Assembly (NCBI GenBank): GCA_016934035.1 | Contig: JAFGTP010000011.1 | Coordinates: 60,486-124,485, forward strand | Direction of reading: 5' to 3' | Length of the DNA: 64,000 bases | DNA from: Fidelibacterota bacterium | Lineage (GTDB): Bacteria; Fidelibacterota; UBA2242; JAFGTP01 | In this document: positions 1 to 64,000 of the stretch, piece by piece | Layout: every line of letters begins with the position of its first letter | How positions within the stretch are numbered: the stretch's first letter is position 1 | Program-made: the position numbers and the translations under genes | Notes under the pieces: generated by a model | Seen by the model: the letters and a program-made list of their open reading frames with translations, nothing else | Databases searched by the model: none | What the model was told of the DNA's origin: nothing

Positions 1-130
1 AACCTGAATTTCTTTTCCTGCTGAATTTCCAGTCATCAGCAGAATAATAAGCAAATAGTATTTTAATGAATTCATGTTACACCATAATAATCTGATAAAT
101 GATATTAAGACATTGAAACTATTATGTCAA

Positions 131-162
131 ATAAAAAAAAAGGCTGACATTTTGCCAGCCTT
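131..162 (-). terminator. Rho-independent terminator-like hairpin (AAGGCTG...CAGCCTT) followed on the minus strand by a T-run; downstream of the minus-strand gene ending at 183
   Basis: Inverted repeat 140-146/156-162, flanked by an A-run at 131-139 (a T-run on the minus strand). The T-rich tract on the plus side makes it possibly bidirectional. Confidence 0.4.
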
Positions 163-182
163 GAAGTCTGATTTTTTGATTT

Positions 183-1496
183 TTAAAAAAAAAAAGAAGT
201 TGTAATAATCAAATTCTGACTGTTGTATTTTCGGTAAATCGGATATTCAAAATATTCCTTGTTAATGGTGCTTTTGCCCAGTTCAAATTGATAGGTCAGG
301 CCCATATGAAAATTGTTAAGCAGCTGAGTTTCGAAACCAATTCCGGTCAGATGGACTTTTTCATCTCCTTCTGGCAAATCATAATAGGGAAGGGTGATGA
401 TACGATGACCCAGGTTAAACCTGTAGTTATCAAAAAAGTTTGTGGAACATCCAAAACCCCAATCAAAGGTTGTTTTCAGATTGTTGCGTATTTCGCTATT
501 GATCCTTTTATCCGTTGAGAGGCCATCATCATCGGTTAAGTTGGATTGAAATTTCATATTGTGCCAATCCTGCATTTTGACATCGAACAGGAGCATAATG
601 TTTCCCAAACGGTATTCAATACCGGTTGAAACGGCACTGGGTGATTTAATTTGGTAAGTGATTCGGTCGGAATAATTTTCTATTTCTGATGTACCATCAT
701 CATAGGTCCATTTTTCAGAACCATCGTAATCCTCATCGACATGCAGGATAAAGGGTGTGGATATATTGGCGCCAAATTTAAAGAATTCTGTCTTATAGAG
801 CAATCCGACATTGAGGTTTATACCGGAATAATCCGGATTGACAGCAACATTTTTATGGATCGCGCTATAAAGAAAATTATCACTGATATCCCTATCCGTA
901 AAATTGTACTCCTGGTTTTGATTCCCCCGGTAATAATTGAGAGAAGTGCCTATGTACAGGTTCTTTTGCCATTCAAAAGCCAAACCGGCACGGGTGACAT
1001 TCATAGTCCCCGATTTTTCAAAACTGTTATCTACCGTAAAGGGTGCATCATCATATATAAAATCGCCAATCGCTTCTGCATGATCAAAATAATTTGCGAC
1101 GGTAGAGTGGGACAGGCCAAAAACAAAACTGCCCCGATAAACAGGCACGGGTATGACCAGGTTGATTCCGTCCAGGTTTGTTTTTTTCAAATCAGAATGG
1201 TTAAAGGTACTATTAATGAGATTATCGGAATAATTGAATTTGGAGTCTTGTGTCAAATTATTATTTCTGAAAGAAATACTGATTGAAAGCCTTTTGGTTT
1301 CCCCTAAAATGGCCGGATTGGAAGCCAAGGCACTGACACTATTTGATGAGGCCGTAGTGTTATTGGCGAGAGCAGCATTGGCGCTACCAAAATTTTGAAA
1401 ATACCATAAGGGATTAATGCAGTCCTCAAAGTTTTGGGCTGAAACCAGGGAGAATGAAAGGACCAAAAGAAAAAACAGTTTTTTCAACATCGGCAA
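183..1496 (-). CDS. Secreted outer-membrane beta-barrel-like protein of unknown function
   Basis: N-terminal signal peptide (MPMLKKLFFLLVLSFSLVSAQ). Alternating hydrophobic/polar beta-strand-like segments, a C-terminal aromatic (…TTSFFF) and no hydrophobic helices. Confidence 0.45.
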   Translation of the reverse strand: MPMLKKLFFLLVLSFSLVSAQNFEDCINPLWYFQNFGSANAALANNTTASSNSVSALASNPAILGETKRLSISISFRNNNLTQDSKFNYSDNLINSTFNHSDLKKTNLDGINLVIPVPVYRGSFVFGLSHSTVANYFDHAEAIGDFIYDDAPFTVDNSFEKSGTMNVTRAGLAFEWQKNLYIGTSLNYYRGNQNQEYNFTDRDISDNFLYSAIHKNVAVNPDYSGINLNVGLLYKTEFFKFGANISTPFILHVDEDYDGSEKWTYDDGTSEIENYSDRITYQIKSPSAVSTGIEYRLGNIMLLFDVKMQDWHNMKFQSNLTDDDGLSTDKRINSEIRNNLKTTFDWGFGCSTNFFDNYRFNLGHRIITLPYYDLPEGDEKVHLTGIGFETQLLNNFHMGLTYQFELGKSTINKEYFEYPIYRKYNSQNLIITTSFFF

Positions 1497-1505
1497 AACT
1501 CCTTT

Positions 1506-2744
1506 CTATTTTTTGGTTTTGCTTTTTGAACTGCTATTGGAACGACTGGAACTGCCTGCGGATGTAGCCTTTGATGAACTGGACGATCTGCTTGAACTAA
1601 CTGAACTTCGTGTGGGTGTGGATTTGGTGGATGAGGAAGAACTTCTGTTTGAAGAAGAGGAACTACGAATAGACCTGGAGGATGACGAACCGGAGTTGGC
1701 GCTGGATTTAATTGAGGTATTGTTATTAATTCTCGTTCTCGATGGTTTCGAGTAACTCTGGTTTGGGCTTGTGGATTTGACGGAGTTGGTTGACTGTTTT
1801 TTGTCTGATGAAGATATTGTCTCATTTCTGTCGGAAGTTTTGTTTTTTATTCTGGAAGAGTTGACAGGTGTTGTGTTATTGGGTTGAGATGCTGAATTGC
1901 CGGTGCTGGTATTGTTTGATATACCGGAAGTTCTGTTGACGTTTTCTGTTGTTGAAGTTGTTGTTGAATGGCCTGATGTAACGGATGTTGAGGAACTCAA
2001 TGGCATTCCGGAAACTGTCGCTGTATTGAGTTTGAATGAATCCTGATCTGGATATTTCTGCCGGACGAGATTTTTATTTTGAGATTGATTTCTGTTGCTG
2101 GTGGTTGTTCCGTTTACGATTCCTATTGGTATTTCATCATTGGTGGTGGTGATTGTTCCACCTGCCCTTGATATCTGCATGGGAGAGTAAGTGGGGGTTG
2201 TAGAAACTTCCCTTGGAGAAAGTTTTCGATCTTTTTCTTTTTTAATTTTTCCAATTTGTCTGGAATCGTCACTGAAATGATGGGATGAACCACCATAGTA
2301 GCCGCCTCCGCCACGATGCCACCAGGCATAATTATAATAACCTCCCGGATAATAATGGCCATAATACCAGTGAGAGTTCCAATAGCCCGGGTGCCGATAT
2401 GTATAATAGTAATCGTCATAATAATAAGGATAATATCCATAATAATAATCCCAGGAAGACCAACCATAGGGTCTGTAACGATAACTCCAGGGAGAGGTGA
2501 AATAATTAAAGGAAAAATAGGGAGAATCGTAGTAATAAGGATCATAGCCGTAATAATTGTAGTTGTTGATCATTGTGCCGAATTCATAGTCACTATAGCC
2601 ATCATCATAATTATCTGACGTATATGCACCTTCTTCTTCCACGGTGATGTTTTCACGGATCACATCGGGAGAGGATATTTGAGTATAGCAAGAGGTCATT
2701 GCCAGTGCAAATATCAGAATTAAAATTGTTTTTATATACTTCAT
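1506..2744 (-). CDS. Lipoprotein with an extreme Tyr/Gly/Trp-rich low-complexity region followed by a long Ser/Thr/Asn-rich tail (unknown function)
   Basis: Probable start MKYIKTILILIFALAMTSC, a lipobox with Cys. About 110 aa are dominated by Y, G, W, P and D (YYGYDPYYYDSPYF…GGYYNYAWWHRGGGGYYGG). About 250 aa of S/T/N/R repeats (SSSSRS) follow, ending KSKTKK. The upstream ATG at 2771 only adds MINNNNGGH. Confidence 0.55.
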   Translation of the reverse strand: MKYIKTILILIFALAMTSCYTQISSPDVIRENITVEEEGAYTSDNYDDGYSDYEFGTMINNYNYYGYDPYYYDSPYFSFNYFTSPWSYRYRPYGWSSWDYYYGYYPYYYDDYYYTYRHPGYWNSHWYYGHYYPGGYYNYAWWHRGGGGYYGGSSHHFSDDSRQIGKIKKEKDRKLSPREVSTTPTYSPMQISRAGGTITTTNDEIPIGIVNGTTTSNRNQSQNKNLVRQKYPDQDSFKLNTATVSGMPLSSSTSVTSGHSTTTSTTENVNRTSGISNNTSTGNSASQPNNTTPVNSSRIKNKTSDRNETISSSDKKQSTNSVKSTSPNQSYSKPSRTRINNNTSIKSSANSGSSSSRSIRSSSSSNRSSSSSTKSTPTRSSVSSSRSSSSSKATSAGSSSRSNSSSKSKTKK

Positions 2745-2795
2745 ATGGCCTCCGTTGTTATTATTTATCATAAATGTAAGGATGTTTGTTTTTTA

Positions 2796-4487
2796 TTACA
2801 AGTCTTTCATTTCTGAGTTGATATTTTGTGATCTGGTTAACATTGTCCGGTAAAAGTTTACCCATTTTAAAGGACTTTCATTTTTAAACTTAATTTGAAC
2901 CTGAGTATTTTCGGTAATGAAATGAAGGGTTTTGCCTCCTTCGGCATAAAGTTGTTTGATATCAGAAAAGAGGTATTCATATTGTTTCTTTCCATTATAT
3001 ATAAATTTACTCTTTTCGATGACTAAGGTTCCCTGATCCATCTTTTTTATATGGGGAAAATTGCCAAGATAAAGTTCAGTTTCATGACTTTTATACCTTT
3101 CCTGTTCAATGGAAAAATTTTGAAGGCGATGATACCAATATCCGAAGGATTCTTTTAAATTATTAATTTCCAAATGATTATCTTTGGTGATTTGACCAGT
3201 CGCCCGACAGCTGCAACATTTAATTTTATCATCTTCATATTCACGCATGGCATCAATATCTCCGCATATTGGACAGCGCCAAAACAGATTTGTTAAACCG
3301 GAATTAATTCTTTTATCGGATAAAATTTTGTTTTTAAAGGTTTGCTCATCTGAATGGATGGTATTCTTTAAATTCTGTTCAAATTTTTGAGGGGATAATT
3401 TTTTTATATTTTGTATTGGCGGATGAAATCGTACCTGAACTCGGGCTCTTCTGATATTATCGGCCCATCTTGGCCACAAGGCATAAATGCCGGCAATGGA
3501 TACAGGTATAATGGGGACGGGAACTTTTTGTAACAAGCGGATGACACCATCAGGAAATTCCGAAGGTTCCCCAGTCCAGCTTCTTTGACCTTCAGCAAAA
3601 TAACCGACAGCGTAGCCTTCATGCATTAATTTAAAAAATTTTCTAATTCCAGAAGGATCTTTTGTAAATCGTTTAATGGGAATTGACCCCATTTGGTGAA
3701 AGAAAAAGCGGTTTAGTTTCTTTTTAAAAACATCTGCCGTTGTTAAAAATCTGATATTTCGGAAAATACCGCCACCAAGAAAAAAAGGATCAGCATAGGA
3801 AAGATGGTTTGCGATAAAAAGGACACCACCTTTTTCCGGGATATTTTCAATGCCCAAATACGTGACCGGATATTTTAGCCGGAATAAAAGACGAATAATT
3901 GCCTGGGCAATCAACCTTGACAGATGTGGGGACCTGATTTTCGGTCTTTTTAATGTTAGAAAAAATGGCACTTCCGAGCTGTAGTCGATGTATTTATTTT
4001 TAAATTCAGTTAAACATTTCTTTTCGTAAAAAAAGTAGAGATAAAATAGGGCAATCATAAAAAATAAAGGTGTGAAAAAAAATAATCCTGTAAATGAAGG
4101 AAATAGGATTAACAATGAAAGGAGCATCATAAAATAGGTGTAAAAGACTGGATGCCTTGATTGCAAAAACATGCCTTCCCAGATTATCCTTTTGGGAAGT
4201 GAAAAGGGAAACGGTATTTTTTCTGCGCAAAGATAAAATAATATAAAATTTTTCAGTGTCAGGTATAAAAAAAAGAAAAAGAAACCTGAAAATAGTACGA
4301 TTAGAAAACCGGGTGGGGCAAATTTAACTGCCAGCCAATTATCAAAAAATTTAGATAGAAAAAGAACCGCTGCCGGAAAAATAAAAAAAATGGTCGTTGT
4401 TTTTAGGGTTTTGTGATCTGTTTTTTTCATAGATTTTTTCTGAGTCTTTCTCAGAAAGAATCTAAAATTCGACCAATTCCAAAACAA
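2796..4487 (-). CDS. Multidomain membrane acyltransferase: N-terminal polytopic membrane domain, PlsC-type lysophospholipid acyltransferase domain and C-terminal Cys4 zinc-ribbon domain
   Basis: An HX4D acyltransferase motif (FIANHLSYADPF) and a downstream AEGQRS/PVPIIPV motif are typical of the PlsC/LPLAT family. At least five predicted TM helices lie N-terminally, including an SRHP motif reminiscent of ICMT/DUF1295-type membrane enzymes. CPICGD…CCSCRATG is a zinc ribbon. The likely start is the internal MKKTDHK at 4430. Confidence 0.6.
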   Translation of the reverse strand: MFWNWSNFRFFLRKTQKKSMKKTDHKTLKTTTIFFIFPAAVLFLSKFFDNWLAVKFAPPGFLIVLFSGFFFFFLYLTLKNFILFYLCAEKIPFPFSLPKRIIWEGMFLQSRHPVFYTYFMMLLSLLILFPSFTGLFFFTPLFFMIALFYLYFFYEKKCLTEFKNKYIDYSSEVPFFLTLKRPKIRSPHLSRLIAQAIIRLLFRLKYPVTYLGIENIPEKGGVLFIANHLSYADPFFLGGGIFRNIRFLTTADVFKKKLNRFFFHQMGSIPIKRFTKDPSGIRKFFKLMHEGYAVGYFAEGQRSWTGEPSEFPDGVIRLLQKVPVPIIPVSIAGIYALWPRWADNIRRARVQVRFHPPIQNIKKLSPQKFEQNLKNTIHSDEQTFKNKILSDKRINSGLTNLFWRCPICGDIDAMREYEDDKIKCCSCRATGQITKDNHLEINNLKESFGYWYHRLQNFSIEQERYKSHETELYLGNFPHIKKMDQGTLVIEKSKFIYNGKKQYEYLFSDIKQLYAEGGKTLHFITENTQVQIKFKNESPLKWVNFYRTMLTRSQNINSEMKDL

Positions 4488-4556
4488 TGAAAATTTTATT
4501 TACTTTTTTATTTTAGTTTTTTGCATCTAATTTTCCAGCAATCGGGAACTGATCAG

Positions 4557-5129
4557 ATGAAAAAAATATTGATTATTGATAACTTTGATTCCTTTACCTA
4601 CAACTTATTTCAGCAAATTCAAAAATTTTATTGCGGTAGGGTTGAAGTATATCGGAATAATGTGTTGTCATTGGAACAGATTGATAAAGAAAAGTATGCT
4701 GCTTTAGTGATATCACCGGGCCCCGGAAGACCCGAAAATGCCGGAATATCAATTGCAGCCATTGGATTTTATGGTGAAAAACTTCCTGTTTTAGGTATCT
4801 GTCTGGGTATGCAGTGTATCAACGAAGTTTTTGGTGGTTATACGAGAAAGTGTTTATTTCCGGTCCATGGTAAAGCCACGCCAATTCTCAATAATGGAAC
4901 AGGCTTGTTTGAAAATGTTCCTAAAAAATTTAAAGTAGCGCGATATCATTCCCTGGAAACAGGGGGCATTCCTGATGTATTGAAAATCAATAGTCAGACC
5001 GGGGAGGGGGTTGTGATGTCCATCATGCATCATGATAAACCAGTTTTCGGGTTGCAATTTCATCCGGAATCTTTTATGACTGAATACGGTGACCAGTTAA
5101 TAATAAATTTTCTAAAATATGTTAAATAA
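4557..5129 (+). CDS. pabA: Aminodeoxychorismate/anthranilate synthase component II (class I glutamine amidotransferase)
   Basis: KILIIDNFDSFTYNL…GICLGMQ catalytic Cys and a C-terminal HPES motif. Start taken as the internal ATG at 4557 (MKKILIID). PabA is preferred over TrpG because pabB- and pabC-like genes follow. Confidence 0.7.
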   Translation: MKKILIIDNFDSFTYNLFQQIQKFYCGRVEVYRNNVLSLEQIDKEKYAALVISPGPGRPENAGISIAAIGFYGEKLPVLGICLGMQCINEVFGGYTRKCLFPVHGKATPILNNGTGLFENVPKKFKVARYHSLETGGIPDVLKINSQTGEGVVMSIMHHDKPVFGLQFHPESFMTEYGDQLIINFLKYVK

Positions 5130-6465
5130 GTTTATAAAAATTAAAAATTATGAAATTCATAAACTAAATTATGAAAATCCCATCGAGGTTTTTGAAAATC
5201 ACGCTCATCAATATGGCAGTGTGGTTTTGACAGGGAAAGGCGATGAATCCAATTCCCGGTTTTCAATGATTGGATTTTTACCGAATTTTGAAATGGTTTA
5301 TGACGGCTATGACGTTTTGGTGAATGGTGATCCGGTGGCAGGTACGGTATGGAATATTTGGCATCGGTTACTTCATGAATCTGCTTTTCATGAATTGGAA
5401 TATCCGGCCAGTTTATGCGGCTTTGTTGGTTTTGCAAGTTATGAGTTGGGAAAAGGTCTTGAGTTCTTGCCAAAAACCACGATTGATTCATATACAATGC
5501 CGGTTATTCAGTTATTGACTTATGAAAATTATATTATATTTGACCATTCGAATAGAGAGGTATGGCATATCAATTTCAACTATGAATCTACCTATAAAAA
5601 AATAATTCAAAAGGTTGTTGATCAATCGTTTGAAATTTTTAATATTCAACCGGAAGCCAACAGAGAAGAATATAAAAATAAAGTTACCAGAATAAAAAAT
5701 TATATCCTTGAAGGAGATGTTTATGAGGTCAATCTGACACAACAGATCAAGGCTGATTTTAATGGCGATGGATTTTCTCTTTTTAAGAGGCTTTACAGCA
5801 AAAATGACGCACCATATTCCTGTTATTTTAATTTAGACAGATTACAGATTGTTTCGAATTCGCCGGAATTGTTTCTCAAAGCAATAGGCAAAAGTGTTGA
5901 AACACGGCCGATTAAAGGTACAATTTCCCGAAGTGATGATCCGGTCCTGGATAATATTAACAAAGGGACTCTGTTAAATTCAGAAAAAGATCAGGCTGAA
6001 TTATTTATGATTATTGATTTATTAAGAAATGATCTGGGTAAAGTATCCAACATCGGCAGCGTGAAAGTGATAAACTCCAAAAAACTAGAATGTTTCAAAA
6101 ACGTTTTTCATCTGGTTGGTATAGTGGAATCGGAACTAAGCCGGGATCATGATTACATTGATCTGATAAGGGCAACATTCCCCGGTGGATCAATTACTGG
6201 GTGCCCGAAAATCAGATCGATGGAAATTATTGATGAACTAGAAACCTACACACGGAATCTCTATACGGGATCAATTTTTATTATGAACAGAGAGTTTTTG
6301 AATTCGAGCATTGTTATACGGACTGCAGTAATAAAGGACCAGGAAATTTTTATAAATTCCGGTGGTGCGATAACAATCGATTCGGATCCGGAACAGGAAT
6401 ATCAGGAAATGACAGAGAAAATAAAAAATATTATGGAGTCACTTGGAAATGATTGTTTTTCATAA
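5119..6465 (+). CDS. pabB: Aminodeoxychorismate synthase component I (chorismate-binding enzyme)
   Basis: The chorismate-binding C-terminal half carries PGGSITGCPK and LETYTRNLYTGSI motifs. It overlaps pabA by 11 nt. Confidence 0.7.
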   Translation: MLNKFIKIKNYEIHKLNYENPIEVFENHAHQYGSVVLTGKGDESNSRFSMIGFLPNFEMVYDGYDVLVNGDPVAGTVWNIWHRLLHESAFHELEYPASLCGFVGFASYELGKGLEFLPKTTIDSYTMPVIQLLTYENYIIFDHSNREVWHINFNYESTYKKIIQKVVDQSFEIFNIQPEANREEYKNKVTRIKNYILEGDVYEVNLTQQIKADFNGDGFSLFKRLYSKNDAPYSCYFNLDRLQIVSNSPELFLKAIGKSVETRPIKGTISRSDDPVLDNINKGTLLNSEKDQAELFMIIDLLRNDLGKVSNIGSVKVINSKKLECFKNVFHLVGIVESELSRDHDYIDLIRATFPGGSITGCPKIRSMEIIDELETYTRNLYTGSIFIMNREFLNSSIVIRTAVIKDQEIFINSGGAITIDSDPEQEYQEMTEKIKNIMESLGNDCFS

Positions 6466-7225
6466 AAAATCTTATTTGGAAGACACAGAGGTAAAAATTG
6501 CAGTAAATTCACCCGGATTTCAGTATGGTATGGGTTTTTTCACGTCGCTTAAATTTATCGATGGACAAGCCCAATTTTTAAATTACCATCTGGAGCGAAT
6601 ATATCATTCCTGTCGAGTTTTCAATATTCCCTTTAATCCCATTGATATAAACAAGATCATCGAAAACCTCATGAAAAAAAATAATTTGCTGGAATCCCGT
6701 ATAAAACTAATCATTTACGTCGATGAAGACTTAATGGGGCAATATCTGATTATACCTCAGAACCTGATAATAAATAAATATGAAAAGAATTTGGATTCAG
6801 TGGCAGTAGATCGGGGAGATTTAATCCTGAATCACCACAAATCGCTAAATTATTTTGATAATATTCGAATGAAAAATACAATCAGAGAAAATTTTGATGA
6901 CTTAATATTGTTCAGTAAAAAAGGACAGGTTCTGGAAGCAACGACTTCAAATATATTTTTCTTAGACAAGGATACGCTATATACACCTCCTTTAAATCTA
7001 CCGATATTAAACGGAATAATAAGAAGGGTAATTTTAGAATCGCAGGATATCCGGTGTGTGGAAAAGGAAATTTCCATGAATGAAATCATAGATTTTGCGG
7101 CTTGTTTTTTGACCAATTCAATAAAAGGAATTATACCTGTAAAATCAATTGTGTATAAGTCCAAAAGAATGATTTTTAATTGTGAAAATATTAATAAATT
7201 ACCGTCTAAATTATTAATGCTTTAG
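6443..7225 (+). CDS. pabC: Aminodeoxychorismate lyase / class IV aminotransferase
   Basis: Fold-type IV aminotransferase-like sequence of the right size (260 aa) placed after pabAB. It overlaps pabB by 23 nt. Confidence 0.6.
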   Translation: MEMIVFHKKSYLEDTEVKIAVNSPGFQYGMGFFTSLKFIDGQAQFLNYHLERIYHSCRVFNIPFNPIDINKIIENLMKKNNLLESRIKLIIYVDEDLMGQYLIIPQNLIINKYEKNLDSVAVDRGDLILNHHKSLNYFDNIRMKNTIRENFDDLILFSKKGQVLEATTSNIFFLDKDTLYTPPLNLPILNGIIRRVILESQDIRCVEKEISMNEIIDFAACFLTNSIKGIIPVKSIVYKSKRMIFNCENINKLPSKLLML

Positions 7226-8137
7226 GTGAAGATTATGAATTTTATCAATTATCATTTAGGTGAATTGGCTGCTTTGGCAACAGCGATTTGTTGGGCCGGG
7301 AATGCCATGTTTTTTGAAAATGCCGGGAAAAAAGTAGGTTCGTTTGCGGTAAATTATTTCAGATTGTTCATCGGGCTGTTTTTTTTGAGTATTTTTACCA
7401 CCCTTACCCGGGGTCATGTATTTCCGATTGATGCTGATGCACACACTTGGTTTTGGTTGTTTGTTTCAGGAATTGTCGGTGTTGTAATTGGCGATATGTT
7501 TCTCTTTGAAGCTTTTGTGGTGATTGGCGCAAGAATTTCAATGCTGATTATGTCCCTGGTTCCTCCTACTACAGCATTAATGGGCTGGCTGATACTCGGT
7601 GAAAAAATGAACTATTTGGAAATTTCAGGAATGACAGTAACCGTAATCGGAATTTCCATCGTCATCCTTGAACGGGACTCATCAAGTAAACAAATGAAGC
7701 TCAGTCATCCTGTGAAGGGGGTATTATTTGCGTTAGGTGGCATGTTGGGCCAGGCTGCAGGATTAATCCTCAGCAAGTATGGGGTTAGGGAATACAATGC
7801 CTTTGCTGCAACTCAAATCCGTTTGATTGCAGGTATTTTTGGCTTTACCATCATTTTTATTTTTAGAAACAACTGGAAAAAATTAGGCTGGGCATTGAAG
7901 GATTTTCATGCTATAACCCATATTGCAGCCGGTTCTTTTCTGGGGCCTTTTATCGGTATTTCATTATCGTTGATTGCAGTTCAGCGGGCCAAAGTTGGAA
8001 TTGCTTCCACATTAATTGCACTTTCACCGCTGATAATTACGGTTTTTTCAATAATTTTCAGACATGAAAAAATTTTTCTGAAAGAAGTTTTTGGAATTAT
8101 TATTGCGCTCTCAGGCGTCGTAATTTTCTTTTTGTAA
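7226..8137 (+). CDS. EamA/DMT family transporter (10 TM)
   Basis: Two repeated 5-TM EamA-like halves. It begins 1 nt after the pabC stop. Confidence 0.7.
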
Positions 8138-8361
8138 ATTAGGTCTTTTAGGTTCTATCGGTGTTATATTAAAATTGATTTGAACTTAAACTGATTTTAT
8201 TTTAATTAGTAAAGAATTCTGATAAAGTTTTTATTTAGATATTTGAAGGATGCATTACAATAAAATCCTAAATTCAAAATGTTATATTTAAGCTTGATTA
8301 TTATGTTTTTTTTTGTAATTTTTAGTAAGAGAAAACCGAATTGAAAAAAGAGGAGAAAAAA

Positions 8362-8928
8362 ATGCGCAGATTTCGTTTTTTGTTAACTATAGCCACCATC
8401 ACATTTATTTTTGTTGCTTGTGCCAAACAAGCCGTGGTTGAAGAGCCCGTTGTCACTGAAAAACCTCAGGTTGAAAAACAGGCCCAGCCTGTTGTTGAAC
8501 AAAAGGTTGAAAAGATTGAGGATGCATTAACAGCTGTTGCCGAAGAGGACACAATTGAGATTTTTTACATGGTAAAACCGAATGACTGGTTGTCAAAAAT
8601 CGCCCAGAATGAATATGGGGACAAATCCAAATGGAAATTAATATATAAATGGAACAAGAAAAAAATCGGCAATAATCCCAATTTGATTTTTCCTTATCAT
8701 GAATTCTTACTTAAAAAAGAAAAAGAAAACGCCAATCCGCTCAAATATGAATTTTATGAATACACTGTTAAGAAAAATGAAACTCTTTGGTCAATTGCTG
8801 GTCAAGAATATCAAAATAACTATGCCTGGATTGTCATTCTGAGAGATAATGCAACAGTTCTGGGCTCAGAATTGGATAATATTGTTCCCGGAACAGTTTT
8901 GAAATTGCGGACTAAATTGTATAATTAA
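8362..8928 (+). CDS. LysM-domain lipoprotein
   Basis: Signal/lipobox TITFIFVAC. Two LysM-like segments (YMVKPNDWLSKIA… and YTVKKNETLWSIAG…VPGTVLKL). RBS GAGGAG lies before the ATG at 8362. Confidence 0.65.
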   Translation: MRRFRFLLTIATITFIFVACAKQAVVEEPVVTEKPQVEKQAQPVVEQKVEKIEDALTAVAEEDTIEIFYMVKPNDWLSKIAQNEYGDKSKWKLIYKWNKKKIGNNPNLIFPYHEFLLKKEKENANPLKYEFYEYTVKKNETLWSIAGQEYQNNYAWIVILRDNATVLGSELDNIVPGTVLKLRTKLYN

Positions 8929-8949
8929 GGATAGAATACAATGTATTTA

Positions 8950-8981
8950 AAGCGGGAGAAATCTCCCGCTTTTTTATTTTC
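8950..8981 (+). terminator. Rho-independent terminator
   Basis: AAGCGGGAGA-aatc-TCCCGCTT followed by TTTTTTATTTT. Confidence 0.65.
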
Positions 8982-9047
8982 CGGATATTGAAAATACCAG
9001 CATTATTGAATACTTTTTAGACATATTTTAAAAGTCAGGGTAATGAG

Positions 9048-10052
9048 TTGAAGTTAGCAAAATGGTGGCAAGCGCTTGAAAACCAAAAAATTCAGTGTAA
9101 CTTATGTCCCAAAAATTGTATCATGAACAAGGACCAGTCTGGATTTTGCAAGGTTCGGAAAAACATCGATGGTAAACTTTATTCAATGGTTTACGGTAAA
9201 CCTGTCGCTCTTAATATCGATCCCATTGAAAAAAAACCTTTGTATCATTTTTATCCGGGTACCAAAATTTTTTCGATTGGTACTTTGGGTTGTAATTTTG
9301 CCTGTAAATTTTGTCAGAATTATGATATCTCCCAAAAGGATTTTGTAAGTATTAATCTGAGAGACGTAAGTCCTCAGGAAGTGATAGAATCAGCCATTGC
9401 AAACAGGTGCCAGTCCATCGCATTTACCTATAATGAGCCAACGGTTTTTGGTGAATATGTATTTGATATTGCGAAAATTGCCCAACAAAGGGGCATGAAA
9501 ACAGTAATGGTTACCAATGGGTTTATCAATAGGAAACCATTGGATGAAATTTATCATTATATTGATGCTGTAAATGTGGATATAAAGTCCTTTTCAGAAG
9601 AATTCTATCGTAATATTTGTAGTGGGGAACTCGGGCCTGTTTTAAAGTCAATTAAGCGATTAAATGAATTGGGTGTATTCATTGAGATTACCAATCTCAT
9701 CATACCCGGCATTAACGATAATCCTGTAAGTATTTATGAATTGTTGCATTGGATCGAAATGGAAATGGGATATGATATTCCCTTACATTTTTCTGCTTTC
9801 CATCCTGACTATAAAATGAGGGATGTTGCACCAACGAAAAAAGAGGCCCTGGATGCCATTTACAAGATCGCCAGGGAAATGGGTTTTAAATACATTTATG
9901 AAGGTAATGTCATGGCAGGAACTCATGACAATACCTATTGTCCGCGTTGCGGAAAATTGCTCATAGAAAGAAATTATTTTTCAATTTTAAATAATTCATT
10001 AAAAACAGACCGATGTGATATTTGCGGTGAGAAAATAAATATTGTTCTTTGA
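9048..10052 (+). CDS. Radical SAM enzyme, AmmeMemoRadiSam-system type (PFL-activase-like)
   Basis: CNFACKFCQNY CX3CX2C cluster motif. N-terminal W…CNLCPKNC and C-terminal CPRCG…CDICG Cys pairs are typical of this family. TTG start. Confidence 0.65.
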   Translation: MKLAKWWQALENQKIQCNLCPKNCIMNKDQSGFCKVRKNIDGKLYSMVYGKPVALNIDPIEKKPLYHFYPGTKIFSIGTLGCNFACKFCQNYDISQKDFVSINLRDVSPQEVIESAIANRCQSIAFTYNEPTVFGEYVFDIAKIAQQRGMKTVMVTNGFINRKPLDEIYHYIDAVNVDIKSFSEEFYRNICSGELGPVLKSIKRLNELGVFIEITNLIIPGINDNPVSIYELLHWIEMEMGYDIPLHFSAFHPDYKMRDVAPTKKEALDAIYKIAREMGFKYIYEGNVMAGTHDNTYCPRCGKLLIERNYFSILNNSLKTDRCDICGEKINIVL

Positions 10053-10244
10053 TAGTTTATAAATATCAAAAATTAAAAGAAGGTATGAATTTCCAGTTTT
10101 TTTAAATAAAAGTATTGAAAATTAATTATGAATTTGTAAATTCTATATCGTTATTTGTTATACCAAAATTAATAATAAGGAGGGGATGCTGACATTACTG
10201 TCACATCCGGTAAAGTTTTAAATAAAAATGATGGGAGCTATTAA

Positions 10245-10766
10245 ATGAAAGATGTAATTAAAACCATTGCAATCGTAATTTTAGCTGGAATATCAATATA
10301 TTTCGCTTACAAATTCGGCACAGTCAACGAACGTATGACAGTGTTAAATAGCCAGGACTCTCTTCAGGCTATTGAAGTCAATCGATTTGATCATGCTGTT
10401 AAAGATTTAGAGTTACAATTTATTGGTCGGGGAAAACACATTCAGGAATTTCAAAAGGATCTGGAAAAACTTGAATCAAAACTCAATGAGACCAAAAATG
10501 AACTGGAAAGAAAAATTGATGATGTGAATTTTGCTTTGGAAGAATATAAGGCAACTACCGGCACTGAATTGAATAGCATCAAAATCAATCTAAATGAAAC
10601 CTCCGACAGATTATCCACTGTCAAAAGAGAAACCAACAATGAAATCATGGATTTAAAATCCATTATGCAGAGACTCAACAGATCACTTAAAACTCTTGAA
10701 GATGATTTAAAAGCCCTTGATGAAAAGAAAATGGATAAACCCGTTGAAGGTGAAAAGAAAAGATAA
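10245..10766 (+). CDS. Membrane-anchored coiled-coil protein, unknown function
   Basis: N-terminal TM (IAIVILAGISIYFAY). The remainder is charged heptad-like coiled coil. Confidence 0.4.
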   Translation: MKDVIKTIAIVILAGISIYFAYKFGTVNERMTVLNSQDSLQAIEVNRFDHAVKDLELQFIGRGKHIQEFQKDLEKLESKLNETKNELERKIDDVNFALEEYKATTGTELNSIKINLNETSDRLSTVKRETNNEIMDLKSIMQRLNRSLKTLEDDLKALDEKKMDKPVEGEKKR

Positions 10767-10790
10767 ATTTATTCTATAAATTTTTGACAA

Positions 10791-10824
10791 AAAAATCATC
10801 CGTTTTCCCGGATGATTTTTTTTT
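10791..10824 (+). terminator. Rho-independent terminator
   Basis: AAAAATCATCCG-ttttcc-CGGATGATTTTT followed by a T-run. Confidence 0.55.
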
Positions 10825-10896
10825 ACATTTTGAAATTTTTTAGAATTCTGTAAAATAGGGTAATGAATTTCAGATGGAAAAAGCGTGAGGTTGGAT

Positions 10897-12261
10897 ATGA
10901 AACGATATCTTATTATTACTTTTTTGTTTTTATTTACCTGCAGCACCAATAAGTCCATAATCCGGGACAAAGATGTTAATGATTTTATTATCGAGGAAAC
11001 TCAATCTGTTTCAGAATATATACCAGCAGATTCGGTATCTGTGAAAGAAAACAAAACCGATTGTGATGCCATATCCGAAATGCAAAAATTCGATTTTACT
11101 CTTTTTCCTGCCGATACTTTTACCCTGTGCGAAGACGGTGCTTTAACGATGAAAATAACAGGTCAGGGCCCTGCGGAAATTTCTCTTTCATGGCAAGACA
11201 ATTCAGGCAATTGGAAAACCGTTAAAAACGGCTCTAAAATTGACGATACCTATGATATTTTTTATGATTCGGATTTTGTCAAAAGTAATATAGGCGTCGG
11301 GCAAAAGCAGATAAAAGCTGAGATTTTATTTGATTCTGCAAAAGAGCCAATTATATTAGAAAAAACAATCTATATACAACGCAGTGGCTCCACACCGGAA
11401 GCCTCATTTTCAGAAAATGTAAATCAAGGCTGTGAAATTAACCTTAAACTGACTTCCGCACTGATTTTTGATGATATTTACTTTGACTCAGGGCAATGGC
11501 GCATTCCGAGTTATAAATTTAATTCCAATTATTCGATTACAATTGCGAAGATTGTGAAAGTGTTAAAAACTGATCCCAATATTGTCATTCTATTAACCGG
11601 CTATTCCGATTATTCCGGCTCCGAAAGTTTCAATCTTCAAATTTCCTATAAAAGATGTGAGACGGTAAAAAATTTGATATTAGATTTTTTTCAGGAATAT
11701 GAAAAAAGCAGGTACTCCAATCGAATTTTTATCGAAAGCAAAGGGGAACAGGATTTTGTGATTCGATCGGATAATGAGGCCAAAAACCGTCTGAATCGCA
11801 GAGTGTCGATTTCCTTGTCTTATGATATGCCTGAGAGGGTTTTGACTTTGAAACAATATTCCTCACAGGTGATGATGCTCAAGGATGTCGATAATCAATA
11901 CAAACAGGGATTGAAGTATTTTTATGCCAAAGAATACCACCAGGCAGGGATGATATTTAATCAAATCGCTGAAAAATATTCAAAACACAAACTGGCTGAC
12001 AATGCAAAGTGGTGGCAGGGTGAAATTGAATTCGCTCAAAAAAACTACGCTCAGGCCATCGAGCAGTTCAAACAAGTGTTCGGCCTTGGAGATGGCAATA
12101 AAGAAGCCTATGCACAATACCGCATTGGCTGTTGCTACAAAGAGATGAATCTGCCGGAAAAAGCCCTGACTGAACTGAAAATTCTTTCAAAACTATACCC
12201 TGATAGTATGGAAGAACGGGATAAAGCGGAGAGGATGATTCGGTTAATTGAGAAGAAATAA
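10897..12261 (+). CDS. OmpA-family lipoprotein with C-terminal TPR repeats
   Basis: Lipobox FLFLFTCS. OmpA C-terminal-like segment (ILLTGYSDYSGSESFNLQISYKRCETV…NRLNRRVSISL). TPR-like repeats at the C-terminus. Start taken at the ATG at 10897. Confidence 0.65.
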   Translation: MKRYLIITFLFLFTCSTNKSIIRDKDVNDFIIEETQSVSEYIPADSVSVKENKTDCDAISEMQKFDFTLFPADTFTLCEDGALTMKITGQGPAEISLSWQDNSGNWKTVKNGSKIDDTYDIFYDSDFVKSNIGVGQKQIKAEILFDSAKEPIILEKTIYIQRSGSTPEASFSENVNQGCEINLKLTSALIFDDIYFDSGQWRIPSYKFNSNYSITIAKIVKVLKTDPNIVILLTGYSDYSGSESFNLQISYKRCETVKNLILDFFQEYEKSRYSNRIFIESKGEQDFVIRSDNEAKNRLNRRVSISLSYDMPERVLTLKQYSSQVMMLKDVDNQYKQGLKYFYAKEYHQAGMIFNQIAEKYSKHKLADNAKWWQGEIEFAQKNYAQAIEQFKQVFGLGDGNKEAYAQYRIGCCYKEMNLPEKALTELKILSKLYPDSMEERDKAERMIRLIEKK

Positions 12262-12420
12262 TCCTGATGATGAATAGTTTTATTCATTGGATTTTATAAT
12301 GACATTTTTATCAATTTTGTCAAATTATTTTGTTGTAAATTCCCTATATTACCCGTTATATTACCTTCTGTGAAAATTGCCAGTGAAACATATAAAACAA
12401 ATATAAATAAACCGGTTCGA

Positions 12421-12451
12421 AAAATAAAAAGCCTTGCATCATTTGCAAGGC
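12421..12451 (-). terminator. Terminator hairpin downstream of tRNA-Leu (possibly bidirectional)
   Basis: GCCTTGCA-tcat-TTGCAAGGC with a T-run on the minus strand (complement of 12421-12430) and a T-rich plus-strand flank. Confidence 0.5.
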
Positions 12452-12464
12452 TTTATTTATTTAG

Positions 12465-12548
12465 TGCCGAAGGGGGGAATCGAACCCCCATGAGCAAAAG
12501 CCCGACGGATTTTGAGTCCGTTGCGTCTACCAGTTTCACCACTTCGGC
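12465..12548 (-). tRNA. tRNA-Leu (anticodon CAA)
   Basis: Reverse complement reads GCCGAAGTGGTGAAACTGGTAGACGCAACGGACTCAAAATCCGTCGGGCTTTTGCTCATGGGGGTTCGATTCCCCCCTTCGGCA. It has a 7-bp acceptor stem GCCGAAG/CTTCGGC, an anticodon stem ACGGA/TCCGT with loop CTCAAAA, a long variable arm and a GGTTCGATTCC T-arm. CCA is not encoded. Confidence 0.85.
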
Positions 12549-12625
12549 TGAAAATGAACGGGGTAAAATTAAATATTTAACAATAAAAATCAAATGAAAA
12601 TTTTTCTTTTTGAAAAGGGGTGATT

Positions 12626-14431
12626 ATGAGTGAAATGAATTTTAAGACAATTGCTGAATTATTTAAAAATTCTGTTGATAGATTTGGAAACAAAGAGGTC
12701 TACAGTTATAAAAGTGATAAGAATTGGGTAACCATCACCTTTCTGGAAGCATGGAACTATGTTAAAAATATCAGCAACGGCTTCTATGCCTTGGGATTTA
12801 AAGCGGGGACCCATGTCGGTATTATTGCTGATAATAGTGTGTGGTGGGCTCTTTTTGACTACAGTACAATCTTCAGCCGAGGCGTTCTGGCAACGATTTA
12901 TCCAACCCTGACACCTAAACAGATAAAATGGATATCCATGCATGCTGAAGCCCGCTATCTTGTTTGCGGAACAAAAAAACTTGCTGAAAAGGTCCTGGCA
13001 ATTATTGATCATCTGAACAATGTGGACTATGTTATTATGCTTGATAACTCAGAAATTGAACATGAAAAATTCATAACTCTTGATTTTTTACTTCAAAAAG
13101 GTAAAGAATTTGAAAAAGCCAATCCCCATGTGTTTGAAGAAGAAGCAAATAAAATAAAATCCTCCGATGTCGCTACCTTAATTTACACTTCCGGAACAAC
13201 CGGTGAACCGAAAGGCGTAATGCTCACCCATGAAAATATTTGCAGCAATGTAATAAGTTCGGTGCAGGTCCTGGAATTGTCTGAAGATGATCGGTTTTTG
13301 TCCTTTTTGCCTTTGAGCCATAGTTTTGAAAGAACTGCGGGCCACTTTTTACCAACATCCCAGGGCTCAAAAATTTTTTATGCCGAAAACCTTCTCAAAG
13401 TCGCTGATAATATCAAAGAAGTAAAACCGACCTTAATGGTTTCAGTCCCCCGGCTGTATGAAAAAATATATGGAAAAATCCTGAATAAAATTTCCGCTGA
13501 TTCGTTCATCAAACAAAAAATCTTTTGGTGGGCTGTTAATGTTGGTAAAAAATGTATTCGAAAAGAGGGCGCCGGAAAAAAAATCGGACCGATACTCAGT
13601 ATACAACGAAAAAATGCCAATAAACTGGTGTATTCAAAAATTAAAGAACAAGTGGGGGGGCAACTGAGATATTTCGTTTCCGGTGGAGCGCCCCTTCCTA
13701 AAGAAATCGGTGAATTTTTTAATGCCATCGGTGTCACAATTCTGGAAGGATATGGTCTTACAGAAACTTCTCCGGTAATCTCCGTTAACCGGCTCAATCG
13801 AAATAAAGTCGGTACTGTAGGGCCTGCAATTCCCGGCGTTCAGGTCGACATTGCTCATGATGGAGAAATTATTATCCAAGGGCCCAATATCATGAAAGGC
13901 TATTATAAAGAAGAAGCGGCAACTGCCGAACTTTTTGACCGGGAAGGCTGGTTTCATACTGGTGATATCGGTGAGATTGATGAAGACGGTTACATCAGAA
14001 TTACTGACAGAAAGCGCAACATTATTGTAACAGCCGGTGGAAAAAATGTGGCCCCGGCTCCTATGGAAAATATTCTGGTGGCCTCTAAATGGATCGAACA
14101 GGCTGTTATTCTTGGAGATAAACAAAAATATATTTCCGCCTTAATCGTTCCTGCTTTTTCAACTCTTGAAGAATGGGCAAAAAATCAGGGAATTAAGTGG
14201 AATTCTACTAAAGAATTAATTAAACTTCCGGCTGTAAAAAAGATTTATGATCAGGTAGTATTAGAATCGATGGATGGTTTCGCACAATTTGAAAAAGTCA
14301 GAAAATATATCCTGCTGCCAGAAGAATTTAGTATTGAAAAAGGGGAACTAACGCCTTCATTGAAAATAAAACGAAATGTGGTCATGAAAGATTATGAAAA
14401 CGTGATAAATGAACTTTATGGAGTAAAATAA
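12626..14431 (+). CDS. Long-chain fatty-acid--CoA ligase (AMP-binding enzyme)
   Basis: AMP-binding motifs YTSGTTGEPKGVMLTH and GYGLTETS, and a C-terminal TGDIGEIDEDGYIRITDRKRNII. ATG at 12626 after RBS AAAGGGG. Confidence 0.8.
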   Translation: MSEMNFKTIAELFKNSVDRFGNKEVYSYKSDKNWVTITFLEAWNYVKNISNGFYALGFKAGTHVGIIADNSVWWALFDYSTIFSRGVLATIYPTLTPKQIKWISMHAEARYLVCGTKKLAEKVLAIIDHLNNVDYVIMLDNSEIEHEKFITLDFLLQKGKEFEKANPHVFEEEANKIKSSDVATLIYTSGTTGEPKGVMLTHENICSNVISSVQVLELSEDDRFLSFLPLSHSFERTAGHFLPTSQGSKIFYAENLLKVADNIKEVKPTLMVSVPRLYEKIYGKILNKISADSFIKQKIFWWAVNVGKKCIRKEGAGKKIGPILSIQRKNANKLVYSKIKEQVGGQLRYFVSGGAPLPKEIGEFFNAIGVTILEGYGLTETSPVISVNRLNRNKVGTVGPAIPGVQVDIAHDGEIIIQGPNIMKGYYKEEAATAELFDREGWFHTGDIGEIDEDGYIRITDRKRNIIVTAGGKNVAPAPMENILVASKWIEQAVILGDKQKYISALIVPAFSTLEEWAKNQGIKWNSTKELIKLPAVKKIYDQVVLESMDGFAQFEKVRKYILLPEEFSIEKGELTPSLKIKRNVVMKDYENVINELYGVK

Positions 14432-14435
14432 AGAA

Positions 14436-15428
14436 ATGGAGACATCCTACAAAAAAGCCGGTGTTGATATTGAAGCCGGTAACAAAGCCGTTGACAGTAT
14501 TAAAGATCTTGTTAAGGGTACCTTTGCGAAGAATGTTTTAACTGGAATTGGTGGCTTTGGCGGCTGCTACCAGTTTGATTTTTTTGATTATGAAGAACCG
14601 GTTTTGGTATCCAGTGCTGACGGCGTTGGTACTAAACTTATTGTCGCCAACCTGATGAACCGGCATGATACCGTGGGCCAGTGTCTGGTAAATCATTGTA
14701 CCAATGATATCCTTTGCACAGGGGCCACACCATTGTATTTTCTTGATTATGTCGGGACCGGTAAACTGGAACAAAATATTTTCCATGAAATCATATCCGG
14801 GCTCACAAAGGCTTGTAAAGAAAATAACTGCTCACTGATTGGTGGGGAAACGGCCGAAATGCCCGGTATTTATCAAACAAAAGATTATGACCTTGTGGGC
14901 ACCATTACCGGAATTGTGGACAAAAAACACATTCTTGCTGACCGGGTTAAAAAGCATGATGTATTGATCGGATTAAAATCTTCCGGTCTGCATACCAATG
15001 GCTATTCTCTGGCTCGGACAGTCCTTTTTGAAAAACACCAAGTCACTGATTATGTAGAAGAAATCGGAATGACCATAGGTGAAGCCCTTCTGGCAATTCA
15101 CCGTTCCTATTTACACCCGGTGAAACCGCTGCTGAAAAAATCTGGTCTTCACGCCATCAGCCATGTCACTGGCGGGGGAATTATTGGCAATACAAAACGG
15201 GTGGTGCCGGAAAATCTTCAACTGAATGTTAACTGGAATGCCTGGGAGTGGTTGCCAATTTTTAAATATATTCAAAAACTGGGACATATATCCCATCAGG
15301 AAATGGGCCAGGTTTTTAATCTCGGCATTGGTTTAATTCTCGTGGCAGCCCCGGAATCAGTGGATGAATTTATCGAATCGCTAAAATTAGCAGGTGAAGA
15401 ATCGACCATTATCGGTGAAGTTATATAA
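14436..15428 (+). CDS. purM: Phosphoribosylformylglycinamidine cyclo-ligase (AIR synthetase)
   Basis: YKKAGVDIEAGNKAV N-terminus and GxGGFGG motifs characteristic of PurM. Confidence 0.9.
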   Translation: METSYKKAGVDIEAGNKAVDSIKDLVKGTFAKNVLTGIGGFGGCYQFDFFDYEEPVLVSSADGVGTKLIVANLMNRHDTVGQCLVNHCTNDILCTGATPLYFLDYVGTGKLEQNIFHEIISGLTKACKENNCSLIGGETAEMPGIYQTKDYDLVGTITGIVDKKHILADRVKKHDVLIGLKSSGLHTNGYSLARTVLFEKHQVTDYVEEIGMTIGEALLAIHRSYLHPVKPLLKKSGLHAISHVTGGGIIGNTKRVVPENLQLNVNWNAWEWLPIFKYIQKLGHISHQEMGQVFNLGIGLILVAAPESVDEFIESLKLAGEESTIIGEVI

Positions 15429-16463
15429 ATGATAGCACGATTTGGCAAAAAAGAAAAAATTGCAGTTTTAGGCGCCGGCAGTTGGGGGACTACGGTTGCG
15501 ATTCATCTTCATAAAATCGGACATAAAGTTAAATTGTGGGAATACTACAAAGAAAATGTTGATCTGATGAAAAAAACTTGTAAGACACCACTGCTGCCCG
15601 GAATTCCAATCTCACCTGAAATATTGATTTCCAACGATATCCATGAAGTTATTGCAGAAGCATCTGTTATTTGTATTGTGGTACCGTCCCATACTGTGCG
15701 AGGTTTACTCAGACGTCTTAAGGGCAAGATTAATGACCAGGTTATATTTGTGAATTTGACCAAGGGAATTGAAGAAAATACTCTGATGAGGATGAGTGAA
15801 GTTATACATGATGTCCTTGAGATATCCAAAAACAGGATCGTTGCTCTTTACGGGCCTTCCCATGCTGAGGAAGTTTCCCGAGAAATGCCAACAACAATTG
15901 TAGCCGCTTCGTCTGACTTGGAAACAGCGTCCCATGTACAAAAAATTTTTATGAATAAATATTTGCGGGTCTATACCAATAACGATATTATTGGCGTTGA
16001 GGTGGGCGGTTCCATAAAAAATGTCATTGCCATCGCTTCGGGAATTTGTGACGGGCTTGGACTAGGTGATAATACCAAAGCTGCCTTGATTACCAGAGGT
16101 TTAATGGAAATTACCCGTATGGGAATGATTTTAGGCGCCCGTGAAGAAACCTTTGCCGGATTGTCCGGTGTGGGGGATTTGATTGTAACCTGCAGCAGCA
16201 AGCATTCCCGTAACCGGTATGTTGGTGAAGAAATCGGAAAGGGACGTAAACTTCAGGAAGTTCTGGACGGAATGTCCATGATTGCAGAAGGTGTTCATAC
16301 TGCCAACACCGTTCACCAGTTGGTGGAAAAATATCATGCTGTCATGCCCATATCCGAGGAAATATATACGGTCCTTTTTAAAGGGAAAGATCCTAAAAAA
16401 GCACTGATTGACCTGATGACCAGAAACCCTGTTACAGAAAGGCATTCTTTACCTGAAAGTTAG
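15429..16463 (+). CDS. gpsA: NAD(P)H-dependent glycerol-3-phosphate dehydrogenase
   Basis: KIAVLGAGSWGTTVA Rossmann motif and GpsA-like length and order. It abuts the purM stop. Confidence 0.9.
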   Translation: MIARFGKKEKIAVLGAGSWGTTVAIHLHKIGHKVKLWEYYKENVDLMKKTCKTPLLPGIPISPEILISNDIHEVIAEASVICIVVPSHTVRGLLRRLKGKINDQVIFVNLTKGIEENTLMRMSEVIHDVLEISKNRIVALYGPSHAEEVSREMPTTIVAASSDLETASHVQKIFMNKYLRVYTNNDIIGVEVGGSIKNVIAIASGICDGLGLGDNTKAALITRGLMEITRMGMILGAREETFAGLSGVGDLIVTCSSKHSRNRYVGEEIGKGRKLQEVLDGMSMIAEGVHTANTVHQLVEKYHAVMPISEEIYTVLFKGKDPKKALIDLMTRNPVTERHSLPES

Positions 16464-16466
16464 ATA

Positions 16467-19181
16467 ATGAAATTTCATAAATTCAGTATTTTACTTTTTC
16501 TGATCCTAAGTGGTTTCAGTCAAGAACTTCATAAAGAGCCGGTTGCGATACCGGCTCCTTTTGAATTACAGATGAATATTGATCTTGAAAGAGTGGTCCA
16601 GCCTTTGGCCAAAGTGGCCGTTACCGGAGATACGACTTTTTTTATTCGAAAAAACCTTCGCGATAATCAAGTTACCCTGGAAAGTGTGGAATTTTATTTA
16701 CTCTTTGAAAATGACACCATCAGAATATATGCAGAATGCACGGAATATGATTCGGGACGGGTCAATGACAATGATATTGAAAATATCTCCAATGCCTTAT
16801 TATCGGAAACTCCAGCAAATTCAATGGACCCTTCCTGTGGAATGCTGGCGAACCTGAACACAATTTTTGGTGATTTTCCCGATGTGGACAATAATAGCAA
16901 ACTATTTGTCCTGCTGATTGATGCCCGTGATGATTATGATCCTGCAACCTCGGATTCTTATGTAGCCGGTTATTTTGATCCCATTGATCAGAGCCAGAGC
17001 AAAGGAAATTACAGTGACATCATCTATATTGACACCAATCCGGCCCAGATGACGGATAATCACACCTTGGGTGTGGTCGCGCATGAACTTCAACATCTGA
17101 TTCATTATCACTATGATCCGGACGAAAGCACCTGGCTTAATGAAGGTTTTTCAGAACTGGCGCCGCAATTGCTGGGTTATGAATCCCATTCCTTTTCCAG
17201 GTTTTTGAGTGCAACCAACAAAAAACTGACGGATTTTGACGGCTCACTACTGGACTATTCCAAAGTATCTTTGTGGACCTACTACATTTATAAACGTTTT
17301 GGCCTTGGCGCAATTCGCCAGGTCCTGAGAGACCCCTCCAACAGCATGATTTCCTACGAATCCAGTCTGCAGACTCTGGGATATAATATCACTTTTCGCA
17401 GATTACTTCGGGATTGGTTCCTGGCCAACCTGCTCAACGACCCAACCATCGAAGAGGGTATCTACAGTTATTCTGGGGCTTATATTCCCTTGATTGAATC
17501 TGAATTTTACCATTCCAATTTTACAAATGGTGAAATTATTCACGGAACGGTGCAACCTCAGGCGGCCCAGTATATTCAGTTTGATGGCGGGCGTAATATC
17601 TATCTCTCCCTTGACTTCCAAATCCATTCCCTGGCTGAATTGACAGTGATCAAGCATAAGAATCCGTCTGAAATAGAAATCATCAATATCAATAACGGGA
17701 AATTTGATTTTGAAGATCTTTCCTTTGGTGAAGATTATAAAAGACTCAGCCTTGTATTGGATTGGACAGCTTCGGTCAGCAATACCCAGTTCCTGGAATT
17801 TTCCTATTCAGCCGTCGGTATCGGTGGTTTTGAAGAGATTGAGTATAAAAACGATAGTGATACCCTGGATTATTATATTGCTCTGAACTCCAATTATCTG
17901 GCGGCAGAAAAGTTTTATTCTGAAGAGGCTTCTGAAATCACATCGATAAAATTTAATTGTGGGACATCCAATCCTGTTGACATAAAAATCTATACAGACC
18001 TTGCCCGTAATCCTTTTCTGAGTTTTGATGATATTCCTTCCAATAGCCAGGGCTGGACGATTTACAATCTGCAGAATCCTATTCCGATTTCGGAACAGGG
18101 AACCTATTTTATTGCCCTCACCTCTGCCAACAGCAGTGGAATCACTGTGGGGTATTCTGACAACGGTACCGGCAAAAATTGGGCTTTTCTTAACACCGGC
18201 AGCGGCTATGCTGATCTGGATAATTTTTCTGTTGATGAAAATCATGTATTGACAGGCAACTGGAAAATTCGCTCAGTGAACCGTTGTGAAATTTTCCAAG
18301 CCCCGGAGTTGGTTCTTGAACCGGACACCCTGTTTTTTTTCAGCGATGATACAGCAGAAAAAACATTTTCAATCAGCAATCTGGGAACGGAAGTAATGCA
18401 TTGGAGCGTAAAAAAATACTCTCATCTGCTGACTCTTTCCGATACTGTTGGCCTGCTGAGCAGCGGCACCAAAAATATTTCTGTAACTCCTGATTTTGAG
18501 TCTCTTTATGCCGGTTTATATGAAAGTGACATTATCATTGAAACGGACAACAACAGGGATTCCGTGCATATAGTTCAGATAAAAAAGAATGTCTTCACAG
18601 CCCAAACGGCTTTTTTGCTCCCAACAGATATTTTTGATCAAAATTTGATAAAAATGAAGGTCTTCAACATCGGACTCGGGATCGGAGAGTTTAATATCAA
18701 AGAATATCCTTCTTATCTGGCGGTCAATCCTGAAAACGGATTCATTTTACCGGAAGATACCCTTGTTGTAGACCTGATGATTGACAGCAGCCTGGTGGCT
18801 GCAAAAAGTTTTGGGTTTGTCTTTGAAAACGGTGTCGGTGAAATTTATCGCAGCCTGAAATATAATCGAACAATGGAAATTATTGAGAGTGAAAATTTGA
18901 AAATTTATGCTCCGGCCCCCAATCCTTTTATACCCCAGGTTCATGGAAAAACCAACATTTTGGTGAATATAAAAAATAACCAGAAAGCAGTCGTAAAGAT
19001 TTTTAATCTTAAAGGTGAAAAAGTTTACTTCACGACCATAGAAAATTCCGGTAAAGGTTTGCACCTTGTTATCTGGAATGGTTTGACTGAAGCGGGAAGT
19101 CCAGCCCACAGTGGTCTGTATTTTGTTCAAGTTGAACAGGGGGGGGCGCGAGCTGTTACCAAAATGGTGGTCATCAGGTAA
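16467..19181 (+). CDS. Secreted zinc metallopeptidase (gluzincin, HExxH…NEGFSE) with T9SS C-terminal sorting domain
   Basis: Signal peptide. VAHELQHLIHY…WLNEGFSELAP is a thermolysin-like HExxH plus a downstream Glu. The last about 80 aa (KIFNLKGEKVYFT…GLYFVQVEQGG…KMVVIR) resemble a T9SS type-A CTD. Confidence 0.55.
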   Translation: MKFHKFSILLFLILSGFSQELHKEPVAIPAPFELQMNIDLERVVQPLAKVAVTGDTTFFIRKNLRDNQVTLESVEFYLLFENDTIRIYAECTEYDSGRVNDNDIENISNALLSETPANSMDPSCGMLANLNTIFGDFPDVDNNSKLFVLLIDARDDYDPATSDSYVAGYFDPIDQSQSKGNYSDIIYIDTNPAQMTDNHTLGVVAHELQHLIHYHYDPDESTWLNEGFSELAPQLLGYESHSFSRFLSATNKKLTDFDGSLLDYSKVSLWTYYIYKRFGLGAIRQVLRDPSNSMISYESSLQTLGYNITFRRLLRDWFLANLLNDPTIEEGIYSYSGAYIPLIESEFYHSNFTNGEIIHGTVQPQAAQYIQFDGGRNIYLSLDFQIHSLAELTVIKHKNPSEIEIININNGKFDFEDLSFGEDYKRLSLVLDWTASVSNTQFLEFSYSAVGIGGFEEIEYKNDSDTLDYYIALNSNYLAAEKFYSEEASEITSIKFNCGTSNPVDIKIYTDLARNPFLSFDDIPSNSQGWTIYNLQNPIPISEQGTYFIALTSANSSGITVGYSDNGTGKNWAFLNTGSGYADLDNFSVDENHVLTGNWKIRSVNRCEIFQAPELVLEPDTLFFFSDDTAEKTFSISNLGTEVMHWSVKKYSHLLTLSDTVGLLSSGTKNISVTPDFESLYAGLYESDIIIETDNNRDSVHIVQIKKNVFTAQTAFLLPTDIFDQNLIKMKVFNIGLGIGEFNIKEYPSYLAVNPENGFILPEDTLVVDLMIDSSLVAAKSFGFVFENGVGEIYRSLKYNRTMEIIESENLKIYAPAPNPFIPQVHGKTNILVNIKNNQKAVVKIFNLKGEKVYFTTIENSGKGLHLVIWNGLTEAGSPAHSGLYFVQVEQGGARAVTKMVVIR

Positions 19182-19339
19182 ATACTTCATTTTTCTCACC
19201 TATATTCTAGTTCCCCAATATTACAAATTATTCCTTTTTATTATTATTCAGCTCAATTTTACAATATTTTAATAAAATAAATTTTTTCAGAAAGACAACT
19301 TTTAACCTGTTGTCATGTCCTATATTGGCTGGTTATTAA

Positions 19340-22300
19340 TTGAAGTGGTACGTTATGAAAAAGTGGGGAAATTTAATTTTTATTGGTGTTGCTATTCTGA
19401 ATTTCGCTTTCAGTAAAGAACAACCATTACATCTCATACCCCTGGATTTTAATCGGGCGATCCATTGTATTTATCAAGATTCAAACTATTATCTCTGGTT
19501 TGGTACAGATGATGGACTCTATCGGTATAACGGAAAAGATTATGTCGCCTACAAAATTGATCCTTATCAAAAGAATAGTATATCCGATGATAATATCACT
19601 GCCCTTTATGAAAATGGAAGTCGGGACCTGTTGATTGGGACAAAATTTGGCGGAATCAATAAATTTAATAGCAGTACGGAAAATTTTTTATCTTTTCAAA
19701 ATGACCTCATGTCCAGGGTTTCCATTCATGCAATATGTAATTTTCAGAATGAAATATTATTTGGGATTGATTCTGGATTATTCAGGCTGAAAAGTGAGAA
19801 TAGTGAATTGTCATACCAGGCTGTCCTTACCGGTTACACAATTACTGACATTTTATCTGTAGATGATCATTGTTTGATGGTTGCAACGGAAAATAACGGT
19901 TTTTTTCATTATGATAATTTTGAAAAGGAGGGTAGTGAAAAGGACCATTTTCTCAGTAATGTGGGAGTCAATTTTTTATTAAAGGTAAATAAAAATATTA
20001 TATTGATATCAACCAGGCAGGGGCTGTATTATTACAATTTGTCCGCAAAATCTCTTAAATCCATCGAGCACAAGGGAATAGTAAATTTATCCAGTGTTGA
20101 TAAAAATGCCATTACAATGGACCACCTCGGCAATATCTGGATAGGATTGGGGTATGAATTGCATCTGATTAGCACTTCTGACGACTTTAATTCCATTGAT
20201 ATTCAGTCCTTTGAACTGGATGTAGATAACCAGTTTTCAAAGGGAATTAATGCCTTGTATTTTGATCATAGCGGTGTCCTGTGGATCAACCTGAAAGGGA
20301 AAGGTTTATATAAATATTTCCCGTTACAAAAATTTTTGCATTTCAATATTGAAGAAGGATTGATGAGCAATATGATCTTTTCCGTCATTGAAAACAATTC
20401 CCATTCAATCCTGCTGGGCACCCATCATGGTTTATTTGTTTATGACCTGGAAGACCACCTTGTCGAAAGGATACCTGGAACGGAAGAACTGAATTTTCAG
20501 GTCATCACCGCTTTGTATAAAGATAGTTATCAAAACCTCTGGTGTGGCACGAATAATGGCCTCTACAAGTTTGGATCTTCCGGCGATCTTGTCCATTATA
20601 AACATTCCTCAAAGGAACTGAGCAGTATCAGTTCTGATTTTGTCTCCTCCATTGTTGGTGATCCGCTCAATGTTGGCGACCTTTGGATCGGTACTTCCGA
20701 CGGACTCAACCGCTATCGAAAAGAATATGACAATTTCATTCATTATTTTCATGACCAAAAGGATGAACATTCTATTGCCGGAAATAATATTTCCCATTTG
20801 TATTTTTCCCAAAAAAAGGACCTCTGGATCGGAACAGAGAATGAGGGACTGTCTAGATTAAATTGGGCAGAAATGAACAAATTTGACCCAAAATTTGTCA
20901 ATTATGGCGATGATATTACTCAAAAAGAAAGTATCAGCGATACCAAGATCACCTATATTTCCGAAAGCAATGACAGAATATGGATTGGAACTGAGAACGG
21001 CGGTTTGAATTCAATCGATACCCTAAACAACTTCAATCATTATCTTGAAACAAAGGGGCTTTTGGATAACCATATTTTGTCGATTTTATCCACTCAGGAT
21101 GATTTCCTCTGGATTGCAACACGGGACGGAATATCCAAATTCGATACTCGAAACCGTGTGTTTAAAAATTATTATTTCAAAGATGGTATAAAGAAGGGTG
21201 AATTTATTAATAAATCAGCCTGCATCACAAAAAATGGTAAAATTATTTTAGGTTCCAAAGCCGGCTTTACTTTTTTTCATCCGTCTCAGATTGTCAGCAA
21301 TATCAATCCGGCAGTTCCGCAGGTTGCCGGTGTTTATCTTTTTAACCAAAAAATAAAAAATGAAGATTTTAAAGGCCAGGGTGAAATTATCAAATTAAAA
21401 TATAACCAAAATGTTATCTCTTTTGAAATTTGTGCGCTTCACTATGTTTCTCCTCTTGAAAATATTATCGACTATTATCTCGAAGGTGTTGATGAGAGTT
21501 GGGGCAGATGTCGGAATTTTGAATACCTGACATATTCAAATTTAAAACCCGGTCAATATACTTTTCACATAAAAGTGGCTAATAATGACAATATCTGGAA
21601 TGAAAATGAAAAGAGCCTGAAAATTACGATAACTGCTCCGTTCTGGAGGACTTTTTGGTTTCAGTTTATTGTAATCTCTCTAATTGCAGGCCTGGCCTTT
21701 CTGTTCATCAAGCAACGTTTGAATGAGATTGAAAAGAAAAAATTTCATCTGGAAAAACAAATTGGGGATAAAATCAAAATCAATGAAGAACTTAATAAAG
21801 CCCTGGCAGAAGTAGAACAGTTGAAAATTAAACTTGAAAATGAAAACACTTATCTGAAAAAAGAAATTGAGGTCAGCGGCAATTCAAATTATAAAGAAAT
21901 CGTGACCAATAGTAAAAAGATGAATCATATTCTCGCCCAGGTGGATATCGCATCCGGTGCAGACCCGACTATTTTGATATTAGGCGAGTCAGGAACAGGA
22001 AAAGATCTCCTCGCTCATGCCATTCACAAAAGCAGTAATCGAAGCAAAGAGCCTTTTATCAAAGTTGATTGTGCCGCATTGCCCCCCAACCTTATTGAAT
22101 CAGAACTTTTCGGCCACGAAAAAGGTGCATTTACTTCAGCAAATATGCGTAAAATCGGGCGTTTTGAATTAGCCAACGGCGGGACAATTTTTCTGGATGA
22201 GATTGGAGAACTTCCGATCAAGGTGCAACAGAAATTATTGCGGGTCCTTCAAAGCGGAGAATTTGAACGACTCGGAAATTCTGTGACACTGAGAACCAAT

Positions 22301-22825
22301 ACACGCATCATTGCCGCAACAAACCGCAATCTTGAAGATGAAGTGAAAAAGGGACAATTTAGAGAGGACCTCTATTACAGGCTCAATGTCTTTCCGATCA
22401 ATATTCCGCCTTTGCGGGAAAGGATGGAAGATGTGCCCCTGCTCGTTCAGCATTTTATTGATAAATATGCTGGGAAATTCAATAAAACCATTACCAAAAT
22501 TCCGCAGAAAACCATCACTGCGCTGATGTCCTATTCCTGGCCCGGCAATATTCGTGAATTGGAAAATATCGTACAGCGGGCTATCATTATTAGCCGAGAC
22601 GACATACTGGAACTGGGTGATTGGTTTAAATCCAATCAACCCAATCGTGAAAACGATGATGAAAATATATTTATTTCTCTGGAAGAGATCCAAAAGCGCC
22701 ATATTGAAAGAATATTGGAATTTACCAATGGAAAAGTCAGCGGGGAAAACGGGGCTGCGGAAATTTTAAAAATTAACCCGAAAACTCTATTTAGCAGGAT
22801 GAAAAAATTAAATATAAATAACTAA
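19340..22825 (+). CDS. Membrane-anchored one-component sigma-54-dependent transcriptional activator with a periplasmic beta-propeller (two-component-regulator-propeller repeats)/Y_Y_Y sensor, then TM helix, coiled coil, AAA+ sigma-54 interaction domain and Fis-type HTH
   Basis: N-terminal signal/anchor. Repeated …LWFGTDDGL/…LLIGT/…IWIGT propeller repeats. Y_Y_Y-like segment (NLKPGQYTFHIKVANND). TM helix FWFQFIVISLIAGLAFLF. The AAA+ domain has Walker A ILILGESGTGKD, ELFGHEKGAFTSA (GAFTGA-type) and R-finger motifs. C-terminal HTH. No HisKA/HATPase or receiver segment is recognisable. Confidence 0.75.
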   Translation: MKWYVMKKWGNLIFIGVAILNFAFSKEQPLHLIPLDFNRAIHCIYQDSNYYLWFGTDDGLYRYNGKDYVAYKIDPYQKNSISDDNITALYENGSRDLLIGTKFGGINKFNSSTENFLSFQNDLMSRVSIHAICNFQNEILFGIDSGLFRLKSENSELSYQAVLTGYTITDILSVDDHCLMVATENNGFFHYDNFEKEGSEKDHFLSNVGVNFLLKVNKNIILISTRQGLYYYNLSAKSLKSIEHKGIVNLSSVDKNAITMDHLGNIWIGLGYELHLISTSDDFNSIDIQSFELDVDNQFSKGINALYFDHSGVLWINLKGKGLYKYFPLQKFLHFNIEEGLMSNMIFSVIENNSHSILLGTHHGLFVYDLEDHLVERIPGTEELNFQVITALYKDSYQNLWCGTNNGLYKFGSSGDLVHYKHSSKELSSISSDFVSSIVGDPLNVGDLWIGTSDGLNRYRKEYDNFIHYFHDQKDEHSIAGNNISHLYFSQKKDLWIGTENEGLSRLNWAEMNKFDPKFVNYGDDITQKESISDTKITYISESNDRIWIGTENGGLNSIDTLNNFNHYLETKGLLDNHILSILSTQDDFLWIATRDGISKFDTRNRVFKNYYFKDGIKKGEFINKSACITKNGKIILGSKAGFTFFHPSQIVSNINPAVPQVAGVYLFNQKIKNEDFKGQGEIIKLKYNQNVISFEICALHYVSPLENIIDYYLEGVDESWGRCRNFEYLTYSNLKPGQYTFHIKVANNDNIWNENEKSLKITITAPFWRTFWFQFIVISLIAGLAFLFIKQRLNEIEKKKFHLEKQIGDKIKINEELNKALAEVEQLKIKLENENTYLKKEIEVSGNSNYKEIVTNSKKMNHILAQVDIASGADPTILILGESGTGKDLLAHAIHKSSNRSKEPFIKVDCAALPPNLIESELFGHEKGAFTSANMRKIGRFELANGGTIFLDEIGELPIKVQQKLLRVLQSGEFERLGNSVTLRTNTRIIAATNRNLEDEVKKGQFREDLYYRLNVFPINIPPLRERMEDVPLLVQHFIDKYAGKFNKTITKIPQKTITALMSYSWPGNIRELENIVQRAIIISRDDILELGDWFKSNQPNRENDDENIFISLEEIQKRHIERILEFTNGKVSGENGAAEILKINPKTLFSRMKKLNINN

Positions 22826-22842
22826 CTATTTAAAAATCAGGA

Positions 22843-23622
22843 TTGGGTATGGTATCTGCAAAAAAAATTATCCGCATAATGGATAAATACAAGCTGGAGA
22901 AATTGTTGCTGTCACCACAGCATCACAATATTGAAAATGGGTCCTATGACTGGTTACTGGGCCTTTTCCCTGATATGGATCCACTGAAGATGAAATTAAA
23001 AATTGATTCCATATTTAAAAGTCAGAAAGTCAATTCAAATTTTGATATGAAAAACCAGGAGTTCATCAATGCTTGTTGTCTTGAAAATAACAGGCTTAAA
23101 TTAATCTATACAATTGATATTGGTAATGATGATATTATAAGAAAATTACAATCAGAATTTGGAAAATCGCCATTTTCTGCCTTGAAAATAAATAATTTGT
23201 TTTCTTCTCTGGACCGGAATAATCAAAATCTTTTCAGGGTAATTAATTTCTGTCGCATCAATGAAATGCCGCTACTGCTCTATGCCTATAAAAAAGCTGA
23301 CTGTGAAATTATCCGCAATCTTGCGGCTGAAAACCAATCCAACACCTTTATGATAGCCAGCATGAGCGGATTGGAATTTTTTGAACTTTATCGGGATTTG
23401 CCCGTGAACCTATTCTGTGAAATAAATAATTTAAACCTTGTTTCTGATTACAGGTTACTAAAAGCCCTGAATATATTTGGTCCCGGTCATTTGGTCTTTA
23501 GTTTTGAGGCCATCAATGAAGATAATCTCAGACACTCTATCATCAGAATCTGCAATCTGGCTGTTCCGGAAACTGTAAAAAGAAGAATTCTGGCGTTGAA
23601 TATTGAGACCTTGTTGAATTAA
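22843..23622 (+). CDS. Hypothetical cytoplasmic protein
   Basis: ORF of 259 aa starting 17 nt after the activator gene. No recognisable motifs. Confidence 0.35.
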   Translation: MGMVSAKKIIRIMDKYKLEKLLLSPQHHNIENGSYDWLLGLFPDMDPLKMKLKIDSIFKSQKVNSNFDMKNQEFINACCLENNRLKLIYTIDIGNDDIIRKLQSEFGKSPFSALKINNLFSSLDRNNQNLFRVINFCRINEMPLLLYAYKKADCEIIRNLAAENQSNTFMIASMSGLEFFELYRDLPVNLFCEINNLNLVSDYRLLKALNIFGPGHLVFSFEAINEDNLRHSIIRICNLAVPETVKRRILALNIETLLN

Positions 23623-23625
23623 TAT

Positions 23626-23645
23626 TTCTGAAATATCAGAAATAT
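23626..23645. promoter_or_regulatory. Perfect inverted repeat ATTTCTGA-AATA-TCAGAAAT (candidate transcription-factor operator or upstream activating sequence)
   Basis: Read directly. The same unit (TTCTGAAAT) recurs at 24326-24344 and many times in 29146-29299. Confidence 0.35.
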
Positions 23646-23777
23646 CTATAATATCCTAAAACAGTAACAATAATTTCCTGTAAATACTTTAAGAAATTAG
23701 TAATTTTTTTTAATTCCTTAAAAAAAATACGTCGGAAAATGAATTTCTCTTAGGGTTTTGAGGTCAAACAGAAATTT

Positions 23778-23865
23778 TTGGCATTTGAATTGTTAATAAC
23801 TCTATCACGTACCATACTAATCCACAGAAAAAGGAAGATGCACCCCGCACTTCCTTTTTCTTTTT
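23778..23865 (+). promoter_or_regulatory. Module A: sigma-54-like -24/-12 element (TTGGCAT-N5-TTGTT), conserved box GTACCATACTAATCC, and terminator-like hairpin plus T-tract. Candidate small RNA gene or attenuator
   Basis: TTGGCAT lies at 23778-23784 and TTGTT at 23790-23794. The box is at 23809-23823. Hairpin GAAAAAGGAAG/CTTCCTTTTT spans 23827-23859 and is followed by CTTTTT. A near-identical module lies at 28845-28932. Confidence 0.3.
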
Positions 23866-24150
23866 ACTGTGAATAAAAATCCAAAAACTAACCTAAATAA
23901 AAAATATTTTGAAAAAAACTGGATTAAATCGGACTACCCTGAGGGCTTTGAGTGTTGATTGTTCGGCTTTTTGGATTGTAAATGAACATTTTCGTTGTGA
24001 TTAGTTGCGGATAGCGAAAAGGCCCTAATACCAGGAATATTCAATAGAAATGCATCAGTAGATAAAATAATTTCAGACTACGTAACCGAATTTTCTTCAT
24101 TTTGTATTACCATAACTTTTAAGCCCTCGATTATCTTTATACTCAAATCC

Positions 24151-24187
24151 GGGCTTTAACCCGATAACGGTTTATGGGTTAAAGCCC
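24151..24187. other. Perfect 12-bp stem hairpin GGGCTTTAACCC-(13 nt)-GGGTTAAAGCCC in the long non-coding leader
   Basis: Read directly. There is no adjacent T-run, so it is not a classic terminator. The upstream TTTTAAGCCC at 24118-24127 could pair alternatively with the 5' arm. Confidence 0.4.
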
Positions 24188-24468
24188 ATTAAAAATGAAA
24201 TTCCATGTTACGAGTTATTCCTCGTGGCAATTCATACACACTTTTTCCAATATGTAATCCGGGATAATACATAGTTAAATAAAGCACCTTGTTCCAATCT
24301 TTTTTTGAAAAGGCAAACGATTAAATCCGAAATTTCAGAAAAAACCTAAATATCAGATAGTTCACTGCCTTATTTAATTGTTTTAATTTGATTGAATATA
24401 TTAGTAATTAACTGATTAATAGTAAATTATCATTTTATTTTGGGACCTTGTTTTAGAATATTGATCTT

Positions 24469-24523
24469 TTGGTACTCAAATTGGATGAGTAGAAATCGGA
24501 TGATAAGGGATTAATGTAAGGGG
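24469..24523 (+). promoter_or_regulatory. Proximal promoter/leader of SusC-like gene A: TTGGTAC-N5-TTGGA followed by conserved leader box GGATTAATGTAAGGGG
   Basis: The same architecture lies upstream of the second SusC-like gene (29382-29426). A strong RBS AAAGGAGGAAGGT sits before the ATG at 24584. Confidence 0.3.
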
Positions 24524-24583
24524 ACCCACCAATCACACCGTTTTACATTAATCACAAGTAAATAAAACATAAAGGAGGAAGGT

Positions 24584-27484
24584 ATGGCGAAATACTTGAT
24601 TTCGTTATTTCTTGTCCTGGTTCTATTCTGTCCATTAATTGCCCAGGATAGAATTTCAGGAACAGTGATCGATGATGTCACAGATGAACCGCTTGTGGCA
24701 GCAAATGTATTGATAAAGGGAACATCTGTGGGCACAGCCACGGATGAAGAAGGTCGGTTCTTTTTAAATTACAGCAACAATGAGGGGTTTACGTTGCAGG
24801 TATTCTATATGGGATACAAAATGAAAGAAGTTGTCTTTGAGCCGGGATCTGGTCTGGCTAACATTTTAGTTAGAATGCAGGAAGATGTGTTTAAAGGACA
24901 GGAAGTTGTGGTCACAGGCATTGCTTCTCAAATATCACGGGAGATAGCACCAGTCTCTGTAGGTTCGGTTGATGCAACAAAACTGACGGATTTAAACGCC
25001 TACTCGGATATTGCCCAATTGCTCAACGGGAAAATTTCCGGTACTAAAATCACATCTTCCAGTGGAAATGTGGGCGGGGGATATCGCTTTGATATTCGTT
25101 CCGGTGGCGGTCTCAACGGAGATGGTCAGCCCGTTATCTATGTAGACGGCATTCGTATTGACAATTCAGAGATTGAAACCCGTTACAGCAAAGGGGGACA
25201 GGAAATCAGCATGATGGCTTCTCTTAATCCTTCAGAAATTGCAAATATTGAAATTCTGAAAGGTCCGGCTGCTGCAGCGACCTATGGAACGGACGGTTCT
25301 AATGGAGTTGTCCTCATTACAACCAAAAAGGGACAACTGGTCCAGGGCGGAAAAGGATATTCTATCAACTATAATTATAAATTTGGTACCAATTCCCAAT
25401 CCTATCAATACACCAAAGATGATGTTGTTTCCTACAAGGCCGCCAATTCTGTTTTCAAAGATGGTGATTTTGTGGGTCATGACCTCAGTATTTCCGGTGG
25501 TAATAAAGCAACAAAATACTTTTTTACCATGGGTATCCAGGATGAAGAAGGGATTATGGTTAACAATTTTCATAATCGTAAAAATATGCGTCTGAATGTT
25601 GACGCTGTGGCCAGTGAACAATTAAACCTGTCCGCAACCATTGCCATGAACCAGTCAGAACTGGCCCGTCCGGAAAATGATGATAATATTTATGGATGGG
25701 GTGGAAATACACTTTTAAGGCCCACACCCTGGGGTTGGCTGGACAGCATTGAAATTGCGGCGGCTGAAGAAAATATTGACATTAAAAAAATGTCCGGTAG
25801 TTTCAAGGCAACTTACAGGCCCTTCAAAAATTTTTCAATCAATGGATCCATTGGAGCGGAACATTCAAATATGAACCATTATTCCTATTACCCGCCATGG
25901 GGAGATTATCTCTATACCAATGGTTCTAAACAACTGACAGACCGATTCAATACACAGTTTACCTACACTTGGTATGCCGGATATAAATACAATATTCTGG
26001 AAGGCTTTACCGGAAACACCAAAGTTGGCGGCCAGTTATTCGATCAGGAACTGAGAAGAAATTATTTGGCCATTGATTCATTGTCATCAGATAAACTGAA
26101 AGATATTGGTTCTGCAAACGGTGAAGATTTTCTGGACGATTATGGTGAAAACTATGCGACCTTTCGAACTGCAGGGTTATTTTTGGATAATGCATTTAAT
26201 TTTCAGGATAAATTGTTTATAGGGGCCAGTATCCGGCAGGATTTTGCCAGTTCTTTATCGCCCAAAGCACCGAATATCATTTACCCCCAGGCTAATGTTG
26301 CAATCAGACTGGACCGGTTTGGATTGACACCCGGCCTGATTGATATGGCAAAAATCAGATTAGCCTACGGTGAAACAGGGCAGTTGCCGGGATCAACCCA
26401 GTCAACTCCATTGATATGGGCAGCTGAACAGTCGGGATATGGTGGTGGGCTAACGGTATCGGAAATTGGAAACAACAAACTGGAACCGGAAAGAATCAAG
26501 GAATTGGAAATCGGACTGGATTTGGGGCTTTTCAACCGCTACAAAATCGAAGCTTCTTATGCCAAAATGAACGCTGAAAATTCAATCGTGGGTAGAAATC
26601 TGGCGCCTTCAACCGGACTGGTGGTCACAGCTTTTCCTGATAATATCGGAAAAATTGAAGGACACTCCTTTGAGCTTGGCCTGGATGCAGTACTGGTCAA
26701 TGAAAAAAATGTTCGTCTTGAGATCAACCAGAGAAATTCATGGCAGAAAGATGAGATTACGATAATGCCGGAACCATCCTATACCAATGACATCCAGGTT
26801 CTGATGGAAGGTAAATCCAGATGGACGTTCTTTGATGAGAAAGTAGATTCCATCATGTATGATGAAAATGGAAAGTTTCTGGACTACCGTATATCCACAG
26901 ATAAGAAAGACCTGGGAGATGCCATACCCGATTATTTTGGTTCTTTGTCGATGAACCTTACCTTGTTCCGACATGTGAATATCTATGGATTATTGGATTG
27001 GCAGACTGGTGTCAAAGTCTATAATTTTACCAAGGTCTATCAAACTTTTTTTGGCAACAATGTGGCCTATAATGAAGCCACTGCCCTGGTGGATTCTCTT
27101 AATGCCATTGATGGGTATGATTATCATTCCGGAAAATACAAAAAAGCGGTTAAAGATTATGTGAAATACGATGCGGTTTTTTATGGTTCAAGGGCCGCTT
27201 TTATTGAAAATGGCGATTACCTGAAAATCAGAGAATTGAGCATCAGTTATGACGCCTCCCATTTACTGAAAAAATATCTGCCCAATGCAGGGATTGAAAG
27301 ACTGGCTTTTTCTTTTACAGCAAATAATCTCATTACATGGACGAAATATTCCGGTGCTGATCCCGAGGTCAATTCCACCGGCTCAACTGTAGATGGCGGT
27401 GAGACCTATGTTACCAGAAATGAAGATTTTTTGACAATGCAGCATCCTAAGAGGATTGCATTTTCAATACAATTGGGTTTATAG
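24584..27484 (+). CDS. SusC/RagA-like TonB-dependent outer-membrane receptor
   Basis: Signal peptide. Carboxypeptidase-regulatory-like N-domain (ISGTVIDDVTDEPLVAANVLIKGTSVGTATDEEGRF). Plug region and a long beta-barrel ending in an aromatic-rich C-terminus. A SusD-like gene follows. Confidence 0.85.
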   Translation: MAKYLISLFLVLVLFCPLIAQDRISGTVIDDVTDEPLVAANVLIKGTSVGTATDEEGRFFLNYSNNEGFTLQVFYMGYKMKEVVFEPGSGLANILVRMQEDVFKGQEVVVTGIASQISREIAPVSVGSVDATKLTDLNAYSDIAQLLNGKISGTKITSSSGNVGGGYRFDIRSGGGLNGDGQPVIYVDGIRIDNSEIETRYSKGGQEISMMASLNPSEIANIEILKGPAAAATYGTDGSNGVVLITTKKGQLVQGGKGYSINYNYKFGTNSQSYQYTKDDVVSYKAANSVFKDGDFVGHDLSISGGNKATKYFFTMGIQDEEGIMVNNFHNRKNMRLNVDAVASEQLNLSATIAMNQSELARPENDDNIYGWGGNTLLRPTPWGWLDSIEIAAAEENIDIKKMSGSFKATYRPFKNFSINGSIGAEHSNMNHYSYYPPWGDYLYTNGSKQLTDRFNTQFTYTWYAGYKYNILEGFTGNTKVGGQLFDQELRRNYLAIDSLSSDKLKDIGSANGEDFLDDYGENYATFRTAGLFLDNAFNFQDKLFIGASIRQDFASSLSPKAPNIIYPQANVAIRLDRFGLTPGLIDMAKIRLAYGETGQLPGSTQSTPLIWAAEQSGYGGGLTVSEIGNNKLEPERIKELEIGLDLGLFNRYKIEASYAKMNAENSIVGRNLAPSTGLVVTAFPDNIGKIEGHSFELGLDAVLVNEKNVRLEINQRNSWQKDEITIMPEPSYTNDIQVLMEGKSRWTFFDEKVDSIMYDENGKFLDYRISTDKKDLGDAIPDYFGSLSMNLTLFRHVNIYGLLDWQTGVKVYNFTKVYQTFFGNNVAYNEATALVDSLNAIDGYDYHSGKYKKAVKDYVKYDAVFYGSRAAFIENGDYLKIRELSISYDASHLLKKYLPNAGIERLAFSFTANNLITWTKYSGADPEVNSTGSTVDGGETYVTRNEDFLTMQHPKRIAFSIQLGL

Positions 27485-27493
27485 GAGGTTTAT

Positions 27494-28741
27494 ATGAAAA
27501 ATATTAAAATAATTTTATTGCCGGTTTTACTCTTCTCAATAGTCATGGTGTCCTGTGAAGATTGGGTCCAGGATTTACCTCCCCGCGAGGATATTATTGA
27601 AGATGATGTTCTGGTAGATGAAGCCGATATCGATTTACTGGTTCTGGGTATCAAGACCAATTTTTCTTCAACTATTGAGCGGTCCTCGCTCTATTCGGAA
27701 ATATTGGGAGATGCTGTAATTAATGGTCGCTATGTTTGTCAGGATGCCACTTATGATGTCTGGCGCGAACTTGAAGAAGGTGATATTCAATTAAACAATG
27801 CGGCGGTTGACGGGCTTTCCACAAATATTGGAGAAATGTGGCACTGTGCCACCAATCTCGTCGATCGTATCACCAATCGAATGGGAGAAATCAGTGAAGA
27901 AAAGAAAAATTATGGGCTTTTCAACGGCCATCTGTTTGAAGGCATTGCTTATGAGATTTATGCCAATTATTATGGTCTGAATGAAGAAGAAGGCGGTGGA
28001 TGTATCAACTCCGGGCCTTTTACCAATTCAGGGCAGCTCTTTGATATGGCCCTGAATAAATATGAAGAGGCCCTCAATTTTACCAGTGATCCCTGGGAAA
28101 TCCGGGTGGTGAATTCACTGATGGCCAGGTGTTATTTATATAAAGGTGATTATTCCGGTTCCAGGATATGTGGAGCACTGGGTTTGACAGAAGGTGACCA
28201 GCCCTTTGAGGCGCTTTATGTTCAGTCCTCGGATAATTATTGGTGGCAGCAAGCCAGCATTGGACTTCGTGTCCAGGTCATTGTGGATAACAGGTTTGCT
28301 CAGTATATCGATGAGGATCCCAACGAAGCCAACCGCATTCCGCTTTATGAATTGCCTGACGAATTAAATGTGTCAGAAGATACTGCGGCGGTTTATTGGA
28401 CCCAGGGTAAGTATATTGAGGCAGATGCGCCTATCGCTTTTATCACCTGGCAGGAGACCTATCTGATCCTGGCTGAACTGGCTGCAATAAGAGGACAATC
28501 GGGCAATGCCCTTGATGCTGTCAATGCAGTTCGTGGCAGTCATGGAATTGATCCGGTGTCCGAAGTCAATCGTGATTTGATCATCACAGAGCGGGATAAA
28601 GAATTATTTACCACAGGTGCAAGGCTGATCGATCAGCGTCGTTTTGATCTATGGCATTTGCCCTCCGGTACATGGAAGTATCTCCCAATCACGGAAAGTG
28701 AACGAAATGCCAATGATAATTTGCCCAATGTCGGTGAATAA
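27494..28741 (+). CDS. SusD/RagB-like lipoprotein
   Basis: Lipobox VMVSC. Sits immediately after the SusC-like gene. C-terminus …RRFDLWHLPSGTWKYLPITESERNANDNLPNVGE matches the SusD-family C-terminal LPIP-x-SE-x-NPNL-type tail. Confidence 0.7.
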   Translation: MKNIKIILLPVLLFSIVMVSCEDWVQDLPPREDIIEDDVLVDEADIDLLVLGIKTNFSSTIERSSLYSEILGDAVINGRYVCQDATYDVWRELEEGDIQLNNAAVDGLSTNIGEMWHCATNLVDRITNRMGEISEEKKNYGLFNGHLFEGIAYEIYANYYGLNEEEGGGCINSGPFTNSGQLFDMALNKYEEALNFTSDPWEIRVVNSLMARCYLYKGDYSGSRICGALGLTEGDQPFEALYVQSSDNYWWQQASIGLRVQVIVDNRFAQYIDEDPNEANRIPLYELPDELNVSEDTAAVYWTQGKYIEADAPIAFITWQETYLILAELAAIRGQSGNALDAVNAVRGSHGIDPVSEVNRDLIITERDKELFTTGARLIDQRRFDLWHLPSGTWKYLPITESERNANDNLPNVGE

Positions 28742-28758
28742 CTAATGAAATTAACCAT

Positions 28759-28800
28759 AAAGTCCTCTTTGAATTGCAAAGGGGACTTTTACTTTTCTTA
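28759..28800 (+). terminator. Rho-independent terminator after the SusD-like gene
   Basis: AAAGTCCTCTTTG-aatt-CAAAGGGGACTTT (one mismatch) followed by TTACTTTTCTT. Confidence 0.5.
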
Positions 28801-28844
28801 ACGATATCACAATGCAGAACAGAAAAAACATCCGAATCATACTA

Positions 28845-28932
28845 TTGGCATTCATATTGTTATGCTAAAAGATGTACCATACTAATCCTAGGAAAAGGAA
28901 AGTCTCTCTCAAATAAACTTTCCTTTTTCTTT
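28845..28932 (+). promoter_or_regulatory. Module B: second copy of the sigma-54-like element (TTGGCAT-N5-TTGTT), GTACCATACTAATCC box, and hairpin plus T-tract
   Basis: TTGGCAT lies at 28845-28851 and TTGTT at 28857-28861. The box is at 28874-28888. Hairpin AAAAGGAAAGT/ACTTTCCTTTT is followed by the same CTTTTTCTTTTT tail as module A. The stems differ by compensatory changes. Confidence 0.3.
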
Positions 28933-29145
28933 TTCCAGATAAAATTCCCGATATCAAATCAGTGCTATCCCCCGACAGAGTAAAAATGGCGACAGGAAAG
29001 GCTTTTTTTCAAACTGTTAAATCTGTCTTCAGAGTCTTATAAAAAAATGGTGTATGGAATGATGTTCGAATTTTTATTTAAAAATCTGATATTTACATTA
29101 ATTATTTAATGTATTTGTTGAATTTTTTTTAATAAAAATAGTTTA

Positions 29146-29299
29146 ATATCAGAAAAGTATGATTTAGTTGAGGGTTTGATCGGTTTTTTTGAAGTATTTA
29201 AGAAATTCTGAAAAAAAATTCGGAAATTTCGGAAATTTCGGAAAGTTCTGAAATATCCTATATTTAATCCTTTTTGCATTATTCTGAAATATCAGAAAA
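29146..29299. promoter_or_regulatory. Array of 9-bp TTC(T/G)GAAA(T/G) units: five direct repeats (29206-29254), an inverted repeat ATTCTGAAAT-ATCAGAAAA (29281-29299) and isolated half-sites (29146-29157). Candidate activator binding region
   Basis: Read directly: TTCTGAAAA, TTCGGAAAT x2, TTCGGAAAG, TTCTGAAAT, and a palindrome built from the same unit. It lies about 85 to 240 bp upstream of the proximal sigma-54-like element at 29382. Confidence 0.4.
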
Positions 29300-29381
29300 C
29301 TAATTTTTAACATAAGTATTATCAATATTTTATCCAAATAAATATCGGTGTGATTGAAAAAAAATAATTCAAAATGGGCTC

Positions 29382-29426
29382 TTGGTACATCTGTTGAGAA
29401 ATACCTATCAGGATTAGTGTAAGGGG
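29382..29426 (+). promoter_or_regulatory. Proximal promoter/leader of SusC-like gene B: TTGGTAC-N5-TTGAG followed by GGATTAGTGTAAGGGG box
   Basis: Same architecture as 24469-24523. RBS AAAAGGAGGAAAGT sits before the ATG at 29493. Confidence 0.3.
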
Positions 29427-29492
29427 GTGTCAAAAAACACATCTAAAACACAATCATACAAAGTGCTAACGAGGTTAAAAAAGGAGGAAAGT

Positions 29493-32400
29493 ATGACAAG
29501 AAATGTCATTTTATGGTTATTGACCATCCTGTTACCATTTGTTCTATTCGCTGGAACAACTGGTAAAATTTCAGGAATAGTAACCGACAAGGAAACCGGT
29601 GAACCCTTACCCGGTGTTAATATAGTGGTTACCGGTGGCGGTCTGAATACCGGAGCGGCAACTAACATCACCGGTTATTATTCCATTATTAATGTTCCTG
29701 TAGGTGATTATGAAATGAAAGTATCCTACATGGGAAAAAAGACCATTGTAATTAAAAACCTACATGTATCCCTGGATTTGACGACAGAAATCAATCTTGA
29801 GATGGAAAACAGTACATTGGATATGGAAGAAGTTCTGGTTACTGCCGAACGCAAAATTATCAGAAAAGATGAAACCAATACCAATGTTATCAAAACTGCT
29901 GAAGATATTGAAAATCTTCCCGTAAGAGGTATGCAGGAAATTGCAGCCGCCACAGCAGGTGTTGTGAAAACAGCGAATTCCAACAACATGAATGTTCGTG
30001 GCGGACGTGCAGCAGAAACTGCAGTGTATATAGACGGCGTACTGGTTAATGATCCCTATAACAGTGCCGTCAGACTGTATTTGCCAAACGAAGCAATTGA
30101 AGAAATGAGTGTCCAGACCGGTGGTTTCAATGCCGAATACGGTGATGCCATGTCGGGTATTGTTGCTTTGACCACCAATGTTGGGACAAAAGAATACAAG
30201 GCCTCTATATCTTTTGATACGGACCAGTTTCTGAGTGCTGAGGAAAAATTTCTGGGGACCTATTCCTATGGCCATAATGAGTATGTTGCCACCTTGAGTG
30301 GTCCTATTATTCCTGGAAAAAATCATACATTCTTTTTCAGTGGAACCCGTCAATACCAGGCTGACTGGACGCCTTCTTATGGCTGGTCAGAAAATCCCTA
30401 TCGTCTGGAGGAAATGGATTATCATCAGACTTTTATGTATGACAATGAATTTGACAGCATTCGTATTGCTTATAATGATGAAATGGAAAAAATGGATACA
30501 ACCCTGATAACCTATACCGAAAGAGATACACTTGATCTCGGTAACCATCAATACAAGTTTAATGCAAGAATACCTGGCAATTTCAACAGTGTCTGGTCAT
30601 GGAACGGAAAATTTAAATTACAATTGACCGAAGGGATTTCACTGAAAACCGGTTTTGCCAGAACTGACAGGGAATTTGCTGCAGATCCTTATTATGATGA
30701 TGCGATGCACCGGCAATATTTCTTCAATCAGGACCATGGTCCTGTTCAGTCCAATCAGACAACATCTCTCAATACCACGCTGACTCATACTGTTTCCAAT
30801 AATACTTTTTATGATTTAAGATTCAAATATTTTGATACAGAGCGGAAATGGTACGATAAGGAATTTGGTGATGATCTGGAAAAATATGGTAGTGTTGAAG
30901 ACCAGCCCTTTCCGGATCAAAATATATTCTACGTCGGTAGTGAAGAACTCCGGTCGCTTTATGAAGAGCGGTATGACCGTGGAACTTCAACATTTAAAGG
31001 TACTAGGTTCAACGGTTCTCTGGAACCGGACTTTTTTGCGCCCGGTGTTCCTTATGACGATTATTTTAAAAACAGAACAACCTATTGGGGAATCGATTTT
31101 GATCTGACCCACCAATTGGGAAAACATCATACCTTTAAAACCGGGTTTGAATATAAATATCACACCATGCGTGAATTTCGTATGGTAAGTCCCTACAATT
31201 ACGTCGGAGATTATGATACTGATATTGAAAGATATCAGGGTGCGGACCTGCGATTCTACGGTTATGATGTTGAGGGTAAAGAAGTGGATGACGGGCCAAA
31301 TTTTCTGGATGATGTCGAAAGAGATGAATCCGGACAGCCCACATCTGGTTATGACAAACAGGAACCCTATCATCCGATTATTATGAGTGGTTATTTGCAG
31401 GATAAAATAGAGTATGAAAATATTATCATCAATATGGGACTGAGATATGACCGGATTGATCCCAATGCCTGGATGTTCAAACAAATTGATAAACAGGTTG
31501 ATGCAGATGGCAATTACATCAATGGCACCGGTATGTTTGGTGGCAATGAACAATTTGATGCTGTAGATACAAAACCCTCAGAAGTATATGACTATCTCAG
31601 TCCTCGTCTGGGCGTGTCTTTTCCGATTACCGAAAGTACTGTTTTCCATACACAATATGGTATTTTCTATCAGGCACCTCAGCTCATGGACCTTTATCTG
31701 AGTCCTTTTTATCTGGATACCTATGTATCAGGTGGTGGTTATTTTACTGTGATTGACAATCCAAATTTACGGCCACCCAAAACCACTTCCTATGAATTGG
31801 GTTTCAAACAAATGCTTGGCAATCGCGCTTCGCTGCAGCTGACGACCTTTTTCAAGGAAACTGAAGACCTGGTACTGATATTCCCACATTTGACCGATGC
31901 TACGGAAATCGCTTTTACCGATAATGGTGATTTTGGCACCATCAAAGGTTTTGATGTGATTTTTACTATGAGAAGATTCAATAATCTTTCACTGAATATG
32001 AATTATGAGTTCCAGGTAGCCAGAGGGACCGGATCCAGTACCAATTCCAATTTTGATATCGCCTGGCAGGATGGTTCCCGGGACGGAAACTTTCCAAAGT
32101 TTGCAATGCCCCTGGATTTTGAGCAGCGACATCGCGGCAGTATCATAATGGATTACCGATACGGGCAGGATGATGCACCAATCGGTTTTCTGAATAATGC
32201 CGGTATCAATATGATGTTTACTTTTAATTCAGGTAATCCCTATACTTTGGCGGTTGTTGCCAACACCAATCCTTTTGGCGGCCGGAATGACAATGATGGT
32301 ATTTCAGAAAAACCCTTTTCAGCAGTCGGTGCGGAGCGGACTCCCTGGATGTATCAGACAGACCTGAAAGTAGATAAAAGAATGACTTTCGGAAAAATAA

Positions 32401-32633
32401 AACTGACGGCCTACTGTACAATATTGAATGTTTTTAATAAAGAAAATGTTAAAAATGTTTACATCACCACTGGATCGCCCAATGATACGGGTTACCTGGG
32501 TACCAATCCCGGTAAAGTATACTGGAATAGTTTAACTGAAGATCAGCAAAAACAATTCAAGATGAGAGAATGGGATTATAGCCATTATGCAGCACCAAGA
32601 CAGATTCGTCTTGGATTGCGGCTGGAACTATAA
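29493..32633 (+). CDS. SusC-like TonB-dependent outer-membrane receptor (no SusD partner)
   Basis: Signal peptide. Carboxypeptidase-regulatory-like N-domain (ISGIVTDKETGEPLPGVNIVV…GYYSI). Plug and a long barrel. Start taken at the ATG at 29493, which has a strong RBS; the ORF-track start at 29427 lacks one. Confidence 0.85.
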   Translation: MTRNVILWLLTILLPFVLFAGTTGKISGIVTDKETGEPLPGVNIVVTGGGLNTGAATNITGYYSIINVPVGDYEMKVSYMGKKTIVIKNLHVSLDLTTEINLEMENSTLDMEEVLVTAERKIIRKDETNTNVIKTAEDIENLPVRGMQEIAAATAGVVKTANSNNMNVRGGRAAETAVYIDGVLVNDPYNSAVRLYLPNEAIEEMSVQTGGFNAEYGDAMSGIVALTTNVGTKEYKASISFDTDQFLSAEEKFLGTYSYGHNEYVATLSGPIIPGKNHTFFFSGTRQYQADWTPSYGWSENPYRLEEMDYHQTFMYDNEFDSIRIAYNDEMEKMDTTLITYTERDTLDLGNHQYKFNARIPGNFNSVWSWNGKFKLQLTEGISLKTGFARTDREFAADPYYDDAMHRQYFFNQDHGPVQSNQTTSLNTTLTHTVSNNTFYDLRFKYFDTERKWYDKEFGDDLEKYGSVEDQPFPDQNIFYVGSEELRSLYEERYDRGTSTFKGTRFNGSLEPDFFAPGVPYDDYFKNRTTYWGIDFDLTHQLGKHHTFKTGFEYKYHTMREFRMVSPYNYVGDYDTDIERYQGADLRFYGYDVEGKEVDDGPNFLDDVERDESGQPTSGYDKQEPYHPIIMSGYLQDKIEYENIIINMGLRYDRIDPNAWMFKQIDKQVDADGNYINGTGMFGGNEQFDAVDTKPSEVYDYLSPRLGVSFPITESTVFHTQYGIFYQAPQLMDLYLSPFYLDTYVSGGGYFTVIDNPNLRPPKTTSYELGFKQMLGNRASLQLTTFFKETEDLVLIFPHLTDATEIAFTDNGDFGTIKGFDVIFTMRRFNNLSLNMNYEFQVARGTGSSTNSNFDIAWQDGSRDGNFPKFAMPLDFEQRHRGSIIMDYRYGQDDAPIGFLNNAGINMMFTFNSGNPYTLAVVANTNPFGGRNDNDGISEKPFSAVGAERTPWMYQTDLKVDKRMTFGKIKLTAYCTILNVFNKENVKNVYITTGSPNDTGYLGTNPGKVYWNSLTEDQQKQFKMREWDYSHYAAPRQIRLGLRLEL

Positions 32634-32666
32634 ATTGATTTCAATTTTTGAATTGGAGGAAAATAT

Positions 32667-35600
32667 ATGAGAAAAATTATAATATATACCTTGACAATGG
32701 TTTTTCTTCTGTCTGCATTTTTGATGGCTGAAGAAAATCAAAAGAAAACCAATGGCCCACTGGCGAAAACCGCCATGACCAGTGATATTTGGATGGACGC
32801 CAACAGGTTAAATGGTTTTATGAGAAATAATGGAATCTGGTTTTATGATATTCCAGCTCATACCTGGGGCCTGGAATGGCCGAAAGGCTCGGGTCTGAGC
32901 CCTATGTATGCCTGCGGACACTGGCTGGCTGCCCGTGTTGACGGCGAGGTCCGGGTAGGAGGAATTGTCCATGATGCCACCGAATATCAGCCGGGTGAAA
33001 TTCTTTCCCCCGGAATTGCTGCAAATCCCAATGATCCTGCCTACAGGTGGTATGTTCTCAGGCCCTCAGGTGTGGGTGACTGGAACAGCTGGCCGGTAGA
33101 GCAGGGAGCGCCGGTTGATGCAGAAGGGAATCCGATGATGATCGGTGATTATTCCGCCTTTTGTGTCTGGAATGATCTTGCGCCTCATACCCGTTTTGGA
33201 ACTGGAAAATTGAATGCTCAAATCCAGCAATTTGTCTGGGCCTTTAACCGGGCTGATGCACTGGGAGACATGATGTTTTCTAAATGGACTATTGTCAATA
33301 AAAGTGGCACCGATTGGAAAGACACATATTTTACGATTTGGACTGATCCTGATGTTGGAAATGCCACCGATGATTTTGTTGGTTGCGATACGGTTCTGGG
33401 AATCGGTTATTGCTACAATGCGACCAATGATGACCAAAATTATGGTGCTGCACCACCAGCAGTGGGCATTGATTTTTTCCAGGGACCCATTATTGATGAA
33501 GAGGGATCCCAGGTTATTTTGACCGATGGAACAGTCCTTGAAAATAAGAAAAAACTGAAAATGACATCCTTTGTCTATTTCAATAACAATGATAACCCGC
33601 AAAACGGAACACCCAATACGGGCCAGGATGCCTACAATTACATGAGGGCCATCTGGAAAGACGGTACATCGGTAACCGAAGGTGGCGTCGGTACTAATGC
33701 CAATAATCCGCCAGCCTCCTTTATGTTCAGCGGTGATCCGGTGACTGGCACAGGCTGGAATGACTCCAATGAAGATGACAGACGTTTCATGATGACTACC
33801 GGTCCCTTTAACATGACCTATTGGGAAGCCAATAATCCAAACCGCGATTTGAATATGAATGGTATCGCTGATTTCGGTGAACCCGGAGTCCAGGCTATCG
33901 TTGCTGGTTTTATTGTTGCCCGAGGAACCGATAATCTCAATTCAGTCGCCAAATTGAAACAGGTCGATGCTCTGGCGCAGCTGGCCTATGATGTAGATTT
34001 CAAACTGGCCAAAAACCCGATGTCTCCTGAAGTTGAAATCAGTGAATTGTCCAATGAAATTCTTTTGAACTGGACTGGCAATTCAGAATTCAATGAAGAT
34101 GGAACATTGTATGAATCCGCTGATCCGATCGTAGCCAAAGCCTTTGGCGATACTGTAATTATGGATAATATGGAAAAAGTCATTGCTGATTCAACCTATA
34201 ATTTCCAGGGTTATTCAGTTTACCAGTACGCTGATGCCGGTGGTGCCTCTCCGGTTCTCATTGACCACTGGGAAGTCGAAGATGCTTCAGAAGCTGCTCC
34301 CTATACCGGACCTAGAATGATTCGCATTACTCAGAATTCTCACGGTCAGGTAGGAAATGTCGGCGATTTACTGATTAACGGTAAGCAATATTATTTTGGT
34401 GTCGTCGCTCAAGGTTATTGCGAATTTGGTGCACCCATGATATTGGAAAGTGCTCCAACGATTGTCTCCGTCATTCCCCAGCAAAGGCTTGGACAGAGGA
34501 CTTATTCTGTATTCGGTGATTCTATCACAGTGACCCATATGAGAATTGACACAACTCAACCAACCAGTCAGGGCAATGTTGCCGCTTTGGTTGTTGATCC
34601 GACCAAAGTGACCGGCCACGATTACAAAGTTGGTTTTTATAACGATTCACAAGATAATCCGGTCTGGTATTTATATGATGAAACTGTAGGTGATACCCTT
34701 TTGAACAAGCAGGAAAATCAGAGAAATGACGAAGCCTACAATGTCACTGATGGAATGGTTGTCAAAGTCTCCGGTGCAGCTCCCAGTATTATTAGCGTTT
34801 CTCAGGTAGACACGGACAATTGGGATGAAGTCATTGACGCAACCCTGATTGGCAGTCTCAATGCAAAAGCGGATTATTCCGTTGGAAAACCTGCTTTTCT
34901 GGTAGCTGCTGCAGGGGCAGACGAAGGGGATGACGCAACCCAATTTACACAATGGGACTGGAAAGGTAATACAACTCCCAATGATATCGTCATTGAATTT
35001 GTTGAACCTGAAGAAGGACAGCTTGTTCTCAATGGCTGGGCTGACGCTCCAAATTCTGCCGATGGCAACTGGTTTCTCAACGGATGGATTGAATCGGATA
35101 CGGTGGGTGGTGAACAGACCATCCATGATACCCATGGCAGATTGCCTTTTAGAGTATGGATGATTACACCCTCTGGTGAAAGGACCCAGATCATTGCAGC
35201 TGTGCTGGAAGATAATGATAATTGGTATTGGGATCAGCAGCAGCCTGGAATTTTTGTTGATGGCGCTCTCAGTGGATGGGAAAGATTGTATTTATTAAAT
35301 TATCCCTACAATGAAACGGAACTGACCAGTGACGGCGGTGATAATGTACTCAACAATTTATTCTGGGGATCGCTCTATCCTGCTGCCCACTCAATCGGCC
35401 GCTTAATTTTTTCCATGTACTATGATCTATGGTCACCGGGAACAGGCGGACTTTGGGGAAAACCACCGGCAGCCGGTACTGTTATTCGTTGGAATTCTGC
35501 AAAACCCAATAGTGAAAATGATTATTACACCTTTACAGCACCAAAGGCTGCAACAGATTCCACCAGTCATCAGAAAGATGATATAAAAAATATCCAAGTG

Positions 35601-35900
35601 GTTCCCAATCCATATTATGGTTATCATTCCGGTGAAATGAATATTTTCCAGCGATGGGTGCAATTTACCAATCTGCCCGAAGAATGCACTATCAGAATAT
35701 TCGATCTTGCCGGCAACCAGATCAAGAAAATTCAAAAGAATGATCCAGCAACAACATTAGCGCAATGGGACCTTAGCAATGAATACGGCCTTCCGGTCGC
35801 CAGCGGTATTTATGTCTACCATGTAGATATTCCGAAGGTTGGCGAAAAAGTCGGCAAACTTGCGATCTTTGCTCCTAATGAACGGATGGATACTTACTAA
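32667..35900 (+). CDS. Large secreted protein of unknown function with T9SS C-terminal sorting domain
   Basis: Signal peptide. About 1000 aa with no motif I can assign. The last about 90 aa (IQVVPNPYYG…CTIRIFDLAGNQIKKI…ASGIYVYHVDI…KLAIF) match the T9SS type-A CTD pattern. Confidence 0.55.
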   Translation: MRKIIIYTLTMVFLLSAFLMAEENQKKTNGPLAKTAMTSDIWMDANRLNGFMRNNGIWFYDIPAHTWGLEWPKGSGLSPMYACGHWLAARVDGEVRVGGIVHDATEYQPGEILSPGIAANPNDPAYRWYVLRPSGVGDWNSWPVEQGAPVDAEGNPMMIGDYSAFCVWNDLAPHTRFGTGKLNAQIQQFVWAFNRADALGDMMFSKWTIVNKSGTDWKDTYFTIWTDPDVGNATDDFVGCDTVLGIGYCYNATNDDQNYGAAPPAVGIDFFQGPIIDEEGSQVILTDGTVLENKKKLKMTSFVYFNNNDNPQNGTPNTGQDAYNYMRAIWKDGTSVTEGGVGTNANNPPASFMFSGDPVTGTGWNDSNEDDRRFMMTTGPFNMTYWEANNPNRDLNMNGIADFGEPGVQAIVAGFIVARGTDNLNSVAKLKQVDALAQLAYDVDFKLAKNPMSPEVEISELSNEILLNWTGNSEFNEDGTLYESADPIVAKAFGDTVIMDNMEKVIADSTYNFQGYSVYQYADAGGASPVLIDHWEVEDASEAAPYTGPRMIRITQNSHGQVGNVGDLLINGKQYYFGVVAQGYCEFGAPMILESAPTIVSVIPQQRLGQRTYSVFGDSITVTHMRIDTTQPTSQGNVAALVVDPTKVTGHDYKVGFYNDSQDNPVWYLYDETVGDTLLNKQENQRNDEAYNVTDGMVVKVSGAAPSIISVSQVDTDNWDEVIDATLIGSLNAKADYSVGKPAFLVAAAGADEGDDATQFTQWDWKGNTTPNDIVIEFVEPEEGQLVLNGWADAPNSADGNWFLNGWIESDTVGGEQTIHDTHGRLPFRVWMITPSGERTQIIAAVLEDNDNWYWDQQQPGIFVDGALSGWERLYLLNYPYNETELTSDGGDNVLNNLFWGSLYPAAHSIGRLIFSMYYDLWSPGTGGLWGKPPAAGTVIRWNSAKPNSENDYYTFTAPKAATDSTSHQKDDIKNIQVVPNPYYGYHSGEMNIFQRWVQFTNLPEECTIRIFDLAGNQIKKIQKNDPATTLAQWDLSNEYGLPVASGIYVYHVDIPKVGEKVGKLAIFAPNERMDTY

Positions 35901-35941
35901 CGGTCAGGTTATCTGATAACGTAATTATGGAGGAAAAAGTT

Positions 35942-36976
35942 ATGAATAAAAATATATTAAAAATCACAAGCCTATTAATTTTGATACTGTTCAGCCAGGT
36001 GGTTTTTGCCAGTGGAAGCCGTGTTGGTACTGCTGCAGCTCCGGAATTGTTGATTCCCATGGGAGCCCGAAATGTGTCCCTGGGCTGTTCGGATATTGCC
36101 AACGTTACCGGCACCGATGCCATTTACTGGAACCCGGCGGGACTCTCTTACATCAAACAGGCCGAAGCAACCTTCAGTTATTTGAAGTATTTTGCTGATA
36201 TGAATGTCGCTTACATTGCTACCGGAATCAAGATGGGACAATTGGGTGCTGTCGGTATCAGTATTCAGTCACTGAATATCGGAAAAATTAAAGTGACAAC
36301 CATTGAAGCGCCTGAAGGCACAGGACAGGAAATTACTCCTGACTACCTTACTGCCGGATTGACTTATTCCAAAAAATTGACCAATAAAGTCGCATTTGGA
36401 AGCAATGCTAAAATCATCAGTGAAAATATTGGAAATATGTCAGCCACAGCTTTTGCCATTGACCTGGGACTGCAATACCACACCGAATTTGGACTTGATT
36501 TCGGTATTACCATGAAAAATATCGGTACTGATATGAAATTTGACGGACCGGAAATTGAATTCAACTCTGATATTCCTTTTGCAAATCCCAATGCCACAAC
36601 CCGCAAAACCAAACTGGACATGGCCTCCAACGAATTGCCCACCAGCATGAATATGGGACTGGCTTATACCCGAAAATTCAGTGATGCTGTAGCGGCTTCC
36701 TGCTATGGTCAATACAGTAAAAATACACTGGACATGGACAGAATGAATTTGGGTGGTGAAGTCAATCTGAACAACCTGTTGTTCCTGAGAGCAGGCTATA
36801 TTTATAATATCTATCCTGAAGATTGGGAGTGGGACAAGGACGCCCAGTTCAATTTTAGTTACGGCCTCGGATTAAATTTGATGGTTTCCGGGACCAAAGT
36901 CTATTTTGATTATGCATTCAGACCGATGGAATTGTTTGATGCGAATCAATACTTCTCCATTAGCGTAGGTTTTTAA
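35942..36976 (+). CDS. PorV/PorQ-family outer-membrane beta-barrel protein (T9SS-associated)
   Basis: Signal peptide. N-terminal GSRVGTAAAPELLIPMGARNVSLGCSDIANVTGTDAIYWNPAGLS resembles the PorV-family signature (GT-AA-FL-IG-GARA-AMGGA…DASA-YWNPAGL). C-terminal aromatic. ATG at 35942 with RBS GGAGGA. Confidence 0.55.
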   Translation: MNKNILKITSLLILILFSQVVFASGSRVGTAAAPELLIPMGARNVSLGCSDIANVTGTDAIYWNPAGLSYIKQAEATFSYLKYFADMNVAYIATGIKMGQLGAVGISIQSLNIGKIKVTTIEAPEGTGQEITPDYLTAGLTYSKKLTNKVAFGSNAKIISENIGNMSATAFAIDLGLQYHTEFGLDFGITMKNIGTDMKFDGPEIEFNSDIPFANPNATTRKTKLDMASNELPTSMNMGLAYTRKFSDAVAASCYGQYSKNTLDMDRMNLGGEVNLNNLLFLRAGYIYNIYPEDWEWDKDAQFNFSYGLGLNLMVSGTKVYFDYAFRPMELFDANQYFSISVGF

Positions 36977-36999
36977 TGGAGCCCCTTACATGACCTGGG

Positions 37000-37032
37000 A
37001 AAGGCTGCCGCAAGGCAGCCTTTTTCTATTTT
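37000..37032. terminator. Bidirectional terminator between convergent genes
   Basis: AAAGGCTGCC-gcaa-GGCAGCCTTT followed by TTTCTATTTT. It overlaps the stop of the minus-strand gene at 37026. Confidence 0.55.
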
Positions 37033-38648
37033 ATATCCATTAATGGAATTTTTTCAAGGGCCCGGTTGACAATATCCTGGCTGACACTTTCCGGCCTGAT
37101 TTTATAAAGGTTTTTGCCGGTTTTTTTTAGTCCGAAGATTTTTCCTGATTGATTGAATAGTTGCAACAGCGCCAAACCTAACTGAAGCCGGATTTCATTG
37201 CCGCTTAGGCCTTCTTTCAGAACCAGGTCATGGTTGTTTATCTGAAATTTGGGATCTATTGCTTGGGACCTCAATTCTTTGATAAAGTTAATAATCCGGG
37301 TAATGCGGAAAAGTGTCATAAGGTCTTTGCGTTTGAAATTTTCAGTTTCATAGGGCATAAAGGATGAACGGTAGAGGCTGGTGTCTTTTGGAATAAGATT
37401 ATTCTTTTGCAATTGATTAAAAATCGGTGTATTGGGCACCAGATAGAAAAAGGACGGGCCTATCAGAACTGGCAACTCTGCCAGGAAAAGGATGGAATTT
37501 AGCATTTGGTTAATTGTATGTTCTGGCAAGCCCAATATGATGTATGCGGTGATGAAAAATCCATGTTTTTCAGCGAGATGGACAAGTTCTGTAAATTTAT
37601 GTGTGGAGAAGGGACGATGGAGATGGTTCTGTTCTTGTTCATTTTCACTCACCAGTGCCAGATTGAGAGATGAAAATCCGACTGACTTCATTTTGACCAG
37701 CAATTCTTCATTGAGGTTCGTTGCCGTAATGCCATTCATCGCCTGAAAGGAAAGGTCAAACTTTGAAAATTTGTCAATGATCTGATCCAGAAATTCATTG
37801 AGCCATTTTTTTTGTCCGCCAAAGTGGTCATCCTCAAAATCAAAAGAGCGAAAGCCCTGGTGGATTTTTTGTTCAATCTCAGCAATCACATTTGTCACAC
37901 TGCGGGTTCTGTATTGATAACCCATAACCTGGTGAATGGAACAGAAGGAACATTTATAGGGACAACCGCGGCTGATCATGAGCATGGCGTGTTTTTTTCT
38001 GCCTAATTGGTATGATGGTGTGCCGGGCAGGGAATAGTCGGCAAATTTCAGGGCATCCAAAGCTTTGATCATTTTTTGCGGATTGATGACCATCTCTTCG
38101 TCTTTTTTCCAGATCAGATTGGGAATAGAGGAAAAGTCTGTGAGAGAGGCAGAAATTGCTTCAATCAGTTTGGGAAAGGTCTCTTCTCCTTCGCCATAAA
38201 CTTCAAAGTCAGCCCCATTTTCCAGAAAATTTCCTGGCAAAGCAGCGCAGGCATGGCCGCCGATGACAATTTTACTATCTGGCCGGGAAATTTTTAGAAA
38301 TCGAAGGATTTCCAAAACATTGTCAGAGTACGTTGTAAAATTGGCTGAAATGCCAAATACTTCAATATGCTGTGGAATGACATTTTCGAATTCTTCCGGC
38401 CTGCAACCAAAGCGGTAAAAATTTTTATATAAACCCAAAGGTGAACGGTCATCCTGCCGGTAATATTGTTTGAGAACGGAAAAGGCTTCGGGATATTTGA
38501 TACCTCGGGATTTGCTGTATCTCATATCCAGAATTGATACTTCATGATCTTTGATTTGCGCGCCAATAGATAGAAGTCCCAGGGGAATATTGCGAATTTC
38601 GGTGGCATAGAAATCATCAATGGGTGGTTGGATCAGGCAAATTTTCAT
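37026..38648 (-). CDS. B12-binding-domain radical SAM protein
   Basis: N-terminal cobalamin-binding-like domain, CPYKCSFCS CX3CX2C motif and a radical SAM core. Confidence 0.7.
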   Translation of the reverse strand: MKICLIQPPIDDFYATEIRNIPLGLLSIGAQIKDHEVSILDMRYSKSRGIKYPEAFSVLKQYYRQDDRSPLGLYKNFYRFGCRPEEFENVIPQHIEVFGISANFTTYSDNVLEILRFLKISRPDSKIVIGGHACAALPGNFLENGADFEVYGEGEETFPKLIEAISASLTDFSSIPNLIWKKDEEMVINPQKMIKALDALKFADYSLPGTPSYQLGRKKHAMLMISRGCPYKCSFCSIHQVMGYQYRTRSVTNVIAEIEQKIHQGFRSFDFEDDHFGGQKKWLNEFLDQIIDKFSKFDLSFQAMNGITATNLNEELLVKMKSVGFSSLNLALVSENEQEQNHLHRPFSTHKFTELVHLAEKHGFFITAYIILGLPEHTINQMLNSILFLAELPVLIGPSFFYLVPNTPIFNQLQKNNLIPKDTSLYRSSFMPYETENFKRKDLMTLFRITRIINFIKELRSQAIDPKFQINNHDLVLKEGLSGNEIRLQLGLALLQLFNQSGKIFGLKKTGKNLYKIRPESVSQDIVNRALEKIPLMDIK

Positions 38649-38749
38649 GTTGAAATGTAATCAAATCCTGAAACAGGAAAAACAAAATTTGCTGAATGCC
38701 CCGGATTGCGGTGTATTCAGCAAATTTCAAAAGGTTGAAGAATAAGGTT

Positions 38750-39628
38750 TTATTTTCCTTTAATGAATTTAGGAAATAAAAGTGGTGTTGCTTTCTTGTA
38801 GGCTTCATAGTCTTTTTGCCCGCCCCATTTTTTGTTACCCCGTTTTTCCAGAATGGGGATACCACTGATTTTGGTCAGCAAAAAAATCACAAAAACCGGG
38901 GAAACAAGCCCTGTCCACTGCAATCCGCGGAATACCGGAAGTGCGATCACCAGAATCCCAAGCCACAGCAGGATTTCGCCAAAATAATTGGGATGACGGG
39001 AAAGCGACCATAATCCGGACTGAATAAATTTGTCCTTGTTCTCAGGATTACTTTTAAAGCGACTTTTCTGATGGTCTGCAATGCTTTCAAACAGGAATCC
39101 GATGAGCCAGAGAATTCCTCCTGCAAGAGTGAATAAATCCGGTTCGACCACCCTTTCCGATGTCAATACAATCAAAGCAGCCAGCAGCGTCAGCGTGACC
39201 CACATGCCCTGTAATGTCCAGGCGTTTAAAAATCGAATGAAGGATGTTTTTAATTCATCAAAACGGCCGTCTTTTCCGGTTTTATGAACACGCAGAAAAA
39301 GAAAACTTCCCAATCGGAGGGCCCAGATTGTGATCATGGAAAGAATTAAAATTGACCGGGTATCAAAATTTTTACTGATCGTGAAAGCCAAATAAATAGT
39401 CACTAGGTAAGTTAAACTGCCCACCAGATCATAGGTTTTTTCCGTCTGAAAAAGATAGGCAGGTATGAAAGCAATCCACTGGATTAAAAAAATGGTTAAA
39501 ACCGATACAAGAATCAGCGGATAACCAAAAATTTTTACACTTTCTACTCCAGCCAATCCGGCAAAACTAAAGGATATCAGCAATACGGTCGGCGGTATCA
39601 GATATAATTGATTATTAGATGATTTCAT
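38750..39628 (-). CDS. DUF1295/steroid-5-alpha-reductase-like (ICMT-related) membrane protein
   Basis: Polytopic. The C-terminal motif LSRHPNYFGEILLWLG is typical of DUF1295/ICMT-class membrane enzymes. Confidence 0.55.
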   Translation of the reverse strand: MKSSNNQLYLIPPTVLLISFSFAGLAGVESVKIFGYPLILVSVLTIFLIQWIAFIPAYLFQTEKTYDLVGSLTYLVTIYLAFTISKNFDTRSILILSMITIWALRLGSFLFLRVHKTGKDGRFDELKTSFIRFLNAWTLQGMWVTLTLLAALIVLTSERVVEPDLFTLAGGILWLIGFLFESIADHQKSRFKSNPENKDKFIQSGLWSLSRHPNYFGEILLWLGILVIALPVFRGLQWTGLVSPVFVIFLLTKISGIPILEKRGNKKWGGQKDYEAYKKATPLLFPKFIKGK

Positions 39629-39831
39629 AATTTTTTCCTTATAAAATTTTTAACTCTTTGAGCCCTGCTGGTCCTGATTGGTTACAGCCGGTGAAAGGAA
39701 CATTTTAAACAGGCCCGAAGATCAAGTATCTGGTGATTGATTCAAATCCTGGAATATTTGCTTTCCACAGTTGGAAAAACATGACAATATTGTCAGAATA
39801 TGCATCAGAGTTATGATATTCTTCTGGTTAT

Positions 39832-40701
39832 TTAACGTTTGATTACAGAATAGGTATATAACCCCAGGGCCAGCCAGATAAAGGAAAAACTGATCAGATG
39901 AGTCGTGGTAAAGGGTTCATTATAGATCAGGGTTCCGATCAGCAGCATGAAAGTTGGCGAAATGTATTGCAAAAAGCCGACACTTTTCAGAGGAATCATG
40001 GTGACGCCCTGGCCAAAGAGCAAGAGTGGGACAAGAGTGACAATACCGGAAAAAATGAGCAGTGAGACAGTTCTGAAATCGCTGTTCAGAAAGGCAATTT
40101 CAGTAAAACTTTGGACAGAGTTGAAAAAAATAACCAGGAAAAGTGGCAATACCAGGGCCGCTTCCAGCATCAGGGCCGGAATCGCTTTGAGATTGATTTT
40201 TTTTCGTATCAGACTGTAAAGAGCAAAGGTCACTGCCAGGGCCAAAGAGAGTAATGGCAACCGGCCATAATTCAGGGCCAGATACAGCACGCCCAAAAAG
40301 GCCAGAAACACGGATATTTTTTGTTCTCTGGGTAATTTTTCTCTGAGGACCAGAACACCCAGCAATACACTGACCAATGGATTGATATAATATCCGAGAC
40401 TGGCGTCCAGTATGCGATTAATACTGATGGCATAAATAAACAGAAACCAGTTGGTGCCAATCATCAGTGCAGAAAGGAGAATATATTTCAGGTTTTTGTT
40501 ATGCCGGAAGGTATCGCTCAGATAGACGCGGTAGCGGACAGCATTGATAAAAAGCAGTATAATGAGCGTCCAAAAAATCCGGTGTACCAATATTTCCAGT
40601 GGCGAGACCTGTTTCAGCAATTTCCAATAAATAGGCAAAATTCCCCAGCATAAATAAGAAAGAAAGGTATAGAAATAACCTTTAAACGGATGGTGCTTCA
40701 T
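39832..40701 (-). CDS. rarD: RarD-type EamA family transporter
   Basis: 10 TM. N-terminus GYFYTFLSYLCWGILPIYWKLL resembles the RarD signature. Confidence 0.6.
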   Translation of the reverse strand: MKHHPFKGYFYTFLSYLCWGILPIYWKLLKQVSPLEILVHRIFWTLIILLFINAVRYRVYLSDTFRHNKNLKYILLSALMIGTNWFLFIYAISINRILDASLGYYINPLVSVLLGVLVLREKLPREQKISVFLAFLGVLYLALNYGRLPLLSLALAVTFALYSLIRKKINLKAIPALMLEAALVLPLFLVIFFNSVQSFTEIAFLNSDFRTVSLLIFSGIVTLVPLLLFGQGVTMIPLKSVGFLQYISPTFMLLIGTLIYNEPFTTTHLISFSFIWLALGLYTYSVIKR

Positions 40702-41641
40702 TGATAACCTGATCCCGGGATTCGATAAACCGGATAAGCGTGTTACTGATGAGATTGATTATATTAAAGTCGACCTGGTTGTCCCGGGGATTATGAACAT
40801 TTTTAATGTAATAACCACCGGGGACCACAGTCCGGTTCATCATTGAGATGTTTACTGCTCCGGTTTCAGAAAAAGGATAATTATCGGAAATCGGATAGAA
40901 GGGCAGACGTAGCACTTTGCTTTTAATATTTTGGCTAAAAAAGGTATTGGAGAGTTGATGGGCCAGTTCGGCATTTTTGTGGTAGACAATGACGGGAACT
41001 TCCCCATGGGCGACGCAATCCACCGTGATAATTTTTTTATCGGTCAGGAAAAAGTTCTCCTTTTTCCATTTTTTACGCTGCATAAAGGAGCCTAGCAGCC
41101 CCAACTCTTCATTATCAAAAAAGATAAACTTAATTTTGGATTTAAGGTCAGGATTTCCGGATATTTTTTCTGCAATGTCAAGGAGTGTGGCCACTCCGGA
41201 AGTATTGTCGTTTTGATTGACTGGATTGGGAATCAGCAAACTTAAAAATGAGATATAGAAAGTCCATTGAAAGGCCCTCAGCAGCCAGTCGAGGTACTCA
41301 TAGTTTTTCAGAAAAAAACTCCCTGCTGCCAGGATAGTGAATAACATCAGCAGGAGGAGAAACTGCCGGGTATGACCGATTAATCGAAAGAGATATTCGA
41401 AATAAAAGGGCAAAATGGTAGGAGTGTCATAATGAGCACCCAGCACAACCTCACAATCATCCTTTTCTGTTTCCAGGTTTACGCAATTAAAATAGTAGCG
41501 CCCATTTGTGGTTTTCATGGCGTATCCCAGAGACTCCATTTTATTGACGATGAAATCCAGAAAGAGGGTTTTGTCTTTTCGTTTTAAACGTTTAGGGAAT
41601 CGGGCCAGTTCTTTATAAATATCCTGTATCATTCGTTTCAC
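40682..41641 (-). CDS. M28-family zinc peptidase
   Basis: Motifs LGAHYDTP, NTSGVATLL and FIFFDNEELGLLGS match the M28 family. It overlaps the rarD start by 20 nt. Confidence 0.55.
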   Translation of the reverse strand: MKRMIQDIYKELARFPKRLKRKDKTLFLDFIVNKMESLGYAMKTTNGRYYFNCVNLETEKDDCEVVLGAHYDTPTILPFYFEYLFRLIGHTRQFLLLLMLFTILAAGSFFLKNYEYLDWLLRAFQWTFYISFLSLLIPNPVNQNDNTSGVATLLDIAEKISGNPDLKSKIKFIFFDNEELGLLGSFMQRKKWKKENFFLTDKKIITVDCVAHGEVPVIVYHKNAELAHQLSNTFFSQNIKSKVLRLPFYPISDNYPFSETGAVNISMMNRTVVPGGYYIKNVHNPRDNQVDFNIINLISNTLIRFIESRDQVINEAPSV

Positions 41642-41799
41642 CTGAAATTTACAGGCAAAATAAAGGAAATTGTTTGAAAAACAAATACTTTTATTTCACT
41701 TAAAAAGTGATAACATTTTTTAAGTATTATTTTCTGGTCCTCTGATGATCAAAAACAGAAAACAGCGGTGCGGGAATGGTCAGCAATCTGATTTGTGAA

Positions 41800-43728
41800 T
41801 CATTGGGCAGGTACAAACCGGGCTGCAAAACCGCCCCCTGGCGCCAGATGGATTTTCAGCAAATCACCGGCAGTGACTTCCTTTTTGGTTTGTTTAAAAT
41901 CCTCAGCATTTTTATCCGCATTTATTCCATCCTGGTAAATGATTGCTTGATATTTACCTTTACCCAGAAAATCAAGTTTGATATCAAAATCCCGAGCGGT
42001 CCAGTCGGTCATTGAACCAAGATAAAACTCCCGGCCGCTTTGCCGGACTGTGACGATATAATCGCCGACTTTTGCCTGCAGTACTATGGTGTCATCCCAC
42101 ACAGTGGGAACAGCCGATAAGAATTCCATACATGCTGGCTCGGCGTAATAATGTGATGGATTGTCGGCCAGCATTTGCAGGGGACTTCCGTAGACAATAT
42201 ACATGGCCAGTTGTTGACAGCGGGTGCCCAGAGTCATTGGTTTGGACCAAGTGGGATGGAAATTGGATTTGATTGTGTTTCTCATACCACCGGGAGTGTA
42301 ATCCATCGGTCCTGCTACATTGCGGGTAAAGGGCAGAATTAGTGCCCATTCCGGATTGGCCCAGTCACTCCATTTTGCCTGTTCCAGTCCGCGGACACCT
42401 TCGCGGGTGATGACATTGGGATAGGTACGCCGTAAACCAGCCGGTTTGTAGGAACCATGAAAATCCACTAACATTTTTCGCCTGGCGGCTTCCCGGGCTA
42501 TTTTTTCATAATACTGGACCATCCATTGGTCATCCCGTTGCATAAAGTCCACTTTGATGCCTTTGATGCCCCATTTTTCGAACTGGTCCAGGGCTTCATC
42601 TAGCTTGTCATCCAGTGCCTTCCAGGTGGTCCACAGAATCAGGCCAACGCCGGTTTGCTTACTGTAGCGCGACAGTTCGTTCATATCTACATCTGGATTG
42701 ACTTTCATCAGGTCTTTCAGGTCATACCAGCCTTCATCGAGGATAATGTACTCAAGACCATAGGTTGAGGCAAAATCCATGTAGTATTTGTAAGTAGCGG
42801 TATTGACGCCTGATTCGAAATCCACTCCCCTGATATTGAGTGCATTCCACCAGTCCCATGCAACTTTTCCGGGCCGGATCCAGTCCGTGTCTTTTAACCG
42901 GCATTCCCCGGCAAGTTGGTAAACCAGTTGTGATTCTGCGATTTCTTTGTCTTCACCGATGATCATCAGGCGCCAGGGGAATTTTCTTGTGCCCTCGGTT
43001 TTCGCCAGGAAGTTTTCGGTTTCAGTGATGATTACATCGCGGTCGCTGGTTTGTCGGGTGGTTTTGGGATATTTGGGAAAGATGGCTTTCAATCCGTTTT
43101 CTTTTCCTGTCAGATAAAAACCCGGATAGTCGAATAAGGCCGATTCTGAAATAAATATTTTAATATTATTGGATCCATCTATCAAAGTCGGTATGGAACA
43201 GAACTTTTGACCAATTTCTTCCAAAGACAGGTATTTGTATTCTCGTTCCTGGTGACTGTACATGCTTTCTTCTTCCGGGAACCAGAGATTGTAATTTGCC
43301 GGGAAATTGTATTCGATGGTTTCATTGACAATGGTCTGCTCCTCTTTCTGCTCAGTGACAAACCTGTAGGCAAAACCATGATTGTAGGCCCTGAATATCA
43401 GATTGAATTCATTAAAAAAAAGTGTCAATTCCCGGTAATGGTCCCGTATCTCTTTACTTTTTTCCCGAACAACAGGACGGAGGGTCATATCAATTTCATG
43501 GTTTTGTACCCGGCTTACGGTTGCGCCGGGTCCCAGTTGCCGGCTTGCAGTTTGCAGGGCAATTTGTGAAGGGTTTAAAATTTTTTGCTGGTTGTATGTT
43601 AATTCATAGGTAATGATTTTGTCTACGTTTACAATTGCTTCCAAAAAATTGTTCGGCGATGAAATTTTGTAAGAATTTCCCCATAAAAAACAAACGGTTG
43701 AAAGGAATATTAAGATCGATTTTTTCAT
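41800..43728 (-). CDS. Glycoside hydrolase family 97-like (alpha-glucosidase/alpha-galactosidase type)
   Basis: Signal peptide MKKSILIFLSTVCFLW (start at 43728). The N-terminus resembles the SusB-type GH97 N-domain. Central (beta/alpha)8-like region with the KVDFMQRDDQ motif. Confidence 0.6.
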   Translation of the reverse strand: MKKSILIFLSTVCFLWGNSYKISSPNNFLEAIVNVDKIITYELTYNQQKILNPSQIALQTASRQLGPGATVSRVQNHEIDMTLRPVVREKSKEIRDHYRELTLFFNEFNLIFRAYNHGFAYRFVTEQKEEQTIVNETIEYNFPANYNLWFPEEESMYSHQEREYKYLSLEEIGQKFCSIPTLIDGSNNIKIFISESALFDYPGFYLTGKENGLKAIFPKYPKTTRQTSDRDVIITETENFLAKTEGTRKFPWRLMIIGEDKEIAESQLVYQLAGECRLKDTDWIRPGKVAWDWWNALNIRGVDFESGVNTATYKYYMDFASTYGLEYIILDEGWYDLKDLMKVNPDVDMNELSRYSKQTGVGLILWTTWKALDDKLDEALDQFEKWGIKGIKVDFMQRDDQWMVQYYEKIAREAARRKMLVDFHGSYKPAGLRRTYPNVITREGVRGLEQAKWSDWANPEWALILPFTRNVAGPMDYTPGGMRNTIKSNFHPTWSKPMTLGTRCQQLAMYIVYGSPLQMLADNPSHYYAEPACMEFLSAVPTVWDDTIVLQAKVGDYIVTVRQSGREFYLGSMTDWTARDFDIKLDFLGKGKYQAIIYQDGINADKNAEDFKQTKKEVTAGDLLKIHLAPGGGFAARFVPAQ

Positions 43729-43930
43729 GATTTCCCTCCTTTGAATAATCCCTCTAAACGAGATTAATATATTTGAAGGAATCTGAAATAAAAAGTAATT
43801 TTTCATGCCTCATAAACAAAAACAGCTGCAAAAAAGCTGTTTATAATTTGTTTAAACAAAACAAACTCCAAACTAACATTACATTGCTTAATATTTTGGC
43901 ATGAGGATTTATTAACTAATTGGAGGTTTT

Positions 43931-46729
43931 ATGAAAAGAAATTGGTTTTTGATTATTTTTTCTATTTTAATCGTTAACACTGTTTTATTGGCCACTCCGG
44001 GGACCATCAGCGGAAAAATTATTGATGATGATAATTTTTCCCTGGCCGGCGCCAATGTTTTTATACCCGTGCTGGGGTCAGGAACAGCAACCAATCATAA
44101 CGGAGAATTTGTGCTGGTCAATGTTCCGGAAGGTGAATATGAATTGAAAGTTACCTATATGGGCTATGAACAGCAAGCCCTGAAGGTAAAAGTTGAGGGC
44201 GGAAAATCTTCTGTTCTGACGATTGAAATGAAGCCGGGTGTGATAGTCGGAAATGAAGTTCTGGTTTTAGGTGATCGTCTGAAAGGACAGGCAAAAGCAC
44301 TTCAACAGCAAAAAACCAGTGGTAGAATCAGCAATGTGGTTTCTTCCGATCAAATTGGACGTTTTCCCGATGCCAATATCGGTGACGCTTTAAAACGCAT
44401 TCCATCGATCCATGTGAATTATGATCAGGGTGAAGCCCGATTTGTCAATATCCGCGGTACAGAGGCCCGACTGAATTCTGTGATGATCAATGGTGACCGG
44501 GTGCCTTCAGCTGAAGGGGAAATCCGGACAGTCCAGGTGGATTTAATTCCTTCCGACATGATTCAAACCATTGAAGTCAGCAAAGCCATTACGGCTGATA
44601 TGGATGCTGATGCAATCGGCGGTGCTATTAATCTGGTGACCCGCCAGGCCCCTAATGGCCGTCGAATTTCCGGCACCCTAGGCAGCGGATACAATTTTAT
44701 ATCTGCAAAGCCGCAAATGATCGGCTCCGGTGTATTGGGACAAAGATTTTTTAAAAATAAGCTGGGTGTTGTGCTGTCAGCTTCCTATTTTGATAACCCG
44801 ATGGGCTCCCATGATGCTGAAGGGGAATGGGACTTTGATGATGACGGAAACGTTATGCTGAAAGAATGGCAGATTCGGACTTATTTTGTTCAGAGAATCA
44901 GAAAAAGTATCTCCGGCAATTTTGATTTTGCCATCAATGACAATCATAAACTGATGCTGAATACGATGTACAATCATCGCAATGACTGGGAAAACAGATA
45001 CCGTGTGGTTTATGCTGACCTGGATGAAGGTGATGAAGCCAAAATTGAAAGGCAGGTGAAAGGCGGGATAGACAATGACGCCAATCATAGTGCCAGACTG
45101 GAAGACCAGCGTATCACCAGTCTCTCATTAAAAGGCGAACATCTCCTGGGAAATATCAAAATGGACTGGTCTGCCGGCTACGCAAAAGCATCTGAAGAAA
45201 GACCCAATGAAAGGTATATTCAATGGGTAGTAGAAGATGTGGAATTTACCCAGGATTTTTCAAAGATGCGGGAACCCAAGATCAATGCGGTTGATGCATC
45301 TGCTATCGCTTATGAAAATTTTGAATTGGATGAGTTAACTGAAGAATATCAGTATACGGACGAACAGGATCTGAATGCCAGATTGAATCTTGTAATTCCG
45401 GTCATCAAAGAAGGCCAATACAACAACAACCTCAAAGTCGGTTTTAAGTATAAACAAAAAGATAAAAAACGGGATAATGAATTCTATGAATACTCTCCAC
45501 TTGAAGAGGGTGACCTGGAATATATGACGAATACAAAATTGAAAGATATCACTGAAGAAAATTTTCTGGCTGGCGATTATGAAGCCGGTGAATTTACCGA
45601 TGCAGAATATCTTGGCGGATTAAAATTAAGTGATGCCTCAAGATTTGAAAAAGAAGATAAACCCGATGAATATGCAGCAGACAACTACGAAGCCACTGAA
45701 ACAGTGACTGCCGGCTATCTGTTGCTGGACCAGAATATCGGTGAAAAACTTTCACTCAATGCCGGATTGCGGGTTGAAATGACCAATATTGATTATACCG
45801 GTAATGAATGGATTGAAGAAGATGAAGAAGGGAATGAAAATGTCATCAAATCCACCAATGGCACAGATGATTACATGGACATTTTACCCAGTTTACATAT
45901 TCGCTATGAATTTGACAAAAATACCATTTTGAAGGCCGCCTGGACCAATACCATTGCCCGTCCGAATTATTACGACCTGGTTCCTTATCGGGCCATCGAG
46001 GGATATGATGAAGGTAATGTTTTTGAGGAAATGGCAGTAGGCAACCCGGCCCTGGAACCTACCCGTTCTATGAATTTCGATCTCATGGGTGAGAAATATT
46101 TCTCCACTATCGGTATTCTATCAGCAGGAGTGTTCTATAAAGCAATTACCGACTATATCTACGTCCAGGAACTGAACGACTTTGAAGAAGACGGCCGAAT
46201 CTATGAGGATTACTTCAAACCCATGAATGGGGGGGATGCAACATTGTATGGTTTTGAATTCGCCTATCAGCAACAATTGGGGTTTATCACGCCGGCTTTA
46301 AAAAATGTTGGTGTTTATTTTAACTATACCTATACCTATTCTGAAGCCGATAATCCGGCAATTGACGATATCCTTGAAGATGCTGATGAAGATAAAATCG
46401 GCCTTCCGGGAACTGCTCCCCATGCCTTAAATACGGCTTTAACCTATCAGACTAAGAAGTTCGGCACCGGCTTGTCCTTTAATTTCACCGATGCTTATCT
46501 TGATGGCGATGAAATGGACCTGACACCCGGCCTGGAAAGATATTATGACAAGGTCACTTACCTGGACTTCAATGCTTCCTACCTGATCAATGATCATTTC
46601 AGGATTTTCCTGGAAGCCAATAATCTTCTGAACCAACCATTAAGGTATTATGCCGGTGATCCGGAAAGGACTTACCAGGGAGAATATTACAATCGTCGTT
46701 TAAGTTTTGGATTAAAATTTGACATGTAA
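43931..46729 (+). CDS. TonB-dependent outer-membrane receptor
   Basis: Signal peptide. Carboxypeptidase-regulatory-like N-domain (ISGKIIDDDNFSLAGANVFIP…GEFVL), plug (GRFPDANIGDALKRIPS) and barrel ending …RRLSFGLKFDM. Confidence 0.85.
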   Translation: MKRNWFLIIFSILIVNTVLLATPGTISGKIIDDDNFSLAGANVFIPVLGSGTATNHNGEFVLVNVPEGEYELKVTYMGYEQQALKVKVEGGKSSVLTIEMKPGVIVGNEVLVLGDRLKGQAKALQQQKTSGRISNVVSSDQIGRFPDANIGDALKRIPSIHVNYDQGEARFVNIRGTEARLNSVMINGDRVPSAEGEIRTVQVDLIPSDMIQTIEVSKAITADMDADAIGGAINLVTRQAPNGRRISGTLGSGYNFISAKPQMIGSGVLGQRFFKNKLGVVLSASYFDNPMGSHDAEGEWDFDDDGNVMLKEWQIRTYFVQRIRKSISGNFDFAINDNHKLMLNTMYNHRNDWENRYRVVYADLDEGDEAKIERQVKGGIDNDANHSARLEDQRITSLSLKGEHLLGNIKMDWSAGYAKASEERPNERYIQWVVEDVEFTQDFSKMREPKINAVDASAIAYENFELDELTEEYQYTDEQDLNARLNLVIPVIKEGQYNNNLKVGFKYKQKDKKRDNEFYEYSPLEEGDLEYMTNTKLKDITEENFLAGDYEAGEFTDAEYLGGLKLSDASRFEKEDKPDEYAADNYEATETVTAGYLLLDQNIGEKLSLNAGLRVEMTNIDYTGNEWIEEDEEGNENVIKSTNGTDDYMDILPSLHIRYEFDKNTILKAAWTNTIARPNYYDLVPYRAIEGYDEGNVFEEMAVGNPALEPTRSMNFDLMGEKYFSTIGILSAGVFYKAITDYIYVQELNDFEEDGRIYEDYFKPMNGGDATLYGFEFAYQQQLGFITPALKNVGVYFNYTYTYSEADNPAIDDILEDADEDKIGLPGTAPHALNTALTYQTKKFGTGLSFNFTDAYLDGDEMDLTPGLERYYDKVTYLDFNASYLINDHFRIFLEANNLLNQPLRYYAGDPERTYQGEYYNRRLSFGLKFDM

Positions 46730-46815
46730 TCGCTGAAAACTTTATAAAAAAGAGACAGGGAAGTTTGCCTTTTGGGTGAATTTCCCTCTCTTTATATAAA
46801 ACCAATGAGGAAAAA

Positions 46816-47904
46816 ATGAAAAAAATAATTTTCATGATCATTTTGTTTATTATTATGATACAATTTTGCAAAAAAACTGAAATTGTCGGATTTACGATCA
46901 CGGCATGGGAAGAAACCGATGAAATGGCAGCCGGTATCCACGATGATGCTGCTGATGATCCAGCCATCTGGATAAATGATGAGGACCGGTCCCAAAGTAT
47001 TGTTTTCGGAACCAATAAAATTGATCAGGGGGGTGTCTATGCTTTTGATCTGAAAGGCAATAAACTGACCTATTATAAAATTGGAGCCATCAACAATATT
47101 GATGTTCGCTATGGACTGACCAATGGATTGGACACCATTGATTTTCTGGGAGGTTCCAACAGAAGTGATACAACCTTGACTTTTATGAAAATTGACTCCA
47201 GGGGCGTATTAACGCCAACAGGTAAAATTAAATCAAAAGTCGACGAAGTATACGGGTTTTGCCTGCATCATGACAAAAAGAGCAATGAATTCTATGCTTT
47301 TGTCGTCAGTAGTTCTGGGCAACTGGAGCAATGGGAATTGGGACTATCTGAAGATTTGATGATTACCGGTGAACTGGTCCGCCAAATCGAGGTTGGCTCA
47401 AAATGCGAGGGCTTGGTAGCCGATGATGAACTGAATATACTCTATGTTGGCGAAGAAGAAAATTGTATCTGGAAATACAGTACCGATGCGACAACGGGAG
47501 AAAGCCGGGAAAAACTGGTCATGTCGGGTGCGGAAAATTCAAAAATCGCCTATGATATTGAAGGACTGGGTCTATATTACATGCCCAATGGTGAGGGGTA
47601 CCTGATTGCTTCCAGCCAGGGAAATTTTTCTTATGCCCTTTTTGATCGAAAAAAGGGTCATTACCTGACAAGTTTTTCTGTTGTGGACGGTACAATCGAT
47701 GGCGTCCAGGAAACCGATGGCCTGGAAATACTCAACCTGTCATTAAATGAAGAATTTGATTCAGGTTTGCTGGTAGTCCAGGACGGATACAATTACAACA
47801 AGGATAAAAAATATTCACAGAATTTTAAATACATCCGATGGCAGGATATCGTAAATTCAAGTGACGTTGAATTAAAAATAAATAATGAATATGATATCCG
47901 TTAA
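46816..47904 (+). CDS. Beta-propeller phytase (3-phytase)
   Basis: Strong collinear similarity to Bacillus PhyC-type phytases: DDAADDPAIWI…GTNK, VYGFCLHH, EGLVADDE…LYVGEE…IWKY, DIEGLGLYY…GYLIASSQGNFSYALFDR, ETDGLEI, VVQDG…QNFKYIRW. Confidence 0.85.
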   Translation: MKKIIFMIILFIIMIQFCKKTEIVGFTITAWEETDEMAAGIHDDAADDPAIWINDEDRSQSIVFGTNKIDQGGVYAFDLKGNKLTYYKIGAINNIDVRYGLTNGLDTIDFLGGSNRSDTTLTFMKIDSRGVLTPTGKIKSKVDEVYGFCLHHDKKSNEFYAFVVSSSGQLEQWELGLSEDLMITGELVRQIEVGSKCEGLVADDELNILYVGEEENCIWKYSTDATTGESREKLVMSGAENSKIAYDIEGLGLYYMPNGEGYLIASSQGNFSYALFDRKKGHYLTSFSVVDGTIDGVQETDGLEILNLSLNEEFDSGLLVVQDGYNYNKDKKYSQNFKYIRWQDIVNSSDVELKINNEYDIR

Positions 47905-47941
47905 TTGATATTATTTTGTACTTCCCTCCTTCCTTACTCAC

Positions 47942-47977
47942 AAAAGGATGCATTTTTATTGCATCCTTTTTTTATTT
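47942..47977 (+). terminator. Rho-independent terminator after phytase gene
   Basis: AAAAGGATGCA-tttttat-TGCATCCTTTT followed by TTTTATTT. Confidence 0.55.
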
Positions 47978-48017
47978 CCTGGAAAATTATAAATTTTCTT
48001 TAACAGAAGGAGTAATT

Positions 48018-48755
48018 ATGAAAAAGATTTTAGGTATATTCATGATAACCATTTTTCTATCCCAATGTGGAACGATGAAACCAAATTTTGAAGTCAGATC
48101 CGGACAAAATCCGGCAGTTTTTAAAAAGACCCTGAAAAAAGAGATTATGGTCAATTACCTGATCCATTTGCCGGAAAATTATAAGAAAGACGGCCAGTCC
48201 TTTCCCATGCTGGTTTTTCTGCATGGTGCCGGAGAAAGAGGCAACGATATAGAAAAAGTAAAAGCCTGGGGCCCGCCGAAAATTGCAGAAAATGACAAAT
48301 CCTTTCCCTATGTTCTGGTTTCGCCTCAGTGCCCGGAGGGAGACTGGTGGTCCAATCCCTCACAGTTGGAAAATCTTTATGTTCTTATCACTGCGGTAAT
48401 GGAAAATTATAACGTGGACAAAAGCAAAGTATATCTGACTGGTTTGAGCATGGGCGGGTATGGCACCTGGGCACTGGCAATTCAGCATCCAGAACTTTTT
48501 GCTGCCATTGCACCGATATGCGGTGGAGGTCAGCCTCGCATGACACGCAATCTGGTCGATATACCGACCTGGGTTTTTCATGGCGCCAAAGATACGGTTG
48601 TACCCATAAACGAATCGGAAAATATGGTTAATGCCCTGAAAAAGTTTGGCGGTAATGTAAAATTTACCGTTTTCCCCGAAGCCACTCACAATTCGTGGAC
48701 CCAGGCATATAATGAAACGGACCTGCTTACTTGGTTTTTAAAGTATCAGAAATAA
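48018..48755 (+). CDS. Alpha/beta-hydrolase esterase lipoprotein
   Basis: Lipobox FLSQCG. LVFLHGAGERGND and GLSMGGYGTW (GxSxG nucleophile elbow) with downstream His. Confidence 0.6.
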   Translation: MKKILGIFMITIFLSQCGTMKPNFEVRSGQNPAVFKKTLKKEIMVNYLIHLPENYKKDGQSFPMLVFLHGAGERGNDIEKVKAWGPPKIAENDKSFPYVLVSPQCPEGDWWSNPSQLENLYVLITAVMENYNVDKSKVYLTGLSMGGYGTWALAIQHPELFAAIAPICGGGQPRMTRNLVDIPTWVFHGAKDTVVPINESENMVNALKKFGGNVKFTVFPEATHNSWTQAYNETDLLTWFLKYQK

Positions 48756-48760
48756 AAATA

Positions 48761-48788
48761 AAAGCCTTCTTTGAAGGTTTTTATTTTT
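48761..48788 (+). terminator. Weak terminator-like hairpin
   Basis: AAAGCCTTC-tttg-GAAGGTTTT (one mismatch) followed by TATTTTT. Confidence 0.35.
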
Positions 48789-48883
48789 CAGGTCCTTTTC
48801 TCAACCAGTAAATCTGTTTTTATTCTGGTGTTAATTTTTTAACTTTACAGGCTGATGTAAATTAAAAATTGGAGCCTGAGCTG

Positions 48884-50155
48884 ATGAAAAAATTAATCAC
48901 CCTCTTCATGGTTTGCACTCAACTCTTTGCCATTGAAAATAGAGTGCGTCTGGTGACCTACAATCTGGAAAACTACGGAGGGGATGGATACAATAATAAG
49001 ACCGAAACCAGCAGAAATCCACATTACCGCACCATCATTAATGCCATTGATCCCGATATACTGGTGGTCCAGGAAATTTATGGAGCCTTTGATGGCGATT
49101 CCCGGTTTTTGAATGATGTTCTGAATCATGAGAATAATATCTACGCTTCCGCTTTTATTGATCAGAAAAATGATGCCAATGGTAATGATGTCTGGCATGA
49201 CATTGGTGTCTATTTTAAAAACCAGATGTTCCAGCCGCTTTCCATCAGGGAGGTGGAAATGTCCGAGGGCTATCTGCGTGATGCTCTTGAGGTTAAATTG
49301 AAATATAATGAAACCGGCGACACAATTATCGTTTATGGCCTGCATTTTAAAGCCGGCGAAAGCGAAGCAGCAGAAAGGCAGCAAGAAGCCCGAAAACTCA
49401 GGAATTATTTGAACACGTTGCCTGAAAATACAACTTTTGTTGTCTGCGGGGATTTTAATATTTATACATCTTCCGAAGAGGCCTGGAAAAGATTGACAGA
49501 AGAACAGCAGGACGATGACGGACGTGTCTTTGATCCGGTTGAGCAGGTGGGAAACTGGCATAATAATAGCTATTATAAAGCAATCCATACCCAAAGTACA
49601 CGGTATGAAAGCGGTGGACTGGATGACCGCTTTGATTTTATTCTCATTTCCGGTGGAATCAAAGAACACCACAAGATTGAATATATCCCCGGGACCTACA
49701 CCGCCTTTGGAAATGACGGGAACCACTTTAATGATTCAGTCAATTGGCAAACCAATAACAGTGTCAGTTCCGAAATTGCCGATGCTCTCTATGCAGCTGC
49801 TGATCATCTTCCGGTCTATGCGGATTTCGATTTTACAGGAACTGTCGGTGTGGTTGAAGAGATAACTCAACCGGATAATTTTGTCCTCGAACAAAATTAT
49901 CCAAATCCTTTTAATCCCCGGACTACCATTGCTTTTCAGGTTCCTTTTCCATCTCATATCAAGCTGGCCGTTTACGATTTAATGGGCAATGAGATCACAA
50001 CCATTCTGAACAGGGAAATGGGCCCCGGCAGATATCACCAGGTCTGGGATGGCACCGACAATAATCATCGAAGGGCTGCCAGTGGAATTTATTTTCTGCT
50101 TTTCCAGTCTTCTTCGGGAGCAAAAATAAGCCAAAAAATGGTTTTGGTTAAATAG
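48884..50155 (+). CDS. Endonuclease/exonuclease/phosphatase (EEP) family protein with T9SS C-terminal sorting domain
   Basis: Signal peptide. EEP-like catalytic core (LVTYNLENY…VVQE…GDFN…DRFDFILIS). C-terminal about 85 aa (LEQNYPNPFNPRTTIAF…VYDLMGNEI…SGIYFLLFQ) match the T9SS type-A CTD. Confidence 0.6.
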   Translation: MKKLITLFMVCTQLFAIENRVRLVTYNLENYGGDGYNNKTETSRNPHYRTIINAIDPDILVVQEIYGAFDGDSRFLNDVLNHENNIYASAFIDQKNDANGNDVWHDIGVYFKNQMFQPLSIREVEMSEGYLRDALEVKLKYNETGDTIIVYGLHFKAGESEAAERQQEARKLRNYLNTLPENTTFVVCGDFNIYTSSEEAWKRLTEEQQDDDGRVFDPVEQVGNWHNNSYYKAIHTQSTRYESGGLDDRFDFILISGGIKEHHKIEYIPGTYTAFGNDGNHFNDSVNWQTNNSVSSEIADALYAAADHLPVYADFDFTGTVGVVEEITQPDNFVLEQNYPNPFNPRTTIAFQVPFPSHIKLAVYDLMGNEITTILNREMGPGRYHQVWDGTDNNHRRAASGIYFLLFQSSSGAKISQKMVLVK

Positions 50156-50199
50156 ATTGAAATAATAGATTTACTCTAGCGAAAAAGCAGGGATTATTA

Positions 50200-53100
50200 A
50201 TGGCCAAGAGAATTATATATATCATTTTTTTTATTTTTGGAATGAGCTACGGATCGAATCTTCAATGGGGCTATCGCTTTGTTGATGAATATGAATTTTT
50301 TCGTGGAAGAATATTGGATATTCAGCAGGACTCAACCGGTTTTCTGTGGATTGTTAACCAAAACAGCGGACTTTATCGATTTGACGGTGAAAATCACCAT
50401 AATTATGGTTATATCAAAAATGCACTGAATCTGTCAATTAGTCCTGATAATACCATACTGGTATTATGTAAACATGGAATTTATAAATATCAAGCGGAAA
50501 AGGATTTTTTCACAAAGATAATCAGCAGTGAACACCATTATAAATTTTTAAAATTTTCAGGTAAAAATACCATTATCTATGGACATCAAGACAGTTTAAT
50601 TACTTGTGATACAGACGGCAAAAATAAAAATTTGCTCCATAAGGGGTTGATAATTAATGATATTGCCATGATAAACAGCACAAAATCTATTTTGGTATCT
50701 CAGAATGGCCTTTTTTTATTTGACCTGGATAGTAAGGATACGCTTCGATTAATCGATAATTTATATATTTATGAAGTTAAACCGGACGACATTAATCCGA
50801 ACCTTTTCTGGTATTCTTTCAGGAATCATAAATTTCAATGTACTGATGGTCGGATAAAAAAAATCTATGGTCTGGCAAAATATGATTTAAAGAAATCGGA
50901 AAACACAATTGTATTCTATGATTCAACGAATAACCTGATTAAAGATCTATATGATATTAATGAAAACGCCATGTATTTGGGAAGTCAGCAAGGATTGTTT
51001 GTTTTTGATAAAAAAAATAATGCCCTGGAAAAGGTGACCATATTTGATAATTGGAACCCTAATGTTTTGGATATTCTAATCGATCGTTCGGGTGTTACCT
51101 GGATTGCCACAAATGACGGTCTAGTAAAACAATATCCGATCCAAAAAATAAGTCATTATGATATTGATAAATTTTCACCGGATAATAATTGGCTTAGGTG
51201 TGTCTGTGCCAATGACACCGGGAATATCTGGGTCCTCGGAAATCAGAATAAATTATTTTTCATAAATAACGAAAAACAAAAAATCAATACGGTCAGCTGG
51301 ATCAACAAATATCCGGTTCATGAAAATAAGTTATTGGATATCATCCTGGATGATTCTCAGGGAAATCTGTATTTGGCCGATTATCGCAATGTATATGTCT
51401 GTAGATTTGATTGGAATTCCAGCCCTGACAGTGGTTTGAAACAGGTCCATCAGTTCTCTTATCCTAAGCCTTTTTTCATCAAAAAAGATGGGCTCAATAG
51501 AATCTGGATGAGTAATTTGCATTCATTACTGCGAATTGACAACAAGGCTGTTATTGATACGTTTTATTTTGATAATATTTCAGGTTTGGATTGGATTGAT
51601 GACTCACTGGCCTATGCAAGTATTACATCTTTTGGCAAAACAAAGTTTATAAAAATTAATTTTAATAACAAATCCATTACCGATACCTTATTTTTAAAAG
51701 ACAATGATGGGAATAGTTTTATAACAATTTTTAATAACCTGGTCTATGACAGCGATAATCAAAATATTTACGCCGGTTCAAAGAACAAAGGCTTGTATGT
51801 TTATGATATTGCGAACCAAACTGGAAGTTTTTTTGACCATAGCAATGGATTGTTTTCCAATTCGGTGGCCGGGTTGGTAAAAGATGGTCAAAACAGAATC
51901 TGGATCAACACGTCAAATGCATTGTTTTTCCATAATGGTGATAACCTGAAAATTTTGGATGAAAACTCCGGCCTGGAATGTTTTAAAAAAGACAAAAACC
52001 ATACAAATATTTCCAGAGATCTATCCATAAAGACGTTACTGGATTATGCACAGGAAAAACTGGTTGTGGGCGGTATCAATGGTGTTTCTGTCTTAGATCC
52101 GAATATTTTTTTTAGTTATTCCCTGCGGAGTCCATTTGTTTTAACTAAAGTTAAAATTTATAACAATGAAGTCAATAAAAAAGAGGTGGTAAGAAATGAA
52201 AAAAGGTACTTTTTTTCTTACAATGATAATATTATCACCTTTGAATTTGCTGCTTTAAATTTCCAGAAATTATATTCAAACAAATATGCATTCTTATTGG
52301 AAAATTTCCATAAAAATTGGGTCTACTGTGAGGACAATACCATTACGCTCCACAATCTGGATCCCGGAGAATATACACTCAAAACCCGCTATGCCGATTA
52401 TACCGGGCAATGGTTTGATGGGGATGATTACATAATCATTGTGACGCCGCCTTTCTGGCAAACTTTTACTTTTTATCTACTTTTAGGATTGGTATCTGTC
52501 TTCCTGGTTCTGGCTTTGATCAAGATCCAAACGATTCGAATCAAAAATCAAAACACAGTTTTGGAATACCGGGTGCTACAAAAAACTAAAGAATTACATG
52601 AAAAAACAGAAGAATTGAAAACCGTCAATCAGCAATTGGAAGACATTGTTGAAGTACGGACAAAAAAATTATCAATTGCCAATAAACAATTGATCGAAGA
52701 GATTGAAAAAAAAGAACGATTAAACTTGGAACTGCAAAATAGCCGGGACATCATTGAAGTCAATTTAAGACAGCAAATGCTACTGTCACAGATTACCATT
52801 GATTTTCTTTCTCTGGACAATTTTGAAGAAAAAATTGACAATGCATTGAAACTGTTGGGTGAGGAACTGGATTTGTCCAGTGTTTATTTACTGAATCATT
52901 TTCATGACAGTGACGAAAATATAAAGGTCAACCAGTGGGTTGCCGATCCATCTTTTAAAACCTTTTCACTGATCCAAATCGATGCTGAACTAAAGTCCCT
53001 GAAAAGTAATGAGGTCCTGAGGCTCGATGACCTGAATGGATTGGATACCGAAAGAACGCAATTATTGAATGCCTTTGGGATCAAAGCCATTTTATTCGTC

Positions 53101-54419
53101 CCTCTGATTGTCAATGAAAAATCCCATGGTTATTTAGGCTGTGATGTCAGAAGAGACGGGTATAAATGGAATGAATTTAACATCGGTTTTATACCCAATA
53201 TCGCCCATGTGCTGGGAAACGCCTTGGACAGGAAAATCAATCAGGATGAATTGCTTGAAAGCGAAGAAACTTCCCGCGCTCTGCTCAATGCCGGAGACAG
53301 TTATGCTGTTTTGTTTGATAAAAATAAGCAGATAATCATGGCCAATAAAAATTTTCTGAACCTCATTGGGAAAAAATTAAATGAAATTGTCGGCTCGACA
53401 ATTTATGATCACTTTCCCAAAGAATATGTCATGATTCGTGAACAGCGGTTTTATGAGTGCATGGAAAGAAAGGAATCGGTTCAGTTTGAAGACCAGATCG
53501 GTCATTCCGTTTTCAATAATATCATGAATCCCATCGCTGACCGAGACGGTGAAATTACCAGAGTCGCTTTCTTTTCCTACAACATCACCAAACTGCGGGA
53601 AGCTGAAAAAATTCTCGTGAGTCATCAGGAAGAGTTACAGCAGCAGGTAGAGGAGCGTACCAAAGAACTGAGATTTATCAACAGCGAGTTACTACGAGAA
53701 ATCAAGCAGAGAGAAAAAGCGGAAAAAGAATTAAAAGAATCTGAGCGAATCAAGCGTGAGAATTTGAAAAAACTGGCCCTGCAACTGGCCCATGAAATCA
53801 AAAACCCTTTATCTTCCATAAAAAGTTCCGCACAACTGGTTCAGACCATTCAGACTCTGAAACCCGATGTCGAAAGTACTCTGAAACATATGGAAAAAAT
53901 TAACAGAAATGTAGATACCTGCCATCGAATTATCAATGAACTCTATGAGTTTACCCACGATGCAGATTTTCGTCTGGCGGCAACGGATGTCAAATCGCTT
54001 TTTGGAGAGTTGCTGGAATATACAGAAATCATTGGTTCAGAAAAATCCCTGGAATGCAGCAGTGAAAACCAGGCCACGGACTATGAAATAAAAGTAGACA
54101 GATTTCGTATTTTACAGGCGTTGAAAAATATAGTCAGCAATTCTGTTGATGCCATGATGGAAAAGGGACAGTTAAATATAAAATTTAGTATTTTCAACAA
54201 TGATTTGCTGATGACGATTTCGGACAATGGAGTTGGTATGGATGAAAACACCTTATCAAAAATATTTGAACCCTTTTTCACATCCAAAACCACTGGTTTT
54301 GGTCTTGGGCTCCCTATAGTCAAAAATATTATTGAGAGGCATCAGGGGCGAATTGAGGTTGCAAGCAAACCAGGTGTTGGAACGACGACAACTGTTTATT
54401 TACCGGGGGTGACAAAACA

Positions 54420-54426
<7 letters not shown>
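50200..54426 (+). CDS. Sensor histidine kinase with periplasmic beta-propeller/Y_Y_Y sensor, TM helix, coiled coil, GAF and PAS domains, HisKA and HATPase; no receiver domain
   Basis: Propeller repeats (…IWVLGNQN, …IWMSN, …IYAGSKNKGLYVYD). Y_Y_Y (LDPGEYTLKTRYAD). TM FYLLLGLVSVFLVLALI. H-box LAHEIKNPLSSI. The C-terminus has N/G1/G2 boxes (DNGVGMD, GFGLGLPI). Confidence 0.8.
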
Positions 54427-57914
<3,488 letters not shown>

Positions 57915-57918
<4 letters not shown>

Positions 57919-59561
57919 TGAAGCTAAATTCTAACCTATACTGGTTTATATTTTTTATAACCCCGATGCTGATGGGTGCCGATAAAGTCCGTGATTATGA
58001 TCTTGGAGACTGGCTGACAATAAAGAACTGTAATTATGTCACCTCTCTTTGTGAGGGCCGGGATTATGTTTATTTTGGGACCAATGGTGGTGTTATACCC
58101 TTTCACCGGTTTGACCAGTACGAAGAGCCGGCCTACACTGTCAGTGATGGTTTGGCTGATGATTTTATTCTGTCTGTTTATTACGATAACAGCACTGGGT
58201 ACATCTGGGCCGGACACAGAAAAGGTATCAGTTATTTGTCCCCTTCAGGCGATTGGTGGGAAAATCCAATCGTATTTAACCATCATCAATCCGACATTGT
58301 CAAACTTGGCGGTAATACTGATGATATTTTTGCAGAGATGAGTGATGGGTCAATAATGAGAATCAATTCTTTTTCAGGAAATCTGATAGAGTTAATAAAC
58401 CAGCATCCTGCCGATGCGGCGTGGAGTATATCCGCGATTCCCGGGACCATGGAAACGGAGGGAATTTATACAACCGGTCCAGGCTATTGGGTCAAAAATG
58501 ATGGTCTGGTTCAGGATAATGATTTGCGGGAATTTCCCTGGAACCTGAAATATATCGATTCTATGGGGAAATTATATGGTGGCGTGCTGGGCCTGGGCTA
58601 TCTGGTTGGTGATGAAAGAATGCGTCGGTTTGATATCTACCCAACCGGGCCGCTGAAAAATTTTGTTAATACCTTCCTTCTCACTGATGAATTTCTCTGG
58701 CTGGGCAGTAATGATGATATAAAAAATACAGTTATTGACCGGTCAGGCCTCAGCCGATACAATTTTAATGACGGCAACTGGGATTATTTTGAGGATGAAT
58801 TGATCTATGAGCTGGGTTCCGGCTCGGTATCCGAAATAGACTTTGGCAACAATCTGCTGGTGGCCGGCACCAATGAAGGACTTTCCGTCTATGAAGTGGC
58901 TGAAAACCGGTGGCGTCGCTTCAGTGTTCATGACCAACTCTTCAGTGATGGGATCAACACCGTTTGCATGGATGAAAATTTTATTTTGGTTGGTACGGAT
59001 TACGGCCTCAATATTTTAGACCTGTCCAATTGGCGTATTGAAAAAATTAGATTGAGTAAAACTGAAAACCTGGTGAAAATATACAAAATCACTCATGATG
59101 ATGAGCAATTCTGGGTGGGAACGGATAATGGTATTTACGCTTTGAAAATCAACGATCATTCTCTGAAACATTTTGATCAATTTGGGCATGAGACAGAAAC
59201 AGACCAGGTGGTCGCTTCGGTTTGTTATTCTATCAATTCGAATGGTAGCCGGACGGTATTTTTCGGCAGCAATTTTTTGATGATGTTCAATCTTGAAACC
59301 GGGAAATGGACAGATTTGCCTCACTTTTATGGCGATGCCTTTATCTATGATTTCGATATCAAAGGAGATTGGCTCTGGATGGGAACAGACGAAGGGGCAA
59401 AACTTTTGAACATTACAACTCAGTTTTGGGAAGAATATCATATATCCGACGGATTGGCCGGAGAGGAAGTGATGAAAGTTATAATTGATGGTGATTGGGT
59501 GTGGTTTGGTACAGATCGGGGACTGACAAAATACAATTGGAGGAAATATGTCATTGAATAA
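57915..59561 (+). CDS. Secreted stand-alone beta-propeller protein (two-component-regulator-propeller repeats) with no output domain
   Basis: Signal peptide. Repeated …LWLGSND/…FWVGTDNGIYA/…LWMGTDEGA/…VWFGTDRGL motifs. No TM, kinase or DNA-binding segment. Confidence 0.5.
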
Positions 59562-60813
59562 ATTGATTTTAATTATGCTGATGATACTGTTTTTATTGAC
59601 GGCAGCTCTTTGGGGGGCCTTTGATCCAGGGGAGGAAGAAGAGCATGAAACCGGGCCTTTTTTCAGGTACAAAATTCTTTCATATCCAATGATATCCAGA
59701 GATTCCGTCAATGTGAAAATCACCCTAGATGTTCCTTATAATGAAATTCAGTTTATCAAAGAGGGAGATTTGTTTCGCGCTGAATATGAAGCAACGGTTT
59801 TGGTATTAAATGAAAAGGAAGAACATTGTTTTTCAAAAACCTGGAACGACACAATCACCCTTGATAATTATGAACAAACCAATTCAATGAAAAAATTTGT
59901 CAATACCGATATCTCTTTTAATCTGATACCCAATAAGATAAAAATTAAATTCGGTATAATTGATCTGAATTCGAAAAATAAAAAATACCTGACCAAAACC
60001 TATGACTTTCAGGATTATTACAAAGAATCCATGATTATCAGCGAATTAAAAATTGTTGAACAGGAAGAGGAAAAAAAGGACACATCGAATAGTGAGTATA
60101 ATATTTTTGCCGATTCAACCCAAAATGACAAAAAACTCTTTTTGCTCACTTATCAATTGTTATCCGACGGTGGTGTCGGAAGGGTCAATTACCAGATTAC
60201 CGATGAAGAAGGAACTGCAATTTTCAATCAGTCCTACGATAAATTTTTCTCAAAAGGCATTACTGATTTGAAATTTCTTTTTGACGCCCGCAATCTTCAG
60301 TACAAAGAATATAACGTCAGTGTAAAAATAAGGATTGATGAAAAAGAAGTGGAACGTTCCAAAAAGTTTCAGATCCGTTGGTCGGGAATGAACCTGTACA
60401 TTCGAAATTTACCTGAGGCCATTGAGCAGTTGGTCTATATTACGGACAGCAAAACCATGAAAAAATTGCGCAAAGCCAAAGGAGAAGAGCAAAAAGACCT
60501 TTTTGTTGAATTTTGGAAAACCAAGGACCCGACACCGGGTACCGTGAAAAACGAATTGTTAAATGAATATTATAGTCGGGTAAGATTTGCAGAACTGACT
60601 TTCAAGGGATACCGGACCGGTTGGCGCTCAGATATGGGGATGGTCTATATTCTTTTCGGTGCTCCGGACAATATCGAACGCCATCCCTTTGAGGTAAACT
60701 CACGGCCCTATGAAATTTGGTACTACAATGATAAAGGGAAGGTTTTTTATTTTGTCGATGAAAGCGGTTTTGGAGAATATCGTCTGGCTAACCCCAGTCA
60801 GATTTATTACTGA
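59548..60813 (+). CDS. GWxTD-domain protein
   Basis: Signal/TM N-terminus. The C-terminal region contains FKGYRTGWRSDMGMVYILFGAPDNIE, a GWxTD-type signature. Confidence 0.55.
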   Translation: MSLNKLILIMLMILFLLTAALWGAFDPGEEEEHETGPFFRYKILSYPMISRDSVNVKITLDVPYNEIQFIKEGDLFRAEYEATVLVLNEKEEHCFSKTWNDTITLDNYEQTNSMKKFVNTDISFNLIPNKIKIKFGIIDLNSKNKKYLTKTYDFQDYYKESMIISELKIVEQEEEKKDTSNSEYNIFADSTQNDKKLFLLTYQLLSDGGVGRVNYQITDEEGTAIFNQSYDKFFSKGITDLKFLFDARNLQYKEYNVSVKIRIDEKEVERSKKFQIRWSGMNLYIRNLPEAIEQLVYITDSKTMKKLRKAKGEEQKDLFVEFWKTKDPTPGTVKNELLNEYYSRVRFAELTFKGYRTGWRSDMGMVYILFGAPDNIERHPFEVNSRPYEIWYYNDKGKVFYFVDESGFGEYRLANPSQIYY

Positions 60814-61103
60814 ATCTGATCTTACCTGATGGAAAGCAGTTTTATAGATTATCCTAGGAAACGCAGTCACACTGATTATTAACTTTTAATATTCATCCAT
60901 TTCATGTATTTCCAATAAAGTCAGATAAGTTTTTGGATTATTATACCGATTCCAATAAATTTTTCGGTTATAACGATTATTGAAATTGTGAAAAGGGCAG
61001 GAAGTTCCATATTTTCAGAGAATCATCACTTGAATTGATTTTATATTAACTGTATTTTTATCAAAGTGTTTATTGAAGATTTTTTCAAAGAAAGGGAATC
61101 AAC

Positions 61104-63668
61104 ATGAAAAAGCCAATTAAATCTTTTACTGTATCGCCGGTATTACCGAAGCCGTTAAGGCCCTTGAAGGAAATTGCCTATAACCTCAGGTTTTCCTGGT
61201 CTGCTGAAATGCGGGACTTGTTTACAAGACTGGATATGGACCTCTGGGAATCCTGTGAGCACAATCCTGTCAAAATTTTGAGTAAATTGCCTCAACAGGT
61301 ACTGGATGAAAAAGCAAAAGATGATAGTTATATATATCTGCTTAACAGAGTTTATGATGATTTCAAAAGATATATGGAAGCAAAAACATGGTACCAGGAA
61401 TGCAAGGAATTTCATCCTGATCTCAAAGTTGCTTATTTTTCCATGGAGTATGGTATTAGTGAAGCTTTAGCAATCTATTCCGGGGGCCTGGGAATCCTTT
61501 CGGGGGATCATCTGAAATCAAGTTCTGAACTGGGTATCCCTTTGGTTGGGGTGGGATTGGCCTATCAGAATGGTTATTTCAAACAACATTTGAATATTAA
61601 TGGCTGGCAGGAAGAAGAATATCCTGTCAATGATTTTTACAATCTGCCTATGGAAGTGGTCCTGGACAAAAAAGGGGATGAACTTCGCGTGAATGTTGAC
61701 CTTCCGGGCAGAAAGTTATTTGTGAAAATCTGGAAAGCCCAGATCGGACGTACACCGCTTTTCCTGCTTGATACCAATATTGAAGAAAACAAAGTTGAAG
61801 ACAGACCCTTGACGGCTGAGTTGTATGGTGGTGACACAGATTGGCGCATTCGACAGGAAATAGTCTTGGGAATGGGAGGCATCAAGGCTTTGAAAGCCAT
61901 GGGTGAACCCATTACTGTCTGTCACATGAATGAGGGACACTCTGCCTTTTCCGGTTTGGAAAGAATCCGCTGCCTCATGCAGGATAATGATCTTAACTTT
62001 TACGAAGCCTTGGAGGCTGTCAAAAGTTCATCACTATTTACAACCCATACACCGGTCAAGGCCGGAATTGATAAATTTAACCCCGAATTGATGGTCAAAT
62101 ATTTCAATGATTTTTCTAAAGAGGTTGGAATATCGAACCAGGAACTTTTGGGACTGGGACGTATCAACAAATTCGATGATAAAGAACAGATTTCAATGGC
62201 CGTATTGGCTATTCGGCTCTCAACCCTGGTCAATGGTGTCAGCCAGTTACATGGCGAAGTCGCCAAAAAAATGTGGCATAATTTATGGCCCAACATTTTA
62301 ACAAAAGAAGTACCGATCGGAGCGGTAACCAACGGAATTCACACGGCTTCCTGGATATCAATGGAAATGGCTGAGTTGTTCAACCGATATCTCGGGCCAA
62401 AATGGAGAGAAGAGCCGGCAGACAGAAGTGTTTGGAAAAAAGTAGATGATATTCCGGATGGTGAATTGTGGCGCATCCATGAAATGAGACGGGCCCGCCT
62501 TGTTGGCTTTGCCAGAAAAAAAATGGAAGCCTACCATCGTGAAATAGGCCATCCTACTCACGTTGTGCAAAAAGCAAAGAGTGTACTTAAATCCGATGCC
62601 CTGACCATCGGTTTTGCCCGACGGTTTGCCACTTATAAACGGGCCACACTAATATTCAGGGACCCGCAGCGGCTGGCGAAAATCCTGGACAACCCAACCA
62701 GGCCGGTCCAGATTATCATTGCAGGAAAAGCCCATCCGCAAGACAATGAAGGTAAAAAATATATCAGCCGAATTCTTGAACTGATGAAGGAGGAGCCTTT
62801 TAATCAGAATGTCGTTTTCCTAGAAAACTACAATATGACAATCGCAAGATATCTGGTACAGGGTTGTGATATCTGGCTCAATAATCCTCGCCGTGGCCTA
62901 GAAGCCTGTGGAACCAGTGGCATGAAAGCCTCAGCAAACGGTTGTATTAACTGTAGCACCCTCGATGGCTGGTGGGATGAAATCTATTCACCGGAAATTG
63001 GCTGGGGAATTGGCAACCGACAGGAGCATGAAGATGTCGAATATTGGGATGACCTGGAAGCCAATGAACTATATGCCATGCTGGAAGAGCAGATTGTGCC
63101 GATGTTTTATGATCGTGGTGATGAAAGAATGCCGAGAAAATGGATCAAAATGATGAAAGACAACATGATTACAATATGCCCGATCTTTAATACCAACAGA
63201 ATGTTACAGGATTATATGGAGCAAATGTATCTGCCGGCCCAGATTAGAACAGAAAAAATGTTTGCCAATCAATTTTCCGGCGCCAGGGAACTGGCATCCT
63301 GGAAAAATCACATGCGGGCAGAATGGAATAATATTCGTTTCCTTAAGGTGGATACCAGTGGTGAACAAAATTTAAATGTATCCAGTGAATTCGAGATAAA
63401 AACAGAGATTTACCTTGGGAAAATCAAACCGGAAGATATCAATGTTCAGGTCTATTATGGAAAACTGAATGAAAAGGACTATATCGATGATGGTGAACTC
63501 TTATCATTGGAAATGGTTGAAAAACTGGATAATGAACGCTACCTTTTCAGTACCAAAATTGACACCTGGCAAAGTGGTAAAAATGGGTTTACTCTCAGAA
63601 TATTGCCGGCACACGGAACCCTGGACAATCCCTTTGATGATGGTTTAATCTATTGGTTTGAGGAGTAA
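61104..63668 (+). CDS. glgP: Alpha-glucan (glycogen/maltodextrin) phosphorylase, GT35, long form
   Basis: FSMEYGISEALAIYSGGLGILSGDHLKSSSELGIPLVGVGLAYQNGYF and a downstream Lys-PLP region (…EACGTSGMKASANG). Confidence 0.85.
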   Translation: MKKPIKSFTVSPVLPKPLRPLKEIAYNLRFSWSAEMRDLFTRLDMDLWESCEHNPVKILSKLPQQVLDEKAKDDSYIYLLNRVYDDFKRYMEAKTWYQECKEFHPDLKVAYFSMEYGISEALAIYSGGLGILSGDHLKSSSELGIPLVGVGLAYQNGYFKQHLNINGWQEEEYPVNDFYNLPMEVVLDKKGDELRVNVDLPGRKLFVKIWKAQIGRTPLFLLDTNIEENKVEDRPLTAELYGGDTDWRIRQEIVLGMGGIKALKAMGEPITVCHMNEGHSAFSGLERIRCLMQDNDLNFYEALEAVKSSSLFTTHTPVKAGIDKFNPELMVKYFNDFSKEVGISNQELLGLGRINKFDDKEQISMAVLAIRLSTLVNGVSQLHGEVAKKMWHNLWPNILTKEVPIGAVTNGIHTASWISMEMAELFNRYLGPKWREEPADRSVWKKVDDIPDGELWRIHEMRRARLVGFARKKMEAYHREIGHPTHVVQKAKSVLKSDALTIGFARRFATYKRATLIFRDPQRLAKILDNPTRPVQIIIAGKAHPQDNEGKKYISRILELMKEEPFNQNVVFLENYNMTIARYLVQGCDIWLNNPRRGLEACGTSGMKASANGCINCSTLDGWWDEIYSPEIGWGIGNRQEHEDVEYWDDLEANELYAMLEEQIVPMFYDRGDERMPRKWIKMMKDNMITICPIFNTNRMLQDYMEQMYLPAQIRTEKMFANQFSGARELASWKNHMRAEWNNIRFLKVDTSGEQNLNVSSEFEIKTEIYLGKIKPEDINVQVYYGKLNEKDYIDDGELLSLEMVEKLDNERYLFSTKIDTWQSGKNGFTLRILPAHGTLDNPFDDGLIYWFEE

Positions 63669-63669
63669 T

Positions 63670-64000
63670 TTGAAGGAATTATTGACCAGCATAGCCAAAG
63701 AAAGAATCTATAGTTCAAGAAAAGTAGCAATTTTAACAGGAGCGGGAATTTCGGCTGAGTCCGGAATTCCCACTTTTCGTGATAAGGACGGGCTATGGAC
63801 CAAAATTTCTCCTGAAGAAATGGCCAATTTTGATGCATTTTACAAAAACACCCAAATTGTATCGGAATGGTATCAAAAAAGACGGGAAATCATTGAACAT
63901 ACTCTGCCTAATGCCGGACATTTTGCCCTGAGAGAATTGGAACATTTATTTCCCTCTTTTCATATAATTACCCAGAACATTGACGGTTTACACCAAAAAG
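63670..64000 (+). CDS. cobB: NAD-dependent protein deacylase, Sir2 family (3' truncated by window end)
   Basis: The frame read from the sequence gives …VAILTGAGISAESGIPTFRDKDGLW…GHFALRELE…ITQNIDGLH, the Sir2 Rossmann/NAD signature. It is not in the ORF track. Probable TTG start at 63670. Confidence 0.55.
   Translation, partial: MKELLTSIAKERIYSSRKVAILTGAGISAESGIPTFRDKDGLWTKISPEEMANFDAFYKNTQIVSEWYQKRREIIEHTLPNAGHFALRELEHLFPSFHIITQNIDGLHQK

Follow-up and report, generated by a model that had tools for sequence, protein, structure and literature searches.

A gene in the 64,000-nucleotide stretch of Fidelibacterota bacterium DNA analysed here (the window) probably encodes a one-component, inner-membrane-anchored bacterial enhancer-binding protein, gated by a periplasmic ligand without phosphorelay and driving a neighbouring regulon; a probability of about two in three is given to this reading. 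The protein appears to couple periplasmic sensing directly to the switching of sigma-54 promoters with no kinase relay. The coherent cis-regulatory layout predicted downstream of its gene (palindromes, -24/-12 promoters, a small RNA and transporters) is new here.

The open reading frame (19340-22825, + strand) opens with a TTG at 19340, and the probable start is the ATG at 19355. The 1156-aa product is identical over its full length to a deposited protein from a metagenome-assembled genome (P0001, 'sigma 54-interacting transcriptional regulator [Candidatus Marinimicrobia bacterium]'). The gene and the parts of its product are the following:

19355-22825, + strand: gene of the putative membrane-anchored sigma-54 activator, 1156 aa (ORF call and 100% identical 1156-aa database protein)
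19355-19414, + strand: N-terminal signal peptide or anchor MKKWGNLIFIGVAILNFAFS (sequence; AF2 helix 2-18)
19427-21631, + strand: periplasmic sensor of two beta-propellers (Reg_prop repeats) and a Y_Y_Y Ig-like domain, aa 25-759 (Pfam, PDB, Foldseek)
21650-21724, + strand: single transmembrane (TM) helix, aa 766-790 (hydropathy; AF2 helix 767-836)
21725-21898, + strand: helical linker, aa 791-848 (AF2 model and linker motif)
21899-22648, + strand: sigma-54 interaction AAA+ domain and lid, aa 849-1098 (Pfam, motifs, PDB, Foldseek)
22676-22810, + strand: Fis-type helix-turn-helix (HTH), aa 1108-1152 (Pfam HTH_8, AF2, homologues)

The Pfam models identify the Reg_prop repeats, Y_Y_Y at 697-759, Sigma54_activat at 849-1015 (E 1e-69) and AAA_lid_14 at 1021-1098. 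The HTH_8 match at 1108-1152 (E 2.7e-4) scores 21.1 bits, just under the curated cutoff of 22; three helices occupy this region in the AF2 model and the homologues carry the same domain call. Hydropathy analysis gives one strong hydrophobic segment (766-790) in addition to the N-terminal signal-like segment, and the positively charged stretch KQRLNEIEKKK lies directly after the TM helix. The AF2 model (pLDDT 85.4) consists of beta strands from 36 to 759, a continuous helix from 767 to 836 and then the AAA+ and HTH domains. The sensor matches the PDB sequences 4A2L, 3V9F and 3OTT, with E 2e-63 to sensors of Bacteroides hybrid two-component systems, and Foldseek superimposes it on the BT4663 periplasmic domain (E 1e-53; target-normalised TM-score 0.8) and the AAA+ domain on the NtrC1 ATPase (51% identity, TM-score 0.9). 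The first-pass annotation had proposed this domain order, with one TM helix followed by a coiled coil and neither histidine kinase nor receiver. Pfam, hydropathy and AF2 bear it out: a topology with a single TM helix is predicted, and the coiled coil is seen as a helical linker. HisKA, HATPase_c and Response_reg have no Pfam match in the protein even at E<=1, nor do HTH_18/AraC and GerE (PF00196) match. The TM helix and the AAA+ domain are separated by about 58 residues predicted as a single helix, and a linker of this size (~58-60 residues) is too short to hide a HisKA, HATPase or REC domain.

Since the window belongs to a metagenome-assembled genome, a sensor gene joined to a separate activator gene by assembly or by a frameshift has to be considered. 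No support for such an artefact was found. The identical product is deposited, full-length collinear homologues (26-70% identity) come from independent samples and from Marinimicrobia/Fidelibacterota, Ignavibacteriaceae and Planctomycetota, and the TM helix runs unbroken into the linker helix in the AF2 model, which makes a fusion of this kind extremely improbable.

The AAA+ domain might also not act as a sigma-54 activator at all, being inactive or a sigma-54-independent regulator or repressor, as described for TyrR, and for FleQ at some promoters. The sigma-54 contact loop, GAFTSA at 924-929, differs from GAFTGA by one substitution, and the protein scores below every NCBIfam equivalog cutoff. 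On the other hand, the remainder of the loop is conserved and GAFTGA is the consensus of 15 homologues; the catalytic motifs are all intact (Walker A GESGTGK at 877, Walker B IFLDE at 945 and, for the arginine-finger region, REDLYYRL at 1003), and four lineages have -24/-12 motifs beside the gene. A role outside sigma-54 activation is therefore very unlikely.

The sensor-TM-AAA+-HTH architecture is represented by about 25-30 clusters at 50% identity in the sequence databases. These also hold other membrane-anchored sigma-54 activators, with 7TMR-DISM or minimal sensors (P0154, P0200, P0155, P0171), which share the linker-AAA+-HTH module (~55% identity) and differ in the extracytoplasmic sensor or have none. 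The literature yielded no study of the propeller-sensor design, nor of the 7TMR-DISM-AAA+-HTH or minimal TM-anchored activators. The first description of an unusual transmembrane activator holds: judged from the database proteins, the architecture is unusual, though not unique. Similarly, the sensor was rightly likened to those of Bacteroidetes in its fold, which matches BT4663, but it is not specific to that group; the propeller/Y_Y_Y module occurs in many phyla, also joined to kinase, GGDEF and PP2C outputs.

Two known systems with the same type of sensor come close to the activator. The hybrid two-component systems (HTCS) of Bacteroides (BT4663, a heparin/heparan sulphate sensor, PDB 4A2L/4A2M; BT3049; BT4673) resemble the activator in their periplasmic tandem propeller and Y_Y_Y domains. 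Both are single DNA-binding polypeptides that span the inner membrane and are encoded near genes of TonB-dependent (SusC-like) transporters. However, HTCS contain HisKA, HATPase_c, a receiver and an AraC-type HTH and act by phosphorelay at ordinary promoters, whereas the activator lacks all four domains and its output is an ATP-driven sigma-54 AAA+ module with a Fis-type HTH. BguR of Formosa agariphila is a one-component regulator that spans the membrane and controls an adjacent transporter/PUL locus (bioRxiv 10.64898/2026.01.10.698779, July 2026, where SusR is also cited). It shares with the activator the signal peptide, the two propellers with Y_Y_Y, the single TM helix and the helical linker, and likewise lacks phosphorelay domains. 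BguR belongs to Bacteroidota, is described as ATP-independent and has a GerE/LuxR-type HTH at its end, whereas the activator belongs to Marinimicrobia/Fidelibacterota and contains the sigma-54 AAA+ domain. Because this ATPase is inserted, the activator would, unlike BguR, need ATP hydrolysis, oligomerisation and sigma-54 promoters. The BguR preprint makes no mention of sigma-54 or AAA+ outputs (bioRxiv 10.64898/2026.01.10.698779).

From the linker onwards the activator resembles soluble proteins. NtrC1 and NtrC4 of Aquifex aeolicus, FhlA, NifA and NorR share with it the AAA+ domain, the lid, the Fis-type HTH and an alignable helical linker, but they are soluble and receive a cytoplasmic input (receiver, GAF), whereas the activator has a periplasmic sensor connected through the TM helix. 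The linker keeps NtrC1 and DctD in an inactive dimeric state, and NorR, NifA and FhlA have an N-terminal domain that represses the ATPase. The NCBIfam models of FhlA, NifA and NorR align to the activator from aa 796-807, within the linker, and the NtrC1 structure 1NY5 aligns from aa 816. The linker motif L..AL.EVE.LK..L..EN.YL..EI is common to PAS/GAF-type and other TM-anchored activators.

This likeness bears on a different mode of activation, regulated proteolysis, in which the ligand triggers a cut near the TM helix and the soluble linker-AAA+-HTH fragment assembles on enhancers like a cytoplasmic activator. A free fragment requires neither ring assembly by tethered subunits nor DNA brought to the membrane, and the module from the linker onwards, ~55% identical to cytoplasmic PAS/GAF-linked activators, should work when free. 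However, the linker motif is the one that transmits signals in PAS/GAF dimers, which fits conformational control, and the orthologous loci show no protease gene conserved beside the activator gene. HTCS and BguR, which span the membrane with the same sensor, are also thought to act without release (bioRxiv 10.64898/2026.01.10.698779). Release by proteolysis is accordingly considered unlikely, and control of a membrane-anchored activator is the preferred reading.

The region downstream of the activator gene contains the following genes, promoter motifs and palindromes:

22849-23622, + strand: 257-aa ORF, 24 nt after the activator stop codon, with no Pfam or NCBIfam match
23626-23641, no strand: perfect palindrome TTCTGAAATATCAGAA, candidate enhancer (UAS), 153 bp upstream of the small-RNA-A promoter (palindrome scan)
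23779-23793, + strand: -24/-12-type promoter TGGCATTTGAATTGT of small RNA A (motif match, conservation)
24325-24340, no strand: palindrome-like site ATCCGAAATTTCAGAA, 145 bp upstream of the SusC-like promoter (palindrome scan)
24470-24484, + strand: -24/-12-type promoter TGGTACTCAAATTGG of the SusC/SusD-like operon (motif match, conservation)
24584-28741, + strand: operon of a SusC/RagA-family TonB-linked transporter (24584-27484) and a SusD-like lipoprotein (27494-28741)
28846-28860, + strand: -24/-12-type promoter TGGCATTCATATTGT of small RNA B (motif match, conservation)
29219-29297, no strand: palindromic cluster, 164 to 101 bp upstream of the TonB-receptor promoter, of three overlapping TTCGGAAATTTCGGAA-type sites plus one perfect TTCTGAAATATCAGAA
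29383-29397, + strand: -24/-12-type promoter TGGTACATCTGTTGA of the TonB receptor operon (motif match, conservation)
29493-36976, + strand: operon of a TonB-dependent receptor (ATG 29493-32633), a 1077-aa protein (32667-35900) and a PorV/PorQ-family outer-membrane protein (35927-36976)

The two operons end in terminators at 28759-28789 (SusC/SusD-like) and 36997-37026 (TonB receptor). The sigma-54-like promoters noted earlier beside the SusC-like loci are found as -24/-12-type motifs ahead of the SusC-like and TonB-receptor genes, clustered and conserved: four of the five matches to TGG[CT]A[CT]-N5-TTG in the window lie on the + strand, in both intergenic regions downstream of the activator gene (within 1.7 kb; P ~1e-7). 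The -24 and -12 blocks are invariant in seven small-RNA copies and four transporter leaders (five loci), whereas the spacer and the -10 region vary. The -12 element of the Marinimicrobia promoters is TTGA, TTGT or TTGG, in place of the canonical TTGC. Neither the 64-kb window nor the fetched loci encode a protein with an RpoN box; that this genome has sigma-54 is an assumption.

The missing canonical C and the lack of a visible rpoN, together with the similarity of TTGGCA to TTGACA, suit a reading of the TTGGCA/TTGGTA blocks as -35 elements of ordinary sigma-70 promoters, with another regulator on the palindromes and the true targets of the activator elsewhere. However, conservation is confined to exactly two blocks at sigma-54 spacing (TGGYAY-N5-TTG), the region of a would-be -10 hexamer varies freely between orthologues, and a consensus scan for sigma-70 gives no + strand promoter at these sites. 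Moreover, the layout recurs by distant homologues (L088, L089, L093), where tandem palindromes at the gene end are followed by a -24/-12 motif and, 30-55 nt after it, by the next gene; the L093 motif is the perfect TGGCACCCCTCTTGCA (TGGCAC-N5-TTGCA), and the palindromes differ from those of the window. Sigma-70 promoters are hence a quite unlikely explanation, and the motifs are read as putative sigma-54 promoters.

The palindrome TTCTGA-N4-TCAGAA is enriched, with 17 matches where 2 are expected. Its distance from the promoter is fixed at 100/101 or 153/154 bp in the window and in three further loci (L001, L004, L092); the 250 bp upstream of small RNA B contain none. The palindromes are candidate enhancers of the activator, a link that rests on their conserved adjacency only.

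The window also encodes a split system with the same types of input and output:

50200-54426: propeller/Y_Y_Y-TM-GAF-PAS-HisKA-HATPase kinase
54420-55829: REC-AAA+ (NtrC-type) regulator

The kinase has the same sensor type as the activator (21% identity over a stretch of ~900 aa that takes in the TM helix and coil), and the regulator has the same output type, with a 44% identical AAA+ domain. Unlike the one-protein membrane activator, this system consists of two proteins joined by phosphotransfer and its activator is soluble. The NtrC-type regulator is a second activator in the window, and its presence weighs against assigning the palindromes to the membrane protein.

Two copies of a predicted small RNA of about 65 nt, each with its own -24/-12-type promoter, lie downstream of the activator gene, and the transporter leaders carry partly complementary motifs:

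23800-23865, + strand: small RNA copy A, with invariant 5' core GTACCATACTAATCC, terminator hairpin and CCTTTTTCTTTTT (CM score 73 bits)
28865-28934, + strand: small RNA copy B (CM score 70 bits)
24508-24523, + strand: conserved leader motif GGATTAATGTAAGGGG of the SusC-like operon; it is in part complementary to the small-RNA core and forms the 5' arm of a hairpin predicted in the leader
29411-29426, + strand: conserved leader motif GGATTAGTGTAAGGGG near the predicted mRNA 5' end of the TonB receptor operon, able to form 10-11 bp with the small-RNA core

The conserved core is single-stranded and the terminators show compensatory changes. The small RNA has no Rfam match: a search of the window at the gathering threshold and one of 23600-24600 at E<=1 were both negative. 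Two small RNA-leader pairs form duplexes of -21.5 and -23.5 kcal/mol, beaten by 0/500 shuffles; the other five pairs tested are marginal (shuffle fraction 0.03-0.07). Small RNAs transcribed by sigma-54 and dependent on an activator are known from LuxO-Qrr in Vibrio and GlrR-GlmY in Enterobacteria. The locus resembles these in pairing an enhancer-binding protein with an adjacent, conserved, short and terminator-ended small RNA that has a putative sigma-54 promoter and an invariant single-stranded core. It differs in that LuxO and GlrR are soluble response regulators, and the small RNA here has no sequence or Rfam relationship to theirs and its targets are guessed.

The orthologous loci indicate which neighbours stay with the activator gene. 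The small RNA unit directly follows the stop codon of the orthologue in L004 (57% identity) and in L005-7. The TonB receptor/1077-aa/PorV-like operon also follows in L004, as in the window, whereas the locus of the 69%-identical orthologue contains the small RNA and no transporter operon. The 257-aa ORF is kept (62% identity) after the 69% orthologue and is absent after the 57% and 54% orthologues. Judged by gene order, the conserved target beside the activator gene is the small RNA together with the TonB receptor/1077-aa/PorV-like operon, not the SusC/SusD pair, and the conserved partner across orthologous loci is the small RNA, not SusC. The activator gene had been placed directly upstream of the SusC-like loci; it is upstream, but not directly, as the 257-aa ORF (22849-23622) and a small RNA unit intervene.

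A possible course of signalling starts in the periplasm, where a ligand, probably an oligomer that the regulated TonB-dependent transporters import, would bind the sensor and alter the packing of the TM and linker helices within a dimer. The linker would be the same conserved input helix that PAS and GAF domains use in cytoplasmic activators, and its repacking would free the AAA+ domains to assemble an active ring. The HTH dimers would hold the activator on the TTCTGA-N4-TCAGAA enhancers, about 100 and 154 bp upstream of the -24/-12 promoters; as the activator is anchored, the target DNA would therefore be activated at the membrane. No protein was found for which ring assembly by a membrane-tethered AAA+ activator has been shown. 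The regulon beside the gene would comprise the two copies of the ~65-nt small RNA, the SusC/SusD-like pair and the TonB receptor/1077-aa/PorV-like operon. In the weakest step, base pairing may occur between the small RNA's invariant 5' core and the transporter mRNAs at their conserved 5' end, pointing to a loop, feed-forward or feedback, that acts on transporter expression. Taken as a whole, the circuit is proposed tentatively, with the chances somewhat against it: a membrane-tethered AAA+ ring gated by a periplasmic ligand would pull enhancer DNA to the membrane, and its first conserved output would be an undescribed small RNA family pairing with the co-activated TonB-transporter mRNAs, in a coupled protein-RNA circuit for nutrient uptake in uncultured marine Marinimicrobia.

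Sigma-54 activators are regarded as soluble proteins under the control of phosphorylation, small ligands or partner proteins. Activators that receive their signal directly through the membrane would form a family with a new route of input, and raise the mechanistic question of how an AAA+ ring assembles and reaches the promoter when every subunit is anchored in the membrane. The propeller/Y_Y_Y sensor, which serves glycan sensing in gut Bacteroides, is combined in nature with at least three direct outputs, namely AraC via phosphorelay, GerE and, as seen here, a sigma-54 ATPase. Marinimicrobia are an abundant dark-ocean phylum with hardly any cultured members, and for them the locus offers a testable regulon, made up of defined enhancers and promoters, the transporter operons and a new small RNA that could be traced in metatranscriptomes.

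The open reading frame (ORF) at 19340-22825 (+), with ATG 19355 as the probable start, encodes a protein of 1156 aa. The ORF is real, and its product is identical from end to end to a deposited Candidatus Marinimicrobia MAG protein, which bears no other name than 'sigma 54-interacting transcriptional regulator'. The domains recognized by Pfam in this activator are the following.

Domains of the activator (Pfam)
N-terminal sensor part: Reg_prop repeats
aa 697-759: Y_Y_Y domain
aa 849-1015: Sigma54_activat (E 1e-69)
aa 1021-1098: AAA+ lid
aa 1108-1152: Fis-type HTH (21.1 bits, slightly below the cutoff of 22)

The relay domains HisKA, HATPase_c and receiver gave no Pfam match in the activator even at E<=1. 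The NCBIfam models FhlA, NifA, NorR and NtrC, as well as other models, align to the C-terminal 330-360 residues only and all score under the equivalog cutoffs. The ATPase and sigma-54 contact motifs are intact (Walker A at 877, GAFTSA at 924, Walker B at 945 and the REDLYYRL region at 1003). Hydropathy indicates an N-terminal signal-like segment and a single strong transmembrane (TM) segment at aa 766-790, followed by a Lys/Arg-rich stretch. The AlphaFold2 model, built from a 57-sequence alignment (mean pLDDT 85.4), contains beta structure at aa 36-759, an unbroken helix at 767-836 and, beyond it, the AAA+ fold and a C-terminal unit of three helices. The 58 residues from the membrane to the AAA+ domain are thus one helix, into which a kinase or a receiver cannot fit. 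The first-pass annotation had described one TM helix leading into a helical linker, AAA+ and HTH, with neither kinase nor receiver, and both points hold.

The best Foldseek match in the PDB for the sensor is the periplasmic domain of BT4663, the Bacteroides heparin sensor (E 1e-53, approximately 775 aligned columns, TM-score of 0.8 normalised to the target), and the next ones are BT3049 and BT4673. The ATPase part matches NtrC1 with 51% identity and a TM-score of 0.9. Comparison with PDB chains by sequence alone is consistent with these matches. A frameshifted fusion of two genes is ruled out by collinear full-length homologues with 26-70% identity, obtained from independent samples labelled Fidelibacterota, Ignavibacteriaceae and Planctomycetota. 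The original interpretation of the activator is supported.

The window also encodes a split counterpart of the fused protein.

Split pair
50200-54426, + strand: 1408-aa propeller/Y_Y_Y-TM-GAF-PAS-HisKA-HATPase_c kinase
54420-55829, + strand: 469-aa REC-Sigma54_activat regulator, overlapping the kinase gene by 7 nt

The pair at 50200-55829 is the classical two-component version of the same logic, with a kinase and a separate regulator, and the AAA+ domains of the 469-aa regulator and of the fused protein share 44% identity. Large propeller/Y_Y_Y sensors without an AAA+ domain were also observed in loci from unrelated phyla (Acidobacteriota, Hydrogenedentota and Alteromonadales; L029 4679-8089, L010 4795-9213 and L025 5665-8934), each with a gene for a soluble sigma-54 activator a few kb away at most. 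Such a split arrangement may be the origin of the fused form.

The fused architecture recurs in several FCB-group and neighbouring phyla. HMMER was run exhaustively against 1.84 billion representatives of clusters at 50% identity; of the best 150, roughly 25-30 cover the propellers to the HTH in one alignment. Database matches also include versions of about 1500 aa in which inserted PAS and GAF domains separate the membrane segment from the AAA+ domain. Other membrane-anchored activators found in the search have the linker-AAA+-HTH module in common, with about 55% identity. In P0154 and P0200, and by hydropathy also in P0159, P0174 and P0228, a 7TMR-DISM seven-helix domain is fused to AAA+ and HTH_8. 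P0155 and P0171 are minimal anchored activators that span the membrane once or twice and have hardly any periplasmic part. Alignment of the approximately 95 residues preceding the AAA+ domain shows that the fused, 7TMR-DISM and minimal proteins have in common the motif L..AL.EVE.LK..L..EN.YL..EI.L..NF.EI, which is also present in cytoplasmic PAS/GAF-linked activators. Consequently, the membrane-anchored proteins employ the input helix of cytoplasmic sensor domains.

Among the matches listed from a genome-collection scan, the fused sensor is absent from all 80 loci, all of which encode generic cytoplasmic activators; the scan patterns came from the AAA+ domain of the full-length-homologue alignment, and the result says nothing on taxonomic spread. 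These loci, 1.25 Mb in all, served as a negative control for both the palindrome and the small-RNA core described below. A crude hydropathy count of TM segments in the 80 activators was dropped as a frequency estimate, owing to false positives within receiver domains.

The genes located 5' of the activator are housekeeping genes, syntenic in all orthologous loci (acyl-CoA synthetase-like, AIR-synthase-like, glycerol-3-phosphate dehydrogenase and a 904-aa secreted protein). On the 3' side, the activator is followed by a 257-aa ORF. Across an intergenic region of 960 bp come the genes for a SusC/RagA-family transporter and a SusD-like protein and, across another of 750 bp, those for a TonB-dependent receptor, a 1077-aa protein and an outer-membrane protein of the PorV/PorQ family. 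Consensus terminators are placed 3' of the SusD gene and 3' of the PorV-like gene.

Uncharacterised proteins 3' of the activator
22849-23622, + strand: 257-aa ORF, 24 nt past the activator gene; counterpart at 13500-14273 in L001, the locus of the 69% orthologue
32667-35900, + strand: 1077-aa protein, between the TonB-dependent receptor and the PorV/PorQ-family protein; also at 18032-21265 in L004, the locus of the 57% orthologue

Neither Pfam nor NCBIfam has a match for the product of the 257-aa ORF, which may be an accessory factor. Its identity with the counterpart in the closest orthologous locus is 62%, and the loci of the 57% and 54% orthologues lack the ORF. The 1077-aa protein belongs to no Pfam family and shows only a faint similarity to the C-terminus of PorU, the T9SS sortase. 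Together with the TonB receptor and the PorV/PorQ-family protein, it could form an uncharacterised outer-membrane uptake or secretion trio. This operon is also kept in L004, and L001 carries unrelated outer-membrane genes in its place. The SusC/SusD pair is present in the window only, among the orthologous loci compared. The TonB receptor ORF opens mechanically at GTG 29427. The conserved ribosome-binding site AAAGGAGGAA favours a start at ATG 29493, and GTG 29427 would put the promoter and leader motif described below inside the ORF.

Two further features were observed in the window. The stretch 23880-24320 of the 960-bp region, from small RNA A to the SusC-like promoter, has no ORF of at least 100 aa and is hairpin-prone, for example at 24125-24200 ('aagccctcg...cgggcttta...gggttaaagccc'). 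A separate nutrient-acquisition cluster at 41800-50155 comprises a GH97 glycosidase (-), a TonB-dependent receptor, a beta-propeller phytase, an esterase/peptidase S9-like protein and an Exo_endo_phos-family protein with a FlgD_ig tail; its only -24/-12 motif lies inside an ORF (45095, - strand).

The first-pass annotation had placed sigma-54-like promoters at the SusC-like loci, and motifs of the -24/-12 type are indeed found there.

Candidate promoters of the -24/-12 type
23779 and 28846, + strand: class 1 (small RNA), TTGGCAT-N4-ATTG(T)
24470 and 29383, + strand: class 2 (transporter), TTGGTAC-N5-TTG(G/A), some 100 nt upstream of the start codons of the SusC-like and TonB-receptor genes

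The pattern TGG[CT]A[CT]-N5-TTG has five matches on both strands of the window, four of which are on the forward strand inside two intergenic regions, against 0.04 expected (P about 1e-7). A scan with the classical TGGCAC-N5-TTGC, allowing 2 mismatches, gave no overall enrichment in the window (35 vs 45 expected), so the four sites stand out by position and conservation alone. The class 2 promoter is conserved before the orthologous TonB receptors in L004 and in a further locus, L092, together with a leader motif, GGATTA(G/A)TG(G/T)AAGGGG (GGAUUAGU), near the predicted transcript start. The -12 block of the Marinimicrobia promoters lacks the canonical C. A search for the rpoN gene by its RpoN box was negative in the 64-kb window and in all fetched loci. 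At L005, a locus of the 54% orthologue, a -24/-12-like motif (TGGTATGAAATTTGT, 6526, +) lies 53 nt before a methyl-accepting chemotaxis-like gene just 5' of the orthologue.

Enrichment in the window was observed for the palindrome TTCTGAAATATCAGAA: allowing up to 3 mismatches, it has 17 matches where 2.0 are expected, a count reached in 0 of 100 shuffles. Clusters are located at 23626, 24325 and 29219-29297. The distances from the palindrome start to the start of the -24 block are 153, 145, 164/155/146 and 101 bp in the window, 154 bp in L001, 100 bp in L004, 166 bp in L006 and 154 and 100 bp in L092. The two favoured positions are approximately 54 bp apart, roughly five helical turns, as expected of the enhancers of a DNA-looping activator. 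Small RNA B has no palindrome nearby upstream. A good match (TTCCGAAATATCAGAT, 3749-3764, -) inside the acyltransferase-family ORF 2796-4487, far from -24/-12 motifs, is probably due to chance.

The small RNA unit with its promoter is the single downstream element that is always present beside the activator gene in the orthologous loci, mostly with the palindrome. The unit is placed 3' of the 257-aa ORF in the window and in L001-3, and 40-300 nt from the activator stop codon in L004 and L005-7. From this conserved adjacency, the activator would drive the adjacent promoters via the candidate palindromic enhancers. The enhancers are likewise assigned to the fused protein, rather than to the second activator of the window, by adjacency only. 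The loci of more distant homologues show the same cis layout with different palindrome sequences. In L088, two tandem palindromes TTGCCAATATTTTGGCAA lie directly past the stop codon and TGGCAATCCATTTGT precedes a thioredoxin-like gene by about 50 nt. L089 has TCCCAATATATTGGGA-type palindromes and the promoter TGGTCCGCTTCTTGA. In L093, the inverted repeat GAGAAATATCACG...CGTGATATTTCTC spans the stop codon and a perfect TGGCACCCCTCTTGCA is found 55 nt before a STAS-domain gene. Such lineage-specific palindromes, always beside the gene and 5' of a -24/-12 motif, fit co-evolving HTH-enhancer pairs and support the family as genuine sigma-54 activators.

The class 1 promoter is followed after 14-16 nt by the invariant GTACCATACTAATCC, a hairpin and CCTTTTTCTTTTT, which make up the small RNA unit of roughly 65 nt. 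Seven distinct copies were found (two in the window, two in L004 and one each in L001, L006 and L092). The -24 and -12 blocks, the 15-nt core (ACUAAUCC) and the tail are invariant, the spacer is variable and the hairpin stems differ by compensatory changes. No Rfam family matches the small RNA. A covariance model found no copies beyond the known ones in the window or in the loci of other homologues, and a metagenome scan with the small-RNA pattern returned two contigs only, one already known. The terminators (-15 to -23 kcal/mol, RNAfold) escaped the consensus scan, since their A/G-rich stems contain few G-C pairs.

All seven folds leave the core single-stranded, and it occupies the extreme 5' end of the predicted transcript. 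With the leader motif of the TonB receptor mRNAs, it is predicted to form 10-11 contiguous base pairs. The duplex reaches -21.5 kcal/mol between copy B and the TonB-receptor leader of the window and -23.5 kcal/mol in L092, with 0 of 500 shuffles as good; the remaining five pairs are marginal (shuffle fractions 0.03-0.07). This pairing should be read as a lead rather than a result. A leader hairpin is also predicted, with the leader motif as its 5' arm and a 3' arm similar to the small-RNA core. This hairpin is not claimed, as the four sequences available give too thin covariation support.

Sensors of the BT4663 type are dimers whose inter-subunit geometry shifts when the ligand binds. In NtrC1 and DctD, a helical linker keeps the AAA+ domains as an inactive dimer, and in NorR, NifA and FhlA the ATPase is repressed by the N-terminal sensor. 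These precedents lead to a three-step proposal. Binding of a periplasmic ligand would reposition the two TM and linker helices. Subsequently, the repositioned helices would free the AAA+ domains for ring assembly on enhancer-bound dimers. The activator would act while still membrane-bound, as assumed for the Bacteroides hybrid two-component systems (HTCS) and for BguR, a one-component regulator of Formosa agariphila. The main alternative, release of the activator by regulated proteolysis, is considered improbable. For the membrane-bound activator, the regulated genes suggest that the ligand is a product of outer-membrane uptake.

The HTCS have the same kind of sensor and the same membrane logic in a single polypeptide. 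On the other hand, three of the features that define HTCS (kinase core, receiver and AraC HTH) are absent from the activator, and it is therefore not an HTCS. Its C-terminal half is a member of the enhancer-binding protein family. The location of a sigma-54-type small RNA beside an activator gene is reminiscent of LuxO-Qrr and GlrR-GlmY, whose sigma-54-transcribed small RNAs have no sequence relationship to the one described here. BguR has the same signal peptide-propellers-Y_Y_Y-TM-linker plan but a GerE output, and is described as ATP-independent; sigma-54 and AAA+ outputs are unmentioned in the preprint (bioRxiv 10.64898/2026.01.10.698779).

Within an incomplete coverage of the literature, no description of a transmembrane enhancer-binding protein carrying a periplasmic sensor, of this type or another, was found, and searches on Y_Y_Y with Sigma54_activat, 7TMR-DISM with sigma-54 and Marinimicrobia with sigma-54/rpoN returned no description of the fused architecture. 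The sigma-54 activator with a membrane-spanning, HTCS-type input is a real finding, and no study of this architecture was found in that literature. The conserved layout of enhancer, promoter, small RNA and transporter makes this activator system directly testable.

Follow-up and report, generated by a model that had tools for sequence, protein, structure and literature searches.

Two intergenic regions of the 64-kb stretch of DNA analyzed here (the window) carry the same short module, in each case pointing toward genes for SusC-like transporters. Are these modules the heads of long transporter mRNAs, or are they genes in their own right? A sequence-only reading of the same DNA had offered both a small RNA and a leader attenuator as answers. 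The duplication that it described is present: in both regions, a TTGGCAT-N4-ATTG element is followed after 13-16 nt by an identical 15-nt box (GTACCATACTAATCC), a hairpin, and a U-run (Table 1). The exact box occurs at only these two places in the 64 kb, and a search allowing up to three mismatches adds a single match in the window. Both hairpins run into a T-run within a common CTTTTTCTTTTT; copy 1 folds at -18.7 kcal/mol (z -7.9) and copy 2 at -14.9 kcal/mol (z -3.8). In all copies, folding leaves the first 19-20 nt unpaired, with a stable hairpin and U-run after them. For copy 1 (type a), we placed the start of the RNA about 24 nt past the GG of the promoter and its end in the U-run; copy 2 (type b) scores 70 bits with the covariance model R1. 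As the sequence-only reading had suspected, the element belongs to no family in Rfam: the sole gathering-level match over the window is a tRNA, and a permissive search of 23600-29500 returned noise only (E at least 0.4). The evidence set out below indicates that this is a real conserved element, most likely a new small RNA family of a familiar kind of regulator.

Table 1 Features of the locus in window coordinates; promoters, RNAs, regulatory sites, and targets are predictions.
Feature	Position	Strand	Remarks
Weak target GTGGTACGTT, directly before activator ATG	19345..19357	+	pairs with ACGUACCAC/U, type-a 5' end
Activator gene, 1156 aa: Reg_prop/Y_Y_Y sensor, Sigma54_activat AAA+, HTH_8	19355..22825	+	Pfam
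Target AGGATTGGGTATGGTAT, spanning start codon (22849) of 257-aa gene	22839..22855	+	best of 36 gene starts
257-aa gene, between activator gene and copy 1	22849..23622	+	rare family, 5 homologues found
Palindrome TTCTGAAATATCAGAA (23626-23641), candidate activator-binding site	23624..23658	.	~150 nt upstream of copy-1 promoter
Sigma-54-like promoter, copy 1, TGGCATTTGAATTGTT	23779..23794	+	GG 23780-81, TTG 23790-92
Predicted small RNA, type a, ~60 nt	23805..23865	+	predicted ends; covariance model R1, 75.9 bits
Invariant 15-nt box GTACCATACTAATCC, copy 1, predicted single-stranded seed	23809..23823	+	
Terminator hairpin (23826-23861) and U-run, copy 1	23826..23865	+	folding
Repeat ATCCGAAATTTCAGAA, palindrome-related	24323..24357	.	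~145 nt upstream of SusC1 promoter
Separate sigma-54-like promoter TGGTACTCAAATTGGA, first SusC-like gene	24470..24485	+	
SusC1 mRNA 5'UTR box GGATTAATGTAAGGGG and hairpin with TTTACATTAATC	24508..24553	+	family D20
SusC-like (24584-27484) and SusD-like (27494-28741) gene pair	24584..28741	+	Pfam
SusD gene's own terminator	28759..28799	+	upstream of copy 2
Sigma-54-like promoter, copy 2, TGGCATTCATATTGTT	28846..28861	+	GG 28847-48, TTG 28857-59
Predicted small RNA, type b, ~62 nt	28872..28934	+	box 28874-28888, hairpin 28890-28930, U-run to 28934
Cluster of at least 6 TTCNGAAAT(A/T)TCNGAA repeats, candidate enhancer	29079..29297	.	between copy 2 and second receptor promoter
Separate sigma-54-like promoter TGGTACATCTGTTGAG, second TonB-dependent receptor gene	29383..29398	+	
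Second receptor mRNA 5'-terminal box AGGATTAGTGTAAGGGGG and hairpin partner ACACAATC	29410..29456	+	
Second TonB-dependent receptor gene	29493..32633	+	Pfam; orthologues always with type-b module upstream

Sigma-54 promoters have a GG at -24 and a GC at -12 at a fixed spacing (TGGCAC-N5-TTGC). The element in the modules, TGGCAT-N5-TTG, has exactly this spacing, but it has A or T where the consensus -12 GC ends in C (TTGA/TTGT). TTGGCATT-N3-ATTG is unchanged in all aligned copies; the -24 and -12 elements and the distance between them are invariant in 8-9 copies, and the spacer that leads to the box varies in sequence and length. By itself, the promoter-like pattern is not enriched in the window (3 matches vs 1.8 expected), so the signal lies in the ordered combination and its recurrence in other genomes. 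We rejected a sigma-70 reading, with TTGGCA as the -35 element: the aligned copies share no -10 element at a usable distance from it, and a promoter scan found no sigma-70-like promoter. The gene for sigma-54 itself, rpoN, is absent among the genes of the window. The invariant -24 and -12 elements, a syntenic activator gene, and palindromes upstream support the prediction of the sequence-only reading that a sigma-54-type promoter drives a discrete small RNA of about 60 nt, and we infer that both modules are transcribed from promoters of this type.

The candidate activator is indeed encoded upstream of copy 1, though not immediately upstream as had been claimed, since the 257-aa gene intervenes. 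Its Sigma54_activat domain has a Pfam score of 1.2e-69, and no receiver or kinase domain was found in the protein with Pfam; its start at 19355 is the called start, taken from L001. The 257-aa protein, 62% identical across lineages, is possibly an amidohydrolase-like TIM barrel, given a low-confidence structural model (pLDDT 60) with weak matches to amidohydrolase folds. At the far end of the locus, the second receptor gene is followed by large unannotated genes. Candidate binding sites for the activator are found around both modules. In three lineages (the window, L119/L131, and L133), the type-a promoters are preceded, at a distance of about 150-170 nt, by the palindrome TTCTGAAATATCAG; copy 2 has no repeat upstream, and its nearest repeats are 230-450 nt downstream. 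Repeats of the form TTCNGAAAT(A/T)TCNGAA occur 17 times in the window vs 2 expected, with clusters at 23624, 24323, and 29079-29297, and an equivalent cluster is also present in L120 and L013.

The sequence-only reading had made its case depend on conserved copies elsewhere, and such copies exist in other genomes, in at least five lineages. An exact scan for the 15-mer in 185,579 genomes, one per species (596 Gb), returned at least 117 loci; with about 1,100 matches expected by chance, nearly all of these are chance matches, and the true loci are L013/L018 and L084/L077 only, recognized by their context. L013 and L084 come from species-level MAGs of different studies and hold two full modules each. 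Two other retrievals were independent of the box. A metagenome pattern that combined parts of the promoter and hairpin and left the box free yielded two loci, L119 and L120, each with the exact box. Likewise, the contigs that carry activator orthologues of 69% and 54% identity (L129-L134) contained more copies of the module, again with the exact box. The total is nine distinct module sequences from at least five lineages of the Marinimicrobia/Fidelibacterota clade, with the box identical in 9/9 where the neighboring proteins are 54-82% identical. By these comparisons, the conservation of the box and the module is beyond chance.

The copies fall into two types that keep their genomic positions. 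Type-a modules, whose loop is GC-rich, are invariably found after the activator gene, whether or not the 257-aa gene is present; type-b modules, with an AT-rich loop, invariably sit ahead of an orthologue of the second receptor gene. The product of that gene in the window shares 82% identity with its L013 counterpart and 59% with the one in L120. The activator gene is syntenic with type-a copies in four lineages, and a type-a module lies downstream of every one of the orthologues at 69%, 57%, and 54% identity. More distant activator homologues (36-38% identity; L135 and L136, in a group that includes Ignavibacteriaceae proteins) have no such RNA, and so the family is confined to a narrow clade.

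Within the module, the invariant parts are TTGGCATT-N3-ATTG, the 15-nt box, GAAAA..G.AA, and TTCCTTTTTCTTTT; the variable parts are the loop and the 13-16 nt that separate promoter from box. Pairing in the stem is complete across the nine copies, with 100% of cells paired and 107/107 pair cells being standard pairs. Covariation is weak: one stem pair shows a G-C/A-U exchange, and 10 of the 12 pairs never vary, so that the stem is conserved as sequence. This invariance hints at a further constraint for which the mechanism proposed below does not account. Coding was considered on both strands and rejected; the minus-strand ORFs that begin in the reverse complement of the box (GGATTAGTATGGTAC) are 6-23 codons long and lack conservation, and on the plus strand an ATG is present only in the loop of copy 1.

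A third exact box (CGTACCATACTAATCC) is found in the same genome about 7.7 kb to the right of the window (L137:16672-16687). It sits 3 nt past the stop codon of a 108-aa signal-peptide ORF, that is, in its 3'UTR, with no TGGCAT element, and is followed by an unrelated hairpin and T-run (-15.3 kcal/mol, z -7.5; 33 bits with model R1). The order of box, spacer, and terminator is kept. Because this copy consists of box and terminator without a promoter, the conserved unit is an unpaired box followed by a terminator; all nine module copies, as well as this third genomic context, have an unpaired conserved seed and then an intrinsic terminator. The third copy favors a role exerted by the RNA and suggests that the RNA also exists in a form carried by a 3'UTR. 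Whether the modules could be simply the 3' end of the upstream mRNA was a concern of the sequence-only reading. The third copy, outside the window, does fit the 3'UTR of the mRNA upstream of it. Both window copies have the conserved promoter-like element, and copy 2 follows a separate SusD terminator and thus is not the 3' end of the SusD mRNA.

We consider it probable, though well short of certain, that each module is an independent unit for a sigma-54-dependent RNA of about 60 nt that acts in trans, pairs with mRNAs, and blocks their translation. The membrane-bound sensor-activator, with its periplasmic propeller/Y_Y_Y sensor, would bind the TTCNGAAAT(A/T)TCNGAA repeats and open the TTGGCAT-N4-ATTG promoters of uptake genes and small RNAs alike. 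The RNA would start 1-4 nt before the box and stop at the hairpin and U-run, with the invariant 15 nt (GUACCAUACUAAUCC) of its unpaired 5' end serving as the seed. This seed would pair with translation initiation regions of the type GGAUU(A/G)GUAUGGUAC, covering a stretch from the 3' part of the Shine-Dalgarno sequence through the spacer and the AUG to the codon after it; since the region from Shine-Dalgarno to AUG would be covered, we propose that ribosome binding is blocked. The direction of regulation would then be repression of at least one other TonB-dependent receptor. The starts of the activator and 257-aa genes, if they are real targets, would add a negative feedback loop, and a further site may be the 5'-terminal box of the co-activated receptor mRNA.

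The clearest predicted target is a clpP-adjacent TonB-dependent receptor gene of related genomes, one not recovered from the window's own genome. In L018 and L077, AAGGAGGATTAGTATGGTACG forms the start region of this gene, which lies beside clpP and the trigger-factor gene; the site takes in the Shine-Dalgarno sequence and spacer as well as the ATG with the five bases after it (GTACG), and is antisense to the box on another contig. Paired with the type-a RNA of the same MAGs, where the linkage of L013 with L018 and of L084 with L077 depends on metagenome binning, the receptor start region forms a 17-nt perfect complement at -29 kcal/mol. The match, perfect over 15-17 nt, is thus seen in two species-level MAGs that come from separate studies. 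By chance, any one 15-mer would occur about 0.006 times in a 3-Mb genome, and so the match at the receptor start is not chance. A near-identical duplicate of the target site lies 140 nt upstream in L018/L077, and both sites are kept in the L121 orthologue (68% identical), in which an A-to-G change still pairs as G-U. The site is partial or absent in the receptor orthologues L122, L125, and L128 (54-61% identity) and in L124, a 56%-identical, non-syntenic homologue.

For targets within the window, we scored the seed on 36 gene-start windows and compared the results with shuffled seeds. The three best of the 36 gene starts all lie within the module's own locus. At the start of the 257-aa gene, the predicted duplex reaches -19.9 kcal/mol with copy 1 and -20.2 with copy 2, a value equaled by 4% of shuffled seeds; the orthologous start site in L119/L129, GGATTTGGTATGGTC, is the second-best non-self hit in L129. 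The 5'-terminal box of the second receptor ranks second of 36, with 10-11 bp to the small RNA box (-17.3 and -18.4 kcal/mol); 2.5% of shuffled seeds match its score, and it is the top non-self hit in L120. The activator start ranks third of 36 at -15.0 kcal/mol and is not significant, as 13.5% of shuffled seeds equal it; it is the best non-self hit in L129 (-17.6 kcal/mol in a scan over 21 kb), and GTGGTAC occurs upstream of the activator start in 3/4 lineages. The first two sites are only modestly better than shuffled seeds (p ~0.04 and 0.025). As evidence for targeting, the in-locus sites are weaker than the L018 site. The best duplex in the whole window (6511-6535, -21.3 kcal/mol) lies inside an aminotransferase-IV coding region (motif FQYGMG), out of frame, and was set aside as chance.

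The leaders of the receptor mRNAs contain a related structure. In 4/4 receptor 5'UTRs, folding pairs a box-complementary GAUUAGUGU or GAUUAAUGUAA with a downstream ACACAAUC, CAUUAAUC, or UUACAUUAAUC, and these leader hairpins show compensating changes between lineages. The seed of the small RNA resembles the 3' arm of the hairpins (ACACAAUC and CAUUAAUC vs AUACUAAUCC), and so the same RNA might conceivably remodel the receptor leaders by strand displacement.

How well do other explanations account for these observations? Both window copies point at SusC-like genes, and in L119/L129 a gene starts about 85 nt past the terminator, where read-through is conceivable; a cis-acting leader or attenuator would explain this, with the promoter serving the downstream operon and the hairpin acting as a conditional terminator that is read through when substrate is present. 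Each SusC-like gene, however, has a conserved sigma-54-like promoter and a cluster of repeats to itself, 450-600 nt beyond the module (the promoter of the second receptor gene is kept as TGGTAC-N5-TTG in L120 and L013), so that the modules, contrary to what had been claimed, are not the heads of long SusC leaders. What lies downstream also varies by lineage (SusC/D, another module copy, or PEGA/CsgG-like genes), with type a in one lineage followed by unrelated genes. The 19-20 unpaired nt are too short for an antiterminator, no alternative fold appears, and the third copy stands at the end of a gene, not at the beginning. The complementarity of the invariant box to start regions on other contigs would be left unexplained. 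On these grounds, the attenuator that the sequence-only reading had kept as an alternative is improbable. A duplication devoid of function, or a resemblance due to chance, would fit the lack of enrichment of the sigma-54-like pattern by itself in the window, but an unchanged box recurs in at least five lineages at 54-82% protein identity, the two paralogues hold their synteny, and two of the retrievals did not depend on the box; the comparative data effectively refute this reading, whose probability we regard as next to negligible.

Two further explanations keep the element functional and change the part that matters. If the box acted only in DNA, as an operator for a DNA-binding protein just past the sigma-54 promoter, the RNA would be functionless; this would fit the presence of GGATTAGT/ACTAATCC just past the SusC promoters as well, in the opposite orientation, and a stem sequence that is invariant, not covarying. 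We judge it quite improbable because the third copy has the box and a terminator without the promoter, because what the box complements in genes on other contigs is precisely the Shine-Dalgarno sequence, the spacer, and the ATG with the 4-5 nt that follow, and because the motif in the SusC leaders is one strand of an RNA hairpin in which changes between lineages compensate each other. The stem is also more invariant than a terminator needs, and this, with the sigma-54 type of promoter, is what would be expected of an RNA that titrates a protein: the purine-rich AGAAAAAGGAAG (four A-R-N triplets) or the U-tail would bind an Hfq-like or other RNA-binding protein. CrcZ of Pseudomonas is a protein-titrating RNA that depends on sigma-54 and CbrB. 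Here, though, the purine tract is buried in a stem of 12-15 bp and occurs once per RNA, the third copy lacks the tract and keeps the box, and neither the box nor its complementarity to start regions is accounted for, making titration highly improbable.

The preferred reading, a trans-acting RNA that pairs through its seed, can be taken further. The seed would be the hub of a small regulon in the Marinimicrobia clade, supplied by transcription units of three kinds, namely a 3'UTR and two sigma-54 genes that stand alone. It would exert Qrr/LuxO-like negative feedback on a membrane-bound glycan-sensor activator, set a hierarchy among TonB-dependent transporters, and remodel leaders by strand displacement, while the stem would mark a dedicated protein partner. 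In its entirety, this extended picture is rather unlikely.

Marinimicrobia (Fidelibacterota) are abundant and almost entirely uncultured, and we found no paper on post-transcriptional regulation, small RNAs, or sigma-54 control of transporters in this group. If the proposed mechanism is true, this would be a first candidate small RNA family for the phylum, and one with a readable circuit: a one-component sensor-activator would act through sigma-54 on outer-membrane uptake genes and also on small RNAs predicted to silence the activator as well as other transporter genes. The genome of the window, a Candidatus Marinimicrobia MAG with locus tags JXQ65_, would then be expected to hold a clpP-linked receptor gene with GGAGGATTRGTATGGTAC in its start region. 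With an invariant seed and a defined target site, the idea is directly testable in a heterologous host. Although the design is a familiar one, the system recommends itself as a starting point for experiments by its phylum, its type of promoter, its one-component sensor-activator, and the clean pairing of seed and target.

Control of SusC/TonB-type transporters by small RNAs has been demonstrated experimentally in gut Bacteroides (FopS) and in enterobacteria (OmrA/B); our findings suggest an independent origin of such control in a further branch of the FCB group, where the promoter logic is different. OmrA and OmrB are adjacent paralogues whose 5' seed represses the start regions of cirA, fecA, and fepA as well as their own regulator, ompR. 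The RNAs described here are likewise a paralogous pair with a shared, conserved seed at the 5' end, and their predicted targets are likewise the mRNAs of a TonB-dependent receptor and of their own regulator. OmrA/B differ in that their promoters depend on sigma-70 and OmpR and the RNAs on Hfq; they have no sequence relationship to the RNAs described here and occur in another phylum.

The FopS family of Bacteroides thetaiotaomicron (with GibS) consists of multicopy, paralogous, PUL-linked small RNAs, 14 copies in all, with a 5' seed and a Rho-independent terminator, and it represses SusC-type transporters by pairing beside the start codon (PMC11697453). Our element resembles FopS in being multicopy and linked to glycan uptake, in having a single-stranded 5' seed directly before the terminator, and in its predicted target, the start region of a receptor gene. 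The promoters differ, as those of FopS are canonical sigma-ABfr promoters and those here are sigma-54-like; so do the seed sequence and the copy number (2-3 here vs 14), and no RbpB-like partner is known here. Bacteroides, the host of FopS, also lacks Shine-Dalgarno-based initiation, whereas the seed here is predicted to cover the Shine-Dalgarno sequence.

In Vibrio, the paralogous small RNAs Qrr1-5 depend on LuxO and sigma-54 and repress the translation of luxO (PMC3730234). The parallels here are paralogous RNAs, promoters of sigma-54 type, one enhancer-binding protein encoded nearby, and a feedback site predicted at the activator start codon. The activator here is a one-component membrane sensor, however, whereas that of Qrr is a phosphorylated response regulator, and the Qrr RNAs have four stem-loops with the seed in stem-loops 1-2, depend on Hfq, are found in another phylum, and show no similarity to our element in sequence. 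Of these systems, FopS is the closest in function and Qrr the closest in circuit, and the element itself stands outside the FopS, Qrr, and OmrA/B families.

The stems of the two predicted sRNAs carry GAAAAAGGAA/UUCCUUUUUC, which is invariant in sequence between lineages; 10 of the 12 pairs are unchanged across lineages, and the purine arm consists of four A-R-N triplets. This degree of sequence invariance exceeds what termination needs. We found that each SusC-like or TonB-receptor gene separately has its own TGGTAC-N5-TTG promoter, and that the predicted mRNAs open with a conserved GGATTA(A/G)TGTAAGGGG box. This leader box forms a 5' hairpin whose 3' arm is similar to the sRNA seed, the invariant 15-nt box. 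Between the first sRNA copy and the promoter of the first SusC-like gene there is also a strong 12-bp inverted repeat, GGGCTTTAACCC-N13-GGGTTAAAGCCC, which has no T-run.

Positions in the window of the features discussed
Feature	Position	Remarks
One-component activator gene	19355-22825	
Gene for 257-aa protein	22849-23622	
TTCNGAAAT(A/T)TCNGAA repeat family	23624-23658, 24323-24357, 29079-29297	three overlapping copies at 29217-29251, with 9-nt phasing
sRNA stems	23826-23861, 28890-28930	
12-bp inverted repeat	24150-24190	
Own promoter and 5' leader of SusC-like/TonB-receptor genes	24470-24553, 29383-29456	
Second uptake and regulation block	43931-55829	
TonB-dependent receptor, second block	43931-46729	accompanied by phytase, esterase and phosphatase genes
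Reg_prop/Y_Y_Y histidine kinase, second block	50200-54426	
NtrC-type sigma-54 response regulator, second block	54420-55829	

A third exact copy of the seed box, CGTACCATACTAATCC, lies in the same genome about 7.7 kb past the right end of the window (L137:16666-16742, in the rightward extension of the contig); the stop codon 3 nt before it belongs to a signal-peptide ORF of 108 aa. Because this copy has a terminator hairpin that differs from that of the sRNA copies and is without a sigma-54-like promoter, it may represent a version of the seed RNA that derives from a 3'UTR.

In related genomes, the start region of the clpP-linked TonB-dependent receptor gene is duplicated about 140-270 nt upstream, as GGAGGATTAGTATGGTGC (L018:1627-1790, minus strand; L121:1470-1765); in L018 the duplicate opens a 14-codon ORF, MVRGLKHYKTFHSL. 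The region upstream of this receptor gene also holds an extra GGATTAGGTAAAAC box after a TGGTAT-N4-TTG motif. This arrangement may encode a leader peptide, or it may offer the sRNA a decoy site.

The TTCNGAAAT(A/T)TCNGAA repeats, which lie about 100-170 nt upstream of sigma-54-like promoters, are candidate enhancer sites; four contigs of related lineages (L119, L120, L131 and L133) all keep them. In the L119/L129 lineage (L129:14602-20119), the RNA gene of the type found after the activator gene is followed by genes for a PEGA/CsgG-like lipoprotein, an unknown protein and a TssR-like protein, and SusC/D is not downstream of it. The receptor-associated type and its receptor gene are carried by L120, a separate contig from the same sample. 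The window also contains the second block, with its own regulators; uptake loci in this genome may often be under the control of sigma-54.

The 257-aa protein has no Pfam domain, and 5.8 billion clusters contain just five homologues of it; its low-confidence model (pLDDT 60) shows weak likeness to amidohydrolase-type TIM barrels (3cjp, TM 0.48). In the one-component activator, a Reg_prop/Y_Y_Y sensor, of the kind known from hybrid two-component systems, is directly fused to the sigma-54 AAA+ domain and HTH_8; kinase and receiver are both absent. Its close orthologues are confined to this clade; homologues with the same architecture at 36-38% identity include proteins named as Ignavibacteriaceae and Planctomycetota.

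Follow-up and report, generated by a model that had tools for sequence, protein, structure and literature searches.

The window analysed here, a stretch of DNA of 64,000 nucleotides, comes from a MAG of an uncultured marine Candidatus Marinimicrobia/Fidelibacterota bacterium, and not from the Bacteroidetes. It contains two operons with TonB-dependent receptor (TBDR) genes and, upstream of them, a gene that encodes a putative sensor-activator:

19340-22825, + strand: putative cognate activator gene, assigned from its Pfam domains; it adjoins the receptor operons
24584-27484, + strand: TBDR-A, with CarbopepD_reg_2 and Plug domains
27494-28741, + strand: SusD-like gene of operon A (SusD_RagB match, E=4e-7)
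29493-32633, + strand: TBDR-B; next come the genes for a protein of unknown function (1077 aa) and for a PorV/FadL-like outer-membrane protein

The two TBDR genes are paralogues. An earlier note on this DNA had called both of them SusC-like, which is too broad, since a SusC/SusD-like pair is present only in operon A and operon B has no SusD-like gene.

The activator gene lies 1.6 kb upstream of the operon A leader and is also adjacent in the related loci L082, L079, L084, and L169. Its product carries Reg_prop, Y_Y_Y, Sigma54_activat (PF00158, E=1e-69), AAA_lid_14, and HTH_8 domains, and is 100% identical to a Candidatus Marinimicrobia MAG protein annotated as 'sigma 54-interacting transcriptional regulator'. 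The Reg_prop beta-propellers and Y_Y_Y make up a periplasmic sensor, followed by one transmembrane segment (residues ~770-795); past this segment, only Sigma54_activat, AAA_lid_14, and HTH_8 are found. The L1 loop reads GAFTSA and retains the F and T of GAFTGA. This layout suggests a putative one-component transmembrane protein in which a sensor is fused to a sigma-54 AAA+ output. A search of genome contigs with the activator protein revealed no close relatives, only distant HTCS sensor matches of at most 31% identity. Ignavibacteria homologues (36-38% identity) were not found beside TBDR genes, and the sensor-activator/receptor architecture therefore does not generalise there. A literature search on sigma-54 in Marinimicrobia, or on HTCS-sigma-54 with SusC, returned nothing relevant.

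Probable proximal promoters and upstream palindromes

As the earlier note had described, both TBDR genes are preceded by TTGGTAC-N5-TTG (exact at 24469/24470 and 29382/29383, + strand), a 16-nt box, and AAAGGAGGAA-N2-ATG. The promoters and the sites upstream of them are the following:

24325-24357, + strand: candidate activator sites of leader A, ATCCGAAATTTCAGAA (a palindrome copy with 2 mismatches) and then a second copy, CCTAAATATCAGA
24469-24484, + strand: sigma-54-type promoter of operon A, TTGGTAC-TCAAA-TTGG; -24 GG and -13 G kept, -12 = G
29219-29297, + strand: candidate activator sites of leader B, in two blocks
29382-29397, + strand: sigma-54-type promoter of operon B, TTGGTAC-ATCTG-TTGA; conserved in L089, L082, L173, and L174

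The motif TTGGYAY-N5-TTG occurs four times in the 64 kb (1.1 expected), always on the + strand and within the two long intergenic regions that precede the TBDR genes. A looser form gives 23 one-mismatch matches, against 12 expected in this AT-rich window. The combination of promoter, palindromes, and box is found again in five further leaders from related metagenomic lineages (L166, L089, L082, L173, and L174); together with A and B of the window, these make up the seven leaders compared below, which span at least five lineages. The counterpart of the operon A promoter in L166 is TTGGTAT-TGTAA-TTGG. All seven leaders have TTGGTAC or TTGGTAT as the -24 element, and all nine promoters of the small RNA (sRNA) described below have TTGGCAT. 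The GG-N10-G spacing is exact in both groups and in other promoters of the lineage. Throughout the ~20 promoters seen, the -13 G is invariant and the -12 base is G, A, or T, never C. Because the -12 C is missing, we place the element outside the canonical set, as a variant that would work in the manner of a sigma-54 promoter.

Each leader promoter is preceded by palindromes of the form TTCTGA-N4-TCAGAA, whose centres lie 93-157 bp upstream. There are 16 matches in the window (3.4 expected), and those with at most two mismatches are confined to the regions before the TBDR genes, except for one at 3749. In leader A, ~138 bp separate the centre of the sites from the -24 GG, and this block is kept in the orthologous L166 with divergent flanks. 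In leader B, overlapping copies of TTCGGAAATTTCGGAA / TTCTGAAATATCC form an array at 29219-29261, and TTCTGAAATATCAGAA at 29282-29297 is an exact palindrome with its centre 94 bp before the -24 GG; L089 and L082 retain the two blocks at the same spacing. Overall, the palindrome blocks and the distances between them are kept, in flanks that are close to random. The palindromes are candidate binding sites of the neighbouring activator.

No sigma-70-like site was found on the + strand of either leader, and a sigma-70-type promoter was ruled out there. TBDR-B orthologues that lack the activator have a sigma-70-like promoter (TTGACA-N17-TACATT) instead, and the distant TBDR-A relatives L168 and L170 have neither the promoter nor the box. 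The resemblance to a -24/-12 promoter with GG or GA in place of GC at -12, as proposed earlier, is well supported by the adjacent activator, the upstream palindromes, the spacing kept in seven leaders, the recurrence in five of them outside the window, and the promoter swap in distant orthologues. Dependence on sigma-54 is what these features predict; no rpoN gene was seen in the 64 kb.

Predicted start site, box, and predicted stem-loop of the leaders

The transcript start was placed at the 13th nucleotide after TTG, with a tolerance of +/-2 nt. On this basis, the leaders contain the following features:

24496-24583, + strand: predicted TBDR-A 5' UTR, 88 nt
24508-24523, + strand: box A, GGATTAATGTAAGGGG; 24509-24521 are the 5' arm of a predicted stem-loop
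24541-24553, + strand: 3' arm of stem-loop A, UUUUACAUUAAUC, predicted to pair with 24509-24521; MFE and centroid agree, and the arm is kept in L166
24571-24586, + strand: Shine-Dalgarno (SD) sequence AAAGGAGGAA at 24571-24580 and ATG of TBDR-A at 24584
29409-29492, + strand: predicted TBDR-B 5' UTR, 84 nt; the box begins at +3
29411-29426, + strand: box B, GGATTAGTGTAAGGGG; 29412-29415 and 29417-29420 are the 5' arm of a predicted stem-loop
29448-29455, + strand: 3' arm of stem-loop B, ACACAAUC, from the predicted fold; A16 of the 5' arm is bulged
29480-29495, + strand: SD sequence AAAGGAGGAA at 29480-29489 and ATG of TBDR-B at 29493

Conservation between leader A and L166 begins at +2, in line with the predicted start, and CGGATGATAAGGGATTAATGTAAGGG is identical in both. 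The box GGATTARTGTAAGGGG is exact in both window leaders, and no other copy with three or fewer mismatches was found in the window. With at most one mismatch, only five boxes were present in 2.39 Mb, each 13-24 nt past TTGGTAY-N5-TTGR; this count predates two further box-bearing leaders, which bring the total to seven. The gap from TTG(G/A) to the box had been given as 15-25 nt, a range that holds for A (22 nt) and not for B (13 nt). The earlier note was right in not taking the box for a Bacteroidetes sigma-A promoter. Its AAGGGG part is conserved and is explained neither by sRNA pairing nor by the stem. A search for hidden ORFs in the intergenic regions found only short low-complexity frames.

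In the predicted folds of all seven leaders, the box supplies the 5' arm and the SD sequence is unpaired. The hairpin reported for copy A is reproduced by the fold, with its 3' arm TTACATTAATC at 24543-24553, one base away from the coordinates first given. The statement that no such hairpin forms in copy B does not hold, as an equivalent stem is formed by GAUU(A)GUGU and ACACAAUC. Fold z-scores are modest (-0.3 to -2.4). When pairing was assessed across the leaders, 87% of cells were paired, compared to 21-47% when the 3' partners were slid. Compensatory changes are seen at pair 60-97 (A-U, G-C, or G.U) and pair 63-94 (U-A, G.U, or U.G), and the covariation score, which draws on two variable pairs in seven related sequences, was reached by only 13 of 500 shuffles. 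Counted from the predicted +1, three 5' nucleotides are unpaired in four of the five B-type leaders, seven in L174, and ~13 in the A-type leaders. The conserved stem-loop would thus sit at or near the 5' end of the mRNA. Since the SD sequence is predicted to stay single-stranded, the hairpin is not expected to gate ribosome binding; roles as a sequestered ribosome-binding site, thermosensor, or attenuator were discarded, as none of the predicted folds pairs the SD sequence and the stem has no U-run after it. With ~13 unpaired 5' nucleotides, protection of the 5' end would not apply to the A-type leaders.

A predicted small RNA gene and competing readings of the box

The distal elements, regarded earlier as a second promoter of the TBDR genes, are better read as the promoters of a separate, predicted sRNA gene. 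Each window leader is preceded by one such gene, ~60 nt long and with a sigma-54-type promoter:

23778-23865, + strand: sRNA gene copy A; promoter TTGGCAT-TTGAA-TTGT at 23778-23793, predicted 60-nt RNA at 23806-23865
28845-28934, + strand: sRNA gene copy B; promoter TTGGCAT-TCATA-TTGT at 28845-28860, predicted 64-nt RNA at 28871-28934

Copy A is preceded by an exact palindrome at 23626-23641, and its predicted transcript has the single-stranded seed GUACCAUACUAAUCC in its 5' part, with a terminator hairpin and a U-tail after it. All nine sRNA copies share an 18-20-nt unpaired 5' region, a 13-17-bp hairpin, and a U-tail, with an upper stem that differs per lineage. By prediction, the copies thus show the attributes of a trans-acting seed-type sRNA: an own promoter, a single-stranded conserved seed, and an intrinsic terminator with a covarying stem. 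In every lineage the gene adjoins a leader or the activator gene. Rfam 15 gave no match at the gathering score in the window, leader, or sRNA, only chance-level eukaryotic matches (E<=5, 23500-29600). A covariance model of the sRNA, applied to 1.03 Mb of related loci, detected no further copies, only terminator antisense and weak antisense initiation-region matches. The putative sRNA family is newly noticed and undescribed.

The seed ACUAAUCC, invariant in seven of the nine copies, is complementary to the B-type box; within box B, GGAUUAGUGU is complementary to AUACUAAUCC of the seed. The predicted duplex has an energy of -14.2 kcal/mol and ranks about fifth among 128,000 window positions, and cofolding lets the seed invade the box in B-type leaders. 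A-type boxes reach only -8.8 kcal/mol, as seed pairing fails there at an A.C mismatch, and the initiation region of the ORF at 22843 is predicted to pair at -17.6 kcal/mol. Relative to shuffled seeds, seed-box pairing has p ~0.02-0.08. L167 contains the sRNA, palindromes, and promoter without the box; its variant seed (CCAAUCC) was considered as a case of seed-box co-variation, which the missing box of the L167 leaders made uninformative. Pairing of the seed with the B-type box is suggestive on these predictions.

It is possible, though we lean against it, that the box is mainly a target in trans: GUACCAUACUAAUCC would bind GGAUUAGUGU at the very 5' end of the B-type mRNA and change the stability of this mRNA, and the cis hairpin would be a secondary, competing seed-mimic. 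A precedent comes from Bacteroides thetaiotaomicron, where FopS sRNAs base-pair with susC mRNAs at their 5' ends (PMC11697453). The invariance of the seed and of GGAUUAGUG (five of five B-type leaders), set against a variable cis 3' arm, fits this explanation, as do contiguous pairing over 10-13 bp (in L089, UCAGGAUUAGU plus 2), the high rank of the box in the window and its position as top non-self target in L089, a cofolding gain of -8 to -11 kcal/mol, and the fact that sRNA and leader have the same promoter type and mostly the same palindromes. However, the significance is modest, and the A-type box is mismatched right in the seed duplex, where its cis arm compensates instead. Moreover, the top seed targets are translation initiation regions (the ORF at 22843 and the L170 TBDR) and not the box, and the L167 sRNAs have no box partner.

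An unlikely alternative to the stem-loop reading is that the box is a DNA operator past the start site, to which a second regulator such as a repressor or roadblock would bind, the motif being inverted (ACTAATCC) at ~+8 to +15 of the sRNA genes. Both promoter classes do have GGATTAGT or ACTAATCC a short way past the predicted +1, the promoter-box insertion of the A-type leaders is exactly 10 nt, or one helical turn, and the 5' arm is conserved more strongly than the 3' arm. Yet the motif is asymmetric and lies in opposite orientations relative to the two promoters, the 10-nt insert resembles a partial tandem copy of the box and not a phasing spacer, and the compensatory changes of the 3' arm point to a constraint at the RNA level. 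No conserved candidate repressor gene was found in the examined loci, which also argues against an operator.

We regard it as quite improbable that the box acts as a mini or pseudo start of translation, composed of an SD-like AGGA/GGGA, 3 nt of spacer, ATG/GTG, and TAA, that captures ribosomes or mimics the TBDR initiation region (GGAGGATTAGTATGG). Five of the seven boxes read [A/G]TG-TAA, with the sole variable core position toggling between two start codons; UAAGGGGG is a nearly perfect SD sequence, and TBDR initiation regions such as GGAGGATTAGTATGGTG of L170 resemble the box. Against this, the stop is lost in L082 and L173 (GTG-GAA... and GTG-GCA...), which run into unrelated longer frames, and a start-stop uORF was rejected as it is not kept there. 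Furthermore, 3 nt is too short a distance from SD to start, the B-type site lies at +3 and is base-paired, and the A/G switch is equally explained by covariation of the stem.

Mere shared ancestry of duplicated upstream regions, with a chance TTGG...TTG resemblance and no promoter role, would suit the paralogy of the TBDR genes and the frequency of the loose motif in the AT-rich window, but it is highly improbable, given that, between lineages with activator proteins of only 54-69% identity, the footprint keeps only palindromes, -24/-12 element, box, 3' arm, and SD sequence with the rest near random, that the activator gene adjoins, and that orthologues outside the clade use a different promoter.

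Proposed mechanism and comparison with known systems

The reading that we favour, with a probability of roughly 0.6, is that each proximal leader is the start of a sigma-54-dependent unit and that the box serves as 5' arm in a stem-loop near the mRNA 5' end. RNA polymerase with sigma-54 would occupy TTGGTAY-N5-TTGR, in which the -24 GG and -13 G are kept and -12 is not C. It would stay closed until remodelled by the neighbouring transmembrane activator (HTCS-like sensor, AAA+, and HTH_8), an oligomer of which would bind the TTCTGA-N4-TCAGAA sites 93-157 bp upstream and presumably act once the periplasmic domain senses a substrate-derived ligand. Transcription would then begin ~13 nt past TTG and yield an 81-94-nt 5' UTR. 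The most likely role of the stem-loop of the GGATTARTG box would be to guard the 5' end of the B-type mRNA (~3 nt unpaired) and, in B-type leaders, to serve as docking site for the co-induced sRNA, with a seed-box duplex of 9 Watson-Crick pairs and 1 G.U that is predicted to beat the cis arm. Activation of both mRNA and sRNA by the activator would constitute a feed-forward loop.

A wider and distinctly tentative proposal is a self-contained RNA circuit in an uncultured FCB-group phylum. The activator would turn on the TBDR operons and a multicopy sRNA encoded between them, which would pair with the TBDR-B box (displacing the cis seed-mimic arm), the TBDR-A start-codon region, and the initiation region of the ORF after the activator gene, so that control would be both feed-forward and feedback. 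Such a circuit, if real, would give PUL-like regulation its first sRNA layer outside the Bacteroidota, and would include a natural sigma-54 promoter class without the -12 C. Within this one phylum, orthologous receptors appear to have switched between control by sigma-70 and by sigma-54. The Marinimicrobia/Fidelibacterota are an abundant group with almost no cultured members, and the model addresses how uptake of high-molecular-weight substrates may be regulated in them. From sequence alone, the locus provides a concrete, testable model, in which a sensor-activator fusion would join a Bacteroides HTCS sensor to a sigma-54 output. Its parts are a defined palindrome, a non-GC -12 promoter class, a conserved 5'-UTR stem-loop, and an sRNA with an anti-initiation-region seed; they are small and portable.

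In canonical sigma-54 promoters, which are served by NtrC-family enhancer-binding proteins (e.g. glnAp2/NtrC and pspA/PspF), the -12 C is near-invariant. The promoters described here share the TGG at -24, the TTG ending at -13, the fixed 10-nt gap, palindromic candidate activator sites ~90-160 bp upstream, and a nearby gene for an AAA+ protein with Sigma54_activat and HTH_8, but have A, T, or G at -12. The activator also differs from canonical ones in its GAFTSA loop, the missing receiver domain, and its build as a single membrane-spanning protein with a Reg_prop/Y_Y_Y sensor. As in the hybrid two-component systems (HTCS) that govern polysaccharide utilization loci (PULs) in Bacteroides, a periplasmic Reg_prop and Y_Y_Y sensor is encoded beside SusC/SusD-like and TonB-dependent receptor genes, and induction by substrate is presumed. 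Unlike in those systems, the output is a sigma-54 AAA+ activator instead of HisKA/HATPase/REC/AraC, the promoters are of the -24/-12 and not the sigma-A -33/-7 type, the SD sites are strong, and the phylum is Marinimicrobia/Fidelibacterota.

Like FopS/GibS, the sRNAs are multicopy and ~60-70 nt long, with a single-stranded conserved 5' seed, a terminator hairpin, and predicted pairing with 5' or initiation regions of susC-like mRNAs (PMC11697453). They differ from FopS/GibS in having no sequence or Rfam match, in a sigma-54-type instead of a sigma-ABfr promoter, and in the location of their genes inside the regulated locus beside the activator. In addition, one candidate site is the extreme mRNA 5' end, ~70 nt upstream of the SD sequence. 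The Qrr sRNAs of Vibrio are reportedly LuxO/sigma-54-dependent. Common to both are paralogous sRNAs with sigma-54 promoters, an NtrC-family activator, one copy beside the activator gene, a conserved seed, and possible feedback on the activator operon, where the seed here complements the initiation region of the ORF following the activator gene. The two are unrelated in sequence, phylum, activator type, and predicted targets, which here are outer-membrane receptors. The 5' UTR of E. coli ompA is said to begin with a stabilising 5'-terminal stem-loop. With the predicted +1, the stem-loop of four of the five B-type leaders would likewise lie within ~3 nt of the 5' end of an mRNA for an outer-membrane protein and leave the ribosome-binding site free. 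In contrast to ompA, the A-type leaders have ~13 unpaired 5' nucleotides, and the sequence of the 5' arm is conserved, not its structure alone.

Two conserved receptor leaders

Both leaders are examples of a real, conserved regulatory leader type. The promoter-like motif, 16-nt box and strong Shine-Dalgarno sequence (SD) that the earlier note described ahead of the two receptor genes are borne out by exact matches: TTGGTAC-N5-TTG at 24470 and 29383, the box GGATTARTGTAAGGGG at 24508 and 29411 (no other site in the window, allowing 3 mismatches), and AAAGGAGGAA-N2-ATG ahead of both starts, 24584 and 29493. The stricter motif TTGGYAY-N5-TTG has 4 sites in the 64 kb, where 1.1 would be expected, always on the + strand and within the long intergenic regions 23623-24583 and 28742-29492. 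No credible ORF overlaps either leader on either strand, and no sigma-70-like site was found on their + strand. The main features of the window are as follows.

19340-22825: activator gene, just upstream of the receptor region; Reg_prop propellers and Y_Y_Y, TM, Sigma54_activat AAA+ and HTH_8, in that order
23626 and 29282: exact upstream palindromes
24325, 29219, 29228 and, intragenic, 3749: palindromes with 2 mismatches
23778-23865 and 28845-28934, + strand: small RNA (sRNA) copies with their promoters
23778, 24469, 28845 and 29382: sigma-54-type promoters
24584-27484: TBDR-A, a TonB-dependent receptor, then a SusD-like gene
29493-32633: TBDR-B, a second such receptor, then a 1077-aa protein of unknown function and a PorV/FadL-like protein
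50200-55829: second sigma-54 system, a Reg_prop/Y_Y_Y histidine kinase and an NtrC-type regulator with GAFTGA

Related loci from other metagenomic lineages (L numbers) were collected by homology to the activator and the two receptor proteins. The complete set of palindromes, TTGGTAY-N5-TTGR, box and strong SD is present in 7 distinct leaders, which are A-type in the window and L166 (TBDR-A 79% identical) and B-type in the window, L089, L082, L173 (TBDR-B 82%) and L174/L175. Activator identity in the lineages behind them is 100, 69, 57 and 54%. Pairwise and three-way alignments look like classic footprints: conservation is limited to the palindromes, -24/-12 block, initial ~30 transcribed nt, 3' arm and SD, with near-random DNA in between. 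In the A-type pair, conservation begins no more than 2 nt from the promoter-predicted +1.

Across 2.39 Mb of sequence searched, the box (at most 1 mismatch) is confined to leaders with the full arrangement. Among distant TBDR-A relatives, sigma-54-type promoters and palindromes occur without the box in L167 and L169, and L168 and L170 lack promoter and box alike. Absence from homologous loci, which the earlier note would have taken as refutation, is therefore not seen within the clade, where 7 leaders carry the box, and the element is clade-specific. The more GC-rich L169 encodes a Reg_prop/Y_Y_Y sigma-54 activator and an NtrC-type regulator. Within 7060-7280 and 7460-7610 it also has a different sRNA-like unit, in which TGGCAC-N5-TTGA is followed by a hairpin, AATTGGGAGT...ACTCCCAATT, with a U-rich tail, and then three palindromes and TGGTAC-N5-TTGA, without the GGATTA box; a thioredoxin gene comes next, along with a TBDR-A-like operon.

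Promoter class and activator

Sigma-54 dependence is the best reading of the leaders: their anatomy points that way, as do the activator gene next door, the palindromes and a promoter swap in orthologues. TBDR-B orthologues of ~60% identity in other Marinimicrobia lie behind clpP and carry TTGACA-N17-TACATT instead, which suggests that receptor regulation was rewired between sigma-70 and sigma-54 inside the phylum. The receptor directly follows clpP in L086-L088, L090, L092-L094, L104, L105 and L135; ~150 nt before its start, clpP-type loci have a conserved AAAAGCTTGACA-N17-T(T/A)ACATT promoter and a conserved GCAGTGAGG motif.

The -24/-12 resemblance proposed in the earlier note is upheld, its -12 being non-canonical. 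We compared ~20 promoters, comprising the leaders, the sRNA promoters, a chemoreceptor gene in L083 (6526), L169 (7179, 7589), L109/L126 and the Ignavibacteria locus L172 (6113, - strand). In all of them -13 is G and -12 is A, T or G, never C, so that the element reads TTGA, TTGT or TTGG in ~20/20 and canonical TTGC in none. Because this C is a defining feature of the canonical consensus, the leader promoter is called a variant that would work like a sigma-54 promoter, and mechanistically it resembles NtrC-family/sigma-54 promoters. The pattern suggests that -12 recognition by sigma-54 has shifted across the lineage, and possibly across the FCB group.

The window derives from a Candidatus Marinimicrobia/Fidelibacterota MAG, in which a 100%-identical activator protein is annotated as a "sigma 54-interacting transcriptional regulator". 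Its Sigma54_activat AAA+ domain is matched at E=1e-69, a single TM segment lies at about residues 770-795, and a receiver domain is absent. Periplasmic sensors built from Reg_prop propellers and Y_Y_Y are typical of the hybrid two-component systems (HTCS) of Bacteroides; the activator shares this sensor with HTCS regulators but differs in its output domain. The sigma-54-contacting L1 loop reads GAFTSA, compared with canonical GAFTGA in the NtrC-type regulator at 54420-55829. Judging from the second sigma-54 system, the lineage clearly seems to use sigma-54, although rpoN itself is not seen in the window. That kinase and regulator may be linked to a third TBDR (43931-46729), which is followed by a phytase gene. 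It is preceded by TTGGCATGAGGATTTA just 21 nt before the SD, with the -13 G missing, and by a perfect inverted repeat, AAACAGCT-N7-AGCTGTTT, at 43822-43844.

The 16-bp palindrome TTCTGA-N4-TCAGAA is strongly over-represented: allowing up to 3 mismatches, the window has 16 sites, with 3.4 expected. Measured from the promoter -24 GG, palindrome centres are 93-157 bp upstream, and a 93-94-bp spacing is common to the window, L089 and L082. In leader B the exact copy is joined by overlapping half-palindromes repeated in tandem with 9-bp phase at 29219-29261 (TTCGGAAAT three times, then TTCTGAAATATCC), and this array gives rise to a spurious minus-strand ORF of 92 aa (29164-29442).

The box as a stem-loop arm

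Predicted folds show a conserved stem-loop in the 5' UTR, with the box as its 5' arm. If transcription starts at the 13th nt after TTG, UTRs are 81-94 nt long and the box starts at +3 in most B-type leaders, +7 in L174 and +13 in A-type leaders. In 7/7 leaders the pairing partner of GAUUARUGK, 20-35 nt downstream, is ACAUUAAUC, UCAUUAAUC, GCAUUAAUC, ACACAAUC or ACACAAAUC, and the SD is always unpaired. Copy B, for which the earlier note had denied the hairpin, is predicted to form it with one bulged A. Fold z-scores range from -0.3 to -2.4. In the 7-sequence alignment 87% of cells are paired, against 21-47% with partners slid; box position 7 and its partner are A-U, G-C or G.U, and position 10 and its partner U-A, G.U or U.G. 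The covariation score was reached by 13/500 shuffles. On these predicted starts, the stem-loop would resemble ompA-type stabilisers in B-type leaders only.

Conservation is higher in the 5' arm than in the 3' arm, and the stem does not account for the box's AAGGGG tail. Something besides the stem must also read the box sequence. Between promoter and box, A-type leaders have 10 extra nt, CGGATGATAA (window 24497-24509; L166 2002-2014), identical in both lineages; this insertion resembles part of the box copied in tandem (GGATGATAAGG / GATTAATGTAAGG).

A putative sRNA family and its predicted targets

The distal TTGGCAT-N5-TTG[A/T] elements are putative promoters of a separate sRNA gene. A predicted RNA of ~55-65 nt starts ~13 nt downstream, with 5' GUACCAUACUAAUCC, a 13-17-bp hairpin and a U-tail. 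The seed is single-stranded, and GUACCAUACUAAUCC is invariant except in L167 (ACACCAUACCAAUCC); the upper stem of the long terminator hairpin differs in each lineage. There are 9 distinct copies in 6 lineages, all directly after the activator gene or ahead of a receptor leader. Those outside the window are:

L079: 14431-14518
L082: 13512-13602 and 14363-14448
L084: 6665-6750
L089: 612-702
L167: 4410-4489 and 9162-9244

A covariance model found no further copies in 1 Mb of related loci. The sRNA has no Rfam match, and the family is undescribed. Qrr resembles it in promoter type and closeness to an activator gene, but is not the same family by sequence. FopS/GibS (PMC11697453) are similar in architecture and predicted target class but unlike in sequence, and the sRNA is not a member. 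The leader would gain in interest should both the sRNA circuit and a -12 class without C be borne out.

The box is possibly also an sRNA site. The 3' half of the seed is complementary to the B-type box (GGAUUAGUGU with AUACUAAUCC, 10 bp; up to 13 bp in L089). This duplex, at -14.2 kcal/mol, ranks about fifth among 128,000 window positions, and the box is the best non-self seed site in L089. Predicted cofolds have the seed invading B-type boxes, and in A-type leaders pairing with the start-codon region GGUAUGG rather than the box. Docking on the box is a plausible but doubtful inference, not a result, because shuffled seeds give p ~0.02-0.08, the A-type duplex contains a mismatch, and the best predicted targets are translation initiation regions.

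The top window target (22840-22856; GGATTGGGTATGGTAT, -17.6 kcal/mol) is the start region of a 259-aa ORF without a Pfam match (22843-23622), directly after the activator gene. Pairing covers an SD-like AGGA and an in-frame ATG at 22849, and the site is kept in the 69%-identity lineage as GGATTTGGTATGGTC (L079 13490-13504). It could provide a feedback loop on the activator operon. A perfect 13-nt seed complement also occurs in L170 (7985-8003), within GGAGGATTAGTATGGTG, where translation of a TBDR-A-like gene starts. That locus lacks both an sRNA gene and a sigma-54 promoter, and has an ECF sigma gene downstream instead.

Follow-up and report, generated by a model that had tools for sequence, protein, structure and literature searches.

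Two paralogous modules beside SusC/SusD and TonB-receptor operons of a Fidelibacterota bacterium: candidate sigma-54-dependent genes for small regulatory RNAs

Gene content and organization of the locus

The window, which is the whole stretch of 64,000 nucleotides of Fidelibacterota DNA that was analyzed, contains, in this order, the genes for an enhancer-binding protein and for a protein of 257 amino acids, a short intergenic module (copy A), a SusC/SusD operon, a second such module (copy B), and the genes for a TonB receptor, a protein of 1077 amino acids, and a PorV-like protein (Table 1). The 257-amino-acid protein lacked Pfam matches at a threshold as permissive as E ≤ 5, and a search of 5.8 billion clustered proteins yielded three homologues only, each of which is encoded between an enhancer-binding protein gene and an A-type copy of the module. 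The 1077-amino-acid protein, which displayed faint matches to type IX secretion C-terminal signals, and the PorV-like protein are encoded downstream of the TonB receptor (positions 32667-36976), which suggests a secreted or surface-attached partner of this receptor. A separate cluster at positions 41800-47904 comprises the genes for a GH97 glycosidase (- strand), a further TonB-dependent receptor, and a phytase. The sole RNA gene retrieved in the window with Rfam and ARAGORN was that for a tRNA-Leu (CAA; positions 12464-12548, - strand).

Two sigma-54 sensing systems are present within these 64 kb (positions 19355-22825 and 50200-55829). The former consists of the single-protein sensor upstream of copy A, the periplasmic Reg_prop/Y_Y_Y part of which is fused directly to the sigma-54 AAA+ activator and HTH_8 domains, and which resembles the hybrid two-component sensors of Bacteroides, but with a sigma-54 output. 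The latter comprises a histidine kinase with Reg_prop, Y_Y_Y, and PAS domains and a separate receiver-sigma-54 activator, the second sigma-54 activator of the window being this receiver-containing response regulator (positions 54420-55829).

The SusC/SusD operon and the TonB-receptor gene each possess a promoter-like element and a leader of their own (Table 1), and degenerate palindromes occur upstream of the SusC/SusD promoter (positions 24325-24356). The SusC and TonB-receptor mRNAs would start with a conserved 5' hairpin, the TonB version having G:C where the SusC version has A:U. The 3' arm of this leader hairpin loosely resembles the putative seed described below. The leader of the TonB-receptor gene, with its hairpin at positions 29411-29456, was nearly invariant in three species. 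Both hairpin arms were kept, with a diverged loop, in the orthologous SusC leader of locus L026 (positions 2014-2059), which belongs to another species. In that locus, a Cas6 gene (positions 689-1372) adjoins the orthologous SusC/SusD pair, and no module is present on either side of this pair. This indicates that the transporter pair and the putative small RNA (sRNA) genes do not form a fixed unit.

Table 1. Features of the module-bearing region (positions are those of the window).
Feature	Position	Strand	Remark
Enhancer-binding protein gene, 1156 aa	19355..22825	+	Pfam: Reg_prop/Y_Y_Y sensor, Sigma54_activat AAA+ (E = 1e-69), HTH_8
Start region of the 257-aa gene, AGGATTGGGTATGGTA	22839-22859	+	Candidate seed target
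257-aa orphan gene	22849..23622	+	Between enhancer-binding protein gene and A-type copy
Palindrome TTCTGAAATATCAGAA	23626..23641	.	Candidate upstream activating site, 153 nt before copy A promoter
Copy A, whole module	23779-23865	+
Copy A, sigma-54-type promoter, TGGCAT-N5-TTGT	23779..23793	+	GG at -24, G at -12/-13
Copy A, predicted small RNA, ~61 nt	23805..23865	+	Putative 5' end
Copy A, box GTACCATACTAATCC (15 nt)	23809-23823	+
Copy A, terminator hairpin	23826-23861	+
Copy A, stem arms AAAAGGAAG / CTTCCTTTT	23829-23837 / 23850-23858	+
Copy A, tail TCTTTTT	ends 23865	+
SusC/SusD promoter, TGGTAC-N5-TTGG, and 5' leader hairpin	24470..24553	+
SusC leader hairpin arms GATTAATGTAA / TTACATTAATC	24509-24519 / 24543-24553	+
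SusC/SusD operon	24584-28741	+	Between modules A and B
SusD terminator hairpin	28759..28789	+	Directly 3' of SusD, 55 nt before copy B promoter
Copy B, whole module	28846-28934	+
Copy B, sigma-54-type promoter, TGGCAT-N5-TTGT	28846..28860	+
Copy B, predicted small RNA, ~65 nt	28870..28934	+	Putative 5' end
Copy B, box GTACCATACTAATCC	28874-28888	+	Same as box of copy A
Copy B, terminator hairpin	28890-28930	+	13-nt loop
Copy B, stem arms AAAAGGAAAGT / ACTTTCCTTTT	28893-28903 / 28917-28927	+
Copy B, tail TCTTTTT	ends 28934	+
Palindrome-like cluster TTCGGAAATTTCGGAAATTTCGGAA, TTCTGAAATATCC, TTCTGAAATATCAGAA	29203..29297	.	Between copy B and TonB-receptor promoter
TonB-receptor promoter, TGGTAC-N5-TTGA, and leader	29383..29456	+	Receptor ATG at 29493
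TonB-receptor leader site GGATTAGTGT	29411-29420	+	Complementary to seed

Anatomy of the two modules

The two modules are collinear on the + strand of the window, each consisting of a TGGCAT-N5-TTGT element, a 15-nt box, a hairpin, and a U-tail. The first-pass annotation had described two copies with a near-identical promoter-like element, box, and U-tail, and this was confirmed, the stem arms that it quoted being exact. The hairpins that it reported are real as well, but their loops had to be redrawn. Indeed, the 12 nt between the arms of copy A contain three further pairs (TGC/GCA), a bulged A, and an ACCCC loop in the predicted fold, and the loop of copy B is 13 nt long (CTCTCTCAAATAA), the 15-nt string given for it having counted two stem bases a second time. 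The copies A and B have an 8-bp stem base in common (AAAAGGAA/TTCCTTTT). Above it, the stems differ by one double change, namely G:C in copy A and A:U in copy B (alignment columns 33/51), and copy B has two extra pairs relative to copy A. Since SusD possesses a terminator hairpin of its own, the hairpin of copy B is not simply the SusD terminator.

The predicted fold of copy A had a free energy of -18.7 kcal/mol (z = -7.5 versus dinucleotide shuffles), with the 5' 21 nt unpaired, and that of copy B amounted to -14.9 kcal/mol (z = -2.8 versus dinucleotide shuffles). When the four additional copies described below were included, the hairpin-containing folds ranged from -14.9 to -20.8 kcal/mol, with z-scores of -2.8 to -7.6, and were followed by 4-9 U residues. 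The first ~20 nt, including the box, were unpaired in all six folds. The stems are A/U-rich and long-looped or bulged, and were not called by a simple consensus terminator scan. A stable stem-loop followed by a U-rich tract, as is characteristic of an intrinsic terminator, was found in the predicted folds, and the pairing was preserved through compensatory changes.

A back-of-envelope calculation indicated that about two same-strand pairs of a repeated 15-mer are expected by chance in 64 kb. It is the collinearity of the blocks, the folding, and the conservation in two other species, and not the repeated 15-mer by itself, that place the module well beyond chance. A small open reading frame (ATGCACCCC...) in copy A was rejected, as its ATG is missing from the orthologues.

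Additional copies and their origin

Four more distinct copies were retrieved (L012, L013, L014, and L021) from two related metagenomic species, so that six copies were available in total. The B-type comprises the copies of the window, L012, and L014, and the A-type those of the window, L013 (conspecific with L015-L020), and L021, the count of three species being judged by shared samples. The B-type copy of L012 was reached by synteny via a SusD homologue of 66% identity, and the A-type copies of L021 and L015-L020 were reached via homologues of the 257-amino-acid protein that are 60-62% identical. L013 and L014 came from a pattern scan of metagenomes. Five of the six copies were reached without use of the box sequence, i.e., by synteny or protein homology.

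All six copies have the same part order. Whereas the spacers, loops, and flanks diverge, no variation occurs in the promoter blocks, the box (15 out of 15 positions identical), the stem base, or the tail. The neighboring proteins are just 60-66% identical between the species. Each species possesses one A-type and one B-type copy, and the types group across the species. Since all three species hold both types, the copies A and B appear to be paralogues that were duplicated before the divergence of these three related Marinimicrobia species. With a covariance model derived from all six copies, scores of 81 and 73.8 bits were obtained for copies A and B of the window, respectively. With Rfam, no match was obtained for either copy at gathering thresholds over the whole window, and nothing relevant was retrieved at E ≤ 10 over positions 23500-29600. 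Furthermore, a scan of species-representative genomes for the promoter plus box yielded only three chance matches, in coding regions of unrelated bacteria, an absence that constitutes weak evidence, as the pattern required TTGY at -12 and was blind to TTGA copies.

The occurrence of two similar copies 5 kb apart in the window might also reflect a short dispersed repeat or the remnant of a mobile element that was copied by chance into two intergenic regions. Such an origin is highly improbable, as A and B were the only copies that the covariance model detected in the window, and it detected none at all in L005, L009, and L010, which are more distantly related. In addition, neither terminal repeats nor target duplications were found around the copies, and both copies are syntenic in the three species, with A- and B-types grouping across them. 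Hence, the modules are treated below as a pair of paralogous genes.

Covariation of the hairpin stem

The first-pass annotation had proposed that the stem changes between copies A and B are compensatory and argue for selection on RNA structure. The two copies of the window alone provided thin evidence in this respect, consisting of one double substitution plus an indel, and the four further distinct copies support the proposal. The stems of the latter could have been non-compensatory, which would have spoken against it; they turned out to be compensatory, with the exception of an A·G combination in L014, located at the loop-closing position. In the six-copy alignment, 98.7% of the stem cells pair, and three pairs changed on both sides, a covariation that involves few independent events from three closely related species only. 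When the 3' partners were slid by 1-3 columns as a control, no pairs changed on both sides. For example, position 35/45 in the upper stem of the A-type is U:A, C:G, and A:U in the three copies, and where a G:C pair near the stem base of the A-type has shifted, the A-run and the U-run are both shorter by one base.

G·U pairs occur on the + strand in copy B of the window and in L012. As these would be C·A on the opposite strand, an RNA transcribed from the + strand is favored over a palindrome in the DNA. This finding bears on the possibility that the module acts at the DNA level, the box being a protein-binding site beside a bidirectional terminator or insulator and the RNA being without function. 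The location of the modules between operons would agree with such an element, as would the A-run before and the T-run after the hairpin, which could allow termination in both directions. Yet, the G·U pairs fit a + strand RNA only, the flanking genes are all located on the + strand, leaving nothing to terminate from the opposite side, and the terminator of SusD already precedes the promoter of copy B by 55 nt. Also, the -24/-12 blocks, which are conserved in position and precede the box by 13-16 nt, suit a transcription start and not a free-standing operator. A DNA-level element is therefore quite unlikely, and the modules are better read as transcribed units. What selection has preserved here is an ordinary terminator hairpin, and the invariant box is the more informative part of the module.

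Promoter-like elements and candidate activator

In the six copies, the promoter-like element reads TGGCA[T/C]-N5-TTG[T/A], with invariant TGGCA and TTG, constant spacing, and variable flanks. This spacing agrees with the sigma-54 consensus TGGca-N4-5-ttGCaa (PMC2831329). In the six copies, T or A, and never the canonical C, follows the -12 G. This also applies to all sigma-54-like promoters seen in the lineage, in which the G at -12 is followed by T, A, or G, and never by C, as inspected at positions 23792-23793, 24483-24484, 28859-28860, and 29396-29397 of the window, around position 6673 of L009, and in the promoters of L012, L013, L014, L021, and L026. A sigma-54-like promoter lacking the C at -12 may be a lineage-specific variant, and recognition of the module promoters by sigma-54 is plausible from their sequence. 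The rpoN gene was not seen in the sequence examined. A sigma-70 reading was rejected: TTGGCA resembles a -35 box, but no conserved -10 box accompanies it and a consensus scan called no such promoter on the + strand. A transcription start ~12-13 nt after the -12 G would place the box at +2 to +5 of the transcript.

The module promoters are likely to be activated by the enhancer-binding protein encoded upstream of copy A. Its gene adjoins the A-type copy wherever sequence upstream of an A-type copy was available, including the species of L013. Moreover, in each of the three A-type loci (window, L013, and L021), TGGCAT is preceded at a distance of 153-156 nt by an exact copy of the palindrome TTCTGAAATATCAGAA. 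The A-type loci thus combine an adjacent enhancer-binding protein with a candidate upstream site, as is typical of sigma-54 promoters. No palindrome was found upstream of the B-type copies, the activation of which would have to come from the palindrome cluster ~350 nt downstream. This cluster, which was kept in L012 and L014, is a candidate shared enhancer. A tandem run at positions 29203-29261 (TTCGGAAATTTCGGAAATTTCGGAAAGTTCTGAAATATCC) represents overlapping half-sites of the TTCTGA-N4-TCAGAA palindrome; a match of these positions to a CRISPR repeat in Rfam was weak and considered spurious. The same palindrome family, together with a TGGTA[C/T]-N5-TTG[A/G] element, precedes the SusC and TonB-receptor operons (window, L012, L014, and L026), and an operon of L009 is preceded by the variant CGGCAC-N5-TTGA.

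The arrangement of these promoters also allows an evaluation of whether the modules are cis-acting leaders or attenuators, in which a promoter and a premature terminator would gate read-through into the transporter operon downstream, with the short RNA as a mere by-product. Both copies of the window are indeed located upstream of TonB-type transporter genes on the same strand, and the B-type copy always precedes the same TonB-receptor gene. Nevertheless, the transporter genes start 560-720 nt further and are served by sigma-54-type promoters and palindromes of their own. As for the A-type, it is the upstream neighbors that are constant, whereas the downstream gene differs, being SusC in the window and a CsgG/PEGA-like gene in L013. 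In addition, no alternative anti-terminator fold was predicted, the 5' part being unpaired, and an invariant 15-nt box that matches the start of a distant gene would be left unexplained. A role in cis is thus considered improbable, and the interpretation of the modules as free-standing sRNA genes is pursued below.

Complementarity of the box to start regions of genes

The reverse complement of the box (GGATTAGTATGGTAC) can be read as the remnant of a Shine-Dalgarno sequence followed by a spacer and an ATG. A perfect complement to 13 contiguous bases of the box was found in the start region of a SusC-like gene of locus L010 (GGAGGATTAGTATGGTGA), where it spans both ribosome-binding site and start codon. 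A gene for an ECF-type sigma factor is located nearby. L010 is part of the same metagenome-assembled genome (MAG) as the window, on another contig, an assignment that depends on MAG binning: the proteins of L010 carry JXQ65 locus tags, the SusD-like protein encoded between copies A and B is identical to a protein of the JXQ65 MAG, which is labelled Candidatus Marinimicrobia bacterium, and the tetranucleotide correlation between L010 and the window was 0.968, compared to 0.972 between the window's own halves. In SusC orthologues at 86% and 75% protein identity, the site is identical and the sequence further upstream has diverged. The orthologue at 86% stems from the same samples as the species of L013. 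The predicted duplexes of the box with the SusC start regions of the three orthologues amounted to -23.4 to -25.0 kcal/mol. As expected for a base-pairing sRNA, the putative seed was more conserved than the rest of the module, and its candidate target site was conserved too.

Pairing energies were calculated for 52 start regions, taken from both the window and L010. The SusC-like gene of L010 ranked first (-24.5 kcal/mol), followed by the 257-amino-acid protein gene (-20.2 kcal/mol) and the next start region (-15.3 kcal/mol), the median being -8.0 kcal/mol. Only one out of 400 shuffled seeds matched either of the top two values. It has to be mentioned that the SusC-like target was noticed post hoc, in a locus retrieved for another purpose, and that the screen covered ~85 kb of the genome, so that stronger targets may exist elsewhere.

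Besides the SusC-like gene, three further sites of complementarity were found. Firstly, the start site of the 257-amino-acid protein gene, AGGATT[G/T]GGTATGGT, is conserved in three species, with predicted duplexes of -16.6 to -20 kcal/mol. Secondly, predicted pairing with the leader of the TonB receptor extends over 10-13 bp and reached -20.6 kcal/mol in the window and -23.1 kcal/mol in L014. Thirdly, the start of the enhancer-binding protein gene (AAGTGGTACGTTATG; positions 19340-19357 of the window and 6487-6504 of L015), which is conserved in two species with diverged upstream sequence, shows 8-9 nt of complementarity to the very 5' end of the predicted A-type RNA (CACGTACCA) and could be a feedback site on the regulator. 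Other candidates were rejected. A high-scoring seed match at positions 6496-6535 is located ~70 nt inside the coding sequence of a class IV aminotransferase, with the ATG out of frame, and was ascribed to chance. The starts of the neighboring transporters themselves were unremarkable (-14.0 and -10.9 kcal/mol), and the leader of the SusC gene downstream of copy A was weak (-10.2 kcal/mol). The start region of the TonB-dependent receptor at positions 41800-47904 gave no match to the seed (-7.8 kcal/mol).

Alternatively, the modules could encode genuine sRNAs that act chiefly by binding a protein, for instance of the RRM type, or as a sponge, and not by pairing with the SusC start. The FopS sRNAs of Bacteroides bind an RRM protein, RbpB (PMC11697453), and in related species an 81-amino-acid RRM_1 protein is encoded 1.2 kb upstream of the predicted SusC target (L022 and L023, positions 8578-8823). 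Protein binding as the main mode of action is nonetheless unlikely, as the perfect match of 13 nt falls exactly on the ribosome-binding site and start codon in three orthologues, shuffled seeds almost never equaled the pairing strength observed, and no repeated protein-binding motif was evident in the single-stranded part.

Proposed mode of action

From the sequence evidence as a whole, the two modules are probably free-standing paralogous genes for regulatory RNAs of ~61-65 nt, which would be driven by the same sensor as the neighboring sugar-uptake genes and repress the transporter of a competing uptake system. A first step would consist of binding of the membrane sensor/enhancer-binding protein to the TTCTGA-N4-TCAGAA palindromes, thereby activating sigma-54 RNA polymerase at TGGCAY-N5-TTG[T/A]. 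Transcription would then begin a few bases before the box and stop at the hairpin and U-tail, the structure of which is backed by covariation and the ends of which are predicted. Next, the single-stranded box would act as a seed for pairing with the SusC-like mRNA from another uptake locus of the same genome, at its Shine-Dalgarno sequence and start codon. Complementarity and its conservation were observed for this pair, and the pairing would block translation of the SusC-like protein. Induction of one uptake system would thereby result in repression of the other. The start region of the 257-amino-acid protein gene and the 5' leader of the TonB-receptor operon downstream of copy B are considered secondary candidate targets. 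The modules are best regarded as a candidate new sRNA family with a familiar predicted mode of action.

A more extended scenario is possible, although it is put forward tentatively. A sugar-sensing enhancer-binding protein may directly drive its own uptake operons together with a pair of sigma-54-dependent sRNAs that silence a rival SusC, with possible feedback on the regulator operon, via the start regions of the 257-amino-acid protein gene and of the regulator itself, and on the leader hairpin of the co-induced TonB receptor, the whole representing an independent invention of the FopS type in uncultured Marinimicrobia. If so, the hierarchy of polysaccharide utilization loci (PULs) would, unlike that of FopS, be wired straight to the substrate sensor. 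Experimental demonstrations of post-transcriptional control of PULs stem mainly from gut Bacteroides. Should the prediction hold, the logic of a 5' seed sRNA acting on a SusC start would extend to a globally abundant, uncultured marine phylum, and its link to a sigma-54 sensor would offer a testable model of substrate ranking.

Comparison with known systems

In the literature searched, no report was found of sigma-54-driven sRNAs or sigma-54-controlled SusC/D loci in Marinimicrobia. At the level of structure, the 3' part of the module resembles a generic intrinsic (Rho-independent) terminator, with a stable hairpin, a U-run, and a stem kept by compensatory changes. It differs from the latter in that the hairpin would end its own unit of ~60 nt and not a protein-coding operon.

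The promoter logic of the modules parallels that of the Qrr sRNAs, without homology. The quorum-regulatory Qrr1-5 of Vibrio are paralogous sRNAs, each with a sigma-54 promoter activated by a single enhancer-binding protein, LuxO, that share a conserved pairing region and repress the translation of their targets (PMC3730234; PMC8043402). The modules had no sequence or covariance-model match to this family, with its conserved region of ~32 nt, in Rfam, and their predicted regulon concerns nutrient uptake, in contrast with quorum sensing. Qrr sRNAs are longer, possess several stem-loops, and depend on Hfq, whereas the modules have one hairpin only.

The closest functional analogue of the modules is represented by the FopS sRNAs, although the modules are not members of that family. 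Both Bacteroides and the host of the modules belong to the FCB superphylum. The FopS sRNAs of Bacteroides thetaiotaomicron are ~65-70 nt long, consist of a 5' single-stranded seed and a terminator, repress SusC start regions, and are antagonized by the RRM protein RbpB (PMC11697453). According to its authors, the family (FopS/GibS) has been deposited in Rfam (PMC11697453); the modules had no Rfam match at gathering thresholds or E ≤ 10, a comparison in which the FopS model was unconfirmed within release 15. The likeness concerns the occurrence of a multicopy sRNA with a 5' seed and a terminator, for which pairing at a SusC-like start was predicted in silico here. The systems differ in several respects. 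First, FopS sRNAs possess canonical sigma-ABfr promoters and are induced by bile salts, whereas the modules have sigma-54-type promoters and an adjacent enhancer-binding protein. Second, 14 copies of FopS are present per genome, compared to two of the modules. Lastly, the modules occur in another phylum than the FopS host, namely Marinimicrobia/Fidelibacterota, and their role is predicted, whereas that of FopS has been demonstrated.
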